NCBI GenBank assembly: GCA_043826435.1
Contig: JBDRQF010000011.1
Location: 7,025-71,024, forward strand
Reading direction: 5' to 3'
Origin: Elusimicrobiota bacterium
GTDB lineage: Bacteria; Elusimicrobiota; Endomicrobiia; CG1-02-37-114; JAHJSO01
Length of the DNA: 64,000 nt
In this document: in pieces, positions 1-64,000 of the stretch
How positions within the stretch are numbered: position 1 is the first letter of the stretch
Layout of the letters: each line of letters opens with the position of its first letter
Translations under genes and position numbers: made by a program
The notes under the pieces: model-generated
The model's input: the letters and a program-made list of their open reading frames with translations, nothing else
What the model was told of the DNA's origin: nothing
Database searches by the model: none

Positions 1-642
1 TTTTTTCATCCGCAGATAAGTCATTTGCCGACCAGCATGGAATATTTGCCTTTTTTGACATCATCATCCACTTGAGCGACGGCAGGCGCGGGGTGTTTAT
101 CTCCTTCGTTACGGTTATAAGCGCCGGCATGGGCATTTCAAGGATGTCATACCCATCTTCCATCATTCTGAGCACCTTTATTTTATCCCCGGTTATTTCC
201 TCAATCTTACCGACGTAGGAGACGTGGGGTATGTCCAGGTGTTCCGCGATGCCCGGGCCGACCTGTGCGGTGTCTCCGTCGGACGCCTGTTTCCCGCAGA
301 TGATTAAATCGGGCATTCCGGCTTTTGTGATTGCCAGTGCCAGAGTATAAGAGGTTGCCAGCGTGTCCGAGCCGGCGAAGTTCCTGTCCGATATTAATAC
401 TGCCGAATCGCAGCCGCGGGATAATGCCTCTCTGAGGGCCGTTTCCGCCTGCGGCGGGCCCATGGTCAGGGCCGTAACCTTCCCGCCCGTTTTTTCCTTT
501 ATACGGACGGCCTCTTCAATTGCATATTCGTCAAAGGGGTTGATTATTGACTCCACTCCCTCCCGTTTCAGCGTGCCGGTTTTATCGTCAATTTGAACAT
601 TTGTTGTTGCAGGGACCTGTTTTATACAGACGATTATATTCA
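1..642 (-). CDS. etfB: Electron transfer flavoprotein beta subunit (3' end truncated by window edge)
   Basis: Reverse-strand translation from ATG at 640-642 gives MNIIVCIKQVPATTNVQIDDKTGTLKREGVESIINPFDEYAIEEAVRIKEKTGGKVTALTMGPP..., a typical EtfB N-terminus. The reading frame stays open to position 1. The gene is absent from the ORF track because it is partial. Confidence 0.8.
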
Positions 643-743
643 TTTTTGTTTTAATGATACCTCATAATATTCGGCAATCAGTTCTCATTGGGCTGCTATA
701 CGGTGGTTGCCCCCCTACCGTTATTCACGGGGCGGTTAATCTT

Positions 744-1901
744 TTATTTCCGAAGTGATTCTTTTATTAAGGCGAGTGCAATTTCGTTTCTCTGTATTTG
801 GCTTGTCCCCTCGTATATCTGAGTAATCTTTGCGTCTCTCATCCTTTTTTCAAACGGGTATTCCCGCATGTATCCATAACCGCCAGCCACCTGGACGGCA
901 TCGGTAGTTACTTTCATCGCTATCTCACTTGCAAACAACTTGCTCATTGCACTTTCTTTTGTGAACCGCCCAGCAGGATTTGCGCTTATTGTTTTTGCCG
1001 TGGCATAAACAAGGGACCTTGCTGCCTCAACCTGTGTGGCCATGTCCGCCAGCATGTGCTGTACTGCCTGCTGCGAAGAGATTGGATGACCGAACTGAAT
1101 CCTCTGCCGGCTATACTCAATGGCATCTTCAAGGGCACCTGATGCTATCCCGAGTGCTTGTGCCGCCACCCCGGGACGGGACACATCAAATGTTTTCATC
1201 GCCACAATAAATCCCATCCCTTCTTTTGCCAGTAAGTTTTCCTTGGGAACTTTGCAATTGTTGAATATCAGTTCCCCGGTTGCAGATGCTCTTATCCCCA
1301 TTTTCTTTTCTTTTTTGCCGAACGAAAATCCGTCCATTCCTTTTTCAAGAATAAAGGCAGATGCCCCCCTGGAACCCTTTGATTTGTCTGTCATTGCTAT
1401 TACAGTATATACATTCGCCTCGCCGGCATTTGTAATAAAACACTTTGTGCCATTGAGGATGTAGTGTTCGCCTTCTTTTTTTGCTGTGGTCTGAATCGCC
1501 CCGGCGTCACTGCCGGCATTCGGTTCGGTTATCGCAAACGCAGCAAGATTTTTCCCGGAAGCGATGTCGGGCAGGAACCTTTTTTTCTGTTGTTCGTTCC
1601 CGGATAGAAATATAGGGAATGTTCCCATGGCGGTTGCTGCAAGTGCCAGAGAGATTGCGCCATCAACCTTTGAAAGTTCCTCAACAACGAGGCAGAGTTC
1701 AAATATCCCCCCGCCGAAACCACCGTATTCCTGCGGAATGTACACGCCGCAGAGCCCTGCCCTGGCAATCTCCTCTACTATGGGCCAGGGAAATTCTTCG
1801 TTTTCTTCATAGTGTTCACGGACTGGCTTGATTTTTTCTACGGCAAGTTTTCTGGCCAGACCAACAATCATTTTCTGTTCATCAGTGAAAAAGTATTCCA
1901 T
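744..1901 (-). CDS. Acyl-CoA dehydrogenase (butyryl-CoA dehydrogenase-like), directly upstream of etfB
   Basis: 385 aa with the acyl-CoA dehydrogenase fold hallmarks (MEYFFTDEQKMI..., FITN, YEGTSQIQR). Forms a bcd-etf-type arrangement with etfB. Confidence 0.85.
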   Translation of the reverse strand: MEYFFTDEQKMIVGLARKLAVEKIKPVREHYEENEEFPWPIVEEIARAGLCGVYIPQEYGGFGGGIFELCLVVEELSKVDGAISLALAATAMGTFPIFLSGNEQQKKRFLPDIASGKNLAAFAITEPNAGSDAGAIQTTAKKEGEHYILNGTKCFITNAGEANVYTVIAMTDKSKGSRGASAFILEKGMDGFSFGKKEKKMGIRASATGELIFNNCKVPKENLLAKEGMGFIVAMKTFDVSRPGVAAQALGIASGALEDAIEYSRQRIQFGHPISSQQAVQHMLADMATQVEAARSLVYATAKTISANPAGRFTKESAMSKLFASEIAMKVTTDAVQVAGGYGYMREYPFEKRMRDAKITQIYEGTSQIQRNEIALALIKESLRK

Positions 1902-1973
1902 AACATTTCCTCGCTTTTTTATTGTATTTTTTATCCGTGATTTTTACAATTACGCCTGCAACGTTTATTTTAA

Positions 1974-2678
1974 TTAGTTCGTTTTATTCTTTAACAATAA
2001 TTGTCTGTTTCCTTGAGTTTTTAAGCGGATTAGCGCCTGTTTTGCAGATTCCTGTTCAGCTTCCTTTTTACTGTTGCCCGTGCCTTTACCGAATACTTTC
2101 TTTTTTATCCGGACGACCATCTCAAAGACCTTTTTATGTTCAGGTCCTGATTCTTTCGTTACCTCGTAAGATGGCAGTGCCTTGCTTTGGGACTGGACTA
2201 TTTCCTGGAGTTTTGACTTGTAATCGTACTCCAGGGAAAGTTTCTTGTTTGCGATGTATTCCCGGACGAACTTTTTTGCCGTATCAAAGCCCCTGTCAAG
2301 ATAGATTGCCCCTATCATCGCTTCAAGGGTGTCGGCGAGCATGTTGTCCCTGTCCCTGCCCCCCGTTATCTCTTCACCCTTGCTCATCAGGACGTAATTG
2401 CCCAGATTGATTTTTCTTGACCAGCCGGCGAGGACACCCCTTGAAACGATCTGCGATTTAAGTTTCGCCAGGTAGCCCTCGGGGGAGGCCGGGAATCTTG
2501 CAAACAGATATTCTGCGACGACGCATGACAACACGCTGTCGCCGAGGAACTCAAGCCGTTCGTTATAAACGTCCGATTTATTTTCCATGGCGTACGACTT
2601 GTGCGTCCGCGCCTCTGTCAGCAGTTTCTGGCTACGAAATTTTACTCCAAGAACAGATTCCAGTTCAGTCATTCCCAA
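1974..2678 (-). CDS. rnc: Ribonuclease III
   Basis: ERLEFLGDSVLSCVVAEYLF RNase III signature box plus a C-terminal dsRBD-like region. 234 aa. Confidence 0.9.
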   Translation of the reverse strand: MGMTELESVLGVKFRSQKLLTEARTHKSYAMENKSDVYNERLEFLGDSVLSCVVAEYLFARFPASPEGYLAKLKSQIVSRGVLAGWSRKINLGNYVLMSKGEEITGGRDRDNMLADTLEAMIGAIYLDRGFDTAKKFVREYIANKKLSLEYDYKSKLQEIVQSQSKALPSYEVTKESGPEHKKVFEMVVRIKKKVFGKGTGNSKKEAEQESAKQALIRLKTQGNRQLLLKNKTN

Positions 2679-3912
2679 ATTTTTTTACGACGATAACGGC
2701 ATTATGCCCGCCGAAACCCAGTGAATTTGAAATGGCGCAGGTTATCTGTGCTTCCCGCGCCTTGTTCGGAACATAGTCCAGGTCGCACTCAGGGTCGGGG
2801 GTTTCATAGTTTATCGTCGGATGAATAAACCCGTTATTCATGCACAACACTGTGGCGGCGAGTTCAATTGCACCCGCAGCCCCAAGCAGGTGCCCTGTCA
2901 TTGATTTCGTTGAAGATACCGGTATCTTGTAAGCCCGTTCACCGAATACCTTTTTTAAGGCCATGGTTTCCGTTTTGTCGTTCAGTGGGGTGGAAGTGCC
3001 GTGTGCATTTATGTAGTCAATATCGGCAGGCGTTACGCCTGCGTCCTCAATAGCCCGCTGTATCGCCTTAATTGCAGCAACTGCCTCCGGGTGGGGCGCC
3101 GTGATATGGTATGCATCGTCAGTCGCTCCGTAGCCGGCGAGTTCAGCGTATATCCTTGCACCGCGGCTTTTTGCGTGTTCTAAGGTTTCAACGACGAATA
3201 TCGCCGCTCCTTCTCCCATAACGAAACCGTCCCTGTCCTTGTCAAAAGGCCGCGATGCCTTCTGCGGCTGGTCGTTTCTCGCAGAGAGCGCCCTGGCCGC
3301 ACAGAACCCCGCCAAACTCAGCGGCGTTATGCCTGCTTCTGCGCCGCCCGTTATCATCACGTCCGCATCCCCGTATCTTATCAGACGCAGGGCATCTCCC
3401 AGGGCATGGTTTGCGCTGGCGCACGCGCTCACTGTCGCGTAATTGGGCCCCTGGAAACCGCAGTCCATGGCGATTTCTCCGCCCGCCATGTTTATAATTT
3501 CCATCGGTATGAGAAACGGGCTGACCCTTTTCGGGCCTTTTTCCAGCAGGTTTTTGTATTCCGCCTCAATGGTTGAAATACCGCCGATACCCGACCCGAC
3601 TACTATACCCGCCCGCGAAAGGTCTATCTTTGCAGTATCCAGTTTTGCGTCTTCAATCGCCATCTTTGCGGCGACTACGGCAAACTGCGTAAACCTGTCC
3701 ATCCTTCTGGCTTTCTTTTTGTCAATGAAATTTTCAGGATTGAAGTTTTTGACTTCCGCTGCAAATTGCGTGGTGAACTGCGACGTGTCAAAAAGGGTAA
3801 TCGGACCGACAGCATCGCTTTTGCCCGACCGCAGGGCTTCGGTAAAGTCCGCAAGCCCCATACCCAAGGGAGAAACAACCCCCATTCCGGTAATGACAAC
3901 TTGTTTCTTCAT
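2665..3912 (-). CDS. fabF: 3-oxoacyl-ACP synthase II
   Basis: 415 aa KAS II with a thiolase-fold ketosynthase (active-site Cys region SACASANHA, HGTSTPLND, GHLLGAAG). Sits immediately after acpP. Confidence 0.9.
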   Translation of the reverse strand: MKKQVVITGMGVVSPLGMGLADFTEALRSGKSDAVGPITLFDTSQFTTQFAAEVKNFNPENFIDKKKARRMDRFTQFAVVAAKMAIEDAKLDTAKIDLSRAGIVVGSGIGGISTIEAEYKNLLEKGPKRVSPFLIPMEIINMAGGEIAMDCGFQGPNYATVSACASANHALGDALRLIRYGDADVMITGGAEAGITPLSLAGFCAARALSARNDQPQKASRPFDKDRDGFVMGEGAAIFVVETLEHAKSRGARIYAELAGYGATDDAYHITAPHPEAVAAIKAIQRAIEDAGVTPADIDYINAHGTSTPLNDKTETMALKKVFGERAYKIPVSSTKSMTGHLLGAAGAIELAATVLCMNNGFIHPTINYETPDPECDLDYVPNKAREAQITCAISNSLGFGGHNAVIVVKKFGND

Positions 3913-3942
3913 AGAGTCACCTCAAATCAAACCCGTGCAGGG

Positions 3943-4188
3943 TTATTTTTGTACCTGGTGGGATTTAATGTAATCCACCGCCTGGCCCACCGTAGTGATC
4001 TTTTCCGCCTCTTCATCCGGTATTTCCATACCGAAATCTTCTTCAAAAGCCATTACCAGTTCAACGGTGTCAAGCGAGTCGGCACCCAGGTCATTGATGA
4101 AGTGTGACTGCGGCGTTACTTCAGCGGGGTCAACCCCTAAACGCTCAACGATAATTTCCTTTACCCTTGTTTCAATGTCGTTTGACAT
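3943..4188 (-). CDS. acpP: Acyl carrier protein
   Basis: 81 aa with the [21 protein letters not shown] phosphopantetheine attachment motif. Confidence 0.92.
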
Positions 4189-4223
4189 TTCTCCTACCTC
4201 CTGTTTTAAAATTGGTGCAGCGG

Positions 4224-4976
4224 TTACATATACATCCCGCCGTTTACGGAAAGGACATGGCCCGTTATGTAGCAGGAATCATCGCTACTTAAAAATATGA
4301 CCGCCTTTGCAACGTCCTCCGGCTCTCCAAGCCGGCCGACAGGTATAAGTTCGGATAATTTCTTTTTCTGTTCTTCGGAGAGTGATTCAGTCATCCGTGT
4401 TCTTATGAAGCCGGGTGCGATGGCGTTTACGAGAATGTTGCGGCCTGCCAGTTCACGGGCGCAGGTTTTTGTTAGCGCTATTACCCCGCCCTTTGAAGCG
4501 GAATAATTTATCTGTCCGGGATTTCCCATAAGCCCGACGACTGAGGCGATGTTTATTATCCTGCCCGAACGCTGTTTCATCATCACCTTGCCGGCCGATT
4601 TCGTACAATTGAAAACGCCCTTCAGGTTGATGTCAATGACTGAGTCCCACTCCTGTTCGCTCATCCTTATTATGAGATTGTCCCGGGTGATGCCTGCATT
4701 ATTGACGAGAATATCAATCTTTGAAAATTTTTCAAGCGCCAGTTTTACCATGTTTTCAACGTCCGCCGGGTTTGAAACGTCCGTCTTCACGGAGAGCGTT
4801 TGCGCCCCGGACTGTTTTGATATTTCTTCCGCGGCGTTTTTCGCCAGTGTTTCGTCTATGTCGGATATGACGATGTTTGCGCCCTCCATGGCAAGGGCTG
4901 ACGCTATCGCCTTCCCTATGCCCTGCGCCGCGCCGGTTACGATTGCGACCCTGTCAAGAAGTTTTTTTTCGCACAT
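4224..4976 (-). CDS. fabG: 3-oxoacyl-ACP reductase (SDR)
   Basis: 250 aa with [12 protein letters not shown] Rossmann motif, NAG, YSASK catalytic motif and FabG-like length. Fits the fab operon context. Confidence 0.85.
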
Positions 4977-4992
4977 TTTAGTTTTTTCGCTG

Positions 4993-5949
4993 TCATACGG
5001 CTGATGTCAGTTCCGCTATTGTTCTATCAAGTGTTGCAATGTCGGAGACATTCAGTGTCTTTATTCTTTTGTCTATCCGTTTAGCAAGCCCGGTGAGGAT
5101 ATTGCCCGGCCCGATTTCAATGAATGCGTCAGCCCCGGATTCAATCATAGCCTTCACCGATTTCTCCCACAACACCGGTCTGTTTATCTGGCCCGCAAGT
5201 TTGCTCTTTATTTCTTCCGATGTTTTTGACGGTTGGGCGTCAACGTTTGTAACGACCGAAAAATCAGGGTTTCTGAAATTATATCCTTCAAGTTCCTTTT
5301 GCATTTTTTGCGACGCTTCGTTCATCAGCGACGAGTGGAAAGCCCCGCTTACGGCAAGCGGTATCGCCTTGAGCGCACCCCTCTCCTTTGCATTTAACAC
5401 GACCGCCTGGACCGTGTTTAATGAGCCGGATATGACTATTTGTCCCGGGGCATTGAAATTGACGAGTTCCGCGACGCCGCCGTTCTGCGACTGCATTTCC
5501 CTGCAGAGTCCGGCGAGTTTTGTTTCGTCAAGCCCGACGATTGCAGCCATTGTCCCCGGGGTTTTTTGGCAACAGTCCTCAATGAACTCAGCCCGTTTTT
5601 GGACAAGTTGAAGCCCTGTTGAAAAATCAAACACACCTGCGGCATAAAGGGCGGTATATTCGCCCAGCGAGTGGCCTGCGGAGCAAATGCTCCCTTCCAG
5701 AATTTTTGGATATTTCGTTTTTGTCGCTTCAAGGCATGCAACGGATGTTACAAAGACAGCCGGTTGAGTATTTATTGTTTGTTTTAGCGACTCTTCGGGC
5801 CCCTCAAATATCAATCTTTTTATGTCATAACCAAGTATTTTATTCGCTGATTCAAAAATTTCCTTTGCCGCAGAGAAAGCATCATGAAATTCCTTCCCCA
5901 TTCCCACCTGCTGTGCGCCCTGTCCCGGAAAAACAATTGCGTATTTCAT
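4993..5949 (-). CDS. fabD: Malonyl-CoA:ACP transacylase
   Basis: 318 aa with FPGQGAQ and the GHSLGEY active-site motif. Confidence 0.9.
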   Translation of the reverse strand: MKYAIVFPGQGAQQVGMGKEFHDAFSAAKEIFESANKILGYDIKRLIFEGPEESLKQTINTQPAVFVTSVACLEATKTKYPKILEGSICSAGHSLGEYTALYAAGVFDFSTGLQLVQKRAEFIEDCCQKTPGTMAAIVGLDETKLAGLCREMQSQNGGVAELVNFNAPGQIVISGSLNTVQAVVLNAKERGALKAIPLAVSGAFHSSLMNEASQKMQKELEGYNFRNPDFSVVTNVDAQPSKTSEEIKSKLAGQINRPVLWEKSVKAMIESGADAFIEIGPGNILTGLAKRIDKRIKTLNVSDIATLDRTIAELTSAV

Positions 5950-6010
5950 AATTCTATTACCCCCTGTAGCCGAATGTGTCCGAACTCACAGGCGGACGGA
6001 AACCCCGATT

Positions 6011-6997
6011 TCATAATTCTATAACCGCCGCCCCCCAGGTGAGTCCTCCGCCAAAAGCAATAAGTTCAACAATGTCCCCTGTTTTTACCCTGCCCTGTTG
6101 TCTCGCTTCGTCAAGTGCAATAATGGTTGTTGCAGCGGAGATATTTCCATATTTGTCCAGGTTTACAAATACCTTTTCTCTTGGAAGAGTAAGTCGTTCA
6201 GCAATGGCTTCTATAATTCTCAGGTTTGCTTGATGAGGTATCAGCAGGGCAAGGTCTTCAATCTTTTTCCCGCTGGCTTCCAGGGCTTTCCGGGATGCCT
6301 CCAGCATTTTCATGACGGCAAGTTTGAATACCTCTTTTCCTTCCATTCTTATAAAATGCAGTCCTTCCTTTACCGTCTTTTCACTGGCAGGCATTCTTGA
6401 GCCCCCAGCAGGTAGTTCCAGGATGTTGGAATATCTGCCATCCGCCTCCATGTAAACAGAAAGTATTTTGTTGGTTTCTGAACGGGTTAGAATTGCAGCA
6501 CCAGCGCCATCGCCGAAGAGGATACAGGTTGTCTTATCCTTCCAGTTTGTAATTTTTGAAAGCATCTCGGCGCCTACCAGCAGGCAGGTTTTGAAGGGGC
6601 CTGATTCTATCATTGATTTTGCAACTGCAAGGCCATAGATAAAACCGCTACATGCGGCGGAGATGTCAAAACACGCGGCTTTCCTTATATTCAGTTTCTG
6701 CTGGACGATACATGCGGTTGAAGGGAAGTACATATCCGGGAGGGTGGTGGCAACGATTATCAAATCAATATCACCGGGTAAAATTTTCGCATCCTCAATC
6801 GCCTTTTTGGCCGCCTCAACAGCCAGGTCTGATGTTACCATGTTTTCAGGGGCTATCCTTCTTTCCCTGATGCCTGTCCGTTCAATAATCCACTGGTCGG
6901 ACGTATCAACCATCTTTTCCAGGTCAAAATTTGTTAGCACCTTTTCCGGCAGGTATGACCCGGTGCCTGCGATCCGGACTCCGAATTTTTCATTCAT
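6011..6997 (-). CDS. fabH: 3-oxoacyl-ACP synthase III
   Basis: 328 aa KAS III with active-site Cys in AACSGF, a C-terminal HQANLRI and the GGGLTWG motif. Confidence 0.9.
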   Translation of the reverse strand: MNEKFGVRIAGTGSYLPEKVLTNFDLEKMVDTSDQWIIERTGIRERRIAPENMVTSDLAVEAAKKAIEDAKILPGDIDLIIVATTLPDMYFPSTACIVQQKLNIRKAACFDISAACSGFIYGLAVAKSMIESGPFKTCLLVGAEMLSKITNWKDKTTCILFGDGAGAAILTRSETNKILSVYMEADGRYSNILELPAGGSRMPASEKTVKEGLHFIRMEGKEVFKLAVMKMLEASRKALEASGKKIEDLALLIPHQANLRIIEAIAERLTLPREKVFVNLDKYGNISAATTIIALDEARQQGRVKTGDIVELIAFGGGLTWGAAVIEL

Positions 6998-8015
6998 TGT
7001 TGCCTTCCATTCTATATTTTTCCATTTCCCCGGATATTTTTTTATTTATGCCTTTTTTGACAAATTCGTTTGCGGCCCTGAGTGCATTTTTTATCGCCTT
7101 TGAATTTGATATGCCGTGACAGATAATACACACACCGTCTATACCCAGCAGCGGGGCGCCGCCGTATTCGGAATAATCAATACGTTTCCTGAGGTCTTTC
7201 AGCGCTCCCCAGAGAAAAGGTATTGAAAGGAATGCAAGCGGGTGTTTCTTCAATTCCAATTTTATCAGTTTAAACAGCATCTCTGCAACCCCCTCGCCGA
7301 ATTTCAGAACGATGTTACCCGTAAAACCGTCGCATACAACCACATCCGCCTTCCCATGGGGGATGTCCTTGCCTTCAATGTTCCCGATAAAGTTGAGGTC
7401 TGTCCCGGAAATCAGGTCGTATGCCTCAAGGGTCAGCTCATTGCCTTTATTCCTTTCCTCGCCTATTGAGAGAAGGCCGACACGCGGGGACCGGATACCA
7501 AAGATATCTTTTACGTACGTGCTCCCCATTAGAGCAAATTGTAGTAAATTTTTAGGTTTGCTGTCAACATTCGCGCCGACATCCAGTATGATGCAGGCGC
7601 CCGTAAGCGTCGGCATTAAGGTTGTTATTGCAGGCCTCGTTATACCCGGCAGGCGGCGCATCAGCATTAATGAACACGCCATAACCGCCCCCGAGTTGCC
7701 TGCAGAAACGACTGCGCCCGCTTTGCGCTGCGCTACCAGTTGGGTGGCTACGGCGATTGAAGAATCCCTTTTTGCCCGGACGGCAGCCGCAGGGGACTCG
7801 TCCATACCTATATTTTCTTTAGCGTGGTGAACCGTTATTTTTTCAGGGTCGTATTTATATTTTGATAATTCGTCCCTGAGTTTTTTTTCATCACCGACCA
7901 GTATTACCCGGATGCCCAGATCGTCCGACGCCCGTACCGCGCCTTCAACGTTTACCCCTATGCCGCCGTCGCCGCCCATTGCATCCAGGGCTACCGGGAG
8001 ATTGTTATTGTCCAT
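6990..8015 (-). CDS. plsX: Phosphate acyltransferase PlsX
   Basis: 341 aa PlsX family (AMGGD..., HGKAD) in the classic position between rpmF and fabH. Confidence 0.88.
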   Translation of the reverse strand: MDNNNLPVALDAMGGDGGIGVNVEGAVRASDDLGIRVILVGDEKKLRDELSKYKYDPEKITVHHAKENIGMDESPAAAVRAKRDSSIAVATQLVAQRKAGAVVSAGNSGAVMACSLMLMRRLPGITRPAITTLMPTLTGACIILDVGANVDSKPKNLLQFALMGSTYVKDIFGIRSPRVGLLSIGEERNKGNELTLEAYDLISGTDLNFIGNIEGKDIPHGKADVVVCDGFTGNIVLKFGEGVAEMLFKLIKLELKKHPLAFLSIPFLWGALKDLRKRIDYSEYGGAPLLGIDGVCIICHGISNSKAIKNALRAANEFVKKGINKKISGEMEKYRMEGNNE

Positions 8016-8016
8016 A

Positions 8017-8223
8017 TCACCGCTTCCCGGCCTTTTCCTTTTTCTTTTCCTTTTTTATCACAACGAGTTCGCCGTTGTAAAACCCGCATGCCCCACACAC
8101 CCTGTGCGGGAGTTTCGGCTCTCCGCACCCGGGGCATTTGCCGGTGTTTTGGGCTGCGATTTTCCAGTTTGCGCGGCGCATGTCACGCCGCATTCCTGAG
8201 TGTTTCTTTTTTGGACAAGGCAT
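8017..8223 (-). CDS. rpmF: 50S ribosomal protein L32
   Basis: 68 aa: MPCPKKKHSGMRRDMRRANWK... is an L32 N-terminal consensus. Contains a CxxC...CxxC zinc ribbon (CPGCG...CGACG). Confidence 0.85.
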   Translation of the reverse strand: MPCPKKKHSGMRRDMRRANWKIAAQNTGKCPGCGEPKLPHRVCGACGFYNGELVVIKKEKKKEKAGKR

Positions 8224-8241
8224 TTTGTTATCCCTCTTAGT

Positions 8242-8655
8242 TTACTGTTTATTTGAACACTTGCACTTCTCTTTGTTAAGGTTTTGTCCGCAGGCAGGAC
8301 ACAACCCCCTGCACGACTCGCTGCAGACAAGTTTCATCGGAAGGGAAAGGAGCAGGTTCTCCCTTATCTCACCGTCAAGATTAAATTCATTACCGAATTC
8401 GTTTGTGTCAATCTTCCTTTTGTCTTTTGACAGGACATTGTATTTAAATTCTTCAAGGCATCTGTCACAAACAAACGTTAATTCGCCGGACATAGCGGTT
8501 TTCAGCATTATGTCCGTGTCGCCGCTGATTTCAGCCATGAACGAAATTTCCAGCGGCGAATCCTGCCTGTGTCCGGTTTGTTCGCCGAGGGTGGCATCCC
8601 CGTATGTCCCCTCTATCCTCTTTTTCTTTTTTAATTCCTGTAAAGAAATTTTCAT
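8242..8655 (-). CDS. yceD: YceD/DUF177 family protein (large-subunit rRNA accumulation protein)
   Basis: Conserved position upstream of rpmF. CxxC...CxxC pairs (CDRC..., CPAC) are typical of DUF177. Start moved to MKISLQEL (ATG ~8653-8655) because a consensus promoter overlaps the track's upstream start at 8703. Confidence 0.7.
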   Translation of the reverse strand: MKISLQELKKKKRIEGTYGDATLGEQTGHRQDSPLEISFMAEISGDTDIMLKTAMSGELTFVCDRCLEEFKYNVLSKDKRKIDTNEFGNEFNLDGEIRENLLLSLPMKLVCSESCRGLCPACGQNLNKEKCKCSNKQ

Positions 8656-8689
8656 ATTTAAAGACCGATGCTTACTTTCTTGTCCGCAT

Positions 8690-8719
8690 ATTATAACAAA
8701 CATAAAATTGCTTTGTCAA
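8690..8719 (-). promoter_or_regulatory. Sigma70-type consensus promoter TTGACA-18nt-TATAAT (minus strand) for the yceD-rpmF-plsX-fab operon
   Basis: On the minus strand: cacTTGACAaagcaattttatgtttgtTATAATatgcgg. Both hexamers are 6/6 with an 18-nt spacer. Confidence 0.5.
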
Positions 8720-8721
8720 GT

Positions 8722-8774
8722 GTAAATGCAAAAACTTGGTAAATGCAAAAACATGGCAAATACAAAAAAACCGG
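8722..8774. repeat. Three tandem ~17-18 bp direct repeats (taaatgcaaaaacttgg / taaatgcaaaaacatgg / caaatacaaaaaaaccgg) immediately upstream of the -35
   Basis: Seen directly at 8722-8739, 8740-8756 and 8757-8774. They lie between the ackA stop and the fab-operon promoter. Confidence 0.6.
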
Positions 8775-8778
8775 TGTG

Positions 8779-9936
8779 TTACAGAAATGGCATAACTTCA
8801 CGGGCGATTATAAGTTCTTCATCGGTCGGGATTACCATAACCTTTGTTGCGGAACCGCCTGCCGATATAACCCCTGAACTTACCGTACTGTTAAGAGCCC
8901 TGTCCAGGATTATACCCATTCCCTGTAAGTCGTCAAGGGATTTGCTCCTGATTAAAGGGGATTTTTCCCCTATGCCCGCAGTAAAAACAATTGCGTCAAC
9001 CTTTCCGAGGACGGCATAATAGGCGCCTATGTATTTCCGGACCCTGTAGGTGAACATATCAATTGCAAGCTGAGCCCTTTCGTTACCTGCGGCGGCTTCG
9101 TCAATTAATGTCTTCATATCATTTGAAATCCCGGAAATGCCGTACAGCCCGCTCTGTCCTGTAAGCAGGGTATTTATTTCGCTTAAAGTCAGTCCCTCGC
9201 TCGCCATAAGGTACGGGACTATCGCCGGGTCTATGTCGCCGCAGCGCGTCCCCATTATAAGCCCTTCAAGCGGGGTGAAACCCATTGATGTGTCCACGAC
9301 ACAGCCCTTCTTTACCGCAGTTATACTGCAGCCGTTACCAAGGTGACATGTAATTATATTGATGTCCGTCATCTCTTTGCCGAGTATTCCTGCTGCCGTC
9401 ATTGATACATACCGGTGCGATATACCGTGAAATCCGAACCTGCGTATAGTGTATTTTCTGTAAAGGTAATAAGGCAATGCGTAAAGATAAGAGTACCTCG
9501 GTATGGTGGAATGAAATGCCGTATCAAAGACTGCGATATTTTTTGCCCCGGGCAGGATTTTTTCAATCATCTCAATGCCTGACAGGTTATGCGGGTTGTG
9601 AAGAGGCGCCAGCTGGAAACATTTTTTTATTTCCTGTTTGACGGCGTCCGTTACCGGTACTGAATTGCGTAGTTTTTCGCCGCCATGCACGACCCTGTGG
9701 CCGACGGCAGTGATACTGCCTTTTTCAATATGTCCGAGAATATATTCAAGAGCCGTCTTGTGGTCGGGTATGTTGCATATTTCTTTGGATTCCGGCTCAT
9801 CTGAACGGTATGACAGGACACAGGCGTCCTTTGAAGATATCCTTTCAACAGACCCCCGTGCTATACGGTTAAGGTCCCTGTCAAAAATGGAATATTTTAT
9901 GGAAGAAGAACCGCAGTTTAAAACCAGTATTCTCAT
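8779..9936 (-). CDS. ackA: Acetate kinase
   Basis: MRILVLNCGSSSIKYSIFD N-terminal ASKHA motif, typical of acetate kinase. 385 aa. Confidence 0.85.
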   Translation of the reverse strand: MRILVLNCGSSSIKYSIFDRDLNRIARGSVERISSKDACVLSYRSDEPESKEICNIPDHKTALEYILGHIEKGSITAVGHRVVHGGEKLRNSVPVTDAVKQEIKKCFQLAPLHNPHNLSGIEMIEKILPGAKNIAVFDTAFHSTIPRYSYLYALPYYLYRKYTIRRFGFHGISHRYVSMTAAGILGKEMTDINIITCHLGNGCSITAVKKGCVVDTSMGFTPLEGLIMGTRCGDIDPAIVPYLMASEGLTLSEINTLLTGQSGLYGISGISNDMKTLIDEAAAGNERAQLAIDMFTYRVRKYIGAYYAVLGKVDAIVFTAGIGEKSPLIRSKSLDDLQGMGIILDRALNSTVSSGVISAGGSATKVMVIPTDEELIIAREVMPFL

Positions 9937-9952
9937 AAGTTAAATGTAGGGT

Positions 9953-10426
9953 TTATTTTTGTTTCCGGTATAGTTCCGAGGGGACCGCCAGTTCCCAGTC
10001 GTGTTCGTCGTAGTTGATTAATTCGCTCATCCTGAAGAAAAACTCTATTTCCCTCACTGCATTTTCAACTGAGTCGGCGGCGTGTACCAGGTTACGCGTG
10101 CCGTCCGTCCCGTACAGTTTTCTGAGAGTACCCGGTTCTGCGCTCTTTGAGTGGGTGGAGCCGATTATATTCCTGACGCGCCTGACGGCGTTTTCGCCCT
10201 CCCACACGCTCACTATAAGGGGGCCTGTCAGTATGAACTCTACAAGGGGGACGAAGAAATCCCTGTCCTTGTGAATAGAGTAAAAATTTTCAACCAGGGG
10301 GCGGGCCGGCCTGAACATTTTCATTGCAATAAGTTTCAACCCGTCCGTTTCAAGCCGGTCAATTATTTTTCCGGCCACCTTTTTTCCGATACCGTCCGGT
10401 TTGATTACAAGGCATGTTTTTTCCAT
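9953..10426 (-). CDS. ndk: Nucleoside diphosphate kinase
   Basis: EKTCLVIKPDG...NIIHGSD-like core (NIIGSTHSKSA..., YGTDGTRNLVHAADS). Start is probably the internal M of MEKTCLVIK, since the track's N-terminal extension is not NDK-like. Confidence 0.8.
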   Translation of the reverse strand: MEKTCLVIKPDGIGKKVAGKIIDRLETDGLKLIAMKMFRPARPLVENFYSIHKDRDFFVPLVEFILTGPLIVSVWEGENAVRRVRNIIGSTHSKSAEPGTLRKLYGTDGTRNLVHAADSVENAVREIEFFFRMSELINYDEHDWELAVPSELYRKQK

Positions 10427-10477
10427 TTTTTTGTCAGTATCCTCCATAGTGATTGGATGTCGCACAGGGCGTTCGCG

Positions 10478-11533
10478 TTATTTTAATTTTGATATTATCG
10501 CGTCTGCGGTTTCCGACATCTTTGCCGTTCCCCCAAGGTCATAGGTAAGGTGTTTGCCTTCCCGAATCACTGCGGCTACCGCATTCTCCAGTGATTGTGC
10601 GGTCTGCGTTTCGCCTATGTGTTCAAGCATAAGTTCGGCCGACAATACCATCGCAATAGGGTTCACCTTGTTTTGTCCAGTATATTTCGGGGCGGAGCCG
10701 TGGACCGCTTCAAAAACCGCGATACCGTCTCCGATGTTCGCCCCGGGAGCAACACCAAGCCCTCCGACCAGGCCGGCGCAAAGGTCCGACAGGATGTCCC
10801 CGTAGAGGTTCGGCAGGACGAGCACGTCGTAAAGGTGCGGTTTCTGGACGAGTTGCATGCACATGTTGTCAACGAGTTTTTCTTCGTATTCAATTTTGGG
10901 GTAGTCCTTTGCTACACCCCTGCCCGCATCAAAGAAAAGCCCGTCGGTAAATTTCATAATGTTCGCCTTGGTGACGGACGTAACCTTCCTGCGGCCGTGC
11001 CGGACGGCGTATTCAAAAGCGAACCGGACTATTCTTTCGGATGCCTGTTTTGAAATCGGCTTTATTGATATGGCGCTGCCCTTCCTTATTTTTCCTCCGG
11101 AGAGGGCTATGATTTTTTCAGCCCCTTCGCTTCCCGGTTCAAATTCAATGCCAGCGTAGAGGTCTTCGGTATTTTCACGGACTATTATTATGTCAACATC
11201 CGTATATTTTGAAACAATACCCCGGTAGATTTTACACGGCCTGAGGCATGCAAAAAGATTGAGTTCCTGTCTTATTGAAACGTTTACCGAGCGGAAGCCC
11301 GTCCCGATGGGAGTGGTGATCGGCCCCTTTAGCGCAACCTTATTTTTTCGGATTGAGTCCAGCGTTTCTTTGGGAAGCGGAGTGCCGTATTCTTTCAGCG
11401 CTGTTTCTCCGGCGGGCATAATTTCCCAGTCAACGTTCAGCCCCGCGGCGGAGAGTATCCTTTTGACGCAGTCGGTTATTTCCGGGCCTGTCCCGTCACC
11501 GGGTATCAGCGTGATTGTGTGTTTTTGATTCAT
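10478..11533 (-). CDS. Isocitrate/isopropylmalate dehydrogenase family protein (NAD-dependent IDH-like)
   Basis: 351 aa with [12 protein letters not shown], a C-terminal metal-binding [10 protein letters not shown] and the GSAP motif. An AGGAGA RBS lies 7 nt upstream of the ATG. Confidence 0.8.
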
Positions 11534-11633
11534 TTTGTATTCTCCTAGTTCCGGGCGAGCACATCCATCTTGCGGCGCTTTCCTGTTGTCTCAGACCCAT
11601 CTTGCGGCGCCTTACTTAATCCCGCCACCGGTT

Positions 11634-12818
11634 TTACCGCAGCGAATATTTAAGCAATTGTTTTATGTAAAGGTCTCCCTGTTGCCGGACCATATAATCA
11701 ATGTCAAATGTCTCGTCAATGGAATCCCTGGCAGTTTCCCCGATTTTCCGGCTTAGAACGGGGTCCTTCAGCAGGGTTATTACTCTTTCGGAAAGTTTAT
11801 TTATATCCTTCGGTTCTGCAAGGAAACCGGTCTCGCCGTCCTGCACTATGTCAACAAGCCCGTCAACCCCGTAAGCCACGACGGGCTTTGCAAGGCACAT
11901 CGCCTCAACGGCCGCCCTGGGGAGCCCCTCCCAGAGTGACGTTAATACGAACACGTCCGTAATTGAAAGGATACGGCTGATGTCTTTCCTCCAGTTTAGA
12001 AGGAGGACGTTCTGTTTTATGCCCGCCTCGGATATCATATTTTCAATCAGGGGCCTTTGTTCACCGTCCCCGACTATAAGGAATTTCGTGCCCGGGACAC
12101 GTTTCAGGATAATTGAAGCCGCAGTTACGAAGTCAGCCAGATTCTTTTGCGGCTTAAACGGGCCTATTGTTGTTACGGTTTTCTCCCCTCCGGCGATTCC
12201 GATTTCGTTCCTTACGGAGTTCTTTTCATCCTCCGCCAGTTTCGTTTTCCTGTAATCGGAAAGCCGTATCCCGCTGCGGACAAGGACGTACTTTTTTTCA
12301 TCCCCTATTTTATTTTTGACGGCCGTGTTAACATTGCTTCTGGAAACGGCTACAAGGACGTCGCTTACGGTCGCAGTCCATTTTTCAGCTGTCAGGAATA
12401 ACGTTCTTGTAAGTTTTTTCTGGTAGTCGTTGAACCCGAAGCCATGGAAGGTGTGGATTATAATTTTTATGCCTGCAAAATGCGCCGCCCACCTGCCGAT
12501 GATTCCCGCTTTTGAAGAGTGGGTATGGACTATGTCGGGTTTTTCCCTCTTCAATATAAGATATATTTGTACCAGGGCGGATATATCCCTCAGGGGGCTT
12601 ACCTGCCTTACGAGGTTCCGGATGAAGAATAATTTTATGCCCGGTATCATCCTTTTCGCTTCGTCGTCAAGGATACCGCCGGTGCCGGCCAGGAGTAGCG
12701 GTTCAAACAAAAGCGGGTCCAGGTGCGAGACGGTATAGAGTGTGTTCTGCTGCGCCCCGCCGAGTTCCAGCATTGTTATTATGTGGGCTACCTTTATTTT
12801 TTTTGTTTCCGGTGACAT
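11634..12818 (-). CDS. Glycosyltransferase family 4 (GT-B, group 1)
   Basis: 394 aa. N-terminal KVAHIITMLELGGAQQ is a GT4 donor-domain opener. The C-terminus has an EGLPRAAVEAM-type E-x7-E region. Confidence 0.8.
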   Translation of the reverse strand: MSPETKKIKVAHIITMLELGGAQQNTLYTVSHLDPLLFEPLLLAGTGGILDDEAKRMIPGIKLFFIRNLVRQVSPLRDISALVQIYLILKREKPDIVHTHSSKAGIIGRWAAHFAGIKIIIHTFHGFGFNDYQKKLTRTLFLTAEKWTATVSDVLVAVSRSNVNTAVKNKIGDEKKYVLVRSGIRLSDYRKTKLAEDEKNSVRNEIGIAGGEKTVTTIGPFKPQKNLADFVTAASIILKRVPGTKFLIVGDGEQRPLIENMISEAGIKQNVLLLNWRKDISRILSITDVFVLTSLWEGLPRAAVEAMCLAKPVVAYGVDGLVDIVQDGETGFLAEPKDINKLSERVITLLKDPVLSRKIGETARDSIDETFDIDYMVRQQGDLYIKQLLKYSLR

Positions 12819-12841
12819 ATATTTTTCTTCCGTTTTTATTG

Positions 12842-14146
12842 TCAGGCGCCTTTAATTTTTTCGACAACGGTTTTGGAGTCCAGTATTGATTCCTCAATGT
12901 ACGAGTATTTCCACCCGCCGAAACGCCCGATTGAATATATTCCGTTTTTATTCAGAAAAGAGTGAATTTCCCTGACGGCGGCTGTCCTGTTCCGGTCATA
13001 GATTATGTATGCATATGGCATCGGCAGGATATTGGTTATCCCGGGGCTTTTATCCCGCTTTGCTATTCCGCACGCCATCAATTGTCGCTGTAGGGCGCTC
13101 GCTGTCCTGTACGGGTCCGGTTTTTCTCCGGGAGTGTGCGATACCTCAACATAAAGAGATGCCTTGCCGGCAGGCGCCATGAATTTTGAAAAGTTGTGGT
13201 AAAACCCCGCCCTGTAAAACATGAATTTTTTTTCAGGGAAGTAAACCCAGTGTTTTGAGTCGTTTATATCCGTTGCGTCATACCCTAAGTTAAAACACAT
13301 CACCGAGTTCCACCGGAGTTTTTCTCCGAAGGCCTTCATTTTTTGCGGGACATTTTCAATAATGTTTAAAAGTTCCGGCAGAGGCATTGTGGATATTATA
13401 TTCTTATACGTAAAGGCGCCTTTTGTTGAAGTTATCCTTTTTTTCTTCATGTCTATTTTTATTGCCGGCGTATTCAGCAGCGGCGACCGTATCCTTTCAA
13501 GCAATGCGTCAATAAGCGACTGTATTCCGCCTTTTACCGGATAGTAAAACGATGCGTTGTAACCGTACTGTTTTGTCTGCATGGTGAATGCCCCGAGTAT
13601 CGTTTCTTCAAGGGTCGGGTTCGGCACAAAGGAAGCGACCCACTCGTCGGTAAGTTCCGATTCATCCACTGTCCAGAGTTTCCTGTTATACGGAAAGAAG
13701 AAGTGTTTTGCGAAGCCCATGCCGAATGTCTTAATCGTCCAGTCCCTGAAAGACAATACCCCGCCGGATGCCGCCGGCCGCCGCCCGGACTGCTGCCTGA
13801 TTTTTGCCTCTATCAACCCGGACAGGCAGTCCGCAATAACCTTGTGCGGAAGGCCGTAAAGATTCGCCTGAAAAGGGTAGCGGGTGTATGTGTCGTGTGA
13901 GAATATCCAGGCGTCCCGCTTGATTTTTTTGATGTTACAACGCAGGAGATTAAATATTAGGCGTTTTGTATAGGGGTTCCTCAGGTGCAGGAGGTGCCCC
14001 GTGTAATCAAATGTGTAACCGCCAGCGCGGACTGACCTGCACAGGCCGCCCGCCGAACCTTCCTTTTCAAGTATAATGCAGTCGTCCGCCATGTGGTAGG
14101 CAGCAGAAAGGCCGGTAATGCCCGCTCCTATTATTATGTTTTTCAT
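12842..14146 (-). CDS. FAD-dependent oxidoreductase (amine oxidase / UDP-galactopyranose mutase-like fold)
   Basis: IIIGAGITGLSAAY dinucleotide-binding motif. Start placed at MKNIIIGAG, which gives an ATGA overlap with the upstream WecA-like gene. The track's 55-aa N-terminal extension overlaps that gene and is rejected. Confidence 0.7.
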   Translation of the reverse strand: MKNIIIGAGITGLSAAYHMADDCIILEKEGSAGGLCRSVRAGGYTFDYTGHLLHLRNPYTKRLIFNLLRCNIKKIKRDAWIFSHDTYTRYPFQANLYGLPHKVIADCLSGLIEAKIRQQSGRRPAASGGVLSFRDWTIKTFGMGFAKHFFFPYNRKLWTVDESELTDEWVASFVPNPTLEETILGAFTMQTKQYGYNASFYYPVKGGIQSLIDALLERIRSPLLNTPAIKIDMKKKRITSTKGAFTYKNIISTMPLPELLNIIENVPQKMKAFGEKLRWNSVMCFNLGYDATDINDSKHWVYFPEKKFMFYRAGFYHNFSKFMAPAGKASLYVEVSHTPGEKPDPYRTASALQRQLMACGIAKRDKSPGITNILPMPYAYIIYDRNRTAAVREIHSFLNKNGIYSIGRFGGWKYSYIEESILDSKTVVEKIKGA

Positions 14147-15159
14147 GTCTGTATTTTTGAAAGCATCACTGCGATTAAAACTGCAACAAGCACCGAACAG
14201 GCGTATATGGCTACTGCGGTATAAAACTGCACGACCGTTACTATGAATGCGAGGAAAGAAAGTAGCATCCCCGCCGCATAAACATAGAGGAGTATTTTTT
14301 TTCTTGGCCACCCGCCTTTTTCAAGCCTGAGCGGGAAGTGGTCCTTACTGCCGACAAACGGCGATATGCCCCTCTTCCACCTGAAATACATTACAAGCAG
14401 TGTGTCGTATATGGGTATGGCGAGTATGAGCATAGGTGCAAACAGTCCCATGTCGTTTATGGTGGTATAACTGGTCCCGAGTGATACGGACGCAAGGATA
14501 AAACCGATAAATAAACTGCCGGTGTCACCCATAAATATTTTGAATTTTTTGCTGAGGTTGTAAGGCAAAAACCCGAGACATCCGCCTGCAAGCGCGACGC
14601 TTGCAAAGTTTACGTACAACTTCTCTTCAACGGGCAAGCCGATGAGGAAAAACCCCATAGCGGCGATAAAAGCGGCCCCGCCGGAGAGCCCGTCCATTAT
14701 GTCTATTATGTTGAAGGCGTTCGTTACGCCGACGACCCACAGGATAGTGATGCAGATGGCGAACCAATCCGGGCGCAAAAATTCAAGGTGTATGCCGTAG
14801 AAGATCAGCAGGATACCCGCGGCGACCTGGATTAAAAACTTGAATTTGAAATGCAGCCCTTTCAGTTTAATGTCGTCAATTATACCGAGGATGCATATTA
14901 TAAAACTTCCCAGGAAAATACCTCTCAGCGACCTGAGTGTCCCCGTGGGGAAGTCAGTAAAAATCCTGATAACCGAGAGCGAAACCCAGAAAGAGACGGC
15001 TATGGCCAGTCCGCCGAGGTACGGCACCGGCGCCTTGTGGGTTTTTATTATGGAGTGCGGGACGTCCATTATGCCGAGTTTTAAAGCAATTTTTCTCATA
15101 ACGGGAACAATCGCTATGGAAACCAGAAATGATAAAACAAAGCAAATCAGTAAGTACAT
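14143..15159 (-). CDS. Polyprenyl-phosphate N-acetylhexosamine-1-phosphate transferase (WecA/MraY family)
   Basis: 338 aa with about 10 TM helices. Has the VGVTNAFNIIDIMDGLSGG motif characteristic of the MraY/WecA PNPT family. Confidence 0.8.
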   Translation of the reverse strand: MYLLICFVLSFLVSIAIVPVMRKIALKLGIMDVPHSIIKTHKAPVPYLGGLAIAVSFWVSLSVIRIFTDFPTGTLRSLRGIFLGSFIICILGIIDDIKLKGLHFKFKFLIQVAAGILLIFYGIHLEFLRPDWFAICITILWVVGVTNAFNIIDIMDGLSGGAAFIAAMGFFLIGLPVEEKLYVNFASVALAGGCLGFLPYNLSKKFKIFMGDTGSLFIGFILASVSLGTSYTTINDMGLFAPMLILAIPIYDTLLVMYFRWKRGISPFVGSKDHFPLRLEKGGWPRKKILLYVYAAGMLLSFLAFIVTVVQFYTAVAIYACSVLVAVLIAVMLSKIQT

Positions 15160-15233
15160 TTATCGTTATTCCTTTAACGTCTGCCGAAGGCCCGGGGACG
15201 GGATTTATCGTTTCCCGCAGGGGGAAATCACCG

Positions 15234-17273
15234 TTACCCGGTCCTGTACAGGTAAACGTCATTTTTGTTAAATTCAACTTCAAGATTTTTTATGAGGTTT
15301 TCCCAGTTCTTTTTACCGCGCGGGGTAAAATTAAGAATGCCGTACGGAGCTAACCGCCCTGCTTCATTTTTGTTATACAGGAGGTGCGTAATTTTCGCAC
15401 CCCTGATTTTTGCAAGCATATCAGCATGGTTTTTTGAATCGTTCGCAAGTTTGGCGAAGGGGTCGGGTGCATATACGTTCGTAGCGATGTAGTCCCTTTT
15501 GCAGTAAAACCCGCGTTGCTCGCCTATGAAATAAATTTTGTCATTTACCGGGAGGTTCCTGTTAATGTAGTCAAAGGCGGGGTACGGGGAATATTTCAGT
15601 TTTTTTGCCAGGTATTCCCCCCGGGTTTCTATCCCCAGCGCCACCCAGAACGGGTCAATGATTTTCTGGATATTGAAATACAGGGAAAAATTTGAAACCA
15701 GCAATAAAACGACAAGGGAGTGGACGAATATTTTAATAAACGTCCCGCCCTCTTTCCGTATGGCGGAAATTGTGTACCCGGAAATCACCGCCAGTACAGG
15801 CAGTAAAGGATAGAGGAACCTCAGGACGGGTTTTGCAGAAAACCACACAATGAAATGCAGAAAGACATAACCTAACAGCAATAAGACCTCTTTCCTTTTT
15901 TCTTTCAGCAGCAGCACGGCGGGCACCGTCACAAAATATATGACCCAGCCGAAATCGCCAAGAACGTCAATCCCGCCGCCATATTTCTGGGGTGTTGAGA
16001 TAATATTCCATGGCAGTTGGAATAATTCAAGCAGGATGTTGCTTTTAAATCCGTACTCTGTCAGGACTGCAAAATAATTTCTGGCGCTTACCTGCGGCCA
16101 CGGGATATTTTTAAAACCGAGGACGTTGTATAAAAAAGGGAACACAGGATTGCCGACATTGATTATGTTCTTAATAGCCCACGGGAGAAAGAACATAACT
16201 GCGATGGAATTCATAACGAGTATCTTCTTAACTGATGCGAATGAAAGTTTTTTGTCTTTCAGCAGTATTATAAAGAGGATAACCGATATTGCGGCGGGGG
16301 TAATGACTCCCGTATATTTTGTACCCATGGCGAGCCCGGAAAAAGCGCCGGCAAGATATAAGAACCCGTCGGATCGGGATGCGGCGTAAATTGAAACGCT
16401 GAATACGGACATAAACGTAAAAAATGCAAGCCCGCCCTCAACGTAACTGCTGCCCGCAAGCAGCATGAAAGACGTTGTGGTTGAAAGCAGCAGGGCAGAG
16501 ACCAGCCCGGCAGCCGTCCCGTTAGCCATCCTGCCGGGCATTTCGTCAAGAGCCCCGCGGTTGAAGAAACGCCTGCAGAAACAGAAAACGGCGAGCAGCG
16601 AGAATATGCCGAAAGCAAAGGAGAAGAGGTTGGGCAACGTCTCCGTGCCGGTAAAAAGGGCGAGTGTATATAGCATCTCCATGTTTTGCGGAAAATGCGA
16701 GTAGATATTAAACAATGGGGAAAATATTTTGCCCTCCATTATGTACATTCCGGGCAGGGCAAGGTGATATACGAGCGAATCGTAATATGTCGGCGGGGCG
16801 AAACACGTCACGGCAACAAGCCCGGCGCTGATCAGGATAAAAAAAAGCACGGCGGCATGCAGGGCATCAATTTTCGGCATTTTTACTGCGGACAATTCCC
16901 TGAAAAGCGAAAGTATATCACGGTGCAAAAATGCAAACGCAGATAAAACCGCAACCCATATTATTGTTGTATGGTAAAGGCCGGCGACCCCCAGGATGAA
17001 CATAACGGCGATGACTGCGCCGGTACCGGCGCCGAATTCAAAGATGTTCTTTTCAAGCGCGCTCGCGAACCGGATTTCTGTTTTCGCGCTTATAGCCCGT
17101 ATAACCGCCCTCCCTGCTGCCATGCACAGCCCGACGAAAATAAGGAGCGCGGCAATGTCTTTCAGGATGATAGTAATGCCGGCCAGCGGGTAAGCGAGAA
17201 AATACCCAGCCGTAATCAGCACGGCAATCAAACAATAAAAAATCAGATATGCTTTGGAGAAAATAGTTTGCAT
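15234..17273 (-). CDS. Large polytopic membrane protein, GT-C-like (PMT_2/ArnT-type) glycosyltransferase candidate
   Basis: 679 aa with more than 12 predicted TM segments. Has an acidic first-loop motif ([12 protein letters not shown]) and a hydrophilic C-terminal domain. Sits next to a DPM-synthase-like GT2. Confidence 0.5.
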
Positions 17274-17983
17274 TTTATAATACCGCTTTTGTGGAACAGG
17301 TATTTCATTATTGTGAATAACGTTTCAACCCCGTATTTTGAACTCCGGATAAAATTTATTGACGACGCCTCTGCAAAATATTTTGCAGGCACAGGTACGT
17401 CCCCTATGCGGAACCCGAAATATGCCGCCTCTATCAGGAACTGCTGGTCAAATACGAAATCGTTAGAATTGTTTTCCCACGGTACCGTATCCAGCACCTT
17501 CCTTGAATAAGCCCTGAGCCCGGAGTGCCACTCACCCAGGTTTTGTCCTAAAATCAGGTTTTCAAGGATGGTAAGGAACCTGTTTGACAGGTATTTATAC
17601 AGGGGCATGCCGTTGCTTATGGCTTCCTTCCTTGTCCTTATGCGGTTACCGAGGACGAAATCACATATATCCTCTTTAATGAAAGCGGTCATATGCGAGA
17701 TTATCTTCGGGTCGTACTGGTAGTCGGGATGAATCATTACAATTAGGTCTGCTCCCGATTTAAGGGCCTCCCTGTAACAGGTCTTTTGGTTGGCGCCATA
17801 ACCCATGTTCTTTTCGTGTGTGATTGTCCTCAGCCCGAGTTTTTTTGCAATCTCCACGGTCCCGTCAGTTGAGCAGTCGTCAACAAGCAGTATTTCATCC
17901 GCAGTGCCCGGGGGAATTTCCCGCAGGGTCATTTCAAGCGTCTTTTCGGCATTGTAGGCAGGCATCACTATTATTGTTTTCAT
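17243..17983 (-). CDS. GT2 polyprenyl-phosphate glycosyltransferase (dolichol-P-mannose synthase/GtrB-like)
   Basis: 246 aa with [13 protein letters not shown]...[11 protein letters not shown]...NMGYG and a short C-terminal tail, typical of DPM1/GtrB-type synthases. Confidence 0.8.
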
Positions 17984-19104
17984 ACGAGGGCTCCCCTGTA
18001 AATATTCTCCGTTTCCTTGACCATCTTTTCCATGTTAAAAAATTTCCTGACTTTTTCCCGGGCATTGTTTCCCATCTTTTTCGCTGCCTCAGTATTTTCA
18101 ATAAGCCATATTATCTTCTCCGAAAGTTCTTTTGGGCTGGCCGGACGGACTATTAACCCGTTGAGCCCGTCGTCAATAATCTCCCGGACGCCGCCAGTGT
18201 CCGTTGAAATTACAGGTCTGCCCTGTGACATCGCCTCAAGCAGGACGTTCGGAGTGCCCTCCCACAGCGACGGCAGGACGAATATGTCGGACGATGAAAT
18301 TATCCGGACGGACTCGTCAGCCGGCTGAAAGCCCGTGAATATCACTTTATCTAGTATTTTCATTTTGAGCGCCTGCGCTTCAAGTTGTCTTTTCTGCGGC
18401 CCGTCACCGGTTATGACGAACAAGACGTTCTTGAATTTTGAAAGTACGGAGGGGATTGCAGAAATAAAATGTTCCATCCCCTTCTGTTCGTGCAGGCGGC
18501 CGGCCGTGCAGACCATAATGTCTCCGTCCGCAATTCCCAATTGCGACCTCACTGCTTCCCTTGCGCCGGGTTGCTGCACCGTTTGCTCAACTCCGTTATA
18601 CAGGACAACGAGTTTGTCGGCCGGCATCCCCCCTTTGACGAGGAAAGATTTGAGCGCCATTGAGTTCACTATGATTTTTCTGCACATGCCCGACGTCAGC
18701 CGTTCAACCGGGGCCTGCCATCTTTTCTGTTTCTCCATCACCCTTATGGAAGAAATGACGGGAACGCCCCCTGCCAGCAGTGCCGACAGTCGCCCCAGTA
18801 TATTCGCCTGGAAAAGAAAGGTATGGACTATGCCTATTTTTTCCCGCCTGATAAAATTCGCGAGCATGATGACAGATGCGACAGCCATAACCGGGAAGGC
18901 AATTATACCATATTTATACATCTCCAGGCAATAGACCTTTATGCCCCGCGCTCTGAGTTTTCCTGCATACTCGCCGCATTTTTTTATTGAGTAAACGAAC
19001 GGATTGAAATCCTTGTTTAACCGCGTGGCGGTCTCATACAGCATTTTTTCCGTGCCGCCCATGTTTAGGTCGGTTATTAAAAACAGGATATTTGTTCCGG
19101 CCAT
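17980..19104 (-). CDS. Glycosyltransferase family 4
   Basis: 374 aa GT-B with a C-terminal [18 protein letters not shown] motif. Confidence 0.8.
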
Positions 19105-20864
19105 TAGAATCCCCTTTTAAATATCTTGACTCCCACATTTTCACTCGGGACGAACGCCGCCGGGAAACGTATTCCGAGAAATCTTTCAACCCCGGGCCAT
19201 GAAATTATTTCGCTGTAAATTTTGCTGAATTGTTCAATGTTTTCAATGTCGTTATATATTTCCGGCACGATTATATATTCCGGGTAGGTGTAACCCCTGC
19301 TGTCCTGCCATGTTTCTTTTTCAAGCGGTACGTTTACAAGTTTGTATTTCAGGAAGTTAAAAGCAGGCATCGTGCCGGGCAGCGCCCATCCGGTCGGGAT
19401 GCCCACGCGGGAATTTCCGGGTATATTTTCGTTTATCCACTCGCCGGCGGCGGTAAAATTGCCGTGAATGACAAATAGGTTGTTCGCGTAGTGGAGAGAT
19501 CTCGCCAGCATAAAAAAAACAACTATTGCCGCGTAAAGCAGGACGCCGGTTTTTAACGCCGGCCTGTTTAATACCTTGAGAAAATGGATTATTGCAGCCG
19601 AAAGACATATTGCTATAACCGGATACCCTATTGACCACACGCCCTGGTGTCTTAAAAAAATTGCATTTGACGCAAAAAAGATGAGCCCGAATATGGAAAT
19701 GATTTTGCCCGCGGGGTTATTGCCGTAGAGCAAAACGGACATGCCCGCCGCAAAAAGCGGCAGGACGGTCCAGTGGTCGCCCCATGTGAAAATTCTGTGA
19801 ATAAATTTAAAGGTTTCAGAAGCATTAAAAATCCCGTAGCCGCTGTATATCTTCTGGTGGAGGATAAATCTCAGGAAACGTTCGGGGTGCAGGAGTAAAA
19901 AGTAATTTGTTGAAAGGAACGCAAGAAAGAAGAAAAACACCCCGAACCACAGTCCCCTGCTCCTGAATGAAAACCTTTTTTCCTTTATGAAGTGGGCGAT
20001 AAAAATTATTAAAATAAAAGACAGGTTGGTTATCAGGGCGCCGGCTGATAGCCCGAGAAAAACCCCTCCCAGCGCATAATATTTTGTCCCGGGAGCGGTA
20101 AATATTTTTAGAATAAAATACAGGCCGGCAAGCAACAGGAGCATTGAGAGAGCATGCGGTTTGGACAGGTGGCTGTGGATTGATACAAGCGGCGAAATCG
20201 CAAGGAACAGGCATGCCAGTGCCGGGTTTGCCACGCCGTTAAAAAATTTTGCGACCACTATGTATAACAATACTACGCTTAAAACGGAAAACAGGGCGCC
20301 GGCCCCACGCACGATAGTATAAATTCTTGTTGTCTCTTCGGGATGAAGGAAATAGTATCCCGTGTCTTTCGTCAGGGATATTATGCCGGCAAGTTTCGCC
20401 GCCACCAGTGACGAAGCCACCGTATAGTAATAAAACCCGCCGTATATGTAGTTCTTCGGGTCAAGGTCAAGTTTTTTAGGGTTCATAGAGGCAAGAGGGA
20501 AAATGGCGTGGGCTTCATCGGAGAGATTTACGTTTATGAAATACGCCCTTGAAAAATCCAGGACAACTTCTTTTGGAATGATGCCAAACGGTTTTGACTT
20601 TTCCGAATGCCCCCATGTATCCAGCATTGATTGTTCTATTTGTTTTAGTTTAACCTTTCCCTTTTCTTCAAATATCTTTTCCCTTTTGGAATAGTAGGCA
20701 TCCCTCAGGGCGATCATCCGGGGGACGTGTCCCTGCAGTTCTTCTTTTGAAGAAAACACCAGGAGGTTCCTGCGCCAGTTGGGAGTTCCCCATTGGATAT
20801 TCCCGAACTGTAAAAATGCAGACAGGGCGGTTAGTGCGGCAATGATAAAAATCTTATTTTTCAT
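19104..20864 (-). CDS. Membrane protein, GT-C-like candidate with N-terminal extracytoplasmic extension
   Basis: Signal/TM at the N-terminus, a ~160-aa hydrophilic region, then at least 9 TM helices. Carries HPEETTRIY and LSDEAH acidic motifs. Confidence 0.45.
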   Translation of the reverse strand: MKNKIFIIAALTALSAFLQFGNIQWGTPNWRRNLLVFSSKEELQGHVPRMIALRDAYYSKREKIFEEKGKVKLKQIEQSMLDTWGHSEKSKPFGIIPKEVVLDFSRAYFINVNLSDEAHAIFPLASMNPKKLDLDPKNYIYGGFYYYTVASSLVAAKLAGIISLTKDTGYYFLHPEETTRIYTIVRGAGALFSVLSVVLLYIVVAKFFNGVANPALACLFLAISPLVSIHSHLSKPHALSMLLLLAGLYFILKIFTAPGTKYYALGGVFLGLSAGALITNLSFILIIFIAHFIKEKRFSFRSRGLWFGVFFFFLAFLSTNYFLLLHPERFLRFILHQKIYSGYGIFNASETFKFIHRIFTWGDHWTVLPLFAAGMSVLLYGNNPAGKIISIFGLIFFASNAIFLRHQGVWSIGYPVIAICLSAAIIHFLKVLNRPALKTGVLLYAAIVVFFMLARSLHYANNLFVIHGNFTAAGEWINENIPGNSRVGIPTGWALPGTMPAFNFLKYKLVNVPLEKETWQDSRGYTYPEYIIVPEIYNDIENIEQFSKIYSEIISWPGVERFLGIRFPAAFVPSENVGVKIFKRGF

Positions 20865-21558
20865 TTTTTTGACAGACACACAAAAGCGACATTCCTGCGG
20901 GCGGCGTAATTATTTTTTCAAACTTTGCAATGAACGGCACAAACTTGTCAAATATCAACGGCTGCAGGATTGAGAATTTTTTTCTTTTCAGCAGCCGGCC
21001 GTTTAAGTACCATCCGAATATGCCGGGAAAGTTGCTGTAATTTATTTTCTTAATTTCAAAACCGGCGTTCTTTACCTTGTCGGAAAGGCCATTTTTGTCG
21101 TAGCGCCTGCAATGAGACAGAAAACGGTCCATCGTGCCGTACAGGGATGACATAGCGGGGACAAAGAGTATAAGTTTTCCCCCCGGGTCAAGGATGTCGT
21201 AAATATTTTTGAGCGACTGAACGTCGTTTTCAACGTGCTCAAGGACGTTGATGCAGACGATGGTGTCAAATTTTTCCGGGAATTTTTGATAGATATATTT
21301 GTCTGAAATATCGGCGCAAATAAAATTTATCGCCTGCCAGTCAATTTTCATGTGCCGGATGTAGGTATCTTCCCTGTCAAGGCAGGTCAGGTTTGTTATG
21401 TCTTTTAAATAACCGGTAATGTTCCCTGTGCCGCAGCCGACCTCAAGGGTCCTTTTGCCTACGTGTGGAAGGATCATATCAAAAATCCACTTGTTGTAAT
21501 TGTGTGCGAGTGCAAACGTTTTTAACACGTTTGATGCATAATCATAATTCATAGACAT
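20854..21558 (-). CDS. Class I SAM-dependent methyltransferase
   Basis: TLEVGCGTGNITGYL (motif I) and DTIVCINVLEHVEND (motif II/post II). Start moved to the internal MSMNYDY to remove a 128-nt overlap. Confidence 0.8.
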   Translation of the reverse strand: MSMNYDYASNVLKTFALAHNYNKWIFDMILPHVGKRTLEVGCGTGNITGYLKDITNLTCLDREDTYIRHMKIDWQAINFICADISDKYIYQKFPEKFDTIVCINVLEHVENDVQSLKNIYDILDPGGKLILFVPAMSSLYGTMDRFLSHCRRYDKNGLSDKVKNAGFEIKKINYSNFPGIFGWYLNGRLLKRKKFSILQPLIFDKFVPFIAKFEKIITPPAGMSLLCVCQKNEK

Positions 21559-23245
21559 ATATTTCAGGCCCTTTTGACGGCGCCGTTTGCCGTTTGCCGC
21601 CGTCCGTTTTATCGGGGAATTGTTTAAGTATCCGGGCGTTCTTTTCAACCCCGGTATAAAAGTCAACAATACCCTTATCCCGTGAATTTAATCCTGAATG
21701 CCTCGCCCAGGAATTCAGTACCAGGTACCGGATGCCCTTTTTTCGCAGGTATTTAAAACCGGGGGCAACGTCAACCAGGTCCTGCATTTTCTCCGCTTCT
21801 TCAACGACATATTTTATCCCGCTGACCTCTGCCGGCGGGCGATAGACCCTGTAAATCTCATAACCGTAATTTCCGTCCGGGTGGGCCTCCAGCAGGAGTT
21901 TTAGGTATTCCTTTTTATAATGGTTCAGCAGGGCCGCCCTGTCGTACAGCCGTTCAAGTTGGGTTTTCGTTTCCTTTATGGGCGGCGAGAAAGGGTACAG
22001 GTCAACAAGGACGGCGGCGCCGTGTGGCAGGTTTTTGTAAATCCACTCTTTTGCAATCGTCCGGTTATCTTTAAGCGTGTAGATATAACCGGTTTTGAGG
22101 CAGAGTATAACGGATGGGGTAAGGACTATGAGAAATGCCAGGATAAATGCCGGGGTGCTCAGTGAAGACGATTTTATTTTGCCGGCAAGTTTATCGGCGA
22201 GCCATCCACCCGCAAGCGCAAGGAACGGGAATGCAGGAAATAAATAACCGATACCGGGGCTGTGATAAAATACCACGGGTATTGAAAACAACGCGACGGG
22301 AACCATCAGGAGAAATCCTTTGGACAACAGCCATATCGCGCCTGCAAGGCACAGCATCCCTGCAAACGGCGGTCCCTGCGGCGGCGTCACGTGTCCCCTG
22401 TTCCCCATAAACAGGATGTTTGAAAAGACCTCCCTGATGTTGATTAATATGCTTGCCGGCGGAGTGCTCGCATGCGCAAAAAAATCCCTTCTGAAAGTGG
22501 CGAAGTCAAGGACGCTGTAAGGGGTGCCTGCTATAAAGGTTACCAGGACGATAGACAGCCCTAACCACAGCCGGGCGTCGGAAAGGGCCGCTATTTTTTT
22601 GTTACGCACAAAATAGACAACGGGCAGCATCACGACCATAGGTATTGCGTTGTAAAAGATTGATATTGATATGCCAAGGGATATACAGGACAGGTAGAAA
22701 TTTTTGTTTTTGCCCTCCATGTAGAATAACGCCAGGAAATAAAACGAAAGGACAAGGAAAAATAAACTCGGCTGGCTCGGCCGTATCTCGTGAGCTGAGA
22801 TTAATACCGAAGGGATGCAGGTAAACAACGCTGCGGCGCAAAGCCCCGCCTTTTTATTGAAGAGGAGTTTTCCCGTTTTATACACCAAAAGGGCCGCGCC
22901 CGTCGTCCACAAGACGGAGAATATCCGGAGCGTCAAATAGACGCCGCTTGGGTCTTTTACAAAGGATATTGCGAATTCCTGCGTGCTTGAGAATGCGCCG
23001 GCAATCCTTCCAATGATAAAATAAATCCCACATACAAAAAAGGTGAAATACAGATACAGGGACGGGTAGTTGAAAAAATGAGGGTTCAGGTCGCCCGTGC
23101 CGAACCTTAAGGCGTAATTCACCACCTTGTACTCCTCGGTGGTGTATATGTGGGGTAAATCATAGTTAATCCCCCACAGGCCCAGTGCCAGAGATGCGAG
23201 CATTATACAGACCGGCAAAATGTTATTTTTCAGGATACCATTCAT
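21542..23245 (-). CDS. GT-C family membrane glycosyltransferase (GT39/PMT_2/ArnT-like)
   Basis: 567 aa with at least 11 TM helices. The first-loop acidic motif YTTEEYKVVNYA and the topology with a C-terminal soluble domain fit PMT_2. Confidence 0.65.
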   Translation of the reverse strand: MNGILKNNILPVCIMLASLALGLWGINYDLPHIYTTEEYKVVNYALRFGTGDLNPHFFNYPSLYLYFTFFVCGIYFIIGRIAGAFSSTQEFAISFVKDPSGVYLTLRIFSVLWTTGAALLVYKTGKLLFNKKAGLCAAALFTCIPSVLISAHEIRPSQPSLFFLVLSFYFLALFYMEGKNKNFYLSCISLGISISIFYNAIPMVVMLPVVYFVRNKKIAALSDARLWLGLSIVLVTFIAGTPYSVLDFATFRRDFFAHASTPPASILINIREVFSNILFMGNRGHVTPPQGPPFAGMLCLAGAIWLLSKGFLLMVPVALFSIPVVFYHSPGIGYLFPAFPFLALAGGWLADKLAGKIKSSSLSTPAFILAFLIVLTPSVILCLKTGYIYTLKDNRTIAKEWIYKNLPHGAAVLVDLYPFSPPIKETKTQLERLYDRAALLNHYKKEYLKLLLEAHPDGNYGYEIYRVYRPPAEVSGIKYVVEEAEKMQDLVDVAPGFKYLRKKGIRYLVLNSWARHSGLNSRDKGIVDFYTGVEKNARILKQFPDKTDGGKRQTAPSKGPEIYVYEL

Positions 23246-24782
23246 ACCTTTGTTTGTCCCACCGGACTTTGGTAAAGGTTACGGGCGGTACGTCCCTCTG
23301 GAACAGGACTACCTGTGTCGGGGAATTCCGCAGAGTCATTTTGCGGTTAAACCCTTTTTTAATAACCTGCCCTAACGGGCTAGCCTCGTTAAAATTTTCC
23401 CACTCAAGTATAATTACAGTGCGGATTTTTTTATCCGTGACTGATTTTGCAATGTCCGTCTCAAAATCCGTAGCGGGCGGGATAACGTTCCTGCCGTGCG
23501 GGAAAATGCCTGCGAAGAAGTAGTACCTGTGTTCAGAATACATCGCTACGATTTCTTTTTCCACCGTGTGACTGCGGATTTCATCTGCGAGGGCCAGGTC
23601 ATGCCAGATGGTATATACCGATAAAGGGGTTTTTTGTTTTTGAAATTCAACCCCCGCGGGGTGTACCCTTATCAGGTAATAGAAGAAGCGCGCCGTGTTG
23701 AGTCCCACCCTTGCGGCAGCCGGCGCCAGAAGCAGGACGGTTAAAACGAAAGCAGTTTTCTTAAAACGTCCGAAGAACGGCGACTCCGCAATGTACTTCA
23801 TACCAATCCCGGCGAGTATAATCATTAGAGGTAGCGTTTGCAGGGTATAGTAGTGCCACAACTTCTGAAAATGTATCAAAAGCCCTGAAATAGCGAGGAC
23901 AAAAAGCAGGACCTCCGGCGAATTTATTTTTGTTTTATAAACACCATCCTTAATGATTTTTAATGCCCCGAGGAGAAAAAGAATCCAGAATAGAGGTATC
24001 TGTCCGGCGAAGAAGTCAAAAGCGGTTTTCCATCTGAATTCCCTTGGATATGCAGACACAACCTGCGGGAATATGTTGTCCCACACGAGCGATGCAAGTC
24101 CATGCAGGTGATAAAAAAAGAAAAACAAAAAAATTAAAAATAGAACCGCAACGGTAATACCAGAAATTCTCTTAAAAGTTTCTTTGAGTCGGGTCTCTCT
24201 GAAAAGAAAAGCAAGCAGACAAAAACAGGCATAGCCCAGAAGATAAAGTAGCCCGGTCTGTTTAAAGAGGAAGCACAAGAAAATAAGCCCTCCTATTGTT
24301 AGAAAATTCAGTATGGATTTTCCGTCCGAAAATAGGTCTTTTTTGATGTAGATATAAAAGGATAGAAGGCCCAAAAAGGCAATAAACTGTTCCGCCCGCA
24401 GGTCAGTTCCGCCGAACAGAGGTAATGACAAAATATATAAACAGACAGTTATCCATTTCTGGATATAAGTAAACTCAAAAAAAATCAGGGTTTTCCAGAG
24501 CAGCCACAGGGTGAGAATGTTCAAGCAAAAAATTGTAAGGCGGGCGACAAAAACATTGTAAGAGAATATCAAAAAAATGGGTGCCAGGAATATACCAGTG
24601 CCTGGTGTTTTGTGTGAGCCGGAAAACTGGTAGGGCAAAAAACCATTCATTATTCCCTGTGCGACAAGGCAGTACTCGTTTTCCCCGTTCCACGCAAAAA
24701 GCCATATAATGACTAAATTGTAAAAAATCAGCAGAAAAAAACATGAACGGATTAAAAGTTTAAAATTAATATTTTTTATCAT
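23223..24782 (-). CDS. GT-C family membrane glycosyltransferase paralog
   Basis: 519 aa and polytopic. Has a WNGENEYCLVAQG first-loop motif. Translationally coupled (overlapping) with its neighbours. Confidence 0.55.
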   Translation of the reverse strand: MIKNINFKLLIRSCFFLLIFYNLVIIWLFAWNGENEYCLVAQGIMNGFLPYQFSGSHKTPGTGIFLAPIFLIFSYNVFVARLTIFCLNILTLWLLWKTLIFFEFTYIQKWITVCLYILSLPLFGGTDLRAEQFIAFLGLLSFYIYIKKDLFSDGKSILNFLTIGGLIFLCFLFKQTGLLYLLGYACFCLLAFLFRETRLKETFKRISGITVAVLFLIFLFFFFYHLHGLASLVWDNIFPQVVSAYPREFRWKTAFDFFAGQIPLFWILFLLGALKIIKDGVYKTKINSPEVLLFVLAISGLLIHFQKLWHYYTLQTLPLMIILAGIGMKYIAESPFFGRFKKTAFVLTVLLLAPAAARVGLNTARFFYYLIRVHPAGVEFQKQKTPLSVYTIWHDLALADEIRSHTVEKEIVAMYSEHRYYFFAGIFPHGRNVIPPATDFETDIAKSVTDKKIRTVIILEWENFNEASPLGQVIKKGFNRKMTLRNSPTQVVLFQRDVPPVTFTKVRWDKQRYEWYPEK

Positions 24783-26316
24783 ATTTGTTTATCCGTTTGG
24801 TTTTTATTGTCTTTTCTGATTTCCTGTAGATTTTATATAATTTGCCTTCATATATTAGTTGGTAGTCGTTGTTCAGGGTAAACTGAATATGCGAGTATAT
24901 TTCCGGCCTGTTATTCCGGATGTTATTAAAGTCCTTTTCGTATGTTTCGTCAACTATAATGACGTCGGTTTTTTGTTTACTGTAATATCCGAGGGAATGG
25001 TCAGCCACCACCCTGTCAAAACCCAGTAAGAACGATGTTTCCCATGGGGCATTAATAGTGTCTGTGGGCGATAAAATTTGCAGGACCTTGTTTATATCGG
25101 GCAGGAATTTTTTATGATACTCGTTCCTTTTAAATCTGTATATGTTGACCCCCGAAGACAGCATTACTACAGGAATAAGTGCAAGCGTAAAAATCTGCCT
25201 GGGGATGGTTTTTTCTTTGAGACGGCTGCGAAAGATTACGACACATGCTGCGAATATAGGGACTATATGGACCAGATAAGTCGGCCATTTATGGCTGGAT
25301 AAAAACATTAATAGAAAAAAATAGATTGCCGTGAGGAAGAAAATCATGCGGGAGGGATAATTATCCTTTTTTCTGAGTATTAAATAACCGAGAGAGATGA
25401 ATGAAAAAAAGTAGACAACAAGTATAAATAATAATGCACGGGAATGAACTGAAAAATCTGACCCGAGCCCATATGCAAACAGATATCTCCATCTTATTTC
25501 ATTATAGATTGTTGTTATACTGAAACCACTTTGTGTCGGATAGTGTAATCCGAATACAATTCCAAAAAATTGATGATAAAAAGCGTCTAAATCCTTAAGA
25601 ATATACCATCCCCATGACAAAGCCCCGATAAAGTATGGAATGGCGGATATTAAAATATGTTTTATTTTTATTTTTTTAATGTCATGATATAAAACTAAAA
25701 ACAAAAGTGCTGCAAAGCCAAGAATTCCGTTTGGATGGGTTAACCCGGACATAACAATCAGAGTGTTTGATAGCAGGAGTGCTTTTGGAAGCGATCTTTC
25801 TCTTAGAGCCATATAACCCGCCCACGAGCAGAAGGCAAGGGAGGCGCACATAATGTCAAATACCCTGCCGCTTGCCGAGAAACGGGTGTATATAAAATCA
25901 ACGCTTATTAAAACCAGAGCGAACAAAGAGGTTTGTCCGTCAACATTGAATTTGTTAAGAATTATATACCATGCAAACAGTCCGATTAAACCCCAGAAAA
26001 CAGCAAGAGATCGCAGTTGAAACAAACCAATGCCAAACAATTTAAACCAGCAGGCCTGTGCTATTATAGATAATGGTGGTTGTCCATAATAATACTTGTC
26101 CAGTCCCTTCCACCATGGATTATATTCTGCAGGGACAACTGATTTTACCTGCGGGATTCCCATAAACCCGTTTCTTAGTAAATTTACAGCAACATTTGAT
26201 TGTATCATTTCATCTTCGTGTGGTCTTTGTACATATATCAAACCGGCAGCAAAAAACAAGTATAATATTAAAGGTATTAACAAAAATAATCTGGGATTAG
26301 TTGGATTATTAAACAT
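24766..26316 (-). CDS. GT-C family membrane glycosyltransferase paralog (PMT_2/ArnT-like)
   Basis: 516 aa and polytopic. RPHEDEMIQSNVAVNL is a strong PMT/ArnT-type DE loop motif. Confidence 0.65.
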   Translation of the reverse strand: MFNNPTNPRLFLLIPLILYLFFAAGLIYVQRPHEDEMIQSNVAVNLLRNGFMGIPQVKSVVPAEYNPWWKGLDKYYYGQPPLSIIAQACWFKLFGIGLFQLRSLAVFWGLIGLFAWYIILNKFNVDGQTSLFALVLISVDFIYTRFSASGRVFDIMCASLAFCSWAGYMALRERSLPKALLLSNTLIVMSGLTHPNGILGFAALLFLVLYHDIKKIKIKHILISAIPYFIGALSWGWYILKDLDAFYHQFFGIVFGLHYPTQSGFSITTIYNEIRWRYLFAYGLGSDFSVHSRALLFILVVYFFSFISLGYLILRKKDNYPSRMIFFLTAIYFFLLMFLSSHKWPTYLVHIVPIFAACVVIFRSRLKEKTIPRQIFTLALIPVVMLSSGVNIYRFKRNEYHKKFLPDINKVLQILSPTDTINAPWETSFLLGFDRVVADHSLGYYSKQKTDVIIVDETYEKDFNNIRNNRPEIYSHIQFTLNNDYQLIYEGKLYKIYRKSEKTIKTKRINKYDKKY

Positions 26317-26320
26317 TGGT

Positions 26321-27811
26321 TCAATCGGATTGTTTTTTAAAATTAAACACGAATAATATTTTTATAAATAAATAGAGTAAATTTATACCGAGAGAAGCGA
26401 GATAGAATAATTCCTTTAGGTTAATAAACCATCTGTCTGAGAGTAGGAACCATCCTACCGGGCCTTCTTTTTCAAGTAGTAAACGGATTACCCTTTTCGG
26501 CCTCAGCGAGAAAAAGAGATTTATTTTGAGCACGTCGTTCACCAGTTCTTTTTCCGTAGTTGTCCGCGGGACATAAGACAGCCGTGAACTTTTGAAGGGT
26601 GATTCCACCAGTGAACCGCAGGCATTGAGATTCTCCCAGTTTTTACCGGTATTCAGCCGGTTTTCTCTTTTTGCAATCTCATAGAGTTCCGTGCCGGGAT
26701 AGGGCGTGGCGTTGTTGAACCTGACATAATTCAGGTCCAGTTGTTTTGCAAGTTTATATGACTGCCATCTTTCTTCTTTCGTTTCAGTCGGCAGTCCTAA
26801 AATAAATGTAGCCGAGACCTGGAATCCGAATTTTTTTACCAGTTTAACCGCTTGTATGTTTTTCTCTACCGTCTCTCCCTTGTTTATCAATTTCATCAAC
26901 CGTTCGGAGGCAGTTTCTATGCCGAAATTAATCGTCCTGAAACCGGCCATTTTCAAATATTCAAGGATTTCCGGATTGATAGAATCGCCTCGCGTTTGAC
27001 AATCAAATTTCGCTTTCAGGTAAAACTTATTTTTGTGCATCAACGTGCATAATTTTTTTGTTCTGTTTTTGTTTACTGTGAAATCATCGTCAACGAACAA
27101 TATATATTTTTGTTTATATTTGTTTATCAACAAATCAAGCAGTTCAATTACTTTTTCAGGATTTATATAGCGATATGTTCTGCCGGAAATACATCTTTGA
27201 CTGCAGAAAATACAATTGTACGGACACCCCCTGGATGTGGCTATAAACCCAAAATTATATTTACCCAGATGTTTTTCAAACAGATGGTAAGGAAATGGTG
27301 GCAGGGAATCCATTGCGGGCAATCTGGCGTCCGGGTTGTGGATTAAGTTACCATGCCTGTCGTTGAATGAAATCCCCTGTATTTTTGAGTAGTCCTCTTT
27401 TCTTTTTATTGACTCATATAGCAAATTAAGGGTTTCTTCCCCTTCCCTTCTGACTACTATATCTACATAACCGGTTTTAAGCGCCTCTTCCGATAATACG
27501 GTCGGGTGTATTCCCCCCAGTATAATCTTTGAATCAGGATATTTTTCCTTTAGCATTTTTGCAAGTTCATATGCTCTGGAAATACCGGCAGTAAGGCATG
27601 AAATACCGAATATGTATGGAGCGACGGTGTCTCTTGAATATTCATCTATAAGTCCGGAATTAATTGGCGTAATGTTTTCATCTATTATTCCGACCTTTCT
27701 GTTCTGGCTGATTAAATATCCTGCCAGGGAGCCGAGACCGATGGGCACATACATCGGGACATACCGCGCAAACTTACCTAATTTTTGAACCTGAGGGTTT
27801 ATCAGAATCAT
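26321..27811 (-). CDS. B12-binding radical SAM protein (class B radical SAM, methyltransferase-like)
   Basis: N-terminal cobalamin-binding domain (...ILGGIHPT...) followed by SRGCPYNCIFCSQ (a CxxxCxxC radical SAM cluster). 496 aa. Confidence 0.85.
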   Translation of the reverse strand: MILINPQVQKLGKFARYVPMYVPIGLGSLAGYLISQNRKVGIIDENITPINSGLIDEYSRDTVAPYIFGISCLTAGISRAYELAKMLKEKYPDSKIILGGIHPTVLSEEALKTGYVDIVVRREGEETLNLLYESIKRKEDYSKIQGISFNDRHGNLIHNPDARLPAMDSLPPFPYHLFEKHLGKYNFGFIATSRGCPYNCIFCSQRCISGRTYRYINPEKVIELLDLLINKYKQKYILFVDDDFTVNKNRTKKLCTLMHKNKFYLKAKFDCQTRGDSINPEILEYLKMAGFRTINFGIETASERLMKLINKGETVEKNIQAVKLVKKFGFQVSATFILGLPTETKEERWQSYKLAKQLDLNYVRFNNATPYPGTELYEIAKRENRLNTGKNWENLNACGSLVESPFKSSRLSYVPRTTTEKELVNDVLKINLFFSLRPKRVIRLLLEKEGPVGWFLLSDRWFINLKELFYLASLGINLLYLFIKILFVFNFKKQSD

Positions 27812-27826
27812 TTATTTATCCGCCGT

Positions 27827-28378
27827 TTAGCCGCCCGGGTCTAATTTTAAAAAATCCTTCAGGAATTTGGACATCACCGCTATGTAATGCCCCTTTTTTG
27901 TATTCTTATATCGCCCGTTTTCTATGACAATACAATTTGATTCAAGTATGTGATGCAGCCGTCTTTTAAAAACATCATCAGGCGGGTATTTGTGTTTCAT
28001 TTCCTCGTAAGAAAGTTTTTTTGCGGGAGATGTTTCAAATTCAATCATCATCCTGCCGGTAATGGTGCGGTCAATGAAAAAATAAAACTGGCAGTAGCCA
28101 ATGAATAAAAAGACATACAGGATGTACCCCGTTATAAAATTAAGTATTTTTGAAACAGACAAAACAACTCTGGAAGTCAAAAGCAGGTCGGCGGGTATTA
28201 GCATAAGGATGTTTACCGGGATTAGAATGTATGCTAATACATAGCCGAGCGTGAACGCATAAAAGGTGATTTTTATTGTTCTGAATCTCTCTTTTATATT
28301 GAATAGATGGAAAATAATTATGTGTATTATAAAAAACAGAATAAAACATAAAAAGCCAATAATTAATCCTTTTAACAT
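27827..28378 (-). CDS. Small membrane protein with C-terminal winged-helix-like domain (paralog A)
   Basis: 183 aa with three N-terminal hydrophobic helices, then a charged cytoplasmic domain (SYEEMKHKYPPDDVFKRRLHHILESNCIVIENGRYKNTKKG). About 45% identical to the adjacent gene. Confidence 0.6.
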   Translation of the reverse strand: MLKGLIIGFLCFILFFIIHIIIFHLFNIKERFRTIKITFYAFTLGYVLAYILIPVNILMLIPADLLLTSRVVLSVSKILNFITGYILYVFLFIGYCQFYFFIDRTITGRMMIEFETSPAKKLSYEEMKHKYPPDDVFKRRLHHILESNCIVIENGRYKNTKKGHYIAVMSKFLKDFLKLDPGG

Positions 28379-28390
28379 GTTTTTTGCTCT

Positions 28391-28945
28391 TTAACCGCCG
28401 GGCCAGACATTCAGAATTTTCTTTGATATTCCGAACAAATTTGCTAAACAGCGTCCCTTTGTCGTATTTCTGTAGTAGCCCGCCTCTTCAACGATGCATC
28501 CGGATTCAACCATGTGTCTGAAGCGTCTTCTATAAATCTCGTCGGGCGAATAGACATTTTTCAGTTCTTCAAAAGAGACGCGTTTTTCCGGATGTCTTTC
28601 CAGTTCAACCATTACTCTGAGAGAGAGAGAACGATCAATTATAAAATAAAACTCGCCGTAAGACATAAAAAGAAAAACATACAGCATAAAACCGGTTACA
28701 AAGTTGAGAACTTTTGATATGGCCAGGACTGTTTCGGATGTCTGCATCGGGTCGGCGGGTATTAGCATAAGGATATCCCCGGAAATTAAAGTATAAAGGA
28801 CGATATAAAGAGGGATGAGTGAAAGGAAAATATTTCTTATTACCCTGAACCTTTTTTCAAATGGACCCCGATAGTGGAATACAATGGAGTGCAATATAAG
28901 GAACAACATGAAACAAAAAAAACCTATCAGGAGTCCTTTTAGCAT
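28391..28945 (-). CDS. Small membrane protein with C-terminal winged-helix-like domain (paralog B)
   Basis: 184 aa, same architecture as paralog A (MLKGLLIGFFCF..., ...SFEELKNVYSPDEIYRRRFRHMVESGCIVEEAGYYRNTTKG). A tandem duplicate. Confidence 0.6.
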   Translation of the reverse strand: MLKGLLIGFFCFMLFLILHSIVFHYRGPFEKRFRVIRNIFLSLIPLYIVLYTLISGDILMLIPADPMQTSETVLAISKVLNFVTGFMLYVFLFMSYGEFYFIIDRSLSLRVMVELERHPEKRVSFEELKNVYSPDEIYRRRFRHMVESGCIVEEAGYYRNTTKGRCLANLFGISKKILNVWPGG

Positions 28946-28961
28946 TGTTTTAACCCGGGCA

Positions 28962-30494
28962 TTACTTCATAAAACTCTGAATTAATTTTATCATGTCAGA
29001 GGGTTGTATGGTTTCTTTATTGCCTAAATACTGTACCGCGAGGGATCCTGCGCAGTTGCCTACAAAGGCAACTATTTCCGGATGGACATTTAAATAGGTT
29101 AAGGGGGATGTAAGAGCCAGGACGGCGTCCCCTGCACCGATCGTGTCAACGATTTTCCATGCCAATGCGGGGACCCTGTATAAACTTCCTTTACTGTAAT
29201 ATAAAGAGCCTTCATGTCCCAGTGTTGTATTTATTTTGGGGCATTTGAGTTGTAGGGCGATTTTTTTAACCATATCTTCTAAATTGCCGTGCTGGTCATG
29301 GCATGCCAGACGGATTTCTTCGTGGTCTAAAACAACATAGTCAGCCCTCGAGTATTTGGTTATCAGATTATATCCTAAATTTGCACTATTGGATTGAGCC
29401 ATCACCACCAGGTAAGGAGAGTTGTTGCAGAGAATATTAACAATTCCATTTGTTATGAACCCATGTCCGAAATCAGCGGAAATTACCATGTCATATCCGC
29501 CCACCATTTTGTTGAATAATTTTATTACATCCTTTTCAAGTTCAGGGTTTATGGGCTGTTCATTTAGAGAGCATATTTCAAACATTTTTTGATTAAAGAC
29601 GCGTTCAAGGAAGCGGGATTTTATTATTGTGGATCCATCATCGCGATAACATGGAAATAATTTTATATTTTTTTTCAGACGCGTCCTGATAAAATATTCC
29701 TTGGTATTTTGTTTACCTAACAGCCCTATAAGACCCACTTCCTTTACAAATCCCGCGATGTGATTTGCCACACACAGGGCGCCACCCGGGTATGTCTCCC
29801 TATGAGTAAATTTTGATGAAACAACCGTTGATTTTGATGCCCGCTGAAACAGATGACAAAAATTATATTCATCAATGATGGGTTCTCCTATGATTAACAC
29901 TTTAAGTTTTTTTAACCCTTCAATTGCATCCAAAACATCCTCAAGGGTGAACTTCTGCGTAAAACCAGAAAGGAAGTGTTTTATTTTGTCAGGCAGGATG
30001 TCAAAATGGTCTTTAAGGAGTTTTGTTGAGGAGAATATCTCTTCGTCCGTAAAAATAAGTTTCCCGCCGATTGATTTGACCACGGATGCTTCCCGGTCAA
30101 GTCGCCCGGTTGCATCGCTTTTTACCGATTCAAAATCGCTACCTTTGACATATAAATCGGGCCTGATGGTTTTCAATGTTTCTTCGGCAGTGGGCCATTG
30201 ATTTATAGCGACATAATCCGCGCAGTCAAGAGCAGCGATTGAGTCCGCCCTTTGTTTTTCGTTAAAGACAGGTCTGCCCGGCCCTCTCTTTATATAACAG
30301 TCGGGCGTGATGGTTACAACCAGAACGTCCCCCATCTTTTTTGCCGCCTGCAGATGTTTAATATGGCCGAAATGCATTAAATCAAAACAGCCGTGGCAAA
30401 GGACAATTTTTTTGCCCTGTTTTTTGATTTTAGTTATTATTTTAGAAAGGGTATTTAAATCTTTGATTTTGGTTGACGGTTCTATTTTGCTCAC
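28962..30494 (-). CDS. Bifunctional sugar-phosphate nucleotidyltransferase (RfaE-domain-II/cytidylyltransferase-like) / PfkB-family sugar kinase, HldE-like with reversed domain order
   Basis: N-terminus: IVLCHGCFDLMHFGHIKHLQAAKKMGDVLVVTITPD (HxGH nucleotidyltransferase, RfaE domain II type). C-terminus: PfkB signature DTIGAGDAVLA. 510 aa. Confidence 0.8.
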   Translation of the reverse strand: MSKIEPSTKIKDLNTLSKIITKIKKQGKKIVLCHGCFDLMHFGHIKHLQAAKKMGDVLVVTITPDCYIKRGPGRPVFNEKQRADSIAALDCADYVAINQWPTAEETLKTIRPDLYVKGSDFESVKSDATGRLDREASVVKSIGGKLIFTDEEIFSSTKLLKDHFDILPDKIKHFLSGFTQKFTLEDVLDAIEGLKKLKVLIIGEPIIDEYNFCHLFQRASKSTVVSSKFTHRETYPGGALCVANHIAGFVKEVGLIGLLGKQNTKEYFIRTRLKKNIKLFPCYRDDGSTIIKSRFLERVFNQKMFEICSLNEQPINPELEKDVIKLFNKMVGGYDMVISADFGHGFITNGIVNILCNNSPYLVVMAQSNSANLGYNLITKYSRADYVVLDHEEIRLACHDQHGNLEDMVKKIALQLKCPKINTTLGHEGSLYYSKGSLYRVPALAWKIVDTIGAGDAVLALTSPLTYLNVHPEIVAFVGNCAGSLAVQYLGNKETIQPSDMIKLIQSFMK

Positions 30495-30539
30495 TATTTT
30501 TCTCCTTTTATTAAATTATACATTTTTTATGTTTGTAAA

Positions 30540-31643
30540 TCAAATAAAATTTATATGTATTGGGGGTTCACCTTTTGGTTTTTCCAAGGTGGTATTTCCG
30601 TGTTTTAAGTCCCACAAAAACTCATTTACCTTATGTTGAAGGCAAAGAGTCCCACACATTGTTTTAGCATCAAAATTATCTAAAGCAATAAAATTCATAA
30701 CCTCCCAATAGCGTTCGCTGCGCCATATCTCTTTAAAAGATTTATCTACAATGTTACCAATGTGATATCTTTTATACTTTCTGTTGAACAACATACCACA
30801 AGGAGCAACAAGTCCTGAACCAGAGAATTGGGTAATAAAAGGTGGGCCATAACATTGGGAATATTTACGTTTCCCTTCACTCAAGATTTTTGACCATTTC
30901 ACTTTCACTAAGTAGCCCTCATCAGAATATCCTTCCGCTTCTTTTAAAACATTAACCAATTCAAAATATTTAGAGTAATTTACTCCTAAACTACCTTTTT
31001 CATCATCACTGCAATGCTTAATGATTGAATAATCAACTCCCAGTTCCTTGCCAAGTTTAGCAAAAGGTATAATCTGGCCGACAAATTGAGGGAGTAAAAC
31101 CATCTGTAAACCCAAAGTAACAGAAAGATTTTTTTCTTTTTTTATTCTTACCGCTTCTTTTATAGTGTTAAGTACTTTATAAAAATGTTCTTCCTTGCAT
31201 CCCATTATTTGAGAATAACGGAGTGGCTCCGCAGCAGAAATATTAAATCTAAGATATGTTAAACAAGGCAAAATTTCTTCTAATTTTTCATCTTTTAATA
31301 AATAGCCGTTTGTTCCCAATGCCATATCCAGTCCATTTGCTTTGCCTCTTAATATCGCATCATATAAATGTGGCGAACAAGTGCTTTCGCCGTCACTGAC
31401 AAAACTTATTGCTTTCACACCAATTTCAGTAGCATCGTCAAGGAATCTGAAAATTACATCTTTTGTCATTCTCTTTTCGTCGTTTGTTTGTAGTTGGCCA
31501 TAGCAATAAATACATCTGTAGGTGCACCTTCTGGTCAGTGAACAATCTATGGTTATAGGAGCAATTCTTTCGCCTCTAAGCCATGCCTCTATTCTATCTG
31601 TATGCCAGAGCATTTTATGACCATCTAAGATTAATTCGTCCAT
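30540..31643 (-). CDS. Radical SAM domain protein (no B12 domain), sugar-modifying candidate
   Basis: CSLTRRCTYRCIYCYG CxxxCxxC motif near the N-terminus, plus C-terminal extra cysteines (possible auxiliary cluster). 367 aa. Confidence 0.8.
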   Translation of the reverse strand: MDELILDGHKMLWHTDRIEAWLRGERIAPITIDCSLTRRCTYRCIYCYGQLQTNDEKRMTKDVIFRFLDDATEIGVKAISFVSDGESTCSPHLYDAILRGKANGLDMALGTNGYLLKDEKLEEILPCLTYLRFNISAAEPLRYSQIMGCKEEHFYKVLNTIKEAVRIKKEKNLSVTLGLQMVLLPQFVGQIIPFAKLGKELGVDYSIIKHCSDDEKGSLGVNYSKYFELVNVLKEAEGYSDEGYLVKVKWSKILSEGKRKYSQCYGPPFITQFSGSGLVAPCGMLFNRKYKRYHIGNIVDKSFKEIWRSERYWEVMNFIALDNFDAKTMCGTLCLQHKVNEFLWDLKHGNTTLEKPKGEPPIHINFI

Positions 31644-31649
31644 ATGTAT

Positions 31650-32429
31650 TTATCCTTTATTTAATGCTTGATAACGCTTTGCCGAGACGGAGTCAGGATT
31701 AATAGTTTGTCTTTCTTTCTTAAAATAAATGTGTGTAAACAATAGAAAAAATCCCTTTATTACTTTATAAAAAGAATGAAAGGACAATGCTTTTGACTTA
31801 CCCTCCTTTCTTAGTTTTAATCTGTAAGGAACTTCTGCAAAAAGATATTTTCTCTTGATTAATCTTATCAAGATATCAGTTTGATAAAAAAAACCGCTAT
31901 TCCTATGTTCCATCTCACTTAATAATGATTTTCTGTAAAGAACAGTTCCATTAGTATAGTTTAGCGAGACAAAAAAGGTATTATTTATAACAAGTTTATA
32001 AACAAACGAAATAAAGTTTCTAAAAAAAGAACGTGTCCCTTTATTAAAAACAAAAGGAATAACTATATCAACATTTTCTAGAAGGTAAATATAACGAAAA
32101 ATTTCTCCGGGCTCATTTTCATTATCCCCCGGTAACATACAAACTATATTTCCTTTTGCATTATCTACTCCATCCCAGAAAGAAGCGCCAAGTCCTTTTG
32201 GTTTGTTATGGTTAATCATTCTAACTTTTTCAGGATTTTCTTCCATTTTGCGTTGTATAATATTAGGAGTTGTATCAGAACTCCCGTCATTAATTACAAC
32301 TATTTCGCCTTTTATCCCAAACTCCCCAAACGCAGATAGAGTATCATCAATAGATGAGGAAATATTTTTTTCTTCATTGAGCGCGGGCATTATAATAGTT
32401 AAAAATATGCTATCGGTTTTATTCGCCAT
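31650..32429 (-). CDS. Glycosyltransferase family 2 (DPM-synthase-like)
   Basis: LTIIMPALNEEKNI...IVVINDGSSDTT DXD-region GT-A signature. 259 aa. Confidence 0.8.
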   Translation of the reverse strand: MANKTDSIFLTIIMPALNEEKNISSSIDDTLSAFGEFGIKGEIVVINDGSSDTTPNIIQRKMEENPEKVRMINHNKPKGLGASFWDGVDNAKGNIVCMLPGDNENEPGEIFRYIYLLENVDIVIPFVFNKGTRSFFRNFISFVYKLVINNTFFVSLNYTNGTVLYRKSLLSEMEHRNSGFFYQTDILIRLIKRKYLFAEVPYRLKLRKEGKSKALSFHSFYKVIKGFFLLFTHIYFKKERQTINPDSVSAKRYQALNKG

Positions 32430-32435
32430 TTTCAG

Positions 32436-33485
32436 TTATTTTTTTAAAAGTTTTTTTATTTCAAAAACTATATTTTCAACATTTGGATAATAAATTTTTT
32501 CTAAAACAGAACTCGCGGGTGTAGGAATATCGGGCAGTGCTATTCTTGATACAGGTGCTTTTAGAAATTTCAGAGCATTTTCCATCAAAAATGAAGAAAT
32601 TTCAGAACTAATTCCGCAAAATTTATAACCAAAATCTAAAACAATCGCCCTTTGCGTTTTTTTAACTGAACTTAGAATTAAATCATAATCAAGAGGCTTT
32701 ATTGTTCGCAAATCTACGATTTCAATATTTATCCCTTCGTCCTCAAGTCTTTTTGCTGCTTCTATTGCTAAGATTGTCATAAATGAATTGGTGATTAAAG
32801 TTAGATCTTTTCCCTCTTTTCTTAATACAGCTTTTCCTAAGGGTATTAAGTAAGGATCCTTTGGGACTATATCCTTATAGTCATAAAGCCATCGGTGTTC
32901 AATAAAAATTACAGGTGACTCATCCAGAATGCTTGACAGTAGCAATCCTTTTACATCATAAGCAGTGGAAGGCATAACGACTTTAAGTCCGGGGACATGG
33001 GTAAATAAAGATTGAAGAGGTTGAGAATGTTGTGCAGCAGACCCCCAGCCACCACCTATTATTGCCCTTACTACAATGGGAACAGATGCTTTCCCACCAA
33101 ACATATATTTCCACTTTGCAGCATGGTTTATTAACTGGTCCATTGATAATAGCATGAAGTCAGTCCTCATGTGAACCAAGACGGGTCTCAACCCTGCCAG
33201 AGAAGACCCAATAGCAATTCCTGTTAAAGTATTTTCACATAAGGGCGTATCAAACACCCTATCACTGCCAAATTCTTTATGAAGATTTAAAGTTGTTCCA
33301 AAAGTTCCGCCGGGGTCATCAACTCCTTCTCCAAATATAAAAACCCTCTTATCTTCTTTTAATGCTAGATACAATGCTTCTTTAATAGCTTCCCTGTAAC
33401 TGATTTCCCTCTCTTTTTTAGACCCTGTTTTCCGAGTGGAAATTTTTATTTTAGATAAATCTATTGGTGCTTTATCCCAGGACAT
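32436..33485 (-). CDS. TPP-dependent 2-oxoacid dehydrogenase E1 beta subunit / transketolase C-terminal-like
   Basis: 349 aa with the ...FGEGVDDPGGTFGTT...FDTPLCENT... motif typical of PDH/acetoin-DH E1-beta. Paired with an E1-alpha just upstream. Confidence 0.85.
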   Translation of the reverse strand: MSWDKAPIDLSKIKISTRKTGSKKEREISYREAIKEALYLALKEDKRVFIFGEGVDDPGGTFGTTLNLHKEFGSDRVFDTPLCENTLTGIAIGSSLAGLRPVLVHMRTDFMLLSMDQLINHAAKWKYMFGGKASVPIVVRAIIGGGWGSAAQHSQPLQSLFTHVPGLKVVMPSTAYDVKGLLLSSILDESPVIFIEHRWLYDYKDIVPKDPYLIPLGKAVLRKEGKDLTLITNSFMTILAIEAAKRLEDEGINIEIVDLRTIKPLDYDLILSSVKKTQRAIVLDFGYKFCGISSEISSFLMENALKFLKAPVSRIALPDIPTPASSVLEKIYYPNVENIVFEIKKLLKK

Positions 33486-33487
33486 AG

Positions 33488-34447
33488 TCAGTAAACATCC
33501 TTATATAGATCTTTTTCTTGAGGATAAGGGCTTTTCAGAGCAAAATCCAGCGCTTCCTCTATCTCTTTTTCTACTTCTCCGTCTATCTGTTTAAGGTCTT
33601 TTTCTTTAAGTAGATTATTTTCCAGGATATATCTTTTGAATTTTTCCAGGGGGCATTTCTTTGTCCATTTTTCAACTTCTTCTTTTTGTCTGAATCCTTT
33701 CTCTACATCTGTTTCAGGACCAACATGAGTTCTCCATCTATATGTTCTTGTTTCAATCAAAGAAGGACCTGAACCATTTCGTGTTCTCGCTATAAATTTT
33801 TTGGCTGTTTTGTGTACCTCAAATACATCATTTCCGTCAATGCAAATACCTGGCATGGAGAAAAAATCCGCTATCTTATAAATGTCAGTATTCACCTGTC
33901 TAACTTTTTGAAGAGAGTTTGTTGCATAAAAATTATTTTCACATACAAATATTATAGGCAACTTCTTTAACGAAGAAAAATTAAGAGATTCATAAAAAAC
34001 ACCTTCATCAACTGCCCCATCGCCAAAAAATGCTATAACAATTCTATTATCTTTCTTTATTTTAGAAGCCAATGCCGATCCAACTGCAATAGGTATTCCC
34101 CCGCCCACAATTGCAGAAGTTCCCAATATAGAATGTTTAACAGATATCATATGCATTGAACCACCTTTTCCGGACGAACAGCCAGTTTTTTTTCCATAAA
34201 GTTCTGCGAATAAAGGTTTTAAATCCACACCTTTGGCAATTAAATGACCGTGGTTTCTATGATTACTGAAGACATAATCTTCTTTTTTTAAGTTGATGCA
34301 AAAACCCACAGCAATAGCTTCTTGACCTATATATAAGTGAACAGGGGTGCACATATCCTGTTTTGGGTAAATTTGAATTATCTTCTCTTCAAATTTTCTA
34401 ATTTTTGTAAGGTAGTAATAAATTTTTTTTAATGTATCAGATGTCAT
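33488..34447 (-). CDS. TPP-dependent E1 alpha subunit (thiamine diphosphate-binding)
   Basis: GDGAVDEGVFYESLNFSSLKKLPIIFVCENNFYA TPP-binding GDG...N motif. 319 aa. Confidence 0.85.
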   Translation of the reverse strand: MTSDTLKKIYYYLTKIRKFEEKIIQIYPKQDMCTPVHLYIGQEAIAVGFCINLKKEDYVFSNHRNHGHLIAKGVDLKPLFAELYGKKTGCSSGKGGSMHMISVKHSILGTSAIVGGGIPIAVGSALASKIKKDNRIVIAFFGDGAVDEGVFYESLNFSSLKKLPIIFVCENNFYATNSLQKVRQVNTDIYKIADFFSMPGICIDGNDVFEVHKTAKKFIARTRNGSGPSLIETRTYRWRTHVGPETDVEKGFRQKEEVEKWTKKCPLEKFKRYILENNLLKEKDLKQIDGEVEKEIEEALDFALKSPYPQEKDLYKDVY

Positions 34448-34467
34448 ATCTCTTTATTATATAAAAT

Positions 34468-35583
34468 CTAACCGGAAAAATCAAGATAAAATTTTCTTAT
34501 TTTATCAACGATATAGTCCAGTTGTTTTTCTGTCAATTCAGGATAAACGGGCAAACTTAAAATCTCTCCCGCCAGACGTTCGGTTACGGGAAAAGCGCCT
34601 TTTTTATATCCTAACGGTTTAGCCGCCCTCTGCATATGTATGGGCAGCGGATAGTGGATTTTTGTTTCAATCCCGTTTTTTGCAAGGTAGGTTTGAAGCC
34701 GGCCCCTCTTTTCTGCCCGGATTATAAAAGTATGGTAAACACATTTTTCATGGCTGTTTTCTTCCGGTGTTTTTACGAATCCATTCATGTCAGATAAATT
34801 TTTTATATAGTATTTTGCAACCTTTCTTCTGCCTTCAATCCATCTGTCCAGATATTTAAACTTAACATTGAGTATTGCCGCCTGCATAGTATCAAGCCGG
34901 CTGTTATACCCCCACTGCGGAGATTCATTTCTGTTTTTTAATCCGATGTTTCTGAGTCGGATTAATTTTTGGTATAGTTTTTTATCGCCTGTCGTGATGA
35001 AACCCCCGTCACCGCAGGCATTCAGTGTTTTTAATGGATGTAAACTGAAACAGCCGAATGTCCCGAATGAACCCACTCTCTTTCCTCTGTATTCTGCGCC
35101 GAGTGACTGTGCAGCATCTTCAATAATATACAGGTTGTATTTTTTTGCTGTTTCCATAATCGGGTGCATGTCCGCTGTCTTTCCTGTTAAATGCACCAGA
35201 AGGATTGCTTTTGTTTTCCGGGTGATTTTTTCAGATATAAGGTCCGGGTCAATATTCATATCTTCCCGGACATCTACAAAAACCGGCTTTAGCCCTGCTG
35301 TGATTATGCTTGAGGTTGTAGAGAGAAAGGAGTTTGGGACCGTAATAACCTCATCGTCATCTTTTAACCCTAACGATTTCATCGCAAGAAAGAGTGCATC
35401 AGTTCCTGAGTTGACCCCGACAGCGTATTTTGTATCGCAGTAGTGCGCCGCCCTTTGTTCAAACAGCGAGACCTCTTTGCCGAGAATAAAGTCGGCCCTT
35501 TCAAGGGTTTTTGAAACCGCCGCGAGTATCTCTCTTTTCAGTTTTTTATGCTGGGCTTTCAGGTTTATGTAAGGTATTTTCAT
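34468..35583 (-). CDS. DegT/DnrJ/EryC1/StrS family PLP-dependent sugar aminotransferase (copy 1)
   Basis: 371 aa aspartate-aminotransferase-fold family. FSLHPLKTLNACGDGGFITT contains the conserved lysine region. The ...GVNSGTDALFLA... N-terminus is typical. Confidence 0.85.
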   Translation of the reverse strand: MKIPYINLKAQHKKLKREILAAVSKTLERADFILGKEVSLFEQRAAHYCDTKYAVGVNSGTDALFLAMKSLGLKDDDEVITVPNSFLSTTSSIITAGLKPVFVDVREDMNIDPDLISEKITRKTKAILLVHLTGKTADMHPIMETAKKYNLYIIEDAAQSLGAEYRGKRVGSFGTFGCFSLHPLKTLNACGDGGFITTGDKKLYQKLIRLRNIGLKNRNESPQWGYNSRLDTMQAAILNVKFKYLDRWIEGRRKVAKYYIKNLSDMNGFVKTPEENSHEKCVYHTFIIRAEKRGRLQTYLAKNGIETKIHYPLPIHMQRAAKPLGYKKGAFPVTERLAGEILSLPVYPELTEKQLDYIVDKIRKFYLDFSG

Positions 35584-35630
35584 AAAAATTTTTTGGCGGA
35601 TATATTGGCCGTTTACAACGGATATTTTAC

Positions 35631-36629
35631 CTATTTCAACCCTATGGATTTCATCTTCCTGACATTGTAATAATTTATGTCCTGCCAGTCAACAATCCTT
35701 TTTGTTTCAAATGCAATTTTAATGTCGCTGATTGCGTCCCTTATTGTTTTTGCAGGAATAAGGCCCAGTTCTTTTTTGATTTTTTCGGAAGATATGTGGT
35801 ATGACCTGTTGTCTTTTGTCGGGACGGTCTCTATCGGTACGTGGGCACTAACCGTTTCTTTTACCATATTAGCAAGATCCATTACAGTATAATTTTCATA
35901 GCCGGCATTATATATTTTGCCGGCAATTTTTTCCTTTGGGACTTCTAATAATTTCACATAATAGTCGGTTATATCTTCAATATGAATATTTGGCCGTTTC
36001 TGTCCGCCGCCGAAGACAGTAATTTTGTTTGTGTTTAAAGCATTTGCGGTGAGGATATTAACTGTCAGGTCAAGCCGCATCCTCGGCGAAAATCCACACA
36101 CAGTAGCAGGTCTGATTACAGTGCAGGTGAACTCAGGGGTCTGGTTTTTCAGCAGGAATTCCTCGCACAGCACTTTGTATTTTGAGTAGTCAGTAAGCGG
36201 CTCAAGAGGCAGTGTCTCTGTTACATTCTCTTCTTTTTTTACGCCGTACACGCTTGAACTAGAAGCAAAAACGAATAGTCCGACCCCCGATTTTTTTGAA
36301 ACATCAACCAGATCAAGGAATGCATCGTAATTTATGGATTTTGAAAGTAACGGGTCAAGTTCATAACTTGGGTCGTTGGAAATGCACGCAAGATGTATAA
36401 CCGCGTCCGTTCCCGGTATTATTTTTTCAAGCAGAGCCCTGTCCCGGATGTCTCCCTTTACCTGTTGCAGGCCCGGGTGATTCTTTACTTCGTCCAGGAC
36501 GTGTTTGCCGTATATGTACAAATCAATGACTTTTACCCTGTACCCTTTTTTCAGGAGTTTGGGGACAAGGACGCTGCCGACGTATCCCGCCCCGCCCGTT
36601 ACAAGTATATTTTTTTGTTTATGGTTCAT
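35631..36629 (-). CDS. NAD-dependent epimerase/dehydratase (extended SDR)
   Basis: ILVTGGAGYVGSVLV Rossmann motif and YSKYK catalytic motif. Start moved to MNHKQKNIL to limit overlap with the upstream gene. Confidence 0.85.
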   Translation of the reverse strand: MNHKQKNILVTGGAGYVGSVLVPKLLKKGYRVKVIDLYIYGKHVLDEVKNHPGLQQVKGDIRDRALLEKIIPGTDAVIHLACISNDPSYELDPLLSKSINYDAFLDLVDVSKKSGVGLFVFASSSSVYGVKKEENVTETLPLEPLTDYSKYKVLCEEFLLKNQTPEFTCTVIRPATVCGFSPRMRLDLTVNILTANALNTNKITVFGGGQKRPNIHIEDITDYYVKLLEVPKEKIAGKIYNAGYENYTVMDLANMVKETVSAHVPIETVPTKDNRSYHISSEKIKKELGLIPAKTIRDAISDIKIAFETKRIVDWQDINYYNVRKMKSIGLK

Positions 36630-37740
36630 TATAGGCACCCTTTCCGTAAAATTCTCTGACCTTCCCGATGACGTATTCAACCTGTTGCGGGCTCAGGTGC
36701 TGATGCACGGGCAGCGATATTATTGACTCCGCCTGTTTTTCAGCCACGGGGAAGTCGCCCTTTTTATAACCGAACTGTTTGCTCGCCTCCTGCAGGTGCA
36801 GGGGAATGGGGTAGTGGATTTTTGCTTCAATTTCATTTTTTATGAGATATAAAAGAAGTTCGTCCCTTTTTTCTACCTGAATGATATAGATGTGGAATAC
36901 GTTTTTGAACCTTTTATCTCTCGGTGGAATTGCGATAAATTCCTTTAAGTTGGCAAATGCGTCATCATATTTTTGTGCATTCCGGATCCTTTTGATTGTG
37001 ATGTCCTCAACCTGGTCAATAAGGTGCAGGCCGACGATCGCCTGTATTGTATCCAGACGGCTGTTGTATCCGAAGATTTCTATCTCATCCCTGTTTTTAA
37101 GACCGTGGTTCCGCAACAGTATAAGTTTGTTTCTTATTTCTTCCGAATCGGTTATCGCAAGCCCCGCATCCCCCCACACGTTTAAGTTTTTTAGCGGGTG
37201 CAAACTGTAACCCGCGGCAAGCCCGAACGTGCCCACGGGTTTGTCGTTGATTTTGGCGCCTATTGCCTGGCAGGCGTCCTCAATAACGAGAAGATTATGC
37301 TTTCCGGCTATTTTCATTATTTCAGGCATGTCTGCCGGGTTGCCGGAGTAGTGGACGGGCATAATTACTTTTGTTTTTTGGGTAATGGCTGATTCTATTT
37401 TTGAGACATCTATGTTGTAGTCGTCCTGCACATCAACAAATACCGGCCTCGCACCGGCGGCGACTATCGCACCGACGGTTGCTATGAAAGTATCCGGGGC
37501 GGTTATCACCTCGTCTCCCGGCATGACGCCAGCGGTTTTCAGGGACAGGAAGAGCGCATCCGTGCCCGAATTTACTCCAACGGCGTATTTTGTCCCGCAC
37601 AAAACGGCGAATTTCTTCTCAAACTCTTCAACCTCGGCGCCCAGGGTGAAATCACATTTTTTGAGCTGGTTTTTTATCGCCTCAAGAATTTTCTCCGGGC
37701 GAGCAAACTGGTCAACCAGATAAGAATAAGGTACTTTCAT
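36619..37740 (-). CDS. DegT-family PLP-dependent sugar aminotransferase (copy 2)
   Basis: 373 aa. The GVNSGTDALFLS...YSLHPLKNLNVWGDAGLAIT motif is typical of DegT. Confidence 0.85.
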   Translation of the reverse strand: MKVPYSYLVDQFARPEKILEAIKNQLKKCDFTLGAEVEEFEKKFAVLCGTKYAVGVNSGTDALFLSLKTAGVMPGDEVITAPDTFIATVGAIVAAGARPVFVDVQDDYNIDVSKIESAITQKTKVIMPVHYSGNPADMPEIMKIAGKHNLLVIEDACQAIGAKINDKPVGTFGLAAGYSLHPLKNLNVWGDAGLAITDSEEIRNKLILLRNHGLKNRDEIEIFGYNSRLDTIQAIVGLHLIDQVEDITIKRIRNAQKYDDAFANLKEFIAIPPRDKRFKNVFHIYIIQVEKRDELLLYLIKNEIEAKIHYPIPLHLQEASKQFGYKKGDFPVAEKQAESIISLPVHQHLSPQQVEYVIGKVREFYGKGAYNEP

Positions 37741-39440
37741 TTTAATTTTTTGTAAATTATTATTTCAGGATTAGGTATTAACCAATCGTGCGGCGGATAG
37801 TTTTTCCTGAAAACTATTCCCATGAACGATGCCTGCCTGTTGAACCGCGCAACCTCTTCAAATCTATCAGTGTTGAACATTATGCTTTGTAAAATTTCTG
37901 CGCCCCGCAAAACTTTGTCTTTTTCCTGTTCCTGTTTTGAAAAATAATTAGCAAGAAAATCAGGATAATAAATATAGTCCCTGTACTCAAATTCAGACAG
38001 GACGACGTAGTCCGCTTCTTTTTTGATTGAGTCAAGCCCAAGGACCGCCTCGCTCAAAGCGGATTGTATATCCCCGCCCATCAGGAGATTGTAAGGCGGG
38101 TTGTATTGCCGCAGGATGCCAGGCGTCCAGAAATAACTCCTGGGTATGGCGACCTTTGCCGATTCCGGAACGTTATTCTTAATCCATTCCGACGTTTCTT
38201 CCCTTGTGTTTTTTGAGACGTATAAATTCAGGTTTGCGAGTGAATAGACGGAGGAATAAGCAAATATAAAAACAAGGGCCAGCAGGGTTATGACTGCCGG
38301 AACAGATTTTTTCACGATTTTTGAAGAGAGCATCGCCCCGGCCGTTCTTGCAGCGAACAGAACAAAGAAGGGTATAACTGGCAGGGTGTACCATGCCGCC
38401 TGGTTTTTGGGCCGGGTGATGACAAAGTAAATAATAATTCCTGAAATCAAAAAGAGCATGTCATAGGGCGCTCCGGATTGGCTCCTACTTTTTATAGAGG
38501 ATAACTGCTTTGCCGTTATGTAAACAAAACCCGCCAGCCCCCCTGCAAGTAGCGGCCAGCCCATTGCATGCGGGAGGTAGTATCTTATGTAACTTAACCA
38601 CCCCGGGCCGAAAAGCGCAAATTCAACAGGATGGGTGGTCCCTCCGGCAAACGCAAAATTCATTTTCATGTAATACCAGAAAGTAGGGAAGTCAAAAATG
38701 GAATAAGGACAGCCGATTAAAAACCCAGCGGCAGATGATGCAATTAATATCCAGAGGTTCTTGTTTTTAACGGAGTCGCCGCGGATGAAATGCGCCAGTA
38801 CCGGGACTATCACGTAAACGCCGGCGCTGAGTTTTGTCGCCGTGGCAAGCCCGACGCAAATGCCCGCAAGGACGTAGTACTTTGTCCGGTTTCTGCCGGA
38901 AATTATCATAACTGAAAACAGTGCCCCGAGCAAAGCGAAAAACAACATGATAACGTCGGGCCGGACATAGAATGAATTTATGATATGCCCCGCGGTTATG
39001 CACAATAGCCCCGCAGAAATAAGCCCCGTGGTACTGTTGTATGCCTTTTTGGCTATAAGATAAATCAGCAGTATGCTCAGCGTCCCGAAGATTATTGAAA
39101 TCAACCGGCCGATAACGTAGAGTTTGTCCGCCTCGTGAAGGTTTGCAATGAGGAACTCCCTTGTGACAGGGCTCACCATGCCCGCTACCTGGCTTATCTT
39201 CAGGAAAAACCCGAGAATATAAACGCTGAAACCGCCCCAGAGGAACGCCCTCTTCGGGCTGAAATCAAGTTTTGAAGGGACCATGCGTTCAAGCGAGTAA
39301 TAGGAGAGCGGTTCGTCGGGATTGTACGTCGTTAAGGCGAGGTTTTTACTCGGGAGGCCGAATCTTATCGGCGCCACTCTTAAAAAAAAACCTGCCAGCA
39401 GGATAAGTATCAACAAAAAAATGTGCGTCTTATCCTTCAT
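37737..39440 (-). CDS. GT-C family membrane glycosyltransferase (PMT_2/ArnT-like)
   Basis: 567 aa and polytopic. YNPDEPLSYYSLE is a first-loop DE motif. Confidence 0.65.
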   Translation of the reverse strand: MKDKTHIFLLILILLAGFFLRVAPIRFGLPSKNLALTTYNPDEPLSYYSLERMVPSKLDFSPKRAFLWGGFSVYILGFFLKISQVAGMVSPVTREFLIANLHEADKLYVIGRLISIIFGTLSILLIYLIAKKAYNSTTGLISAGLLCITAGHIINSFYVRPDVIMLFFALLGALFSVMIISGRNRTKYYVLAGICVGLATATKLSAGVYVIVPVLAHFIRGDSVKNKNLWILIASSAAGFLIGCPYSIFDFPTFWYYMKMNFAFAGGTTHPVEFALFGPGWLSYIRYYLPHAMGWPLLAGGLAGFVYITAKQLSSIKSRSQSGAPYDMLFLISGIIIYFVITRPKNQAAWYTLPVIPFFVLFAARTAGAMLSSKIVKKSVPAVITLLALVFIFAYSSVYSLANLNLYVSKNTREETSEWIKNNVPESAKVAIPRSYFWTPGILRQYNPPYNLLMGGDIQSALSEAVLGLDSIKKEADYVVLSEFEYRDYIYYPDFLANYFSKQEQEKDKVLRGAEILQSIMFNTDRFEEVARFNRQASFMGIVFRKNYPPHDWLIPNPEIIIYKKLK

Positions 39441-40545
39441 ATTTTTTCAGCGCGTCCGCGACGTATTCAATTTCCTGTTCCGTTATACCGGGAAACATCG
39501 GCAGCGAGAGGATTTCATCCGACAACCTTTCAGCCACCGGTAAATCCCCCTTCTTATAACCGAGGCCGGCAAAGACCGGGCTCAGGTGCAACGGCATGGG
39601 ATAGTGGATGCCGGCGCCGATGTCATTCTTGGACAGGTATTCCCTGAGTTTGTCCCTGTTTTTTGTCCGTATCACAAAGAGATGGTATACGTGCCTTGCA
39701 TGCTCCGACTCGGCAGGGAGTATAAAACCGGCTCCTGAAAGCATCTTCCTGTAAATCCCTGCCGCCGTCCTCCTCTGTGAATTCCATTCGTCCAGAGAAT
39801 GCAATTTTATAGACAGAACAATTGCTTGCAGTGAATCAAGTCGGGCGTTAAATCCGAGCATGGTATGTTCACTTTTTTTCTTTTGTCCCAGGTCACGCAG
39901 GGCATAGACCTCTTCCGCAATTGATTTGTCATTTGTTACGACGGCGCCCGCATCCCCGAGTGCCCCGAGGTTCTTCCCGGGATAAAAACTAAAACACCCT
40001 GCCCTGCCAATTGTCCCTGACTTTATCCAGTTTTTGTCTACAAGGCATTCGGCTCCGTGCGACTGGCAAGCGTCTTCTATTATGTCAACCTTGTATTCGT
40101 TTGCAATCCCGAGCAGGCCCGCCATATTGCATGGCTGCCCGTAAAGATGAACGGGGATTATCGCCTTTATCTTTTGCTTTTGCATGGCCTCACGGACTTT
40201 CTGCAAATCAATATTATACGTATTCTCTTCAACGTCAACAAACACAGGCCTTGCGCCCGTATATGCGACTGCAAGGGCGGTTGATATGAAAGTGTTGGCA
40301 GGCACGATAACACTATCGCCGCTGCCTGCTGAAACGGATCTGAGTGCAAGTTGAAGCGCATCCGTCCCCGAGCTTATGCCGACGCAGTACTTCGTCCCGC
40401 AGTATTCCGCAAACTGTTTTTCAAAAGCGGCGACTTCACCCGAGAGGATAAAATGACTCTGCTGTATCGCCGTATCAATGGCTGAAACAATCTCGCCCCT
40501 TATGGCATTGTGTTGCCTGGACAAATCAACGAACGGTACTTTCAT
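39430..40545 (-). CDS. DegT-family PLP-dependent sugar aminotransferase (copy 3)
   Basis: 371 aa with GISSGTDALQLAL...FSFYPGKNLGALGDAGAVVT motifs. Confidence 0.85.
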   Translation of the reverse strand: MKVPFVDLSRQHNAIRGEIVSAIDTAIQQSHFILSGEVAAFEKQFAEYCGTKYCVGISSGTDALQLALRSVSAGSGDSVIVPANTFISTALAVAYTGARPVFVDVEENTYNIDLQKVREAMQKQKIKAIIPVHLYGQPCNMAGLLGIANEYKVDIIEDACQSHGAECLVDKNWIKSGTIGRAGCFSFYPGKNLGALGDAGAVVTNDKSIAEEVYALRDLGQKKKSEHTMLGFNARLDSLQAIVLSIKLHSLDEWNSQRRTAAGIYRKMLSGAGFILPAESEHARHVYHLFVIRTKNRDKLREYLSKNDIGAGIHYPMPLHLSPVFAGLGYKKGDLPVAERLSDEILSLPMFPGITEQEIEYVADALKKYEG

Positions 40546-40597
40546 AAATATGTCCTTCCCTTCCTTTCCTGCGCCCTTTCTTCGGGTGCCTTTCCTT

Positions 40598-41602
40598 TTA
40601 ACTTATCTTTATTATTTTGCCCCTGTTCTTTGCGGACTCCTCAGCTGCAGCAAGCACTTTTACGACGTTCACGCCGTAAGTTATGTCACTTTTGGGTTTT
40701 TTGTTTTTCTCTACACTCTCAAGGAAATCGGCGCATTCAGTTTTCAACGGTTCGGCTACCGGTAAGCGGGGGCTTATAATGTCCCCCGAGCGGTAGGTTA
40801 ACTGGAACTCTCCGAATGTCTCAGGGTTTTTCACGACGCCCTCGTTGTAAATCTTTATCTTTTCAACCGGCTCAATGTCGTCGTAAACCGCCATCCGCTT
40901 GCTTCCTATGAGAACGGTCCTGCGGAGTTTGCACGGGGCAAGCCAGCTTATGTGCAGATGCGCGACGATGTTTTTGCTGAAGAACAACGTTATGTATGCC
41001 ACCTCAAATATTTCTTTGCGTATGTACGATTTTCCGTGGCATGCTACCGCATGTGGAGTTTCGCCGAGCCAGTATATCATAATTGATGCATCGTGCGGGG
41101 CGAGGTCCCACACCACGCTGACGTCCGGCTGGAACAGTCCCAGGTTAACCCTGGAAGAATCAATGTAAAAGAGCCGGCCCAGCGTTTTTTTGTCAAGGAG
41201 TTCCTTCACCCGTATCACGGGCGGGCTGTAAAGGAAGGTATGGCTGACCGAGACAATTTTTTTCTTTTTTTCGGAGATGTCCAGGAGTTTCTTCGCCTCT
41301 TCAACGGAGGTGCAGAGGGGTTTTTCAATTAGAACGTTTTTCCCCGCCTCCAGGAATTTTTTTGCAAGCGGGAAGTGGGTTGATACCGGCGTTGCGATGG
41401 CGACTGCGTCAATTGTATTGTCCGCCAGTATCTGGTCGTAATTTTTCGTCAATTTTACGTAAGGATACTTTTCCCCTGCTTTCCTGAGGTTCTTGTCGTG
41501 CAGGTCACAGATGTATTTCAGATTACAGCCGGGCAACTCAAAGAAGTTCCTTGCCAGGTTCGGCCCCCAGTAGCCATAACCGATTATCGCAATGTTTATC
41601 AT
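40598..41602 (-). CDS. Gfo/Idh/MocA family NAD(P)-dependent sugar oxidoreductase (WbpB-like)
   Basis: INIAIIGYGYWGPNLARNF N-terminal Rossmann motif of the Gfo/Idh/MocA family. 334 aa. Confidence 0.85.
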   Translation of the reverse strand: MINIAIIGYGYWGPNLARNFFELPGCNLKYICDLHDKNLRKAGEKYPYVKLTKNYDQILADNTIDAVAIATPVSTHFPLAKKFLEAGKNVLIEKPLCTSVEEAKKLLDISEKKKKIVSVSHTFLYSPPVIRVKELLDKKTLGRLFYIDSSRVNLGLFQPDVSVVWDLAPHDASIMIYWLGETPHAVACHGKSYIRKEIFEVAYITLFFSKNIVAHLHISWLAPCKLRRTVLIGSKRMAVYDDIEPVEKIKIYNEGVVKNPETFGEFQLTYRSGDIISPRLPVAEPLKTECADFLESVEKNKKPKSDITYGVNVVKVLAAAEESAKNRGKIIKIS

Positions 41603-41749
41603 AATGCCTCCGTATCGTGTGTCATTGCGAGGAGCGTTAGCGACGAAGCAATCTCGTTATTAAAATAAGTAGATTGCCACGCTCCCTTCGGTCGCTCGCA
41701 ATGACACTTTGATTGCCACGCCCTTCGGGCTCGCGATGACAATGTTTAT
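41590..41749. repeat. Composite REP/MITE-like element made of three palindromic units (TGTGTCATTGCGAGG-N-GAAGCAATC), flanked by the 10-bp direct repeat CAATGTTTAT
   Basis: Unit 1 (direct) ~41619-41655. Units 2 and 3 (inverted) ~41672-41705 and ~41711-41740. CAATGTTTAT occurs at 41590-41599, overlapping the start codon of the downstream gene, and again at 41740-41749. Confidence 0.6.
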
Positions 41750-41845
41750 ATCCCTTTGTTTTCTGCGTTTGTATCAAGCGGTAATTATACCATATTTAAT
41801 GAAAATATTCAAATTTTCTGCGCTGCGTATATTTTTTGCGACGGT

Positions 41846-42550
41846 TTACGACAGGAGATACAGGATAATGTCAGCGGCGGCCTTGAGCACGACTGCGATC
41901 TTGTTGCCCGTGGCTCCGCCGCCCGTCCTCGGGAGGTGTTCAATGGATACCTCAACCGTTTTACCCCCGCCTTTCAGGACGCTTAAAAAAATCTCGGCAT
42001 GTATAAAAGCGCCCCTGGATTTAAAACGGATGTTTTTAAGTATTTCCCTGCGGAAGAGGACTACGCTGTCAACGTCAAAAACCCGCTTCAGTCCCATGAA
42101 ACTTATTACCATATTGTAAATCCAGGCATTCATCCGTCTTACGGCGTTGTCTTTTCTGGCAATTCTCCTGCCGATTATATAATCGTAATTGGCTGTCCAA
42201 GGGAGTAATTTGTGAATCTCCGCGGCGGGTATCTGCCCGTCTCCGGGTATAAAAAATACCCATTCCTTTGTGGGATAGGAGACGACGTCCTTTAACGTCG
42301 GCCCGATGCCCATATTTTTATCATGACGGTATATGCGTAGTCCGGGATGATGAGCGGATAACTCCCGGAGAATTTTTGCGGTTGAGTCGGTGGAACCGTC
42401 GTCAATTACTACGACCTCGTAGTCGTCAGTCAGAGCGGACAGCACTTTAAAGCTGTCCCCCACGACCCTGGCGATGGCTCCTTCCTCATTGTAAGCCGGG
42501 ATACTTATTGATATGGACTTCATAGTAGTGATGGGGTCAGGTCTTGACAT
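41846..42550 (-). CDS. GT2 polyprenyl-phosphate glycosyltransferase (DPM synthase/GtrB-like)
   Basis: ISISIPAYNEEGAI...VVVIDDGSTDST...HDKNMGIG. 234 aa. Confidence 0.8.
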   Translation of the reverse strand: MSRPDPITTMKSISISIPAYNEEGAIARVVGDSFKVLSALTDDYEVVVIDDGSTDSTAKILRELSAHHPGLRIYRHDKNMGIGPTLKDVVSYPTKEWVFFIPGDGQIPAAEIHKLLPWTANYDYIIGRRIARKDNAVRRMNAWIYNMVISFMGLKRVFDVDSVVLFRREILKNIRFKSRGAFIHAEIFLSVLKGGGKTVEVSIEHLPRTGGGATGNKIAVVLKAAADIILYLLS

Positions 42551-42565
42551 TTGACAAAATGCTAA

Positions 42566-43219
42566 TTATTTATTTCCCCTGTCCGGGTAAGGTCTGTCCG
42601 TAATGCCCTTATCGCACACGAGTTCCGAAACCTTTCCGCACACACGCGCCGGGTTTCCGTACGCGACCGAACCGGCGGGTATGTTCTTTGTCACAACGCT
42701 CCCTGCGCCGACCAGGCAGTTCTTTCCGATAACGACAAAAGGCAGAATAGTTGAATTCACTCCTATGCGGGCGCCCTTTTTTATTGTCGGCCCACGCATG
42801 CACTTCTTTGAAAAACTGCAGCCGGGGTGCGGGTCGTTTGCAATAGTTACTCCGGGCGCAAGGAACACGCCGTCCTCCAACGCCGTGTATTGCGCCACAT
42901 AGACGTTTGAATGGACCTTAACGTTATTGCCTATCGTGCACCCGTAATCAATTACCGAGTTATTCCAGATGTTAAAATTGTCGCCAATCTTATTTTCTTC
43001 CCGTATTACCGCGTTGTGGCCTGTTTCAAGGCCGTCACCTATTGTCGTATTGCCGTAAATCACCGCGCCTGAACGGACAATCGCTCCCCTGCCTATCCCG
43101 AGGCGCCCTGCAGATTTTTTTCTCGGGGAAGCCATACCGAGTATTGCTGTCCTGTGGATTTTGCACCCTTTACCGAGAGATACGTTTCCGTTTTTAACTG
43201 AAATTTTACTCTTTGACAT
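42566..43219 (-). CDS. Sugar N-acetyltransferase with left-handed beta-helix (hexapeptide repeats; WbpD/PglD-like)
   Basis: 217 aa with repeated [LIV]G-x4 hexapeptide pattern (IGDNFNIWNNSVIDYGCTIGNNVKVHSNVYV...). Confidence 0.8.
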   Translation of the reverse strand: MSKSKISVKNGNVSLGKGCKIHRTAILGMASPRKKSAGRLGIGRGAIVRSGAVIYGNTTIGDGLETGHNAVIREENKIGDNFNIWNNSVIDYGCTIGNNVKVHSNVYVAQYTALEDGVFLAPGVTIANDPHPGCSFSKKCMRGPTIKKGARIGVNSTILPFVVIGKNCLVGAGSVVTKNIPAGSVAYGNPARVCGKVSELVCDKGITDRPYPDRGNK

Positions 43220-43256
43220 TTTTCCGGGTAACCTCCTGCTGTCGTGCCTGCGTGCG

Positions 43257-44516
43257 TCATTTCAAAATTTTATCTTTTATACCCATCAGCCCGTAAACGG
43301 CGAAAAACATTATATATGGTTCAATGGGGAGACGGTACCTTGCGACTGAAGTGATAACGTTGTGCATTACGGTGAAATACACGAACAGGACCGTAACCGG
43401 GAGATAGTCCAGCCGGTATTGTTTTGACTTTATAAAACCGAAGCACGCCATCGCCAGCCATACAAAATGAAACAGATACATTGCAATGCCGATTTTTTTT
43501 GACCTTTCTGCGACGAGCGACTGTCCCACGGGCTGGAACCAGAACCTGACAAATTTTTTAACCGTAAGTTTCATAAAACCGGACGGGTTTTCTCTGATGT
43601 TCCTTATCCCTTCACGGAACATCTCCTTCTCACCGTCAACGGGATTTTTTATTTTTCCGAACCTTTCCCAAAAATAGGGATCCCTGTCGGTTATGGCGAG
43701 GCCGTCCCACGGGAGGTAAGTGCCTGCCCAGAACAGTTCTCCCGCGCTTGTATTGACGAGGAGGAACCTGTCAAACGTACGGTAGTTCCGGAGCGTCCAC
43801 GGGAGGACAGGCAGTAAACTTATAAGAATAAACAGCACTAATTCAACGGTCCGCTTCCGGAACGTTTCTTTGGCAGGCATCACAAGAAAGATTGCTGCTG
43901 CCAGAAAGAAAGGATAAAATATCGCCGTTGACCTGCACAGGTTTGATACACCTAACACAAAGCCGCCGCATAAGAGAATAAACCTGTCCCGGTACTTGAG
44001 GCCTGTGAGAATACAATACACCCAGACCGACATCAGAAAGATATAAAGCGTTTCAGTCCCGATTATGTGCGTATATACGACCAGCGGCGGATAAACCGCA
44101 AGCAGGAGTGCCGTTATGACAGGTATGTCCATGCCGAGGGCCGGAAGCATGGTGCCGTCGTGTCCTGCCGTATGACTCCCGTCCGTTTTTTTGGCGCCCA
44201 GAATTCCCCTTGATATTAAATAAAGTACAACTACGGTGGCTGAGCCGGCAACTGCCTGAAATATTTTTATGGACAAAAAATTATGTCCGAAGAGTAAATA
44301 TAAAAAGGCAAGGATTATGGGATAGACGGGAGCCCTGATTGACGTCGGCGTGCCGTCCGCCTCAAGGAAGCCCCTGCCGTTCGCCAGGTTGTTCGCCACC
44401 GCGTCCCATGAGAGAGTGTCGTCCCAGTGGACGGGCCTCGGAGGCATGACGGCAAGGAATATTAGCCGGACAAAAAGGGACACCAGAAATATTTTCAATA
44501 AAAGGTTGTGTTTCAT
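43257..44516 (-). CDS. Polytopic membrane protein, GT-C-like (ArnT/PMT_2-like) candidate
   Basis: 419 aa with about 11 TM helices. PVHWDDTLSWDAVANNLANGRGF resembles the ArnT/PMT_2 first periplasmic loop. Confidence 0.5.
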   Translation of the reverse strand: MKHNLLLKIFLVSLFVRLIFLAVMPPRPVHWDDTLSWDAVANNLANGRGFLEADGTPTSIRAPVYPIILAFLYLLFGHNFLSIKIFQAVAGSATVVVLYLISRGILGAKKTDGSHTAGHDGTMLPALGMDIPVITALLLAVYPPLVVYTHIIGTETLYIFLMSVWVYCILTGLKYRDRFILLCGGFVLGVSNLCRSTAIFYPFFLAAAIFLVMPAKETFRKRTVELVLFILISLLPVLPWTLRNYRTFDRFLLVNTSAGELFWAGTYLPWDGLAITDRDPYFWERFGKIKNPVDGEKEMFREGIRNIRENPSGFMKLTVKKFVRFWFQPVGQSLVAERSKKIGIAMYLFHFVWLAMACFGFIKSKQYRLDYLPVTVLFVYFTVMHNVITSVARYRLPIEPYIMFFAVYGLMGIKDKILK

Positions 44517-44521
44517 TCTTG

Positions 44522-45958
44522 TTATGCCCCGCCCGACTTTTTAAAAATTTTTACCGATTTAATTAATTGCAAGTTGAACCTTATCATTTCGCCTGTTTTC
44601 ATCCTGTACAATTTGAATACGTAGTTGTAAAGATAGATTACGGAGAAAATAGCGTCGTATATAAAGGTGAGCGGCAGTTTAATCAGAATCTTTATCAACG
44701 GGAACAGCCGGGGGAACCGCGCGGCTATCAAAAAAAATTTCTGCAGGTTGACGAGTTGCCTTATATTATCCTGCTTTATGACGCTCCGTTTCAGATAGAA
44801 CTCGGGGATACTGTCAAGGTTAAAACCGTCCTCAACAAAACCGTTCCGGATTGCAAAATCCCCTGCCTCGGTCCCGGGGTATGGGGTAAAAATAGAACAC
44901 CATGGATATGTTGATTTTATCTTCTGGTTGAGGGTTACCGTCTCATACGCCTCTTCAAGCGTTTCCCCCGGCAGGCCCACCATGTTGAATGTTTTAAATT
45001 CAATACCGTATTTGCGCAGCAGGTCGGCGGTATTGGTAATCTGGTGGTTTGTGATATTTTTCTTTAGCACGTTTTGTCTTATTAATTCATTTCCGTGTTC
45101 AATGCCGAATGATACGGCAAAACAGGAACTCATTTTTAACTCCCTGACAATTTCTTCGGTTACCAGGTTCGCCCTCAGGTTGCAGTGGAACGGCAGGTTT
45201 ATGCGTTTGCGGTATAACTCAAGAAACTTAAACAGCCAGGATGTGTTCAGAATAAACGTGTCGTCATGAAAATGGACCCGTTCAAGCGGCCGGGTTCCCC
45301 TGTATTCTTCTATTTCGTTTACGACGTTCTCCGGGCTCCTGTACCTGACATATTTCCCTTCCTGCAAAGTTGATGCCGCCCGGTTAAAACAGAAACTGCA
45401 CTTATACGGGCAGCCCCTTGAGGCGATGAAGAAAGCCATTGTGCTTTTTCTGAAATAGGTATATCTGTCATAGTGCGAGCGGTCCGGGAACGGCAGGGTG
45501 TTAAGATCACCTACAAGAGGCCTTGTATTGTTTGCGATAATCCTGCCGTCTTCTTTTGTTGAAAGGTTTAATATCTTTTTTATTTCTTTGCGTCCGTCTA
45601 TGGCGTCAAGCAGTTCCAACGTTGCGAGTTCCCCTTCACCCCTGCAGATTATATCAACCTGCGGTTTTTCCAGTACAGGCGGATAAAATGTCGGGTGCGG
45701 GCCGCCGAAGACCGTCAATATATTTTTGAACCTCTCCTTTATCGATGCGGATACGTTCAGCGTCCACCTGTGCGCCCCTGTGATGCAGTAAAAACCAACC
45801 ACGTCGGGCGAGAAATTTTTAACCTCGTCAATAATTTTGCGGGTGTCGGGCTCAATGATTATCCTGGATTCGTGTCCCTTTGATTTCACGTAGGACGAAA
45901 TCCACATCGGGCCCGCCAGGTCAACCCATATATTCTGGACAAAAATTATCCTTGCCAT
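44522..45958 (-). CDS. B12-binding radical SAM protein (copy 2)
   Basis: Cobalamin-binding domain (...VFGGPHPTFYP...) plus SRGCPYKCSFCFN. 478 aa. Confidence 0.85.
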   Translation of the reverse strand: MARIIFVQNIWVDLAGPMWISSYVKSKGHESRIIIEPDTRKIIDEVKNFSPDVVGFYCITGAHRWTLNVSASIKERFKNILTVFGGPHPTFYPPVLEKPQVDIICRGEGELATLELLDAIDGRKEIKKILNLSTKEDGRIIANNTRPLVGDLNTLPFPDRSHYDRYTYFRKSTMAFFIASRGCPYKCSFCFNRAASTLQEGKYVRYRSPENVVNEIEEYRGTRPLERVHFHDDTFILNTSWLFKFLELYRKRINLPFHCNLRANLVTEEIVRELKMSSCFAVSFGIEHGNELIRQNVLKKNITNHQITNTADLLRKYGIEFKTFNMVGLPGETLEEAYETVTLNQKIKSTYPWCSIFTPYPGTEAGDFAIRNGFVEDGFNLDSIPEFYLKRSVIKQDNIRQLVNLQKFFLIAARFPRLFPLIKILIKLPLTFIYDAIFSVIYLYNYVFKLYRMKTGEMIRFNLQLIKSVKIFKKSGGA

Positions 45959-45960
45959 TG

Positions 45961-46641
45961 TTAATCAAAAATCCTGTATTTTATGAGAGTCCAGATGGCC
46001 GCGAGCCCGTCTTTCCAGTTTATCTTCTTCCCCTCCCGGTAAGTCCTCGGGTAATAACTAACAGGCACCTCGTAAATCTTGTGACCATTTTTGAGAATTT
46101 TCGCAGTAACCTCGGGACAGAATTCAAAGCGGCGGCATTTCAACTCAATTGATTTAAGCGCTGAGATATGAAAAACCTTGTAGCAGGTGGCTTCGTCGCT
46201 GATGTTTGATTTATATAGGACGTTTGTCAAAAAAGACAAAAACTTCACGCCGTAATGGAATATTAAACTGCGGGTAGGGGCTTTACCGAGGATACGCGAG
46301 CCGTAAACCACCATGGCTTTACCGGAAATAATCGGCTCAATCAGTTTCGGATAGTCGGCAGGGTCGTACTCCATGTCGGCGTCCTGGACAAGGACTATGT
46401 CTCCGGTTACCTCTTTCAGCCCCGTCCTTATGGCGCTTCCCTTGCCCATGTTCCTTTCATGAAAAATTACTTTAACCCCGCCGTCAGCAGCGATTTTTTT
46501 TAATATTTCTCTGGTAGCATCATCAGAGCCATCGTCCACTATAATTATTTCTTTATCAATCGGGACGGCCCGGACCCTCTCCAGTAATTTTAATACGGTC
46601 TCTTTTTCATTATAAACAGGAATTATTATTGATAGTTTCAT
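45961..46641 (-). CDS. GT2 polyprenyl-phosphate glycosyltransferase (DPM synthase-like)
   Basis: MKLSIIIPVYNEKETV...IIIVDDGSDDATREI...NMGKGSA. The track start uses TTG, so the ATG at MKLSIII is preferred. Confidence 0.8.
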   Translation of the reverse strand: MKLSIIIPVYNEKETVLKLLERVRAVPIDKEIIIVDDGSDDATREILKKIAADGGVKVIFHERNMGKGSAIRTGLKEVTGDIVLVQDADMEYDPADYPKLIEPIISGKAMVVYGSRILGKAPTRSLIFHYGVKFLSFLTNVLYKSNISDEATCYKVFHISALKSIELKCRRFEFCPEVTAKILKNGHKIYEVPVSYYPRTYREGKKINWKDGLAAIWTLIKYRIFD

Positions 46642-46802
46642 TCTTGTCAATCAAGACTGTCGGGCTACCCCGTCCGGCCACCCCGTCGCCGACACTACCC
46701 ACAATTTGCTTATTTTAGCAAATTATCCGTGTAATTGCAAATTTCAAGGGGCATGCGGGCAGGATTTGGATGTTACCGGCTTTAATACAGGGGTTCTTAT
46801 AT

Positions 46803-48710
46803 TTAGATGGGGCTGATTTTCTTGTCAATAAACACACGGTGCCAGATTTCAAGCACCAGCAACGCCCAAAGACGATAGCCGTGGTCCTGTTTCCCCTCTA
46901 TGTGCTGTTCTATGAGTTTTTTTAATTCGTTTGAGTCAAAGTACCCTCTCTGTAAGGACTCCCTGTCCAGCAGGATTTCCCTGATGTAGTCCTTAAGGTT
47001 TTCCCTGAACCATTTTCCAACCGGCAACCCGAAGCCCTGTTTTTGACGATTTAATATTTCTTTTGGCAGAATGTATCCGAATGTCTTTTTGAGGATGTAT
47101 TTTGTTGTCAGCCCATGGATTTTCCATTTAGCGGGCAGGGTCGCAGCGAATTCAACTAATTTATGGTCTAAAAAGGGAGAACGCGCCTCAAGGGAGTTCG
47201 CCATTGAAGCGACGTCCATTTTTACAAGAAGGCATTCCGGCAGGTACGTGTTTATGTCGGAGCAGAAAGCCCTGTCAAGGACACCGTCTGCCGGGGCGTT
47301 AAGGAATGCGTTTATGAGATAATCGTAGGCGTTTGCGCCGGCAGTCATCTTTTTCATTCCCCCCGAATATATCCGTTGTTTCGTTTCATTGTCAAAATAA
47401 CAGTGCCACAGGAGGTTCCTCATGTGAGGCGGTTCCGCCGCAGCGGACAGGAGGCGGCCTATTTGTTTAAGATAGGTTGATTTTGACTGCGGGAACATGG
47501 AGGCGATTTTTGAGGTGAATTTTTTGCCCGCCAGCGCGAACAAGGATGAAAAATACATAGTCCCTTTCATTGCCTTGTACCGCAGGTAACCGCCGAAATT
47601 TTCATCCCCCCCGTCGCCGTTCAGGGCGACCTTTACGTGTTTGCGCGTTATTTCGGATACGTAGTAAGAGGGCAGAGCGGATGTGTCTGCAAACGGTTGG
47701 TCGTAATGCCAGATGATTTTCGGAAGTATTTCTACGAACTGTGGTTTCACGATAAGTTCATGGTGCTCCGTCTTAAACCTGTCCGCCACGAGACGGGCAT
47801 AGGGCAGTTCCGAGAACGCCTCGTCTTCAAAGCCGATTGAAAATGTTTTTATCGGCGCGCTGGACAGATGACTCATAAGCCCTACCACAATACTTGAGTC
47901 GTGTCCCCCTGAAAGAAACGCACCCAGGGGCACATCGGATATCATTCGCAGTTTAGTCGCCTCAGTCAGGATTTGCCTGGTGTAGTTACATGCTTCGGGG
48001 AATGTCATGCTGGTTTTCTTTGTAAAATCCAGATGCCAGTATTTCTCAATTTTTTTAATACCTGAGCCGCTGCATACCAGATAAGATGCGGGCGGAAGAC
48101 GGTGTATGTTTTTGAAGATTGTCATTGGTGATGGTATGTATTGATATGTAAGATATAAATCAATTGCAGACAGGTTAATCTCCGGGGTGGCGCCTTCCAT
48201 CCCCGCCCCTGCAAGGATGGCTTTTATCTCTGAAGCGAAAATAAACGAGCCGTTTTTTTGTGTCCAGTATAACGGTTTTTTCCCGAGGCGGTCCCTGGCA
48301 ATAAAAAGCAGGTCATTTTTTTTATCCCACAGGGCAAAAGCAAACATCCCCCTCATGTGCAGGACGCAGTTGTGACCGTACTCTTCGTATAAATGAACAA
48401 TTGTTTCTGTATCTGATTTTGTATGGAATTTGTGATTTTTTTTCTCAAGTTCCTCTCTCAGTTCCTGAAAATTGTATATTTCCCCGTTTAAAATTACAGA
48501 GATACTTTTATCTTCATTGAATATCGGCTGATTCCCCGTCTGCAAGTCAATTATGGAAAGACGTCTCATCCCGAAGCCAAAGTTTTTTTCTGTGTAAATT
48601 CCCTTGTCATCAGGACCCCTGTGCTTTATTATATTGCACATTTTCTCAATAGTGCCTGATTCAACAGGTTTCTTATTCCCGAAATTATATATACCGCATA
48701 TCCCGCACAT
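46803..48710 (-). CDS. asnB: Asparagine synthetase (glutamine-hydrolysing) family amidotransferase (AsnB/WbpS-like)
   Basis: MCGICGIY N-terminal nucleophile Cys (Ntn glutaminase), an SGGHDSS/SGGLDSS-type PP-loop (FLSGGHDSSIV) and 635 aa length. Confidence 0.85.
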   Translation of the reverse strand: MCGICGIYNFGNKKPVESGTIEKMCNIIKHRGPDDKGIYTEKNFGFGMRRLSIIDLQTGNQPIFNEDKSISVILNGEIYNFQELREELEKKNHKFHTKSDTETIVHLYEEYGHNCVLHMRGMFAFALWDKKNDLLFIARDRLGKKPLYWTQKNGSFIFASEIKAILAGAGMEGATPEINLSAIDLYLTYQYIPSPMTIFKNIHRLPPASYLVCSGSGIKKIEKYWHLDFTKKTSMTFPEACNYTRQILTEATKLRMISDVPLGAFLSGGHDSSIVVGLMSHLSSAPIKTFSIGFEDEAFSELPYARLVADRFKTEHHELIVKPQFVEILPKIIWHYDQPFADTSALPSYYVSEITRKHVKVALNGDGGDENFGGYLRYKAMKGTMYFSSLFALAGKKFTSKIASMFPQSKSTYLKQIGRLLSAAAEPPHMRNLLWHCYFDNETKQRIYSGGMKKMTAGANAYDYLINAFLNAPADGVLDRAFCSDINTYLPECLLVKMDVASMANSLEARSPFLDHKLVEFAATLPAKWKIHGLTTKYILKKTFGYILPKEILNRQKQGFGLPVGKWFRENLKDYIREILLDRESLQRGYFDSNELKKLIEQHIEGKQDHGYRLWALLVLEIWHRVFIDKKISPI

Positions 48711-49943
48711 CTATGTGTTTGTCCCCCCTGATTTTTCTATGGCAGACACATACAGCCGCTCAAATTTTTCAGCGGACAGCTGCCATGTGTAGTTTTTCAA
48801 CACCATATCCCGTCCCGCGGCAGAAATCCTTCCGGCTAACGCTCTGTCTTTTAGCAATTGAATAATTTTATTTGCAAAACTTTGTGGCTCGGACGAGCCA
48901 TCAGCAGCGATTAAAATATTTTCACCATCTTTTGTTTCGTTTATCCCGTCGCATGCAATTTGGGTTGCAACAACAGGCCTGGCGAGGGCCATCGCCTCCA
49001 GTATTTTATATTTAATCCCTGTGCCTGTTCTCATCGGACATATATTTACAGACGCCCTGCTCATCCACTCCCTGATGTCCCCTACCTCACCTGTTACGAT
49101 GCAGTTTTTGTCAGCCGAGAGTGAGGTTATTTCTTTTGATGGATTTTTGCCGACGATATAAAATTTTAATTCAGGAAATTCCTTTAACACCAGAGGATAT
49201 ATTTCTCTATAGAAATAAAGTACCGCATCCACATTGGGGAAGAAGTTCATAACCCCGCGAAAAATCACAGATGGGTAGTCCTCATCGTATGATATCGGTT
49301 TAAAATATTCAGGGTCAATCCCGACAGGAATAACCTCAATATCGGAATTCTTACCCAGCCAGTCCCGGTCAACCGCCGACACAACGGCCGTTTTCCGGGT
49401 TTTTGAAGAAACATAATTTTCCCACCGTTTCATCTTTTTGTATTGAGAAATCAGGTAAAATTTTTTCAGCAAATTTTTTTCTTTCCCGGCATTTCTTAAA
49501 AAATGCAGGGACATAGCGTCGTGCGGGTAATATACTACCGACAGTCCTTTTAATGCCCTGACATATATTGAAGTATTGACGAAATGCAGGTGGGCGATAT
49601 CAAATTTTGTTCCGGAGATAACCTCCGAAATCTTTTCTGTCAGTTCCCTTGAATAAAACTGAAGGACAGAAAACGGTTCTTTTTCAAAGATAAGATTTTT
49701 GAGTCGCCGAATCGCTAATTTCGGAATAGTATGAATAACTGTAATAATCCTGCTGCAGTATTTTTTCAGTTCGGGGACATATTTTTCTTCTTCAGACGAT
49801 TCAATTAAAGATGCCAGGACAATAGTGTGTTTTTTAGAGAGTTCTCTTATTAGATTGTAGGCGGACATCTTTATGCCTTCATTAACCGGGAAAGGAAAAG
49901 TGTGGGTTATAAAAAGTATGTCCATCGGGTAATTATGTGTCAT
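48711..49943 (-). CDS. Glycosyltransferase family 4
   Basis: 410 aa GT-B with a C-terminal GTGIKYKILEAMALARPVV motif. Confidence 0.75.
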   Translation of the reverse strand: MTHNYPMDILFITHTFPFPVNEGIKMSAYNLIRELSKKHTIVLASLIESSEEEKYVPELKKYCSRIITVIHTIPKLAIRRLKNLIFEKEPFSVLQFYSRELTEKISEVISGTKFDIAHLHFVNTSIYVRALKGLSVVYYPHDAMSLHFLRNAGKEKNLLKKFYLISQYKKMKRWENYVSSKTRKTAVVSAVDRDWLGKNSDIEVIPVGIDPEYFKPISYDEDYPSVIFRGVMNFFPNVDAVLYFYREIYPLVLKEFPELKFYIVGKNPSKEITSLSADKNCIVTGEVGDIREWMSRASVNICPMRTGTGIKYKILEAMALARPVVATQIACDGINETKDGENILIAADGSSEPQSFANKIIQLLKDRALAGRISAAGRDMVLKNYTWQLSAEKFERLYVSAIEKSGGTNT

Positions 49944-50016
49944 TGCGAGGGGCGAAGCCCCGAAGCAATCTCATTTTATGATAATGTCATTGCGAGGCGC
50001 AGCTGAAGCAATCCCA
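49936..50016. repeat. Two direct copies of the same palindromic REP-like unit (TGTGTCATTGCGAGGGGCGAAGCCCCGAAGCAATCTC; TGTCATTGCGAGGCGCAGCTGAAGCAATCCC)
   Basis: Copy A ~49937-49972 is a near-perfect hairpin ATTGCGAGGGGC-GAA-GCCCCGAAGCAAT. Copy B ~49984-50015. They overlap the 3' end of the upstream CDS. Confidence 0.6.
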
Positions 50017-51083
50017 ATAACAGCACTGCTCATCAGCCGGTTTCGGTCGCAGTGTGATTTTTCTGTTTCCACCGAGATGCCCAGTTCTTCATACAATCGC
50101 TCATACTGTTTCCTGACGATAGAATAATCAAAATTTGATGCAATCTGTTTTGCCTTTTCAGAATTTGTTTTGCGGAGTTGCGGGTCTGACAGATATTTTC
50201 TTATGTTTTCTGCGAGTGCTTCCGAGTTGTGATTTGGGTGGAACAATGCACACCCCCTGAACGGCTCAAATGTGCCATAATCAGGAACACACAGAGGCAC
50301 ACCCGCAGAGGCGGACTCATATACAGCGCTCCCCATTGCTTCGCCATCCTCGTCGGATGAGTTAATATAGATTGTTGATGCATCAAAAGCAGAAGCGAGC
50401 CCGGCGGCGTCAAGGTGCCCGGTAAAAATTATATTCCTGCCGGAAACCAGGGAGTCCAGCACCGCCTGTCCGATTTTAAATCCCCCGTACACCCCTTTTG
50501 CCGTAAGTTTGTCTTTATAGCCGGCGATTATCAGTTTTATTTTTGCAATCTGACAGGCACCGATAATGATCTCGGGGTTTTTATGATAACTCGTTCCGAT
50601 GGTAAAGGCAAATGGTTCACCGGGGCTGATTCCAAACTTTTTTCTGAAGCCCGCGCCGTTTGTCTCCGGATGTTTTTTTGAAAAATACTCATAGTCAATG
50701 GGTAGCGGTATTACGGCAAGTTTCTCCGGTTTGATTCCCTGCCTGATGTAATTCTGCCTTGCCCAATCGCTCTGCACTACAATTCTGTCGTACCTGTTGA
50801 AAAGGAAGCGCCGGACGATTACTGCATACCACTTCTGCCCTATGAAATTATTGTGAAAAGTATAAACGGACTTTCTGGCAAACAGGCAACTCATTTCGGG
50901 GAAAGGCAAACCCCTACCGTGCCCGTGGACATCCTGGCCCCAGATTTTTTTAATTACCGTAAAGGATCTTACCCCGGCTACCGGGACGACTTCCCCTCCT
51001 GTAATTTTAGCCGGAAGTCCAAGATAATCGCCCCTCGGTGTTGACGTATAATGCGGGTAAAAAGGCACCACTGCTTTCATCAT
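49971..51083 (-). CDS. Glycosyltransferase, GT-B (group 1-like)
   Basis: 370 aa. The C-terminal region EAMGSAVYESASAGVPLCVPD is GT4-like. The last ~20 codons read through the REP repeat, so the true C-terminus is uncertain. Confidence 0.6.
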   Translation of the reverse strand: MMKAVVPFYPHYTSTPRGDYLGLPAKITGGEVVPVAGVRSFTVIKKIWGQDVHGHGRGLPFPEMSCLFARKSVYTFHNNFIGQKWYAVIVRRFLFNRYDRIVVQSDWARQNYIRQGIKPEKLAVIPLPIDYEYFSKKHPETNGAGFRKKFGISPGEPFAFTIGTSYHKNPEIIIGACQIAKIKLIIAGYKDKLTAKGVYGGFKIGQAVLDSLVSGRNIIFTGHLDAAGLASAFDASTIYINSSDEDGEAMGSAVYESASAGVPLCVPDYGTFEPFRGCALFHPNHNSEALAENIRKYLSDPQLRKTNSEKAKQIASNFDYSIVRKQYERLYEELGISVETEKSHCDRNRLMSSAVIGIASAAPRNDIIIK

Positions 51084-51088
51084 AATTT

Positions 51089-51964
51089 TTATCGGTTCCC
51101 CTTAAGCATCCGGGTGATTTTCAGCACAGGCATCTTCCACAGTCGCAGGATGGCAGCGAGAATTATCCATGCAATAATGCCGTAGTGTTTCCTGTAGTAA
51201 TACAAGAAACTGTTGTCAAATATCTTTTCTTTTTTTTCTCTGCCAAGTTTATCCATGGACACGCCCCAGTGGTGTATGACCTGTGCATCTGCAACAAAAA
51301 AAATCTTCCAGCCATGTTTTTTTATTTTATGACACCAGTCAATTTCTTCAAAATACGCAGTAAAATTTTCGTCCAACAATCCCACCTGTTGAATAACTTC
51401 TTTTCTAACCAGCAGGCAGGCACCACTGACCGAATCAACTTCTCTTGTGTCTTCCCTATTCCAGTCAAAAAGTGTGCGGTTTTTCTTAACAATATTATTC
51501 GGAAATAAAGTATTCAATAGACCGACCTCAAACAGCCCCCATAAAAATGTTGGAAATTTTTCTCCTGACCACTGGTGTCGTCCTTGCCGGTCAATCAATT
51601 TTGGACCACACGCTCTGCAACGCAATTCAGTGTCCATAAAATTGACCATCCTGCCGAGTGCATTATCTAAAATAACAGTATCAGGATTTAATAACAACAG
51701 ATATCTCCCGGTAGAATTTTTTAGTGCCTGATTGTGGGCTTTTGTAAAAAAGAAGTTTTCCTGATTGACAATCAATTTCACATCCGGAAATTTTTGTTTA
51801 AGCATCTCCGCACTTCCGTCCCCAGATGCATTATCAACCACTATAATTTCGTATTTGATGTTTTTTGTATTTTGATAAATGGAAGATAAGCATTCTTCTA
51901 AAAATTTTTTTGTATTGTAGTTTACAATTGTAATTGATAAATCAAGCATTGCCTTTGGACCCAA
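51089..51964 (-). CDS. Glycosyltransferase family 2
   Basis: LSITIVNYNTKKFL...IIVVDNASGDGS GT-A signature. 291 aa. Confidence 0.8.
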   Translation of the reverse strand: MGPKAMLDLSITIVNYNTKKFLEECLSSIYQNTKNIKYEIIVVDNASGDGSAEMLKQKFPDVKLIVNQENFFFTKAHNQALKNSTGRYLLLLNPDTVILDNALGRMVNFMDTELRCRACGPKLIDRQGRHQWSGEKFPTFLWGLFEVGLLNTLFPNNIVKKNRTLFDWNREDTREVDSVSGACLLVRKEVIQQVGLLDENFTAYFEEIDWCHKIKKHGWKIFFVADAQVIHHWGVSMDKLGREKKEKIFDNSFLYYYRKHYGIIAWIILAAILRLWKMPVLKITRMLKGNR

Positions 51965-52643
51965 TATCGGTCAAAACAAAAATAAACTGGTACCCGAAAA
52001 GTGTCGGGCAAAGAGAATAAATTTTTTTAAGAAATTTCCAGCCACCAGGTATTCTTAAAAATACTCCATGAAACCTTGGAATACCTTTATCGGGGTCAAT
52101 AGATAAGTGTTCTATTTTTAGCCCAGATGACTCAATCATTTCTTTTGCTGTCTTCAAAGTAAAAAATCTCAGATGTGTATTGTCCAGAATCCCATAGTCC
52201 TCATAATCAAATTTGCCAAAAAGCAACCGTACTCTAATTGAGAAGTGAGCAATATTTGGCAGTGTGATTATTACACGCCCCGCGGGAGCCAGAAATTTTT
52301 TTATTTTTTGCAGCACTCCCAGAGGGTTTACTAAGTGTTCCAATACATTCATACACAGGATAAAATCAAATTTCCGGTCTATTTGCTGAAGTATTTGTTC
52401 ATTTTCAATGTTTCCCACCAGTATTTTCTGATAATATGGCTTTGCCATTTCTGCCGAGTCAGGGTCAATTTCAACTCCCCAAGACTCGCAGTTCACTTTT
52501 TCTTTCAGGTATTTTCCGATATAACCGGTGGCACACCCGATTTCAAGTACTTTGGAATTTGGTTTGACTAATTTTACTACCTGATAGTCAGTCCACAACG
52601 GACAGATTTTATCTATATCATAATTTTGGCGATGGTATTTCAT
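51942..52643 (-). CDS. Class I SAM-dependent methyltransferase
   Basis: VLEIGCATGYIGKYL (motif I) and DFILCMNVLEHL (motif II). ATGA overlap with the downstream small ORF. Confidence 0.8.
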   Translation of the reverse strand: MKYHRQNYDIDKICPLWTDYQVVKLVKPNSKVLEIGCATGYIGKYLKEKVNCESWGVEIDPDSAEMAKPYYQKILVGNIENEQILQQIDRKFDFILCMNVLEHLVNPLGVLQKIKKFLAPAGRVIITLPNIAHFSIRVRLLFGKFDYEDYGILDNTHLRFFTLKTAKEMIESSGLKIEHLSIDPDKGIPRFHGVFLRIPGGWKFLKKIYSLCPTLFGYQFIFVLTDIGSKGNA

Positions 52644-53070
52644 TGTTTTGTTTCTAATGCTTCGTCTATTTTACTAATCAAGTATTCAAAATTCTTATCA
52701 GAGTAATATTTCCGCATTCCTGCTTCAAGAATTGAACCAAGTGCGACCCTATAGTCGGTTATCTTGAATGATTTTATTATATTTTTTATCCTGATTAAAT
52801 TTTCTTTTTTTGTATTCAGGGGTATCCCCCGCCTCAATAAAAATTCTATATCAAAACAATCTCTGACCTCACCCCTGTTTAAGAATGTCTCTATTTTGTT
52901 TTTCATCATTTGTTCAAGTGTTGCACTTCCTTATTGAACTTGGGAGTTTAAATAAGTCATTTTATCAATGTTTGTTAGTTAACAATTTTGTTAACTAGTT
53001 ATACTTAATAATTTTTTAATTGTCAATACCCTTTTGAGATAATGTCGTAATTTTGGCGATGGTATTTCAT
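52622..53070. repeat. 22-bp perfect direct repeat (AATTTTGGCGATGGTATTTCAT) at 52622-52643 and 53049-53070, flanking a ~427-bp segment
   Basis: Both copies include the TGA/ATG (tcat) overlap. The second copy encodes a vestigial MKYHRQNYDIISKGY* reading frame that duplicates the methyltransferase start. Confidence 0.7.
52640..52909 (-). CDS. Hypothetical 89-aa protein carried on a ~427-bp insert
   Basis: ORF only, with no recognisable motif. It lies inside a segment bounded by 22-bp direct repeats. Confidence 0.35.
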   Translation of the reverse strand: MMKNKIETFLNRGEVRDCFDIEFLLRRGIPLNTKKENLIRIKNIIKSFKITDYRVALGSILEAGMRKYYSDKNFEYLISKIDEALETKQ

Positions 53071-53975
53071 CGTTTAACCGTCCTCAGAATTTCTTCTGCC
53101 CGGTGGTCATAGGTGTGTTTTAAAACAACTTCTCTATGTCCTGTCAGAGCAATCTCCTCTCGTTCTGTTTCGTGTTTCAGGTAATAGTCAATTTTTTCCA
53201 ACAGGTCATTCCCATTATCATATAAAACCAGATGTTTTTTATCTTGGAAAAGTTCTTCCAGTCCTGCTTCCAGTTTTAACCGGTCAGTGATAAGTAAACT
53301 TCCACAAGAAAGCGCTTCGAAAACACGCATATTCAAATCACCCCTTATACTTTTATTGAAAACTATCTTTGCTTGACTATATATTTTAGCCATATCTTCA
53401 CCGAATATTCCTGGAAATACTTGGATATTAAATTTCTGACCAATCAATTTTAACAATGTAACTCTCTCTGGATAAACCATAGGATTGGTGTTACCTACAA
53501 ATACAACATCATAAATTTTGGGCAATTCATATTTTCTATGTATTTCGTGGTCACATGCAACTGGCAACCATTGACTACTATTCCCAAATTTGCACATATA
53601 GTTTTTATGGCAGGAGAAAACATAAGAAAAATCGTTTTTTAAATAGGTGTGAAATTTTATTTTATCTGGTTCATGGGTATCTAATGACCATAATATCGCA
53701 GGGATACTAAGTTTGTTGAATCCTATTAGATGATATTGGCCAGCGGAATCAACTTCAACAATAATGTCAAACGATTTTTTCATTTTTTTTATCACCGATT
53801 GAACATAAACAGGAAGACCTTTAGGAATAAAAAATGGTAGATGGTTGTATAAATTAGTCCAGTATGGCGTTTTACCCAAATCAAAACTTTCCACAAAATG
53901 TTTTTTTCTTAATGCTTTTTCTAAATACATTCCAGTTGTCCAGGGAATTTTATTATATGCCAGAAATATGTTCAT
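53067..53975 (-). CDS. CgeB-like / GT-B C-terminal-domain glycosyltransferase candidate
   Basis: 302 aa. The C-terminal region (VFVGN...ERV..L...G..VFPG..., FEALSCGSLLITD) resembles the CgeB/GT1 C-terminal domain. Confidence 0.45.
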   Translation of the reverse strand: MNIFLAYNKIPWTTGMYLEKALRKKHFVESFDLGKTPYWTNLYNHLPFFIPKGLPVYVQSVIKKMKKSFDIIVEVDSAGQYHLIGFNKLSIPAILWSLDTHEPDKIKFHTYLKNDFSYVFSCHKNYMCKFGNSSQWLPVACDHEIHRKYELPKIYDVVFVGNTNPMVYPERVTLLKLIGQKFNIQVFPGIFGEDMAKIYSQAKIVFNKSIRGDLNMRVFEALSCGSLLITDRLKLEAGLEELFQDKKHLVLYDNGNDLLEKIDYYLKHETEREEIALTGHREVVLKHTYDHRAEEILRTVKR

Positions 53976-55543
53976 TTTTTTATTAAATCTGCTCTTTGTT
54001 TACAGTTTTGGTATTCAACAATTTCCCTGATTTTGTCTTCAACACATTCATATCTTAATTTTGTATCCGATAAAACTTCAGCCAAAAAAAGTTTATTTTT
54101 TTCTGCAAGTTTCAAGTAATTATGCAAGGTTAAACTTCTTAGTTGTCTATGAAATTCTGTATGCAATCTTTCTAAATCTAAAATACTAAAACTTTCAGTT
54201 CCAATCAGTGAGGTGCCAGATATGAGTGACCTATAATTTTCGTTTTCAAGTGAAACTTGCAGATAATTTTTTTCTTTACATATTTGATATAACTTTGTTC
54301 CAACATATGGCATAGCAATATGAATATAAGGATAAACACCATATTTTTCAAGCATCTCTAAAGTAAAATCTATAGTTTGTTTAATATTGTCAATGGTTTC
54401 TCCAGGAAATCCAAAAACATAGAATGCTCGTAGGTCTATACCTAAATCTTGACACCATTGAGCACACTGAATAACTTTTTTCAAATCCAGTCGTTTGTGT
54501 ATTATTTTATCAAGTACACCTTGATTGCCTGATTCAACTCCTATAATAAGATATGTACATTTAGATTTTTTTATTTTCTTCAAAATTTCTAAACTAAGAC
54601 CGTCGGCTCGCAATCCATTTGGTGTATCCCAGGTAATCCCTGAGTTAAGATGAATTATGCCGTCAACTATTTTCTCAAATCTTTTAATGTCAATATTGAT
54701 AGTGTCATCCTCAAAGTGTATGTGTTTTACGTCGTACTCTTCGGTAACAAATTTGATATAATTTAAGACATACTTTGCAGAATGAGGTCTCCATTTTCTG
54801 CCCATATGTAAATGCACAGAACAAAAAATACAATTATAAGGACAACCTCGACTTGTAATCATTGGAATACATCTTTCCGAACCAGGATAATTATATCTGC
54901 CTCTTATTTCAAATCCAAGTTCTTGTGCTTTGAAATATTTCTCCAACCGGATGAGATGATATGCAGGATAAGGTAAATCGTCTAAGTTTGAAATTGGTTC
55001 ACGGATTCCGTTATTTATGATTTTACCGTCCATACTACGATAAGTAATTCCTTTAATTTTTTGCAAAGATTTTTTACCATTATAGGCATCAATTATATCT
55101 AATATAACATATTCTCCTTCTCGCATAACAACAATATCAATAGCGTTTGATAACTTCAAAAAAGATTCCGGGCAAACAGAAGCATGTGGTCCACCAACTA
55201 TAGTTAGGATATTTTTATTGGCTGATTTCACAACTTCTGCTACTCTTACAGCATTAAATATTTGTGCACTAAATTGATTGGTAATGCCAACAACATCGGG
55301 GTTTTTATGTTGAATAACTTTTTTTAATTCAGTTATCCAATGTTTCTCTACAAATTCTTTATTTGCGTATGTATTTAATAATTTATGGTCAGCAAAATCT
55401 ACTCTTGCATCAAAAACTTCTACTTGATAACCATTTTTTTCCAACACACCGGCTATGTAAAGAATCCCTAACGGTAAATCCAATTGAAATCCTCGTAAAT
55501 TTTCACCATAACTTGAAGGCGGTCTGACAAGAAGTATTTTCTT
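53972..55543 (-). CDS. B12-binding radical SAM protein (copy 3)
   Basis: MKKILLVRPP...PLGILYIAGVL cobalamin-domain N-terminus, ...GGPHAS... and SRGCPYNCIFCSVH. Start is likely the internal MKKILLV. Confidence 0.85.
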   Translation of the reverse strand, partial: KKILLVRPPSSYGENLRGFQLDLPLGILYIAGVLEKNGYQVEVFDARVDFADHKLLNTYANKEFVEKHWITELKKVIQHKNPDVVGITNQFSAQIFNAVRVAEVVKSANKNILTIVGGPHASVCPESFLKLSNAIDIVVMREGEYVILDIIDAYNGKKSLQKIKGITYRSMDGKIINNGIREPISNLDDLPYPAYHLIRLEKYFKAQELGFEIRGRYNYPGSERCIPMITSRGCPYNCIFCSVHLHMGRKWRPHSAKYVLNYIKFVTEEYDVKHIHFEDDTINIDIKRFEKIVDGIIHLNSGITWDTPNGLRADGLSLEILKKIKKSKCTYLIIGVESGNQGVLDKIIHKRLDLKKVIQCAQWCQDLGIDLRAFYVFGFPGETIDNIKQTIDFTLEMLEKYGVYPYIHIAMPYVGTKLYQICKEKNYLQVSLENENYRSLISGTSLIGTESFSILDLERLHTEFHRQLRSLTLHNYLKLAEKNKLFLAEVLSDTKLRYECVEDKIREIVEYQNCKQRADLIKK

Positions 55544-55605
55544 CATATATCCATTTATCTTTTTTCGCAAAAAATTACCTCGTTAATCTATTTTGTCAGG
55601 GTGGT

Positions 55606-56358
55606 TTAATCCTGATCACAACCTTGTTTAGAAGCAACTGTAATAAAAACACTTCCGTACATGAAAGAAATTGCTCGTTTATCAATTAAAGCAATAAACC
55701 TTTTTACAAAATCCTTAATTTTATTACCAGTAAGAGGAATTTTAGGAACTAATTTGCAAAATTCTACTTTAAGCCCACTTTCAGTAAGAATTCCTTTCAT
55801 CTTTTCCTCATCAAACGATGCTAAATGTTCTGAAGGAGGAAAAACAGCATAACAATCCGGACAGACAACTTTTTGAATATTTTCTTTATAGGGAACAGTA
55901 ATTATAACTTTCCCCAACGGCTTTAGAACTCTTTTTATTTCTTTAAGCCCTTTTTCAAGAGTGTCCGGCAAAAGATGTTCTAATACCTCAGTCACAAACA
56001 CATAATCAAAAAAACATGTCACAAGCGGCAAATTTGTTATACTCCCCTCTTTAAGAATAATATTTTTATTTAAAGAACTAAATTTTTCTTTTAGACTTTT
56101 TATATTTTGGCGAGAAACATCACATCCATAGACTTCAAATCCTATATTATAAAGTTCATCCATAAGTGTCCCTATTCCACATCCTATATCAAGGGCCTTT
56201 CCAGGCAACCTAAAAAACTTTTTTACATTTTTAATAACACATTTATAAAAATCTGCTGGCAAAAACATACCTTCAGAGAGTTCCGGCAATGTTTCATACA
56301 TTTCCCATAAACTTTTTATTTTTTCTTCGGCCCATTCTACTTCGTGAATTTTTTTCAT
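55606..56358 (-). CDS. Class I SAM-dependent methyltransferase
   Basis: ALDIGCGIGTLMDEL (motif I) and DYVFVTEVLEHL. C-terminal CPDC suggests a small Zn-ribbon-like insertion. Confidence 0.8.
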   Translation of the reverse strand: MKKIHEVEWAEEKIKSLWEMYETLPELSEGMFLPADFYKCVIKNVKKFFRLPGKALDIGCGIGTLMDELYNIGFEVYGCDVSRQNIKSLKEKFSSLNKNIILKEGSITNLPLVTCFFDYVFVTEVLEHLLPDTLEKGLKEIKRVLKPLGKVIITVPYKENIQKVVCPDCYAVFPPSEHLASFDEEKMKGILTESGLKVEFCKLVPKIPLTGNKIKDFVKRFIALIDKRAISFMYGSVFITVASKQGCDQD

Positions 56359-56385
56359 TTACCGGAGGCCCCCTTAACTATCTTT

Positions 56386-56526
56386 TTAAAACTTTATGAG
56401 ATGCCTGTTTTCAAGGACGGCTGCGAGATATAACAGCCCGAGCGGAGGCAGGTAAGAGCCGACTTTTGTAAGCCCACCGTACCTCTCTTCCCCTAACATA
56501 GGCGGAAAAACCAGAAGTATTTTCAT
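56386..56526 (-). pseudogene. Remnant N-terminal fragment (46 aa) of a B12-binding radical SAM gene
   Basis: Minus-strand translation MKILLVFPPMLGEERYGGLTKVGSYLPPLGLLYLAAVLENRHLIKF* matches the conserved N-terminus of the B12-rSAM paralogs (MKKILLVRPP...PLGILYIAGVL). The fragment is GC-richer than its flanks. Confidence 0.6.
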
Positions 56527-56530
56527 GGCG

Positions 56531-57541
56531 TTATTTGTTTTTGAAGTAAGATTTATACCAGGCGATTGTTTTTTTGAGACCTTCTTTTAATGAATATTTT
56601 GCCTTCCAGCCCAGCGCCCTCCTTGCTTTTTCAGATGACAGGTATTGTGCATGTATTTCTGTAAATGGCTTGTCTTTGCCAAGTATTCTTGGCCTGAGTG
56701 TTGACCTGCGATGGAGAGAAATCAGCATTTTAACCAGGTCTAATGCCGTTATTGGTGTTTCACAACTGAAGTTGAATGCATCGCCCCTGACTTCCGGTTT
56801 TTTGACAACTTTTTCCGCCAGGGTTAAATATGCCGAGACAGCATCTTCAATATAAAAATAGTCCCGCACAGGAGTTCCGTCAGAGCGGATGATTGGCGCC
56901 TCATTGTGAATTAAAGAACGGATAGTGCCGGGGATTATTCTTGACCAGTGAAAATCGCCGGGTCCATATAGATTGCCGCACCTGGTTATCGCAATAGGCA
57001 GGTTAAAGGCGTGAAAGTAAGCTTTTGCAAGTGTTTCGGCACATACCTTTGAAGCATCGTATGGATAGAACCCCACCAGGAGATAGTCCTCTTTATATGG
57101 AAGTTTTTTGTGTTCCCCGTACGCCTTATCACTGGAAGCAATAACAACCGATTCAATAGTCCTGCATTCCCGTGCGGATTCCAGGACACACCATGTTCCT
57201 TTTATGTTTGTTTCAAATGTATTTAAGGGAAAGTTTTTTGCAAACGACTCAACTGCCGTAGCGGCCAGATGGAAACATACCTGAATTTCATATTCATTTA
57301 AAACTCTTTTAATAATCGGGTGGTTGGTAATTGAACCCGGAACAATTGATATTTTTTTGTCATAGCTCCCCAGGCAGAGTAGTGAAACAGGAATATAATC
57401 ATTGCTGATCCCTACAATATTTGCTCCTTTTTTGAGGAGATATATTATAATATTTGATGCCAGAAATCCGTAGCAGCCGGTTACGAGGACATTTTTTCCC
57501 CGCCAGAAGTTTTTGTTGGCTTTCATTTCATTTACCTCCAT
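56531..57541 (-). CDS. NAD-dependent sugar 4,6-dehydratase-like SDR (CDP-glucose 4,6-dehydratase-like)
   Basis: NFWRGKNVLVTGCYGFLASN resembles the RfbG N-terminus (FW.GK.V.VTG.TGF). YDASK catalytic motif. 336 aa. Confidence 0.75.
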   Translation of the reverse strand: MEVNEMKANKNFWRGKNVLVTGCYGFLASNIIIYLLKKGANIVGISNDYIPVSLLCLGSYDKKISIVPGSITNHPIIKRVLNEYEIQVCFHLAATAVESFAKNFPLNTFETNIKGTWCVLESARECRTIESVVIASSDKAYGEHKKLPYKEDYLLVGFYPYDASKVCAETLAKAYFHAFNLPIAITRCGNLYGPGDFHWSRIIPGTIRSLIHNEAPIIRSDGTPVRDYFYIEDAVSAYLTLAEKVVKKPEVRGDAFNFSCETPITALDLVKMLISLHRRSTLRPRILGKDKPFTEIHAQYLSSEKARRALGWKAKYSLKEGLKKTIAWYKSYFKNK

Positions 57542-58229
57542 AAAATTTCCACCGCAGTATATTTTTCAGCATCTGAAAACTTGCAGAAAGTTTTATGTGT
57601 GAATTTCCTTTTTCCCTTTTTTGAAAACTGAGGGGAACCTCTGACATTTTGGCTCCGAGAGATGAGGATTTTATAATAAACTCAGAATCAATAAACCAGT
57701 CCTTTGACACAGGAGATATTTTTTCATAAAGAGACCTGGTAAAAATTTTTGGGTTGCTGCCTATGTCTATCGACGGATTGGGGAAGAAAAACTGAAATAG
57801 TATATTAAATATTTTTGAATTTATCTTTCGGAGAAATCCATCCTCTCGGGTTATCCTTTTACCCTGGGCAAAATCAAGCCCTTCCTCTTTTATTTTCTTA
57901 AATACCCTGACTACATCTTCGGGTTTTATCTGGCCGTCTCCTGCCATGTAGCCAACATATTTTCCAGTGGCAGATTTTAGTCCCTGTATTACTCCCCAGC
58001 CATAGCCCTGGTTTATTTCAACGGTTACAACTTTTATTTGCGGATATTTGCCTGCTAATTTTTTCAGGAGTTCGGGTGTTCTGTCGTAAGAGCCATTGTT
58101 GACCGCCACGATTTCATAATGGATGCTATGTTTTGTGAATTCATTTGAGAGGTCTCCGCAGACCTTTTCCACATTTTCTTCTTCGTTGTAGAAAGGAATA
58201 ACTATAGACAAATCAACCGAAGGGATCAT
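57528..58229 (-). CDS. GT2 polyprenyl-phosphate glycosyltransferase (DPM synthase/GtrB-like)
   Basis: LSIVIPFYNEEENV...VAVNNGSYDRT...INQGYGWG. 233 aa. Confidence 0.8.
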   Translation of the reverse strand: MIPSVDLSIVIPFYNEEENVEKVCGDLSNEFTKHSIHYEIVAVNNGSYDRTPELLKKLAGKYPQIKVVTVEINQGYGWGVIQGLKSATGKYVGYMAGDGQIKPEDVVRVFKKIKEEGLDFAQGKRITREDGFLRKINSKIFNILFQFFFPNPSIDIGSNPKIFTRSLYEKISPVSKDWFIDSEFIIKSSSLGAKMSEVPLSFQKREKGNSHIKLSASFQMLKNILRWKFYGGK

Positions 58230-59035
58230 TTTGATTTTTCTCGCCGGGAAATTTTTGAAATATTTAACCTTATTCGGACAAGGTCTCTGAGAATTTTTAA
58301 GAATTCCCTGCGGGGATTGAGCCGTGTGTCAAAATCGCATGACCATTTTAAGGGAAATTCTTTTATGGTGTATCCGAGTCGTTGGGCTATTGACAGGACT
58401 TCAACATCAAAAATGAAGCCGTTTATTTTTTGCTGACTGAGAATTTTTTGGGCTACTTCTTTTTTGAAAAATTTGAAACCGCATTGTGTATCCACTATCC
58501 CCTTAATGTTAACGATTGCTCTTGTAATGGAAGCGAATATCCTGCCGGAAATCGTTCTATAGAATGGTTGCTTTATAACTATTTCCGACTCGCTTAACAG
58601 CCGTGAGCCGATTGCAATATCATATCCGTTTTCTAAAAAATTTATGCCCTTTTCTGTTTCATGAAAAGGAACGCAATATCCAGCGTCAACAAAAAGAATA
58701 TATTTGCCGGTTGCCTGTAAAACCCCAGTTTTCACTGCATAACCTTTTCCTTTGTTTTCAGGATAACTTACTATTTTTAAATTTTTGTGGCGTTCTTTGA
58801 TTTTTGTTAATATATCAAGTGTTTTGTCTTTGCTCCCGTCGTTAACGATTATTATTTCAAAATTATATGTTTGTTTATTGAAATACTCGTATAGCAGTTT
58901 TATGTCTTTCTCTATTTTGTTTTCCTCGTTGTAAGACGGGACTACAACCGAAAGATAAATATCATGCTCTGGTTTCATATAATCGGGCATTTCACGATAA
59001 TCCTCTCTGTAACCCCTACACTGAAAGGGATACAT
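58226..59035 (-). CDS. GT2 polyprenyl-phosphate glycosyltransferase (DPM synthase-like), tandem paralog
   Basis: LSVVVPSYNEENKI...IIIVNDGSKDKT...NKGKGYAV. 269 aa. Confidence 0.8.
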   Translation of the reverse strand: MYPFQCRGYREDYREMPDYMKPEHDIYLSVVVPSYNEENKIEKDIKLLYEYFNKQTYNFEIIIVNDGSKDKTLDILTKIKERHKNLKIVSYPENKGKGYAVKTGVLQATGKYILFVDAGYCVPFHETEKGINFLENGYDIAIGSRLLSESEIVIKQPFYRTISGRIFASITRAIVNIKGIVDTQCGFKFFKKEVAQKILSQQKINGFIFDVEVLSIAQRLGYTIKEFPLKWSCDFDTRLNPRREFLKILRDLVRIRLNISKISRREKSK

Positions 59036-59056
59036 TTTTCAATTTTTAGTTCTTGA

Positions 59057-59563
59057 TTAATCAATTCCATGTATCTCTCTTTTGTTCTTATGTATTTGCC
59101 TATATCGGTTGCAATCAAAATCCGCCCGAAGATGTTGTTTCTTTGATTGAACTATGGGTTCAGCGATTACAACAAGTTTTTTTGTAACCCTGTTTGCTTC
59201 TTTTATTGCTTTAATAAAGGTATCATCGTCAACATGGTGAAGTGTTTCAAGTATAACTGTTTTGTCAAACGATTTATCAGGGAAATTAAGTTTTGAGATA
59301 TCCATAGCCAGGAAATTTTTTTTATATTTTTCTCTTGCATACTCTATAAATTTTCTATTAATATCAATTCCTGTGTAATTTTGAGTAACCCCCGAAAATC
59401 TTCCTGTGCCGCAGCCCATATCTAATAATGTTTCTGTCTCTGTCAGTTGAAGTTCCTCTTTTATAATTTTAATATACCTGTTGTAATAGCCGGGTTCAAA
59501 CAGCAGGGTTACAAGTTTTCTGACAAAGTTGCGGATATATGCGTTGTCCAGTAATTTTCCCAT
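59057..59563 (-). CDS. Small class I SAM-dependent methyltransferase (C-terminus possibly truncated)
   Basis: LLDMGCGTGRFSG (motif I) and KTVILETLHHVDDD (motif II). Only 168 aa and ends soon after motif III. Confidence 0.6.
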   Translation of the reverse strand: MGKLLDNAYIRNFVRKLVTLLFEPGYYNRYIKIIKEELQLTETETLLDMGCGTGRFSGVTQNYTGIDINRKFIEYAREKYKKNFLAMDISKLNFPDKSFDKTVILETLHHVDDDTFIKAIKEANRVTKKLVVIAEPIVQSKKQHLRADFDCNRYRQIHKNKREIHGID

Positions 59564-59571
59564 GGGTTACC

Positions 59572-61191
59572 CTAAATTTTGCTCAATGTCTTGCTTATGT
59601 CATATATTTTTATTTCGTCATTTTCAAATATCTGCACATCGGGGCTGTTATGTTCTTCCCAGTAGAGCGGTTTGATTTTCCCCGTTCCGAGCGGCACTCT
59701 AAAAACCGGTTCGGATTCGCGGACGATTTCAGTTATCAGGGAATTCAGCGGTATCCTGTTGTACGTATTAACGTGTAAATATTTGACATACAGCATATAC
59801 CGTACATTTTGTTTCCTGTAGAGGGCAAGTAATTCGTCTTTTGATTTTATGTAACTCACATCTATTGTGTTTTCCTTACCGGCAAAAAATTCAGAATTGG
59901 GATAACAAAAACTGATATGTTTCGGGCAGCCGCTTTTAATGATGTATTCAACAGCGGACTTATAGCCGGATTTTATTCCGAGTATCTTAAGGGACTTGTA
60001 AATCCCGGGTGCAGTTATGACAACGAGGGCTGCTGCCAGTTTTACAAGAAAGCTGACCGAAGGGAAAAAACTCAGCAATACCATGACGCCCGTGGACGAT
60101 ATTATGGACATTGAATAGATGGAAGACGAAATAAGGCGGGGCAGGGCGTAGGCATAGGTACCTGTACCGTCGTCCATTGCCAGCGCCTTTTCACGCGATA
60201 TGTCGGGCCTCCCGCTCCAGAATAAAAGAGGGATAAAAAACTGACTGAGCAGGACACCTCCCTCAAAGGATATGTTTTTTAACAGGAGGACGGCGCCCAG
60301 AAAGACAAGCAGGATGGTGAGCGGGCCGTCGAACGCATAGATGGTTTTGAGGTACATCCTTAAAAACGGGAGGCGGGCCGTCGGTAAAACGAAATTCCCC
60401 GACCTAAAAAAGAGTTGTCTGAAGAAGGTCGGGTAAGGGTAACCGATTTCCTTTAGGATGACGAAGAATTCCTCAATGATAATCAGGGGCAATGCCATTG
60501 CCGTGAAGAGCAGTATAAACCGCGAAACCACAATGTCTGCGGGGAATTTAAATAACACCGCTGCCACGATTTCCCACCCGGCAAAGAAAACAGGCAGGTA
60601 GAATTGCCGCGTGTTACAACAGAATGCAGCGCCGACGAAAATGCCGGCGATTATCAGGTAAATGAAATTACCGGTTTTACAACTCATTAAGTAAAGATAG
60701 GTCGCCCATACATAAAATGCCCCGCATGTTATTTCTGCATGTACCGACCTTGAATACACAAGGTGATAACCTGAAACCGTTAGGATTAAGGCGGAGATAA
60801 TGGCGAACAAAGGGCCGAAAATGATTTTACCGGTAAAATATACGCCAAGGATTCCGATTATGCCGAAGAAAGCGTTGGCATATAGGGCAGAGTATTCCAC
60901 ATTGCGGACGACTTTTGAAGTGAGGTAATAAATGAATATGTTAAGCGGGTTCGTGTCAAACAAATAACGCCCGCGGAAACCGGCAGCCGCCTGCCCGAGG
61001 CCAATCTTCTTTTTTGAAAGCAACGGCCTGATGTTCTTTTTGATAAACGTCATTAGGTCGTCAAGGAACGCCACTTCAAGCATCCGGAGCCCGTCGTCAA
61101 AATGAAGGAGCCCCCTCTGTTTGAGAGCATAAAACCTTAGGAAGGCGCCGAGTAGCAGAACAAAAATAACCAGAATCCACGTTAATGCCAT
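59572..61191 (-). CDS. Polytopic membrane protein, GT-C-like glycosyltransferase candidate
   Basis: 539 aa with at least 11 TM helices. Acidic N-terminal loop (HFDDGLRMLEVAFLDD) and a C-terminal hydrophilic domain. Confidence 0.5.
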   Translation of the reverse strand: MALTWILVIFVLLLGAFLRFYALKQRGLLHFDDGLRMLEVAFLDDLMTFIKKNIRPLLSKKKIGLGQAAAGFRGRYLFDTNPLNIFIYYLTSKVVRNVEYSALYANAFFGIIGILGVYFTGKIIFGPLFAIISALILTVSGYHLVYSRSVHAEITCGAFYVWATYLYLMSCKTGNFIYLIIAGIFVGAAFCCNTRQFYLPVFFAGWEIVAAVLFKFPADIVVSRFILLFTAMALPLIIIEEFFVILKEIGYPYPTFFRQLFFRSGNFVLPTARLPFLRMYLKTIYAFDGPLTILLVFLGAVLLLKNISFEGGVLLSQFFIPLLFWSGRPDISREKALAMDDGTGTYAYALPRLISSSIYSMSIISSTGVMVLLSFFPSVSFLVKLAAALVVITAPGIYKSLKILGIKSGYKSAVEYIIKSGCPKHISFCYPNSEFFAGKENTIDVSYIKSKDELLALYRKQNVRYMLYVKYLHVNTYNRIPLNSLITEIVRESEPVFRVPLGTGKIKPLYWEEHNSPDVQIFENDEIKIYDISKTLSKI

Positions 61192-61259
61192 TTCTTATAT
61201 GTGCTCCTTTTCGTATGCTATCCCGCTACGGTTAAGTGTCCACAACTTTGTTTTTGGGT

Positions 61260-62681
61260 TCATCCTTTCGCCTCTGTTTTTTGTTTCATTATTATTTTTT
61301 TAATAAGAAGGAAGTCATCAATTGTTAATAGTCTGAGTGATATAATATATACGGCAAATACAGGGATGGACACGCTTAAATGGGACAGAAGCCCGGTTAT
61401 TATACTTAAGGATAAACCAAGTAAAAGTAGCAGGTTTGTTTTTATGAGAGGTATCTTATATTTTGATATTACTATGGTTATTATTATTGTCTGGATTGTT
61501 AAACCGGCAATCGCGCTGATGGCGGGACCTGTGGATTTAAACGCCGGTATCAGCCAGAAGTTTAATGAAGTGGAAATGATGAAATAGATAAAACCCGCGG
61601 CTATAACCAGGAACGGCCTGTTTATCGAGTAGAAAAATGGGCCGAAGAACGCCTGGAGCCCGAACAAAAAAAGAGTAAATGAATATATTTGAGTAACCTT
61701 TATACTTTCAGCATAAACATTGGTGAACAGTAGGGGAATTATTTTATCGGCGAAACTGAAGATCACAAGGGATATAAAACCGAATGCAATGCCGAGCGTC
61801 TTGCTGCCGAATTGGACGATTTTTTCCTTTGTTTCTACGGTGTCGGGATGTGAAAAATAATACAGGAACGGGACAGGGAGAGATGCGAGCGATAATGATT
61901 CTATTAACTGGGGGACTCTCAGTCCGGCAGAGTAATAACCGACATCAACCGGGTTTTTTAACAGAACCCTTAGCATCACATAGTGCAGTGTTGTTAATAA
62001 GATAAATAATATTTGTCCGACAAACATTGCGAGTCCGAAATTGAATATGTCTTTCCTGATATTCAGGTTGGTGAAGCCAAGATTTTTCCTTATGAATACA
62101 AAATTTATTGCTATAAAGAACAACATTACGAAAAACATGTTGTATATGACGGTTTTAAAACTGTTTGATATAAGGACGATAATTATTATTGAGATGGCCC
62201 GCCAGAAAAATTCATAAGCGCCCTCCAGTATGGACCATTTCAGGAATTTGCCCAGTCCGCGGTAAACCCCCTGGAATATGTTTATAAAAGCATAAAGCAG
62301 TATAAGAAACAGGAATATATTTTTAATTTCCCTGATTTCAATCGGGTACAATTTTGGGAACTTATTTATGCTGAATACAAAAAACAGCGAGAATAGGAGG
62401 AAAGCGATAAAGGTTATTTCAAATGACTGGGAACAAAGATTTTTTTTCTCGTTTTGATTGTTTATTTCGGGCAGGAATCTTGAAAGCGTGCCGGAAAAGC
62501 CGAAACTCAATAACAACCCGATGGTTACTATCAGCTGGGTTACAAGTGAAAATCTGCCATATTCGTCCGGCCCAAGGAGCCGTACCACAAAAATAGACAG
62601 AAATCCGGACAATACCTGAAAAAATATCTTCAATACAAAATATTTTGAACTGGAATGAAATATTTCGGAGTATTTTGACAT
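61260..62681 (-). CDS. Wzx-like oligosaccharide flippase (MOP superfamily, polysaccharide biosynthesis protein family)
   Basis: 473 aa with about 12-14 TM helices. The N-terminus VLKIFFQVLSGFLSIFVVRLLGPDEYGRFSL is typical of PST/Wzx-family exporters. Confidence 0.7.
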   Translation of the reverse strand: MSKYSEIFHSSSKYFVLKIFFQVLSGFLSIFVVRLLGPDEYGRFSLVTQLIVTIGLLLSFGFSGTLSRFLPEINNQNEKKNLCSQSFEITFIAFLLFSLFFVFSINKFPKLYPIEIREIKNIFLFLILLYAFINIFQGVYRGLGKFLKWSILEGAYEFFWRAISIIIIVLISNSFKTVIYNMFFVMLFFIAINFVFIRKNLGFTNLNIRKDIFNFGLAMFVGQILFILLTTLHYVMLRVLLKNPVDVGYYSAGLRVPQLIESLSLASLPVPFLYYFSHPDTVETKEKIVQFGSKTLGIAFGFISLVIFSFADKIIPLLFTNVYAESIKVTQIYSFTLFLFGLQAFFGPFFYSINRPFLVIAAGFIYFIISTSLNFWLIPAFKSTGPAISAIAGLTIQTIIITIVISKYKIPLIKTNLLLLLGLSLSIITGLLSHLSVSIPVFAVYIISLRLLTIDDFLLIKKIIMKQKTEAKG

Positions 62682-64000
62682 TACTTGTTATAGGGGACTT
62701 TTTTTATTAACGGTGACACCAGTTGTTTCTGCCTGCCGACAAACTTTATTAAACGGCTCAAACCCGCCGCCAACCCGTATAGGTTTAATCTGATAAAAAT
62801 CCTGAACAAGTTTCCCAACAGTTTATTCGCTATTTTTTCAAGACGTTCTCTCCCGCCTAAAAAATTCTTAAAACTTTTTGCATCTAGCCAGGTTGCGACA
62901 TAAGCCATTTCTTTTACAAACTCAAATTTTTTGCTGTCGTCCTGCAGCCATGGATAAAGTTTTGATTCCCACGCCTCATAATCAAATTTGACCCAGTCCT
63001 CCATTTTTTCAGGGGGCTTAAATCCATACTGTTTCGCAACCTCAAACAATTCCATCCCGGGATACAGGGTGACCATCATCAATTGTGTTATGTAGGCGGA
63101 CGGATTGTCTTCAAGCAGCCGGTTAATCAGTTTAATTGTTAATTTCACGTCCTCTATGGTTTCCGTCGGGAACCCTGCCATGAAGCCGAACCTTGCCGTG
63201 ATTCCGACTTCCCTCAATTTTTTATTTACTTCAATCACCTGTTCCACCGTTATGTCTTTTTTTATGTCATTTAGTATCTTTGCCGAGCCGGACTCTACCC
63301 CGATGTATATTTCAACAAAACCGGCTCTCTTAAGCAGTTTCAGGTAATCCATGGAAAAACAATAAAGGTAATTCGCCCTGCAGCCACTGGTAAGTTTTAT
63401 TGAAATGTTTTTTTCGATGATAAGCCCACATATTTCCGTCGCACGGTCAAAATCGGCAAAAAAATTGTCATCCAGTAACTGGATCGTTGATATTTCCGGG
63501 TTTTTGACTAAATATTCAATGTGGGGCAAAACAGATTTCGGTTCTATTGCCCGGTGTTTCCTGAAATTAAACGCAACGTTGTAGCAGAAACCGCACCTGT
63601 GCGGGCAACCTCTGCTGGTAAAAATTGGGAACAGTCCGTTAATTATATAATCGTTGACGTTTATCAGACCATAATTCGGTATTGGAGATTTATTGAGATT
63701 TGCAAACCCGCAGGGCTGATTTACAATAATTTTGCCTTTTTCCCTGTATCCAATCCCCTTCATCTTTTTGATGGCTTCAGGGTTGCCCAGGTTTTTAAGC
63801 AATTCAACGAACGTTTCTTCACCGTCGCCGATAACAACGTAATCCACAAATTCATTTTGCAGCGTGTCGTCGGGCATCAGGGAAGGGTGTACACCCCCTA
63901 AAATGACAGGAATGGCACTGTCAATAGTTTTTATGAATTTCGCTACTTCAAGGGCGGATTTAATCTGATAACCGCTCATGGCGCTCAGCCCCACGGCGTA
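62681..64000 (-). CDS. B12-binding radical SAM protein (copy 4; N-terminus runs off the window)
   Basis: ...PVILGGVHPSL... cobalamin-domain motif and TSRGCPHRCGFCYN. The frame is open through position 64000. Confidence 0.8.
   Translation of the reverse strand, partial: YAVGLSAMSGYQIKSALEVAKFIKTIDSAIPVILGGVHPSLMPDDTLQNEFVDYVVIGDGEETFVELLKNLGNPEAIKKMKGIGYREKGKIIVNQPCGFANLNKSPIPNYGLINVNDYIINGLFPIFTSRGCPHRCGFCYNVAFNFRKHRAIEPKSVLPHIEYLVKNPEISTIQLLDDNFFADFDRATEICGLIIEKNISIKLTSGCRANYLYCFSMDYLKLLKRAGFVEIYIGVESGSAKILNDIKKDITVEQVIEVNKKLREVGITARFGFMAGFPTETIEDVKLTIKLINRLLEDNPSAYITQLMMVTLYPGMELFEVAKQYGFKPPEKMEDWVKFDYEAWESKLYPWLQDDSKKFEFVKEMAYVATWLDAKSFKNFLGGRERLEKIANKLLGNLFRIFIRLNLYGLAAGLSRLIKFVGRQKQLVSPLIKKVPYNK

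Follow-up and report, generated by a model that had tools for sequence, protein, structure and literature searches.

Remnant of an AbiE toxin-antitoxin cassette, probably acquired by recombination at a duplicated methyltransferase gene start, in a surface-glycan gene cluster of an Elusimicrobiota genome

In Campbell-type integration, phages and genomic islands enter the ends of tRNA or protein genes and rebuild the target gene, usually at its 3' end. The Photorhabdus survey (PMC13617665) described the erosion of chromosomal toxin-antitoxin (TA) systems and proposed that TA islets spread when flanking genes recombine; among the work it cites is Mine et al. 2009. That study reportedly concerned ccdO157, located between folA and apaH in E. 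coli. AbiE, known from Streptococcus agalactiae and Lactococcus, is a type IV TA and abortive-infection system (PMC3985639, PMC7319586), in which AbiEi binds inverted repeats overlapping its own promoter and the operon is autoregulated (PMC7319586).

In the window (the whole stretch of 64,000 nt that was analysed, from an Elusimicrobiota genome) a CgeB-like glycosyltransferase gene (GT), an ORF of 89 aa and a methyltransferase gene (MT) follow each other on the minus strand, GT and MT being part of a surface-glycan gene cluster. The insert that separates GT from MT is very probably the eroded remnant of an AbiE cassette (AbiEi antitoxin and AbiEii nucleotidyltransferase toxin), which would have entered the GT/MT junction by recombination using the 5' end of MT. 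The features of the locus are collected in Table 1.

Table 1. Features of the GT/MT junction and its insert (positions in the window)
Feature	Position	Strand	Evidence or remark
CgeB-like glycosyltransferase (GT, 302 aa)	53067..53975	-	PF13524, E 1e-32
Upstream (vestigial) R, duplicated MT 5' end	53042..53075	-	perfect core 53048-53070
Vestigial 15-codon ORF MKYHRQNYDIISKGY with stop	53023..53070	-	codons 1-10 from an MT allele, then junction sequence
Cassette A promoter relic	52998..53026	-	TTGACA (53026-53021), 17-nt spacer, TATAAC (53003-52998)
Presumed AbiEi operator, palindrome TAGTTAACAAAATTGTTAACTA	52976..52997	.	directly after the -10 box; kept in all A-type cassettes
abiEi start relic, ATG ACT TAT TTA AAC = MTYLN	52946..52960	-	aligns with L011, L019 and L026 AbiEi starts M(N/D/T)Y
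abiEii 3' third (cassette A)	52640..52940	-	PADLOC PDLC02330; tblastn; 89-aa ORF = 52640-52909
Downstream (functional) R, true MT gene start	52615..52648	-	perfect core 52621-52643
Class I SAM-dependent methyltransferase (MT, 233 aa)	51942..52643	-	PF13489, E 2e-21; first codons form R

The original prediction started from a perfect 22-bp direct repeat, AATTTTGGCGATGGTATTTCAT, and this was confirmed: the window has exactly two copies of it, one at 52622-52643 and one at 53049-53070. No further site was found in the window even with up to 3 mismatches allowed, and 100 shuffles gave 0 matches. The repeat, designated here as R, extends to 34 nt with 31 of 34 positions identical, a perfect core of 23 nt and a spacing of 427. 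The three mismatches on the MT side (TAT/TAC, GAT/GAC, ATA/ATT) all occupy third codon positions, so that 10 residues are common to both copies, and tblastn of MT recovered its residues 1-10 at 53070-53041; the corresponding N-terminus, MKYHR(Q/E)NYDIDKICPLW, is conserved in the MT family. The ATGA stop/start overlap that had been noticed at both copies, together with the vestigial 15-codon ORF, is indeed there: upstream the GT stop TGA (53067-53069) overlaps the ATG of R, downstream the stop of the 89-aa ORF overlaps the ATG of MT, and the vestigial ORF terminates within the -35 hexamer of the cassette promoter. The junction duplication that brackets the insertion is the duplicated MT start.

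Assembly collapse or chimerism, which could be suspected only from the occurrence of a repeat in metagenome-derived sequence, is hardly conceivable as the source of this structure, because three independent Logan assemblies from different runs are 100% identical over 701 nt; the structure is also partly present in two more assemblies, and homologous architectures occur in several diverged lineages. The GC shift once thought to coincide with the junction was not found there: GC content is low throughout ~51.6-56.4 kb (0.28-0.39), and it actually changes in steps at about 51.1 kb and about 56.4 kb. The window contains no tRNA genes, and the Rfam scan gave a single sub-threshold chance match.

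The 89-aa ORF had no match in Pfam and NCBIfam, and its identity comes from homologue search and PADLOC. It corresponds to positions 135-218 of the 219-position AbiEii model PDLC02330 (E 4.9e-32) and is, by this homology, the C-terminal third of AbiEii. PF08843 was found in its homologues P0003 and P0004 and in AbiEii of the related locus L011 (cassette A), residues 120-219 of which are 58% identical to the window in tblastn. The homology passes upstream of the ORF start (..SATLEQMMKNK) through an in-frame TAA at 52931-52933, and the window retains residues ~120-219 of 219, while the complete AbiEii with its N-terminal nucleotidyltransferase domain is absent. Only the start codons of abiEi are left and no AbiEi was found elsewhere in the window, so the bicistronic operon is lacking here; abiEi upstream of abiEii is present in the relatives L011, L014 and L017. 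The internal deletion starts immediately past the MTYLN relic. According to these data the 89-aa "hypothetical protein" should be annotated as an AbiEii pseudogene fragment.

The AT-rich stretch of 157 nt (52910-53066) contains, as had been noted, inverted repeats, namely the perfect 10+2+10 palindrome TAGTTAACAATTTTGTTAACTA. An attC-like character of this palindrome was not borne out: in every A-type cassette its position and sequence are constant, between the -10 box and the abiEi start, and this 22-bp element, taken by its position as a putative operator, represents the AbiE feature of an inverted repeat overlapping the promoter. The promoter relic aligns with TTGACA-17-TATAAT, the promoter that L011 and L014 have in their intact cassettes, as well as with the relics in L019 and L027. 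By these alignments the AT-rich core consists of the cassette's own -35 and -10 boxes, the palindrome and the first codons of abiEi. The sigma-70 scan returned no minus-strand promoter and no terminator, and the promoter relic was missed because its -10 hexamer (TATAAC) is without the final T. As a TA system the present-day relic is most likely inert, while continued activity of the TATAAC promoter is uncertain. Further copies of the 89-aa ORF and of the palindrome had been suggested as a check for a mobile cassette; within the window no second AbiE, no second operator copy and no third R copy were found.

The relatives compared were Elusimicrobia MAGs and metagenome contigs. The empty site, in which GT runs directly into MT, is represented by L008, L012, L013 and L018, each with one R copy and a 26-nt GT/MT overlap, and by L029-31 with a 4-nt overlap. 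This configuration, proposed in the original prediction as the ancestral one, supports a former direct coupling of GT and MT. L011 and L014 carry intact copies of cassette A, followed in tandem by cassette B with R between them, and in L026 cassette A has a frameshift. L017 carries B alone, flanked by a perfect 36-nt R, and L015 has the arrangement A-R-MT. Homologues of the vestigial R stand upstream of the cassettes in L017, L011, L014 and L019. Further decay states were found in L019, L020, L021, L022, L026 and L027; 22 codons of abiEii remain in L019 and none in L027, and the promoter and palindrome relic is retained at three independently decayed loci (window, L019, L027). A match to L016 proved to be chance, a degenerate-pattern hit with neither MT nor GT homology, and the L009 contig gives no information, as it is cut off 43 nt before MT on the upstream side.

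Cassettes A and B are unrelated AbiE systems with ~30% identity, which both end exactly at the MT ATG with ATGA and encode abiEi and abiEii only; in the relatives these are bicistronic overlapping genes that match the PADLOC AbiEi and AbiEii models and PF08843. The claimed insertion of a segment with a small ORF has to be corrected in this respect: what was inserted was not a piece of 427 bp but a complete AbiE cassette of ~1.3-1.4 kb, which has since eroded. The direct repeats around an insert missing from relatives would also fit a transposon or IS-like insertion with target-site duplication of the GT/MT junction. Such an origin is very improbable, as the duplications (23-36 nt, in one case at least 141 nt) are too long and too variable for a transposase, neither a transposase nor terminal inverted repeats are present, the sole palindrome is internal and lies in the promoter, and the cassettes contain nothing but the two abiE genes.

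A functional small gene, composed of the 89-aa ORF with its promoter and palindrome, has a slim chance of being the right description; the ORF might, for instance, be a C-terminal domain of AbiEii that was domesticated, or serve for translational coupling of MT. The 89 codons stay open despite the 30%-GC DNA, there is no obvious Shine-Dalgarno sequence ahead of the MT start with which the ORF overlaps, and the promoter and palindrome were kept at all three loci that decayed independently. The ORF is 60-62% identical to the intact A copies, which is no worse than their mutual 68% given the MT divergence. Against this, the nucleotidyltransferase domain is absent, the homology continues through the upstream stop, and no fragment is conserved among the decayed loci; P0002 of L006, also of 89 aa, is only the first-ATG call in a gene truncated differently. 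The still-open ORF, being no more diverged than the intact copies, leaves room for some residual function, and the eroded AbiE cassette is retained here as the preferred reading of the insert.

The breakpoints between relatives fall at R. The contigs L014 and L015 are 99.6% identical and differ in that precisely B and one R are missing from L015, and the identity profile of L017 against L011 changes from 45% to 90-100% and then to 75%, with breaks at the two R copies. Because lineages with only ~75% identity in MT share a cassette B of ~100% identity, with the break at R, the MT start can be considered a recurrent recombination site. The alternative offered originally, a recombination scar between cassettes, proved well founded in this respect, since the breakpoints of the exchange, gain or loss of B coincide with the repeat.

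The same observations can be read in another way, in which the first ~36 nt of MT are a dedicated site-specific attachment site and integrase-less AbiE cassettes are inserted, stacked and exchanged among Elusimicrobia by a host recombinase acting in trans (integron-like, Xer/dif-module-like or small-tyrosine-recombinase-like), giving arrays of the type GT-R-[A]-R-[B]-R-MT. In favor of this reading are the two unrelated cassettes at an identical site, each ending at the MT ATG, the tandem array with R separating the cassettes, the precise presence or absence of B at R, the identity breakpoints at R, and the synonymous-site invariance of R in five lineages, as well as a B-type AbiE which in another Elusimicrobia MAG adjoins a 188-aa tyrosine recombinase (L036/L037). 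If it were true, translation of the host gene would become coupled to the toxin gene through the new gene start supplied with every cassette, and the locus would amount to a cassette system of integron type that lacks the parts of an integron. The chance of this is small, though real. No recombinase gene was found at 44.5-64 kb of the window, where the neighbours are glycan-synthesis genes only (Pfam, major ORFs of at least 150 aa); R is a non-palindromic coding sequence without dyad symmetry or an attC-like fold; the duplicated MT segment varies in length (~30-34 nt in the window, 36 nt for cassette B, and in L019 47 codons or at least 141 nt, so that in at least one lineage it was longer at first), unlike a fixed crossover core; and at the AbiE cassettes of L033 (upstream of DUF1805/mfd) and L036 duplication of the downstream gene start is absent. 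Recombination through homology of the MT 5' end is the preferred reading here, yet that A and B both end at the MT ATG with ATGA would be a coincidence under plain homologous or illegitimate recombination.

The conservation of R also bears on this choice. Over five lineages 28 of the first 30 nt of MT and 9 of 10 synonymous sites in them are invariant, while later 30-nt bins keep just 0-3 of 10 synonymous sites. In some lineages the duplicated gene start is dual-coding: the end of GT in L008 and L017 extends 26 nt into MT, and this explains the conservation of R there. The window presents a different aspect. The tail of A and MT have diverged in step (60-68% against 57-66% amino-acid identity), which suggests that cassette A is old. 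If it is, and if the vestigial R is neutral, this copy should have decayed, as in L019 with 8 of 36 mismatches, contrary to its perfect core of 23 of 23; such perfection in an old cassette would call for gene conversion, for a recent new exchange at R or for some constraint as yet unknown. A former GT read-through, as in L008 and L017, was considered as the means by which the vestigial R had been kept, and is weakened by the distant empty L029 with its window-like 4-nt overlap. No relative has an MT identity to the window lineage between 68% and 100%.

The proposed course of events is as follows. The cassettes would have entered by recombination with the MT 5' end as homology, either through a Campbell-type single crossover with a circular molecule of the cassette and an MT 5' fragment, or through homology-facilitated illegitimate recombination anchored in MT. 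By either route a displaced MT 5' fragment would be left upstream, and the full MT would be rebuilt downstream, ATGA-coupled to abiEii. Afterwards R could have served as a short portable homology for cassette gain, loss and exchange. In the window lineage one deletion, from about codon 5 of abiEi to about residue 120 of AbiEii, would have taken the antitoxin and the catalytic domain of the toxin at once, which would be a safe way of TA loss. The relic promoter, and the remnant ORF through its ATGA coupling to MT, may still aid expression of MT and of the GT genes downstream.

In this light an insert with a vestigial ORF becomes one stage in the decay of a defence/TA cassette, for which a single locus offers empty, intact, tandem, truncated and promoter-only states, and the locus shows a route by which small TA islets without mobility genes may be gained, lost and exchanged, through recombination at a very short and unusually conserved duplicated gene start. 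As relics at recombination hot spots go, that of the window is ordinary, because relatives carry at the same place an empty site, an intact cassette or two in tandem. The general interest is modest, since neither TA erosion nor hot spots of recombination in glycan loci are new phenomena.

When compared with the described AbiE systems, the relatives have the inverted repeat over the promoter and transcription-start region, as in the autoregulated promoters, with a single 22-bp palindrome here against two 23-bp repeats there; the window differs in that all it retains is the promoter/operator, a few codons of abiEi and roughly the final third of abiEii. Integron arrays are resembled in that small promoter-bearing TA cassettes stand head-to-tail with a recurring sequence between them; they differ in that neither IntI nor attI was found here (Pfam, ORFs of at least 150 aa, 44.5-64 kb), no attC is present at the cassette 3' end, it is the beginning of the downstream coding sequence that recurs, and the only palindrome lies at the 5' end, in the promoter. 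From transposons and IS elements the locus is set apart by the lack of a transposase, of terminal inverted repeats and of a short duplication of fixed length. The likeness to Campbell-type integration is closer: the direct repeats are the end of the target gene, with a vestigial displaced copy and a reconstituted functional gene, R brackets A and B and is single in the empty L008, L012, L013 and L018, and the sequence just past the identity block differs between the copies. The differences are that the 5' end including the start codon is rebuilt, that the repeat length varies by event, and that no integrase is encoded in the cassettes (AbiEi and AbiEii only) or nearby. Chromosomal TA erosion is matched in the intact, truncated, remnant-only and empty states at one locus across related genomes, in a toxin inactivated with or before the antitoxin, and in an islet without mobile-element genes, with the differences that the flanking homology here is a ~36-nt duplicated gene start instead of whole core genes, and that the repeat also separates two tandem cassettes.

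The start of the methyltransferase gene (MT), duplicated upstream of AbiE (AbiEi antitoxin/AbiEii toxin) cassettes, is shown to be a junction at which related genomes differ in their cassettes. In the window the 22-mer AATTTTGGCGATGGTATTTCAT is present in two copies, as the original prediction had it, and exact sequence search and ORF calls also bore out the ATGA stop/start overlap in each copy; no further site occurs in the 64-kb window with up to 3 mismatches allowed, and 100 shuffles gave 0 matches. Repeat search extends the direct repeat (R) to 34 nt, 31/34 identical, with a perfect core of 23 nt, the two copies being spaced 427 nt apart. MT itself truly starts in the downstream copy, while the upstream copy opens a vestigial ORF, MKYHRQNYDIISKGY followed by a stop, and the three mismatches, outside the core on the MT side, all occupy third codon positions, so that ten residues are common to both copies. 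Three independent assemblies, built from different sequencing runs, share this arrangement with 100% identity over 701 nt; the structure is therefore real, and an assembly artefact such as a collapsed repeat is refuted. An identical 89-aa protein is found in NCBI, its source named as an Elusimicrobiota MAG.

Features of the GT/MT junction in the window and in related loci (GT, glycosyltransferase gene; A and B, two unrelated AbiE cassettes)
Feature	Locus	Coordinates	Strand	Basis or arrangement
GT, PF13524 (CgeB-like) glycosyltransferase	window	53067-53975	-	Pfam
89-aa ORF	window	52640-52909	-	ORF call
MT, class I SAM methyltransferase	window	51942-52643	-	Pfam and ORF call
22-mer, downstream and upstream copies	window	52622-52643; 53049-53070		exact search
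R extended, both copies	window	52615-52648; 53042-53075		repeat search
Palindrome	window	52976-52997		perfect, 10+2+10
Empty site	L008 (Elusimicrobia MAG), L012, L013, L018			GT/MT overlap 26 nt; GT end ..YNSYEIPSPKL (stop) inside MT start
Empty site, more distant	L029-31			GT/MT overlap 4 nt
B alone	L017			GT - R - promoter - AbiEi (205 aa) - AbiEii (237 aa) - R - MT; R perfect, 36 nt
Tandem	L011, L014			GT - A (AbiEi 194 aa, AbiEii 219 aa) - R' - B - R - MT
A alone	L015			A - R - MT
Decayed A	L019, L021			GT tail, degenerate 47-codon MT 5' fragment, A promoter/palindrome, abiEi start, only last 22 abiEii codons
Decayed A	L026			frameshifted A
Decayed A	L027			of A, only promoter/palindrome; plus different inserted gene

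The 89-aa ORF has no match in Pfam and NCBIfam; its homologues include longer proteins with PF08843 (AbiEii), and it matches the PADLOC AbiEii model PDLC02330 (positions 135-218/219, E 4.9e-32). Since homology with full-length relatives also extends 5' of its ATG (..SATLEQ before it, MMKNK.. from it) across an in-frame TAA, and residues 120-219 of the AbiEii of tandem locus L011 align to window 52954-52655, sequence comparison identifies the ORF as the 3' third of an abiEii gene, without the nucleotidyltransferase domain. That it is a functional gene in its own right is possible but unsupported: other lineages retain different abiEii fragments or none, and the homologue P0002, also of 89 aa, owes its start to the first ATG that the gene caller met in a copy truncated differently. 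Such an independent AbiEii fragment (L006:560-933), which abuts an opposite-strand gene fragment, is called as an 89-aa protein only owing to a conserved internal Met-Met, a caution that equal ORF lengths are poor evidence for a conserved small gene.

The 157-nt AT-rich spacer reads on the - strand as TTGACA, 17 nt, TATAAC, the palindrome TAGTTAACAAAATTGTTAACTA and then ATGACTTATTTAAAC, and so matches, column for column, intact homologous cassettes on other contigs in their promoter, palindrome and AbiEi start (M-N/D/T-Y). This predicted promoter, whose present activity is uncertain, escaped the promoter scan owing to the C at the end of its -10 hexamer; searches for an Rfam family, a terminator or a tRNA found none here. 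As AbiEi antitoxins repress their own operon via inverted repeats overlapping the promoter (PMC7319586; PMC3985639), the palindrome is best read as a predicted AbiEi operator, and an attC-like reading was rejected, as was an integron origin of the insert, with neither IntI nor an attC-like structured site present. A single deletion would have fused abiEi codon ~5 to abiEii residue ~120. The relic, left without antitoxin gene and catalytic domain, is not a working AbiE system, but it clearly derives from one and belongs among the eroded chromosomal TA/Abi islets.

A degenerate pattern for MKYHRQNYD yielded 11 loci from genome and metagenome collections, and further loci came from the contexts of MT homologues. 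These relatives form one series: empty, B alone, A and B in tandem, A alone and decayed A, the window relic being homologous to A. The AbiEi and AbiEii of both cassettes were confirmed by PADLOC and Pfam, the two cassettes share only ~30% identity, and each abiEii terminates with the TGA that forms part of the ATGA at the MT start. The empty sites support the view that GT and MT were once directly coupled; of the supposed insertion with junction duplication, the duplicated MT start stands, while the small gene plus AT-rich segment gives way to an AbiE cassette relic. At the L027 junction (L027:3240-3730) a 126-aa 23S_rRNA_IVP/bAvd-type four-helix-bundle gene (PF05635, PF22296), with inverted heptamer runs on either side, (CAGTAAT)n upstream and GATTAC(A/T)G downstream, adjoins the relic of A and is a third kind of insertion. 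Loci L012, L013 and L018 are ~99% identical to L008 but lack 480 nt inside GT (L008:5850-6329), only residues 1-68 and 232-300 being left, so that some members of that population carry GT as a pseudogene.

The suggested alternative, a recombination scar between cassettes, is supported by two comparisons. L015 equals L014 minus exactly B and one R, with flanks 97.9% and 99.6% identical whose alignments overlap by 36 nt, that is, by R. Between L017 and L011 identity is ~45% to the left of the upstream R, rises to 90-97% in abiEi-B and ~100% in abiEii-B (1 mismatch in ~850 nt), and falls to ~75% from the downstream R onwards into MT. Diverged lineages have therefore exchanged B, and the breakpoints lie at R. 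Within B (L017:5520-6800) the identity switches near L017 position 5945, between the abiEi and abiEii parts, implying a further breakpoint inside the cassette. A site-specific recombinase acting on R is improbable, given that no recombinase gene lies nearby, that R has neither symmetry nor fixed length, and that other AbiE cassettes lack such duplication. In Elusimicrobia bacterium ADurb.Bin231 (L036:2116-2682/L037:1514-2080) a B-type AbiEi/AbiEii pair followed by a 188-aa PF00589 tyrosine recombinase adjoins a threonyl-tRNA-synthetase-like gene and is possibly a mobilisable AbiE unit; a search for direct repeats on its flanks found none. Transposon target-site duplication is rejected, as repeat length and variability are wrong and transposase and terminal repeats are absent.

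R is an island of nucleotide identity: 28/30 of the first MT nucleotides are invariant in five lineages, including 9/10 synonymous positions, vs 0-3/10 in later 30-nt bins. Dual coding can explain this in L008 and L017; because it cannot in the window and L011, conservation there suggests that exchange or conversion has homogenised R. The vestigial R is 23/23 identical to the functional copy in the window, vs 8/36 mismatches in L019. Just past the identity block the window vestigial copy carries synonymous differences (TAC/GAC/ATT), TAC recurring in the L019 vestigial copy and the L009 MT allele, which suggests that the two R copies derive from different MT alleles. The change of TAT GAT to TAC GAC in the vestigial R destroys the TGA that ends GT in L008 and L017, and a single additional base ahead of the ATG makes the window GT stop at ATGA (AAACGATGA vs AAAAATGA; window 53067-53075 vs L017:5455-5470). 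The A tail (60-68% identity) diverged in step with MT (57-66%), suggesting that the association is old and that decay followed independently.

The GC shift expected at the junction was not observed: GC stays within 0.28-0.39 all the way from 51.6 to 56.4 kb, with upward steps near 51.1 and 56.4 kb, and the R junction (52.6-53.1 kb) lies inside this low-GC block rather than at its edge. The block (51600-56400; flanks 0.44-0.49 on both sides) covers MT, the relic, GT, a radical-SAM gene and a second methyltransferase gene, and is possibly a sub-cassette that the glycan locus has exchanged horizontally. All ORFs of at least 200 aa in window 1-64000 lie on the - strand as one co-directional array, in which the 44-64 kb glycan cluster holds three B12-binding radical-SAM genes (44522-45958, 53972-55570, 62681-63994), several methyltransferases, GT2 and GT4 genes, a PMT_2 protein, a flippase and an AsnB-like amidotransferase; a distant MT paralogue (25% identity) lies at 20938-21567.

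Integration probably proceeded via MT 5' homology, by either of two routes. A circle of cassette plus MT 5' fragment could undergo one crossover with the chromosomal MT (Campbell-type), or a linear cassette-MT donor could use a homology anchor in MT with illegitimate joining within the recipient MT 5' region; both would yield GT - MT' (vestigial) - cassette - MT (complete), and either would account for the differing MT' lengths, which come to at least 141 nt in L019 as against 36 nt for B and ~30 nt in the window. With a 26-nt GT/MT overlap only overlap-duplicating insertions would leave both genes intact, a selective filter for such products. Later deletion would have removed antitoxin and toxin catalytic domain jointly, in keeping with how chromosomal TA systems generally erode (PMC13617665). 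The mechanism leaves unaccounted that two unrelated AbiE cassettes both end exactly at the MT ATG, and the 23/23 vestigial R of the window.

Compared with known systems, the duplicated gene start brackets the insert much as in Campbell-type att duplication, here without an integrase, while the tandem A/B array resembles integron cassettes only superficially. The use of a ~36-nt gene-start repeat as an exchange point for defence cassettes is a modestly interesting twist.

Follow-up and report, generated by a model that had tools for sequence, protein, structure and literature searches.

The window analyzed here is a 64-kb stretch of Elusimicrobiota DNA, in which a 172-bp gap (56359-56530) separates two genes of the minus strand, being bounded by the stop of a gene for an NDP-sugar 4,6-dehydratase-like SDR (56531..57541, stop at 56531) and by the start, at 56358, of a gene for a class-I SAM methyltransferase (MTase, 55606..56358). 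The gap contains an ATG-initiated ORF of 46 codons and a TAA stop codon (56386..56526, minus strand), hereafter called the stump. Its translation, MKILLVFPPMLGEERYGGLTKVGSYLPPLGLLYLAAVLENRHLIKF, is exactly the 46-aa peptide that the first-pass annotation of this DNA had read from the gap, and the same sequence is present in the protein collection as the NCBI entry ABIJ11_01920, where it is annotated as a hypothetical protein. The ATG of the stump lies 4 nt past the SDR stop, and its own stop lies 27 nt ahead of the MTase ATG. The 27-nt spacer (56359..56385, minus strand) carries two more in-frame TAA codons and the Shine-Dalgarno sequence AAGGGGG of the MTase, bringing the number of in-frame TAA codons between the stump and the MTase ATG to three. 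Stops abound in the other two frames. With all frames of the gap checked, neither a frameshifted continuation of the stump nor a read-through fusion was found.

Upstream of the SDR, two GT2 glycosyltransferase genes (57528-58229 and 58226-59035, minus strand) belong to a conserved GT2-GT2-(SDR)-rSAM module, where rSAM denotes a B12-binding radical SAM protein. The best NCBIfam model for the SDR is that of CDP-glucose 4,6-dehydratase, which scores below the cut-off (199 bits vs 278). An exact-sequence look-up of the SDR ORF as delimited here gave no match, the deposited model of this gene starting 5 codons later (331 aa). Downstream of the stump, the MTase is the first gene of a 3.3-kb block of low GC content, followed by the gene of a B12-rSAM protein of 524 aa (P0153, 53972..55546, minus strand) and by a Glyco_trans_1_2 gene (here GT-like, 53067..53975, minus strand). 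On the far side of this block lies another MTase gene (51942..52643, minus strand).

The stump is homologous to the N-termini of intact B12-rSAM proteins. Pattern scans of genome and metagenome collections recovered 48 loci encoding relatives of the stump, and these scans and tblastn show it to be 71-82% identical to residues 1-45/46 of intact proteins of 464-466 aa. Comparison of the gap with the intact orthologs by blastx gave 80% identity over 45 aa (E = 7e-22), covering 56526->56392, and an exhaustive HMMER search gave 304 matches at E <= 0.001 among 1.84 billion representative proteins. Many of the latter are full-length proteins of ~455-490 aa aligned at residues 1-60, the best match being a protein of 469 aa (E = 8e-24). 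A B12-rSAM N-terminus had been recognized at this position in the first-pass annotation, which named a lack of significant similarity in a proper alignment as the outcome that would speak against it; the similarity found by blastx, tblastn, and HMMER is highly significant. Pfam, applied to the 46-aa peptide alone, could not by itself decide the homology, because the match to PF02310 is below threshold (E = 0.026, 14.8 bits vs a cut-off of 32.1, profile positions 5-27/121). The closest match among the window's own rSAM proteins is the product of 53972-55546, with 47% identity over 38 aa only.

The closest relatives that are not cut by a contig end are ORFs of 464-466 aa (L004/L020, L005, L008, L009, L010/L027, L011, L022, L028, and L029), the exception being the gene of L021, which encodes 426 aa and has both domains present. 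In the orthologs, the B12-binding domain spans ~20-135 (PF02310 positions 5/6-119/121) and the Radical_SAM domain 203-360. None of them reaches an NCBIfam equivalog cut-off (244-250 bits vs 577.6 for HpnJ and 234-235 vs 481 for BchE), and they thus constitute an uncharacterised class-B rSAM subfamily. The intact relatives come from other Elusimicrobia and from Desantisbacteria. Full-length homologs with N-termini 46-66% identical were also observed in DPANN (Nanobdellati) and Thermoplasmata archaea (L006, L007, L012-L019, and others), such that the subfamily spans bacteria and archaea. In two loci (L018:10001-11331 and L042:10001-11331), the rSAM gene is split by a frameshift, with the remainder in another frame; the L018 gene is 97-98% identical to that of L015. 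These two may be pseudogenes or sequencing errors.

Of the protein described above, the stump has kept ~27 residues of a B12-binding domain that measures roughly 116, and the radical SAM core is missing altogether. Neither the complete PF02310 domain (~120 positions) nor the PF04055 core with its [4Fe-4S]-binding motif is found in it. According to the PF02310 alignment, the segment would correspond to a single strand-helix-strand piece of the Rossmann-like domain. With a partial B12 domain and no radical SAM core, the stump is unable to bind cobalamin or to catalyze, and it would have no residual function. The part that it does retain shows it to be descended from a class-B rSAM protein. The rest of the lost gene was not found elsewhere in the window, either by tblastn with three of the window's rSAM proteins or by blastx of all 12 intergenic gaps.

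The gene order of the orthologous loci matches that around the stump. The order GT2-GT2-SDR-intact rSAM occurs in at least seven independent loci (L008, L010/L027, L011, L029, and L057/L058), and L059 has MTase-GT2-GT2-SDR-rSAM, where the contig ends within the rSAM and the SDR is 63% identical to that of the window. Among SDR homologs with usable context, those of L057/L058 and L059 are the closest. The SDR orthologs that directly precede an rSAM gene are 47-63% identical to 56531-57541, the SDR being the conserved upstream partner of the lost gene. For L008, L010/L027, L011, and L029, the identities are 47-57% for the SDR, 51-60% for the GT2 corresponding to 57528-58229, and 39-43% for the one corresponding to 58226-59035, the latter being a short fragment in L011 and lying further upstream in L029. 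In L057/L058, the order is GT2-GT2-SDR-rSAM (465 aa)-PMT-EamA, with an SDR 60% identical to that of the window, and the rSAM N-termini of these loci and of L059 are 70-72% identical to the stump. A GT2 followed by the intact rSAM is found in L004/L020 and L022, and likewise in L023 and L024, where the rSAM is cut by the contig end.

Two of these loci, L004 and L022, share genes with the window to either side of a variable middle part. Upstream, these are a flippase, PMT_2 (52-60%), an MTase (60-69%), and the GT2-GT2 pair, and downstream a GT2, a GT4 (64-66%), and another GT4, to which L004 adds AsnB (68%). The intact rSAM sits between the two shared stretches. In L022, an MTase with the start MKYHRENYN... 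lies 9 nt past the intact rSAM and is 59% identical to the product of 51942-52643; it is likely that the latter gene was the original downstream neighbor of the lost rSAM. Judged by gene order, the stump occupies a position at which many independent lineages have the orthologous gene intact, and the replacement is on the downstream side only. The upstream SDR, GT2, GT2, and MTase genes, which the first-pass annotation had counted among the acquired cassettes, are instead conserved syntenic partners across Elusimicrobia and Desantisbacteria.

A further locus, L060 (Logan SRR32194794), has an SDR 60% identical to that of the window with a convergent PMT_2 directly after it, and neither an rSAM nor a stump, which indicates that the rSAM is dispensable, or has been cleanly lost, in some lineages. 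A search via the SDR for a closer relative gave nothing above 63% identity, and the ancestral state therefore rests on distant synteny. The same search returned no close relative of the window's lineage with an intact rSAM, as a result of which the event is undatable and a replacement is inseparable from an insertion followed by a deletion.

At the nucleotide level, alignment with seven orthologs shows homology from the ATG to codon ~45-46 and random identity afterwards. Since the homology ends at this codon, neither the TAA stop nor the 27-nt spacer lies before the junction, and the spacer, which is without homology to the orthologs, is probably part of the incoming cassette. The loss of homology is abrupt and coincides with a change of sequence origin, and relatives carry an intact ortholog at the same position, both of which are as expected for a gene remnant.

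The change of origin is seen in the base composition. The GC3 of window genes outside the low-GC islands is typically 0.53-0.60, and that of the stump is 0.52 (GC 0.47), followed by 0.40 (GC 0.41) for the SDR, 0.28 for the GT-like gene, 0.21 for the rSAM gene at 53972-55546, and 0.20 (GC 0.31) for the MTase at 55606-56358. The GC3 of the stump does not fit that of the downstream block (p = 1.6e-6, binomial), is compatible with a native value of 0.55 (p = 0.77), and is indistinguishable from that of the SDR (p = 0.13). The earlier statement that the stump is GC-richer than both of its flanks is thus correct for the MTase side and does not hold for the SDR side. In relatives of low GC content, too, the N-terminal segment exceeds its locus by 5-9 GC points (0.42/0.33 in L004, 0.33/0.27 in L009, and 0.42/0.37 in L022), showing that the GC excess of the stump comes in part from its amino-acid composition.

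With respect to selective constraint, the stump has mismatches at 4 of 31 near-invariant columns of the orthologs (K18G, A20T, A22V, and V44I), compared with 0-2 in 13 other sequences, suggesting that the constraint on it may be relaxed. Its mean dN to the orthologs is 0.20, which, though high, is within the range of the intact genes (0.10-0.22). The synonymous sites are saturated (pS ~0.8), and dating of the event by dN/dS was dropped for this reason.

The second gene of the low-GC block, P0153, is only ~30% identical to the lost type of rSAM. Its closest non-self homolog, P0154 (77% amino-acid identity), is found in L052/L053, where the rSAM gene is likewise paired with a GT-like gene, and the DNA of these loci is 78.5% identical to the window across 55541-53094, that is, over the rSAM and GT-like pair only. 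The whole 21.6-kb L052 locus has 32% GC and GC3 values of 0.19-0.30, compared with a background of 47-49% GC for the genome of the window. Given this low GC and the DNA identity, the block looks imported from a low-GC lineage. No donor with the full order MTase-rSAM-GT-like-MTase was found, L052/L053 sharing the rSAM and GT-like pair only.

At the other end of the block there is a second stump of 15 codons (53023..53070, minus strand; MKYHRQNYDIISKGY, followed by a stop), whose start overlaps the stop of the GT-like gene in an ATGA. The start of the MTase at 51942-52643 recurs in its first 10 codons, as part of a 34-nt direct repeat (53023-53075 and 52615-52648) that is 91% identical and in which the two differences in the coding part are synonymous. 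The second gene-start stump is the mark of the far edge of the low-GC block. The segment between the repeat copies (52640-53040) contains a promoter-like TTGACA-17-TATAAC and a perfect 22-nt palindrome, TAGTTAACAAAATTGTTAACTA. It also contains an ORF of 89 aa (52640-52909) that weakly resembles AbiEii toxins at their C-terminus (Pfam E = 0.043, below any threshold) and has no match in NCBIfam. This ORF may be what is left of an inserted toxin-antitoxin module or of another small insertion.

On the basis of these results, we consider it highly probable that the 46-codon ORF is the surviving, non-functional 5' end of a class-B rSAM gene (~465 aa), the body of which was replaced by the low-GC block. 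The ancestral order would have been SDR-rSAM-MTase, with an MTase of the 51942 type and with the rSAM closing a GT2-GT2-SDR-rSAM glycan-modification module; the rSAM-MTase arrangement is still present in L022. Recombination, either as one replacement or as an insertion and then a deletion, would have removed codons ~47-465 and joined the stump to the 3.3-kb block from a low-GC lineage, comprising the MTase, a different B12-rSAM, and the GT-like gene. The incoming DNA would have ended just inside a homologous MTase start. The stop codon at the junction, located in AT-rich sequence without homology to the orthologs, would also have come from the incoming DNA. The proposal of the first-pass annotation, namely a B12-rSAM relic whose body was deleted or replaced upon the arrival of AT-rich DNA, is fully borne out by the orthologs found at the same position and by the break in both homology and composition at the stop.

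We have also considered the possibility that the stump was retained by selection for a role in cis, in which reinitiation would aid the expression of the acquired cassette through coupling or protection from polarity. The ORF is open over its 46 codons and its ATG is 4 nt away from the SDR stop, and the stump may well be translated by reinitiation past this stop. Consistent with a cis role, there is no terminator-like site between the SDR and the MTase, and the stump is invariant across four assemblies. These assemblies are, however, nearly clonal (0-9 SNPs over 3.6-6.7 kb), which makes the invariance uninformative with regard to selection. Moreover, the calculated Shine-Dalgarno pairing of the stump is +2.0 kcal/mol (rank 52 of 55 window genes), that is, essentially none, whereas that of the MTase at 55606-56358, located within the 27-nt spacer, is -10.2 kcal/mol (rank 3 of 55). 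With such a strong site of its own, the MTase has no need of the stump for coupling, and the suggestion in the first-pass annotation that the stump provides a translational-coupling start is unlikely. In addition, the other stumps described below (61 aa in L001-L003 and 42 codons in L046) end at other points, their contexts are unrelated, and in one case the neighboring gene is convergent. A selected role in cis is therefore improbable.

Scans for promoters and terminators around the gap gave no more sites than in shuffled sequence. A riboswitch or structured RNA in the gap was considered as well and was rejected, there being no Rfam match to the gap and a z-score of only -0.55 for its RNA folding.

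Also improbable is a more general scenario, in which the conserved 5' ends of class-B rSAM genes would be preferred breakpoints or deliberately retained 'landing pads' for the swapping of glycan-modification cassettes in uncultured bacteria, with the stump translated by reinitiation to carry ribosome traffic and transcription into the acquired genes. Independent N-terminal stumps were found three times among ~50 loci (in the window, in L001-L003, and in L046). The search was able to find N-terminal pieces only, and these numbers hence do not amount to an excess of 5' pieces.

That the stump represents a genuine small-protein family of 46-61 aa, derived from the N-terminus of the B12 domain and with a function of its own, is very unlikely. 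The stump is annotated by NCBI as a protein, and a complete relative of 61 aa (P0002), 76% identical to it, is encoded in three metagenome contigs, L001 (ENA ERZ27266656), L002 (JGI 3300033521), and L003 (ENA ERZ27267211). These two were, however, the only short proteins that a word-indexed search found among 5.8 billion, they differ in length, C-terminal tail, and flanks, and every other close relative is 464-466 aa long. A small-protein family, to which the result of this search had pointed, was overturned by the pattern scans and HMMER, which found the intact orthologs. Between about -30 and codon 59, the DNA of P0002 is 83-87% identical to the intact L021 gene, and past codon 59 the two are unrelated, which identifies P0002 as an independent truncation. 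A convergent gene follows it. Upstream, L001/L002 and L003 differ completely beginning ~15 nt ahead of its ATG, showing that this stump, too, lies at a point of rearrangement. A predicted lone strand-helix-strand piece of a Rossmann-like fold likewise argues against a protein with its own function.

A third true N-terminal stump, of another B12-rSAM subfamily (L048 type), is found at L046:1824-2024 (SDBT01010807.1). It consists of 42 homologous codons and then an unrelated tail, and no remainder of its rSAM gene was found anywhere in the 11.9-kb L046 locus. The stumps thus differ in length, tail, and context, which is at odds with a conserved small-protein family, and no short homologs of similar length in a conserved context were found. 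An intact homolog of only ~46 aa, which the first-pass annotation had named as a finding that would overturn its reading, did not turn up either, the lone short relative being the truncated P0002.

An assembly artefact, that is, a chimeric MAG contig joining two populations within the conserved 5' region of an rSAM gene, would fit the sharp GC3 step exactly at the junction and the conservation of B12-rSAM 5' ends, which is sufficient for mis-joining, but it can practically be dismissed, since the junction recurs in three independent assemblies of other runs, all of which span it, namely L054 (Logan SRR26275510, 100% identity over 6707 bp), L056 (Logan SRR6514730, 100% over 3602 bp), and L055 (ENA ERZ27247117, 99.86% over 6505 bp, with 0 differences in the stump). 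All 9 differences between L055 and the window fall within 65 nt (window 58885-58949, in the GT2 gene at 58226-59035), a pattern resembling a small tract of recombination, or else a hypervariable patch, within a population that is nearly clonal.

It is worth mentioning here two other features of the window. There is a second low-GC island at 24000-35000, in particular at 30540-34447, where four consecutive genes have GC3 values of 0.24-0.28 against a background of ~0.55; this island is probably a further import into the same large glycan locus. The window also encodes four intact B12-rSAM paralogs (26321-27811, 44522-45958, 53972-55546, and 62681-64000), which are 27-31% identical in the pairs compared and lie among glycan-biosynthesis genes that run in one direction over 64 kb. 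The fourth paralog runs off the end of the window, and the ORF list gives a GTG start at 63994.

The preferred reading of the stump as a gene remnant has some practical consequences. ABIJ11_01920 is better labelled a pseudogene fragment than a hypothetical protein. Within an uncultured phylum, the locus provides a clean, well-bounded case of a cassette being replaced in a cluster for glycan biosynthesis: one cobalamin-dependent rSAM was exchanged for a non-orthologous one along with an MTase and a GT-like gene. The comparison of the loci also defines a conserved GT2-GT2-SDR-rSAM module, which may be a candidate for biochemistry.

Compared with the class-B rSAM enzymes (PF02310 and PF04055, with HpnJ and BchE as the nearest NCBIfam models), the stump corresponds to the N-terminal beta-alpha start of the B12 domain, but it is without ~90% of the protein, including the CxxxCxxC core. 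As both defining domains are missing, it is a descendant of this family and not a functional member of it. The module to which the lost gene belonged would be analogous to the Arn-type modification of lipid carriers with sugars, in that it combines GT2, GT2, SDR, a PMT_2 transferase, and EamA (L057), which would be ArnC-like (GT2), ArnA-like (SDR), ArnT-like (the GT-C transferase PMT_2), and ArnE/F-like (EamA). Arn systems, to our knowledge, do not include a B12-rSAM.

The diversification of surface glycans by block exchange has long been known from enterobacterial O-antigen and capsule loci, and gene remnants at block junctions are a well-known feature of polysaccharide gene clusters. The present results indicate that block exchange of surface-glycan genes operates in Elusimicrobiota too. 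In the Salmonella O-antigen groups B1 and D1, remnants of different lengths of the same wzy gene have followed different degradation paths, and another wzy gene substitutes for it functionally (PMC3715488). Gene remnants were also found in nine E. coli O-antigen clusters and were read as a sign of a relatively recent genetic event (PMC7685785). Like these remnants, the stump is a short fragment of a biosynthesis gene that no longer functions, sitting where two blocks of unlike origin and GC content meet within a hypervariable glycan locus. The parallel with wzy extends to the same gene being degraded independently to different extents in different lineages, with a functional analogue as the substitute. 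The differences are that the host is an uncultured Elusimicrobiota MAG, that the lost gene is a class-B rSAM rather than wzy or a glycosyltransferase, and that the junction in the window shows no IS or H-repeat element. The stump is accordingly an ordinary gene remnant at a cassette junction rather than a new kind of element.
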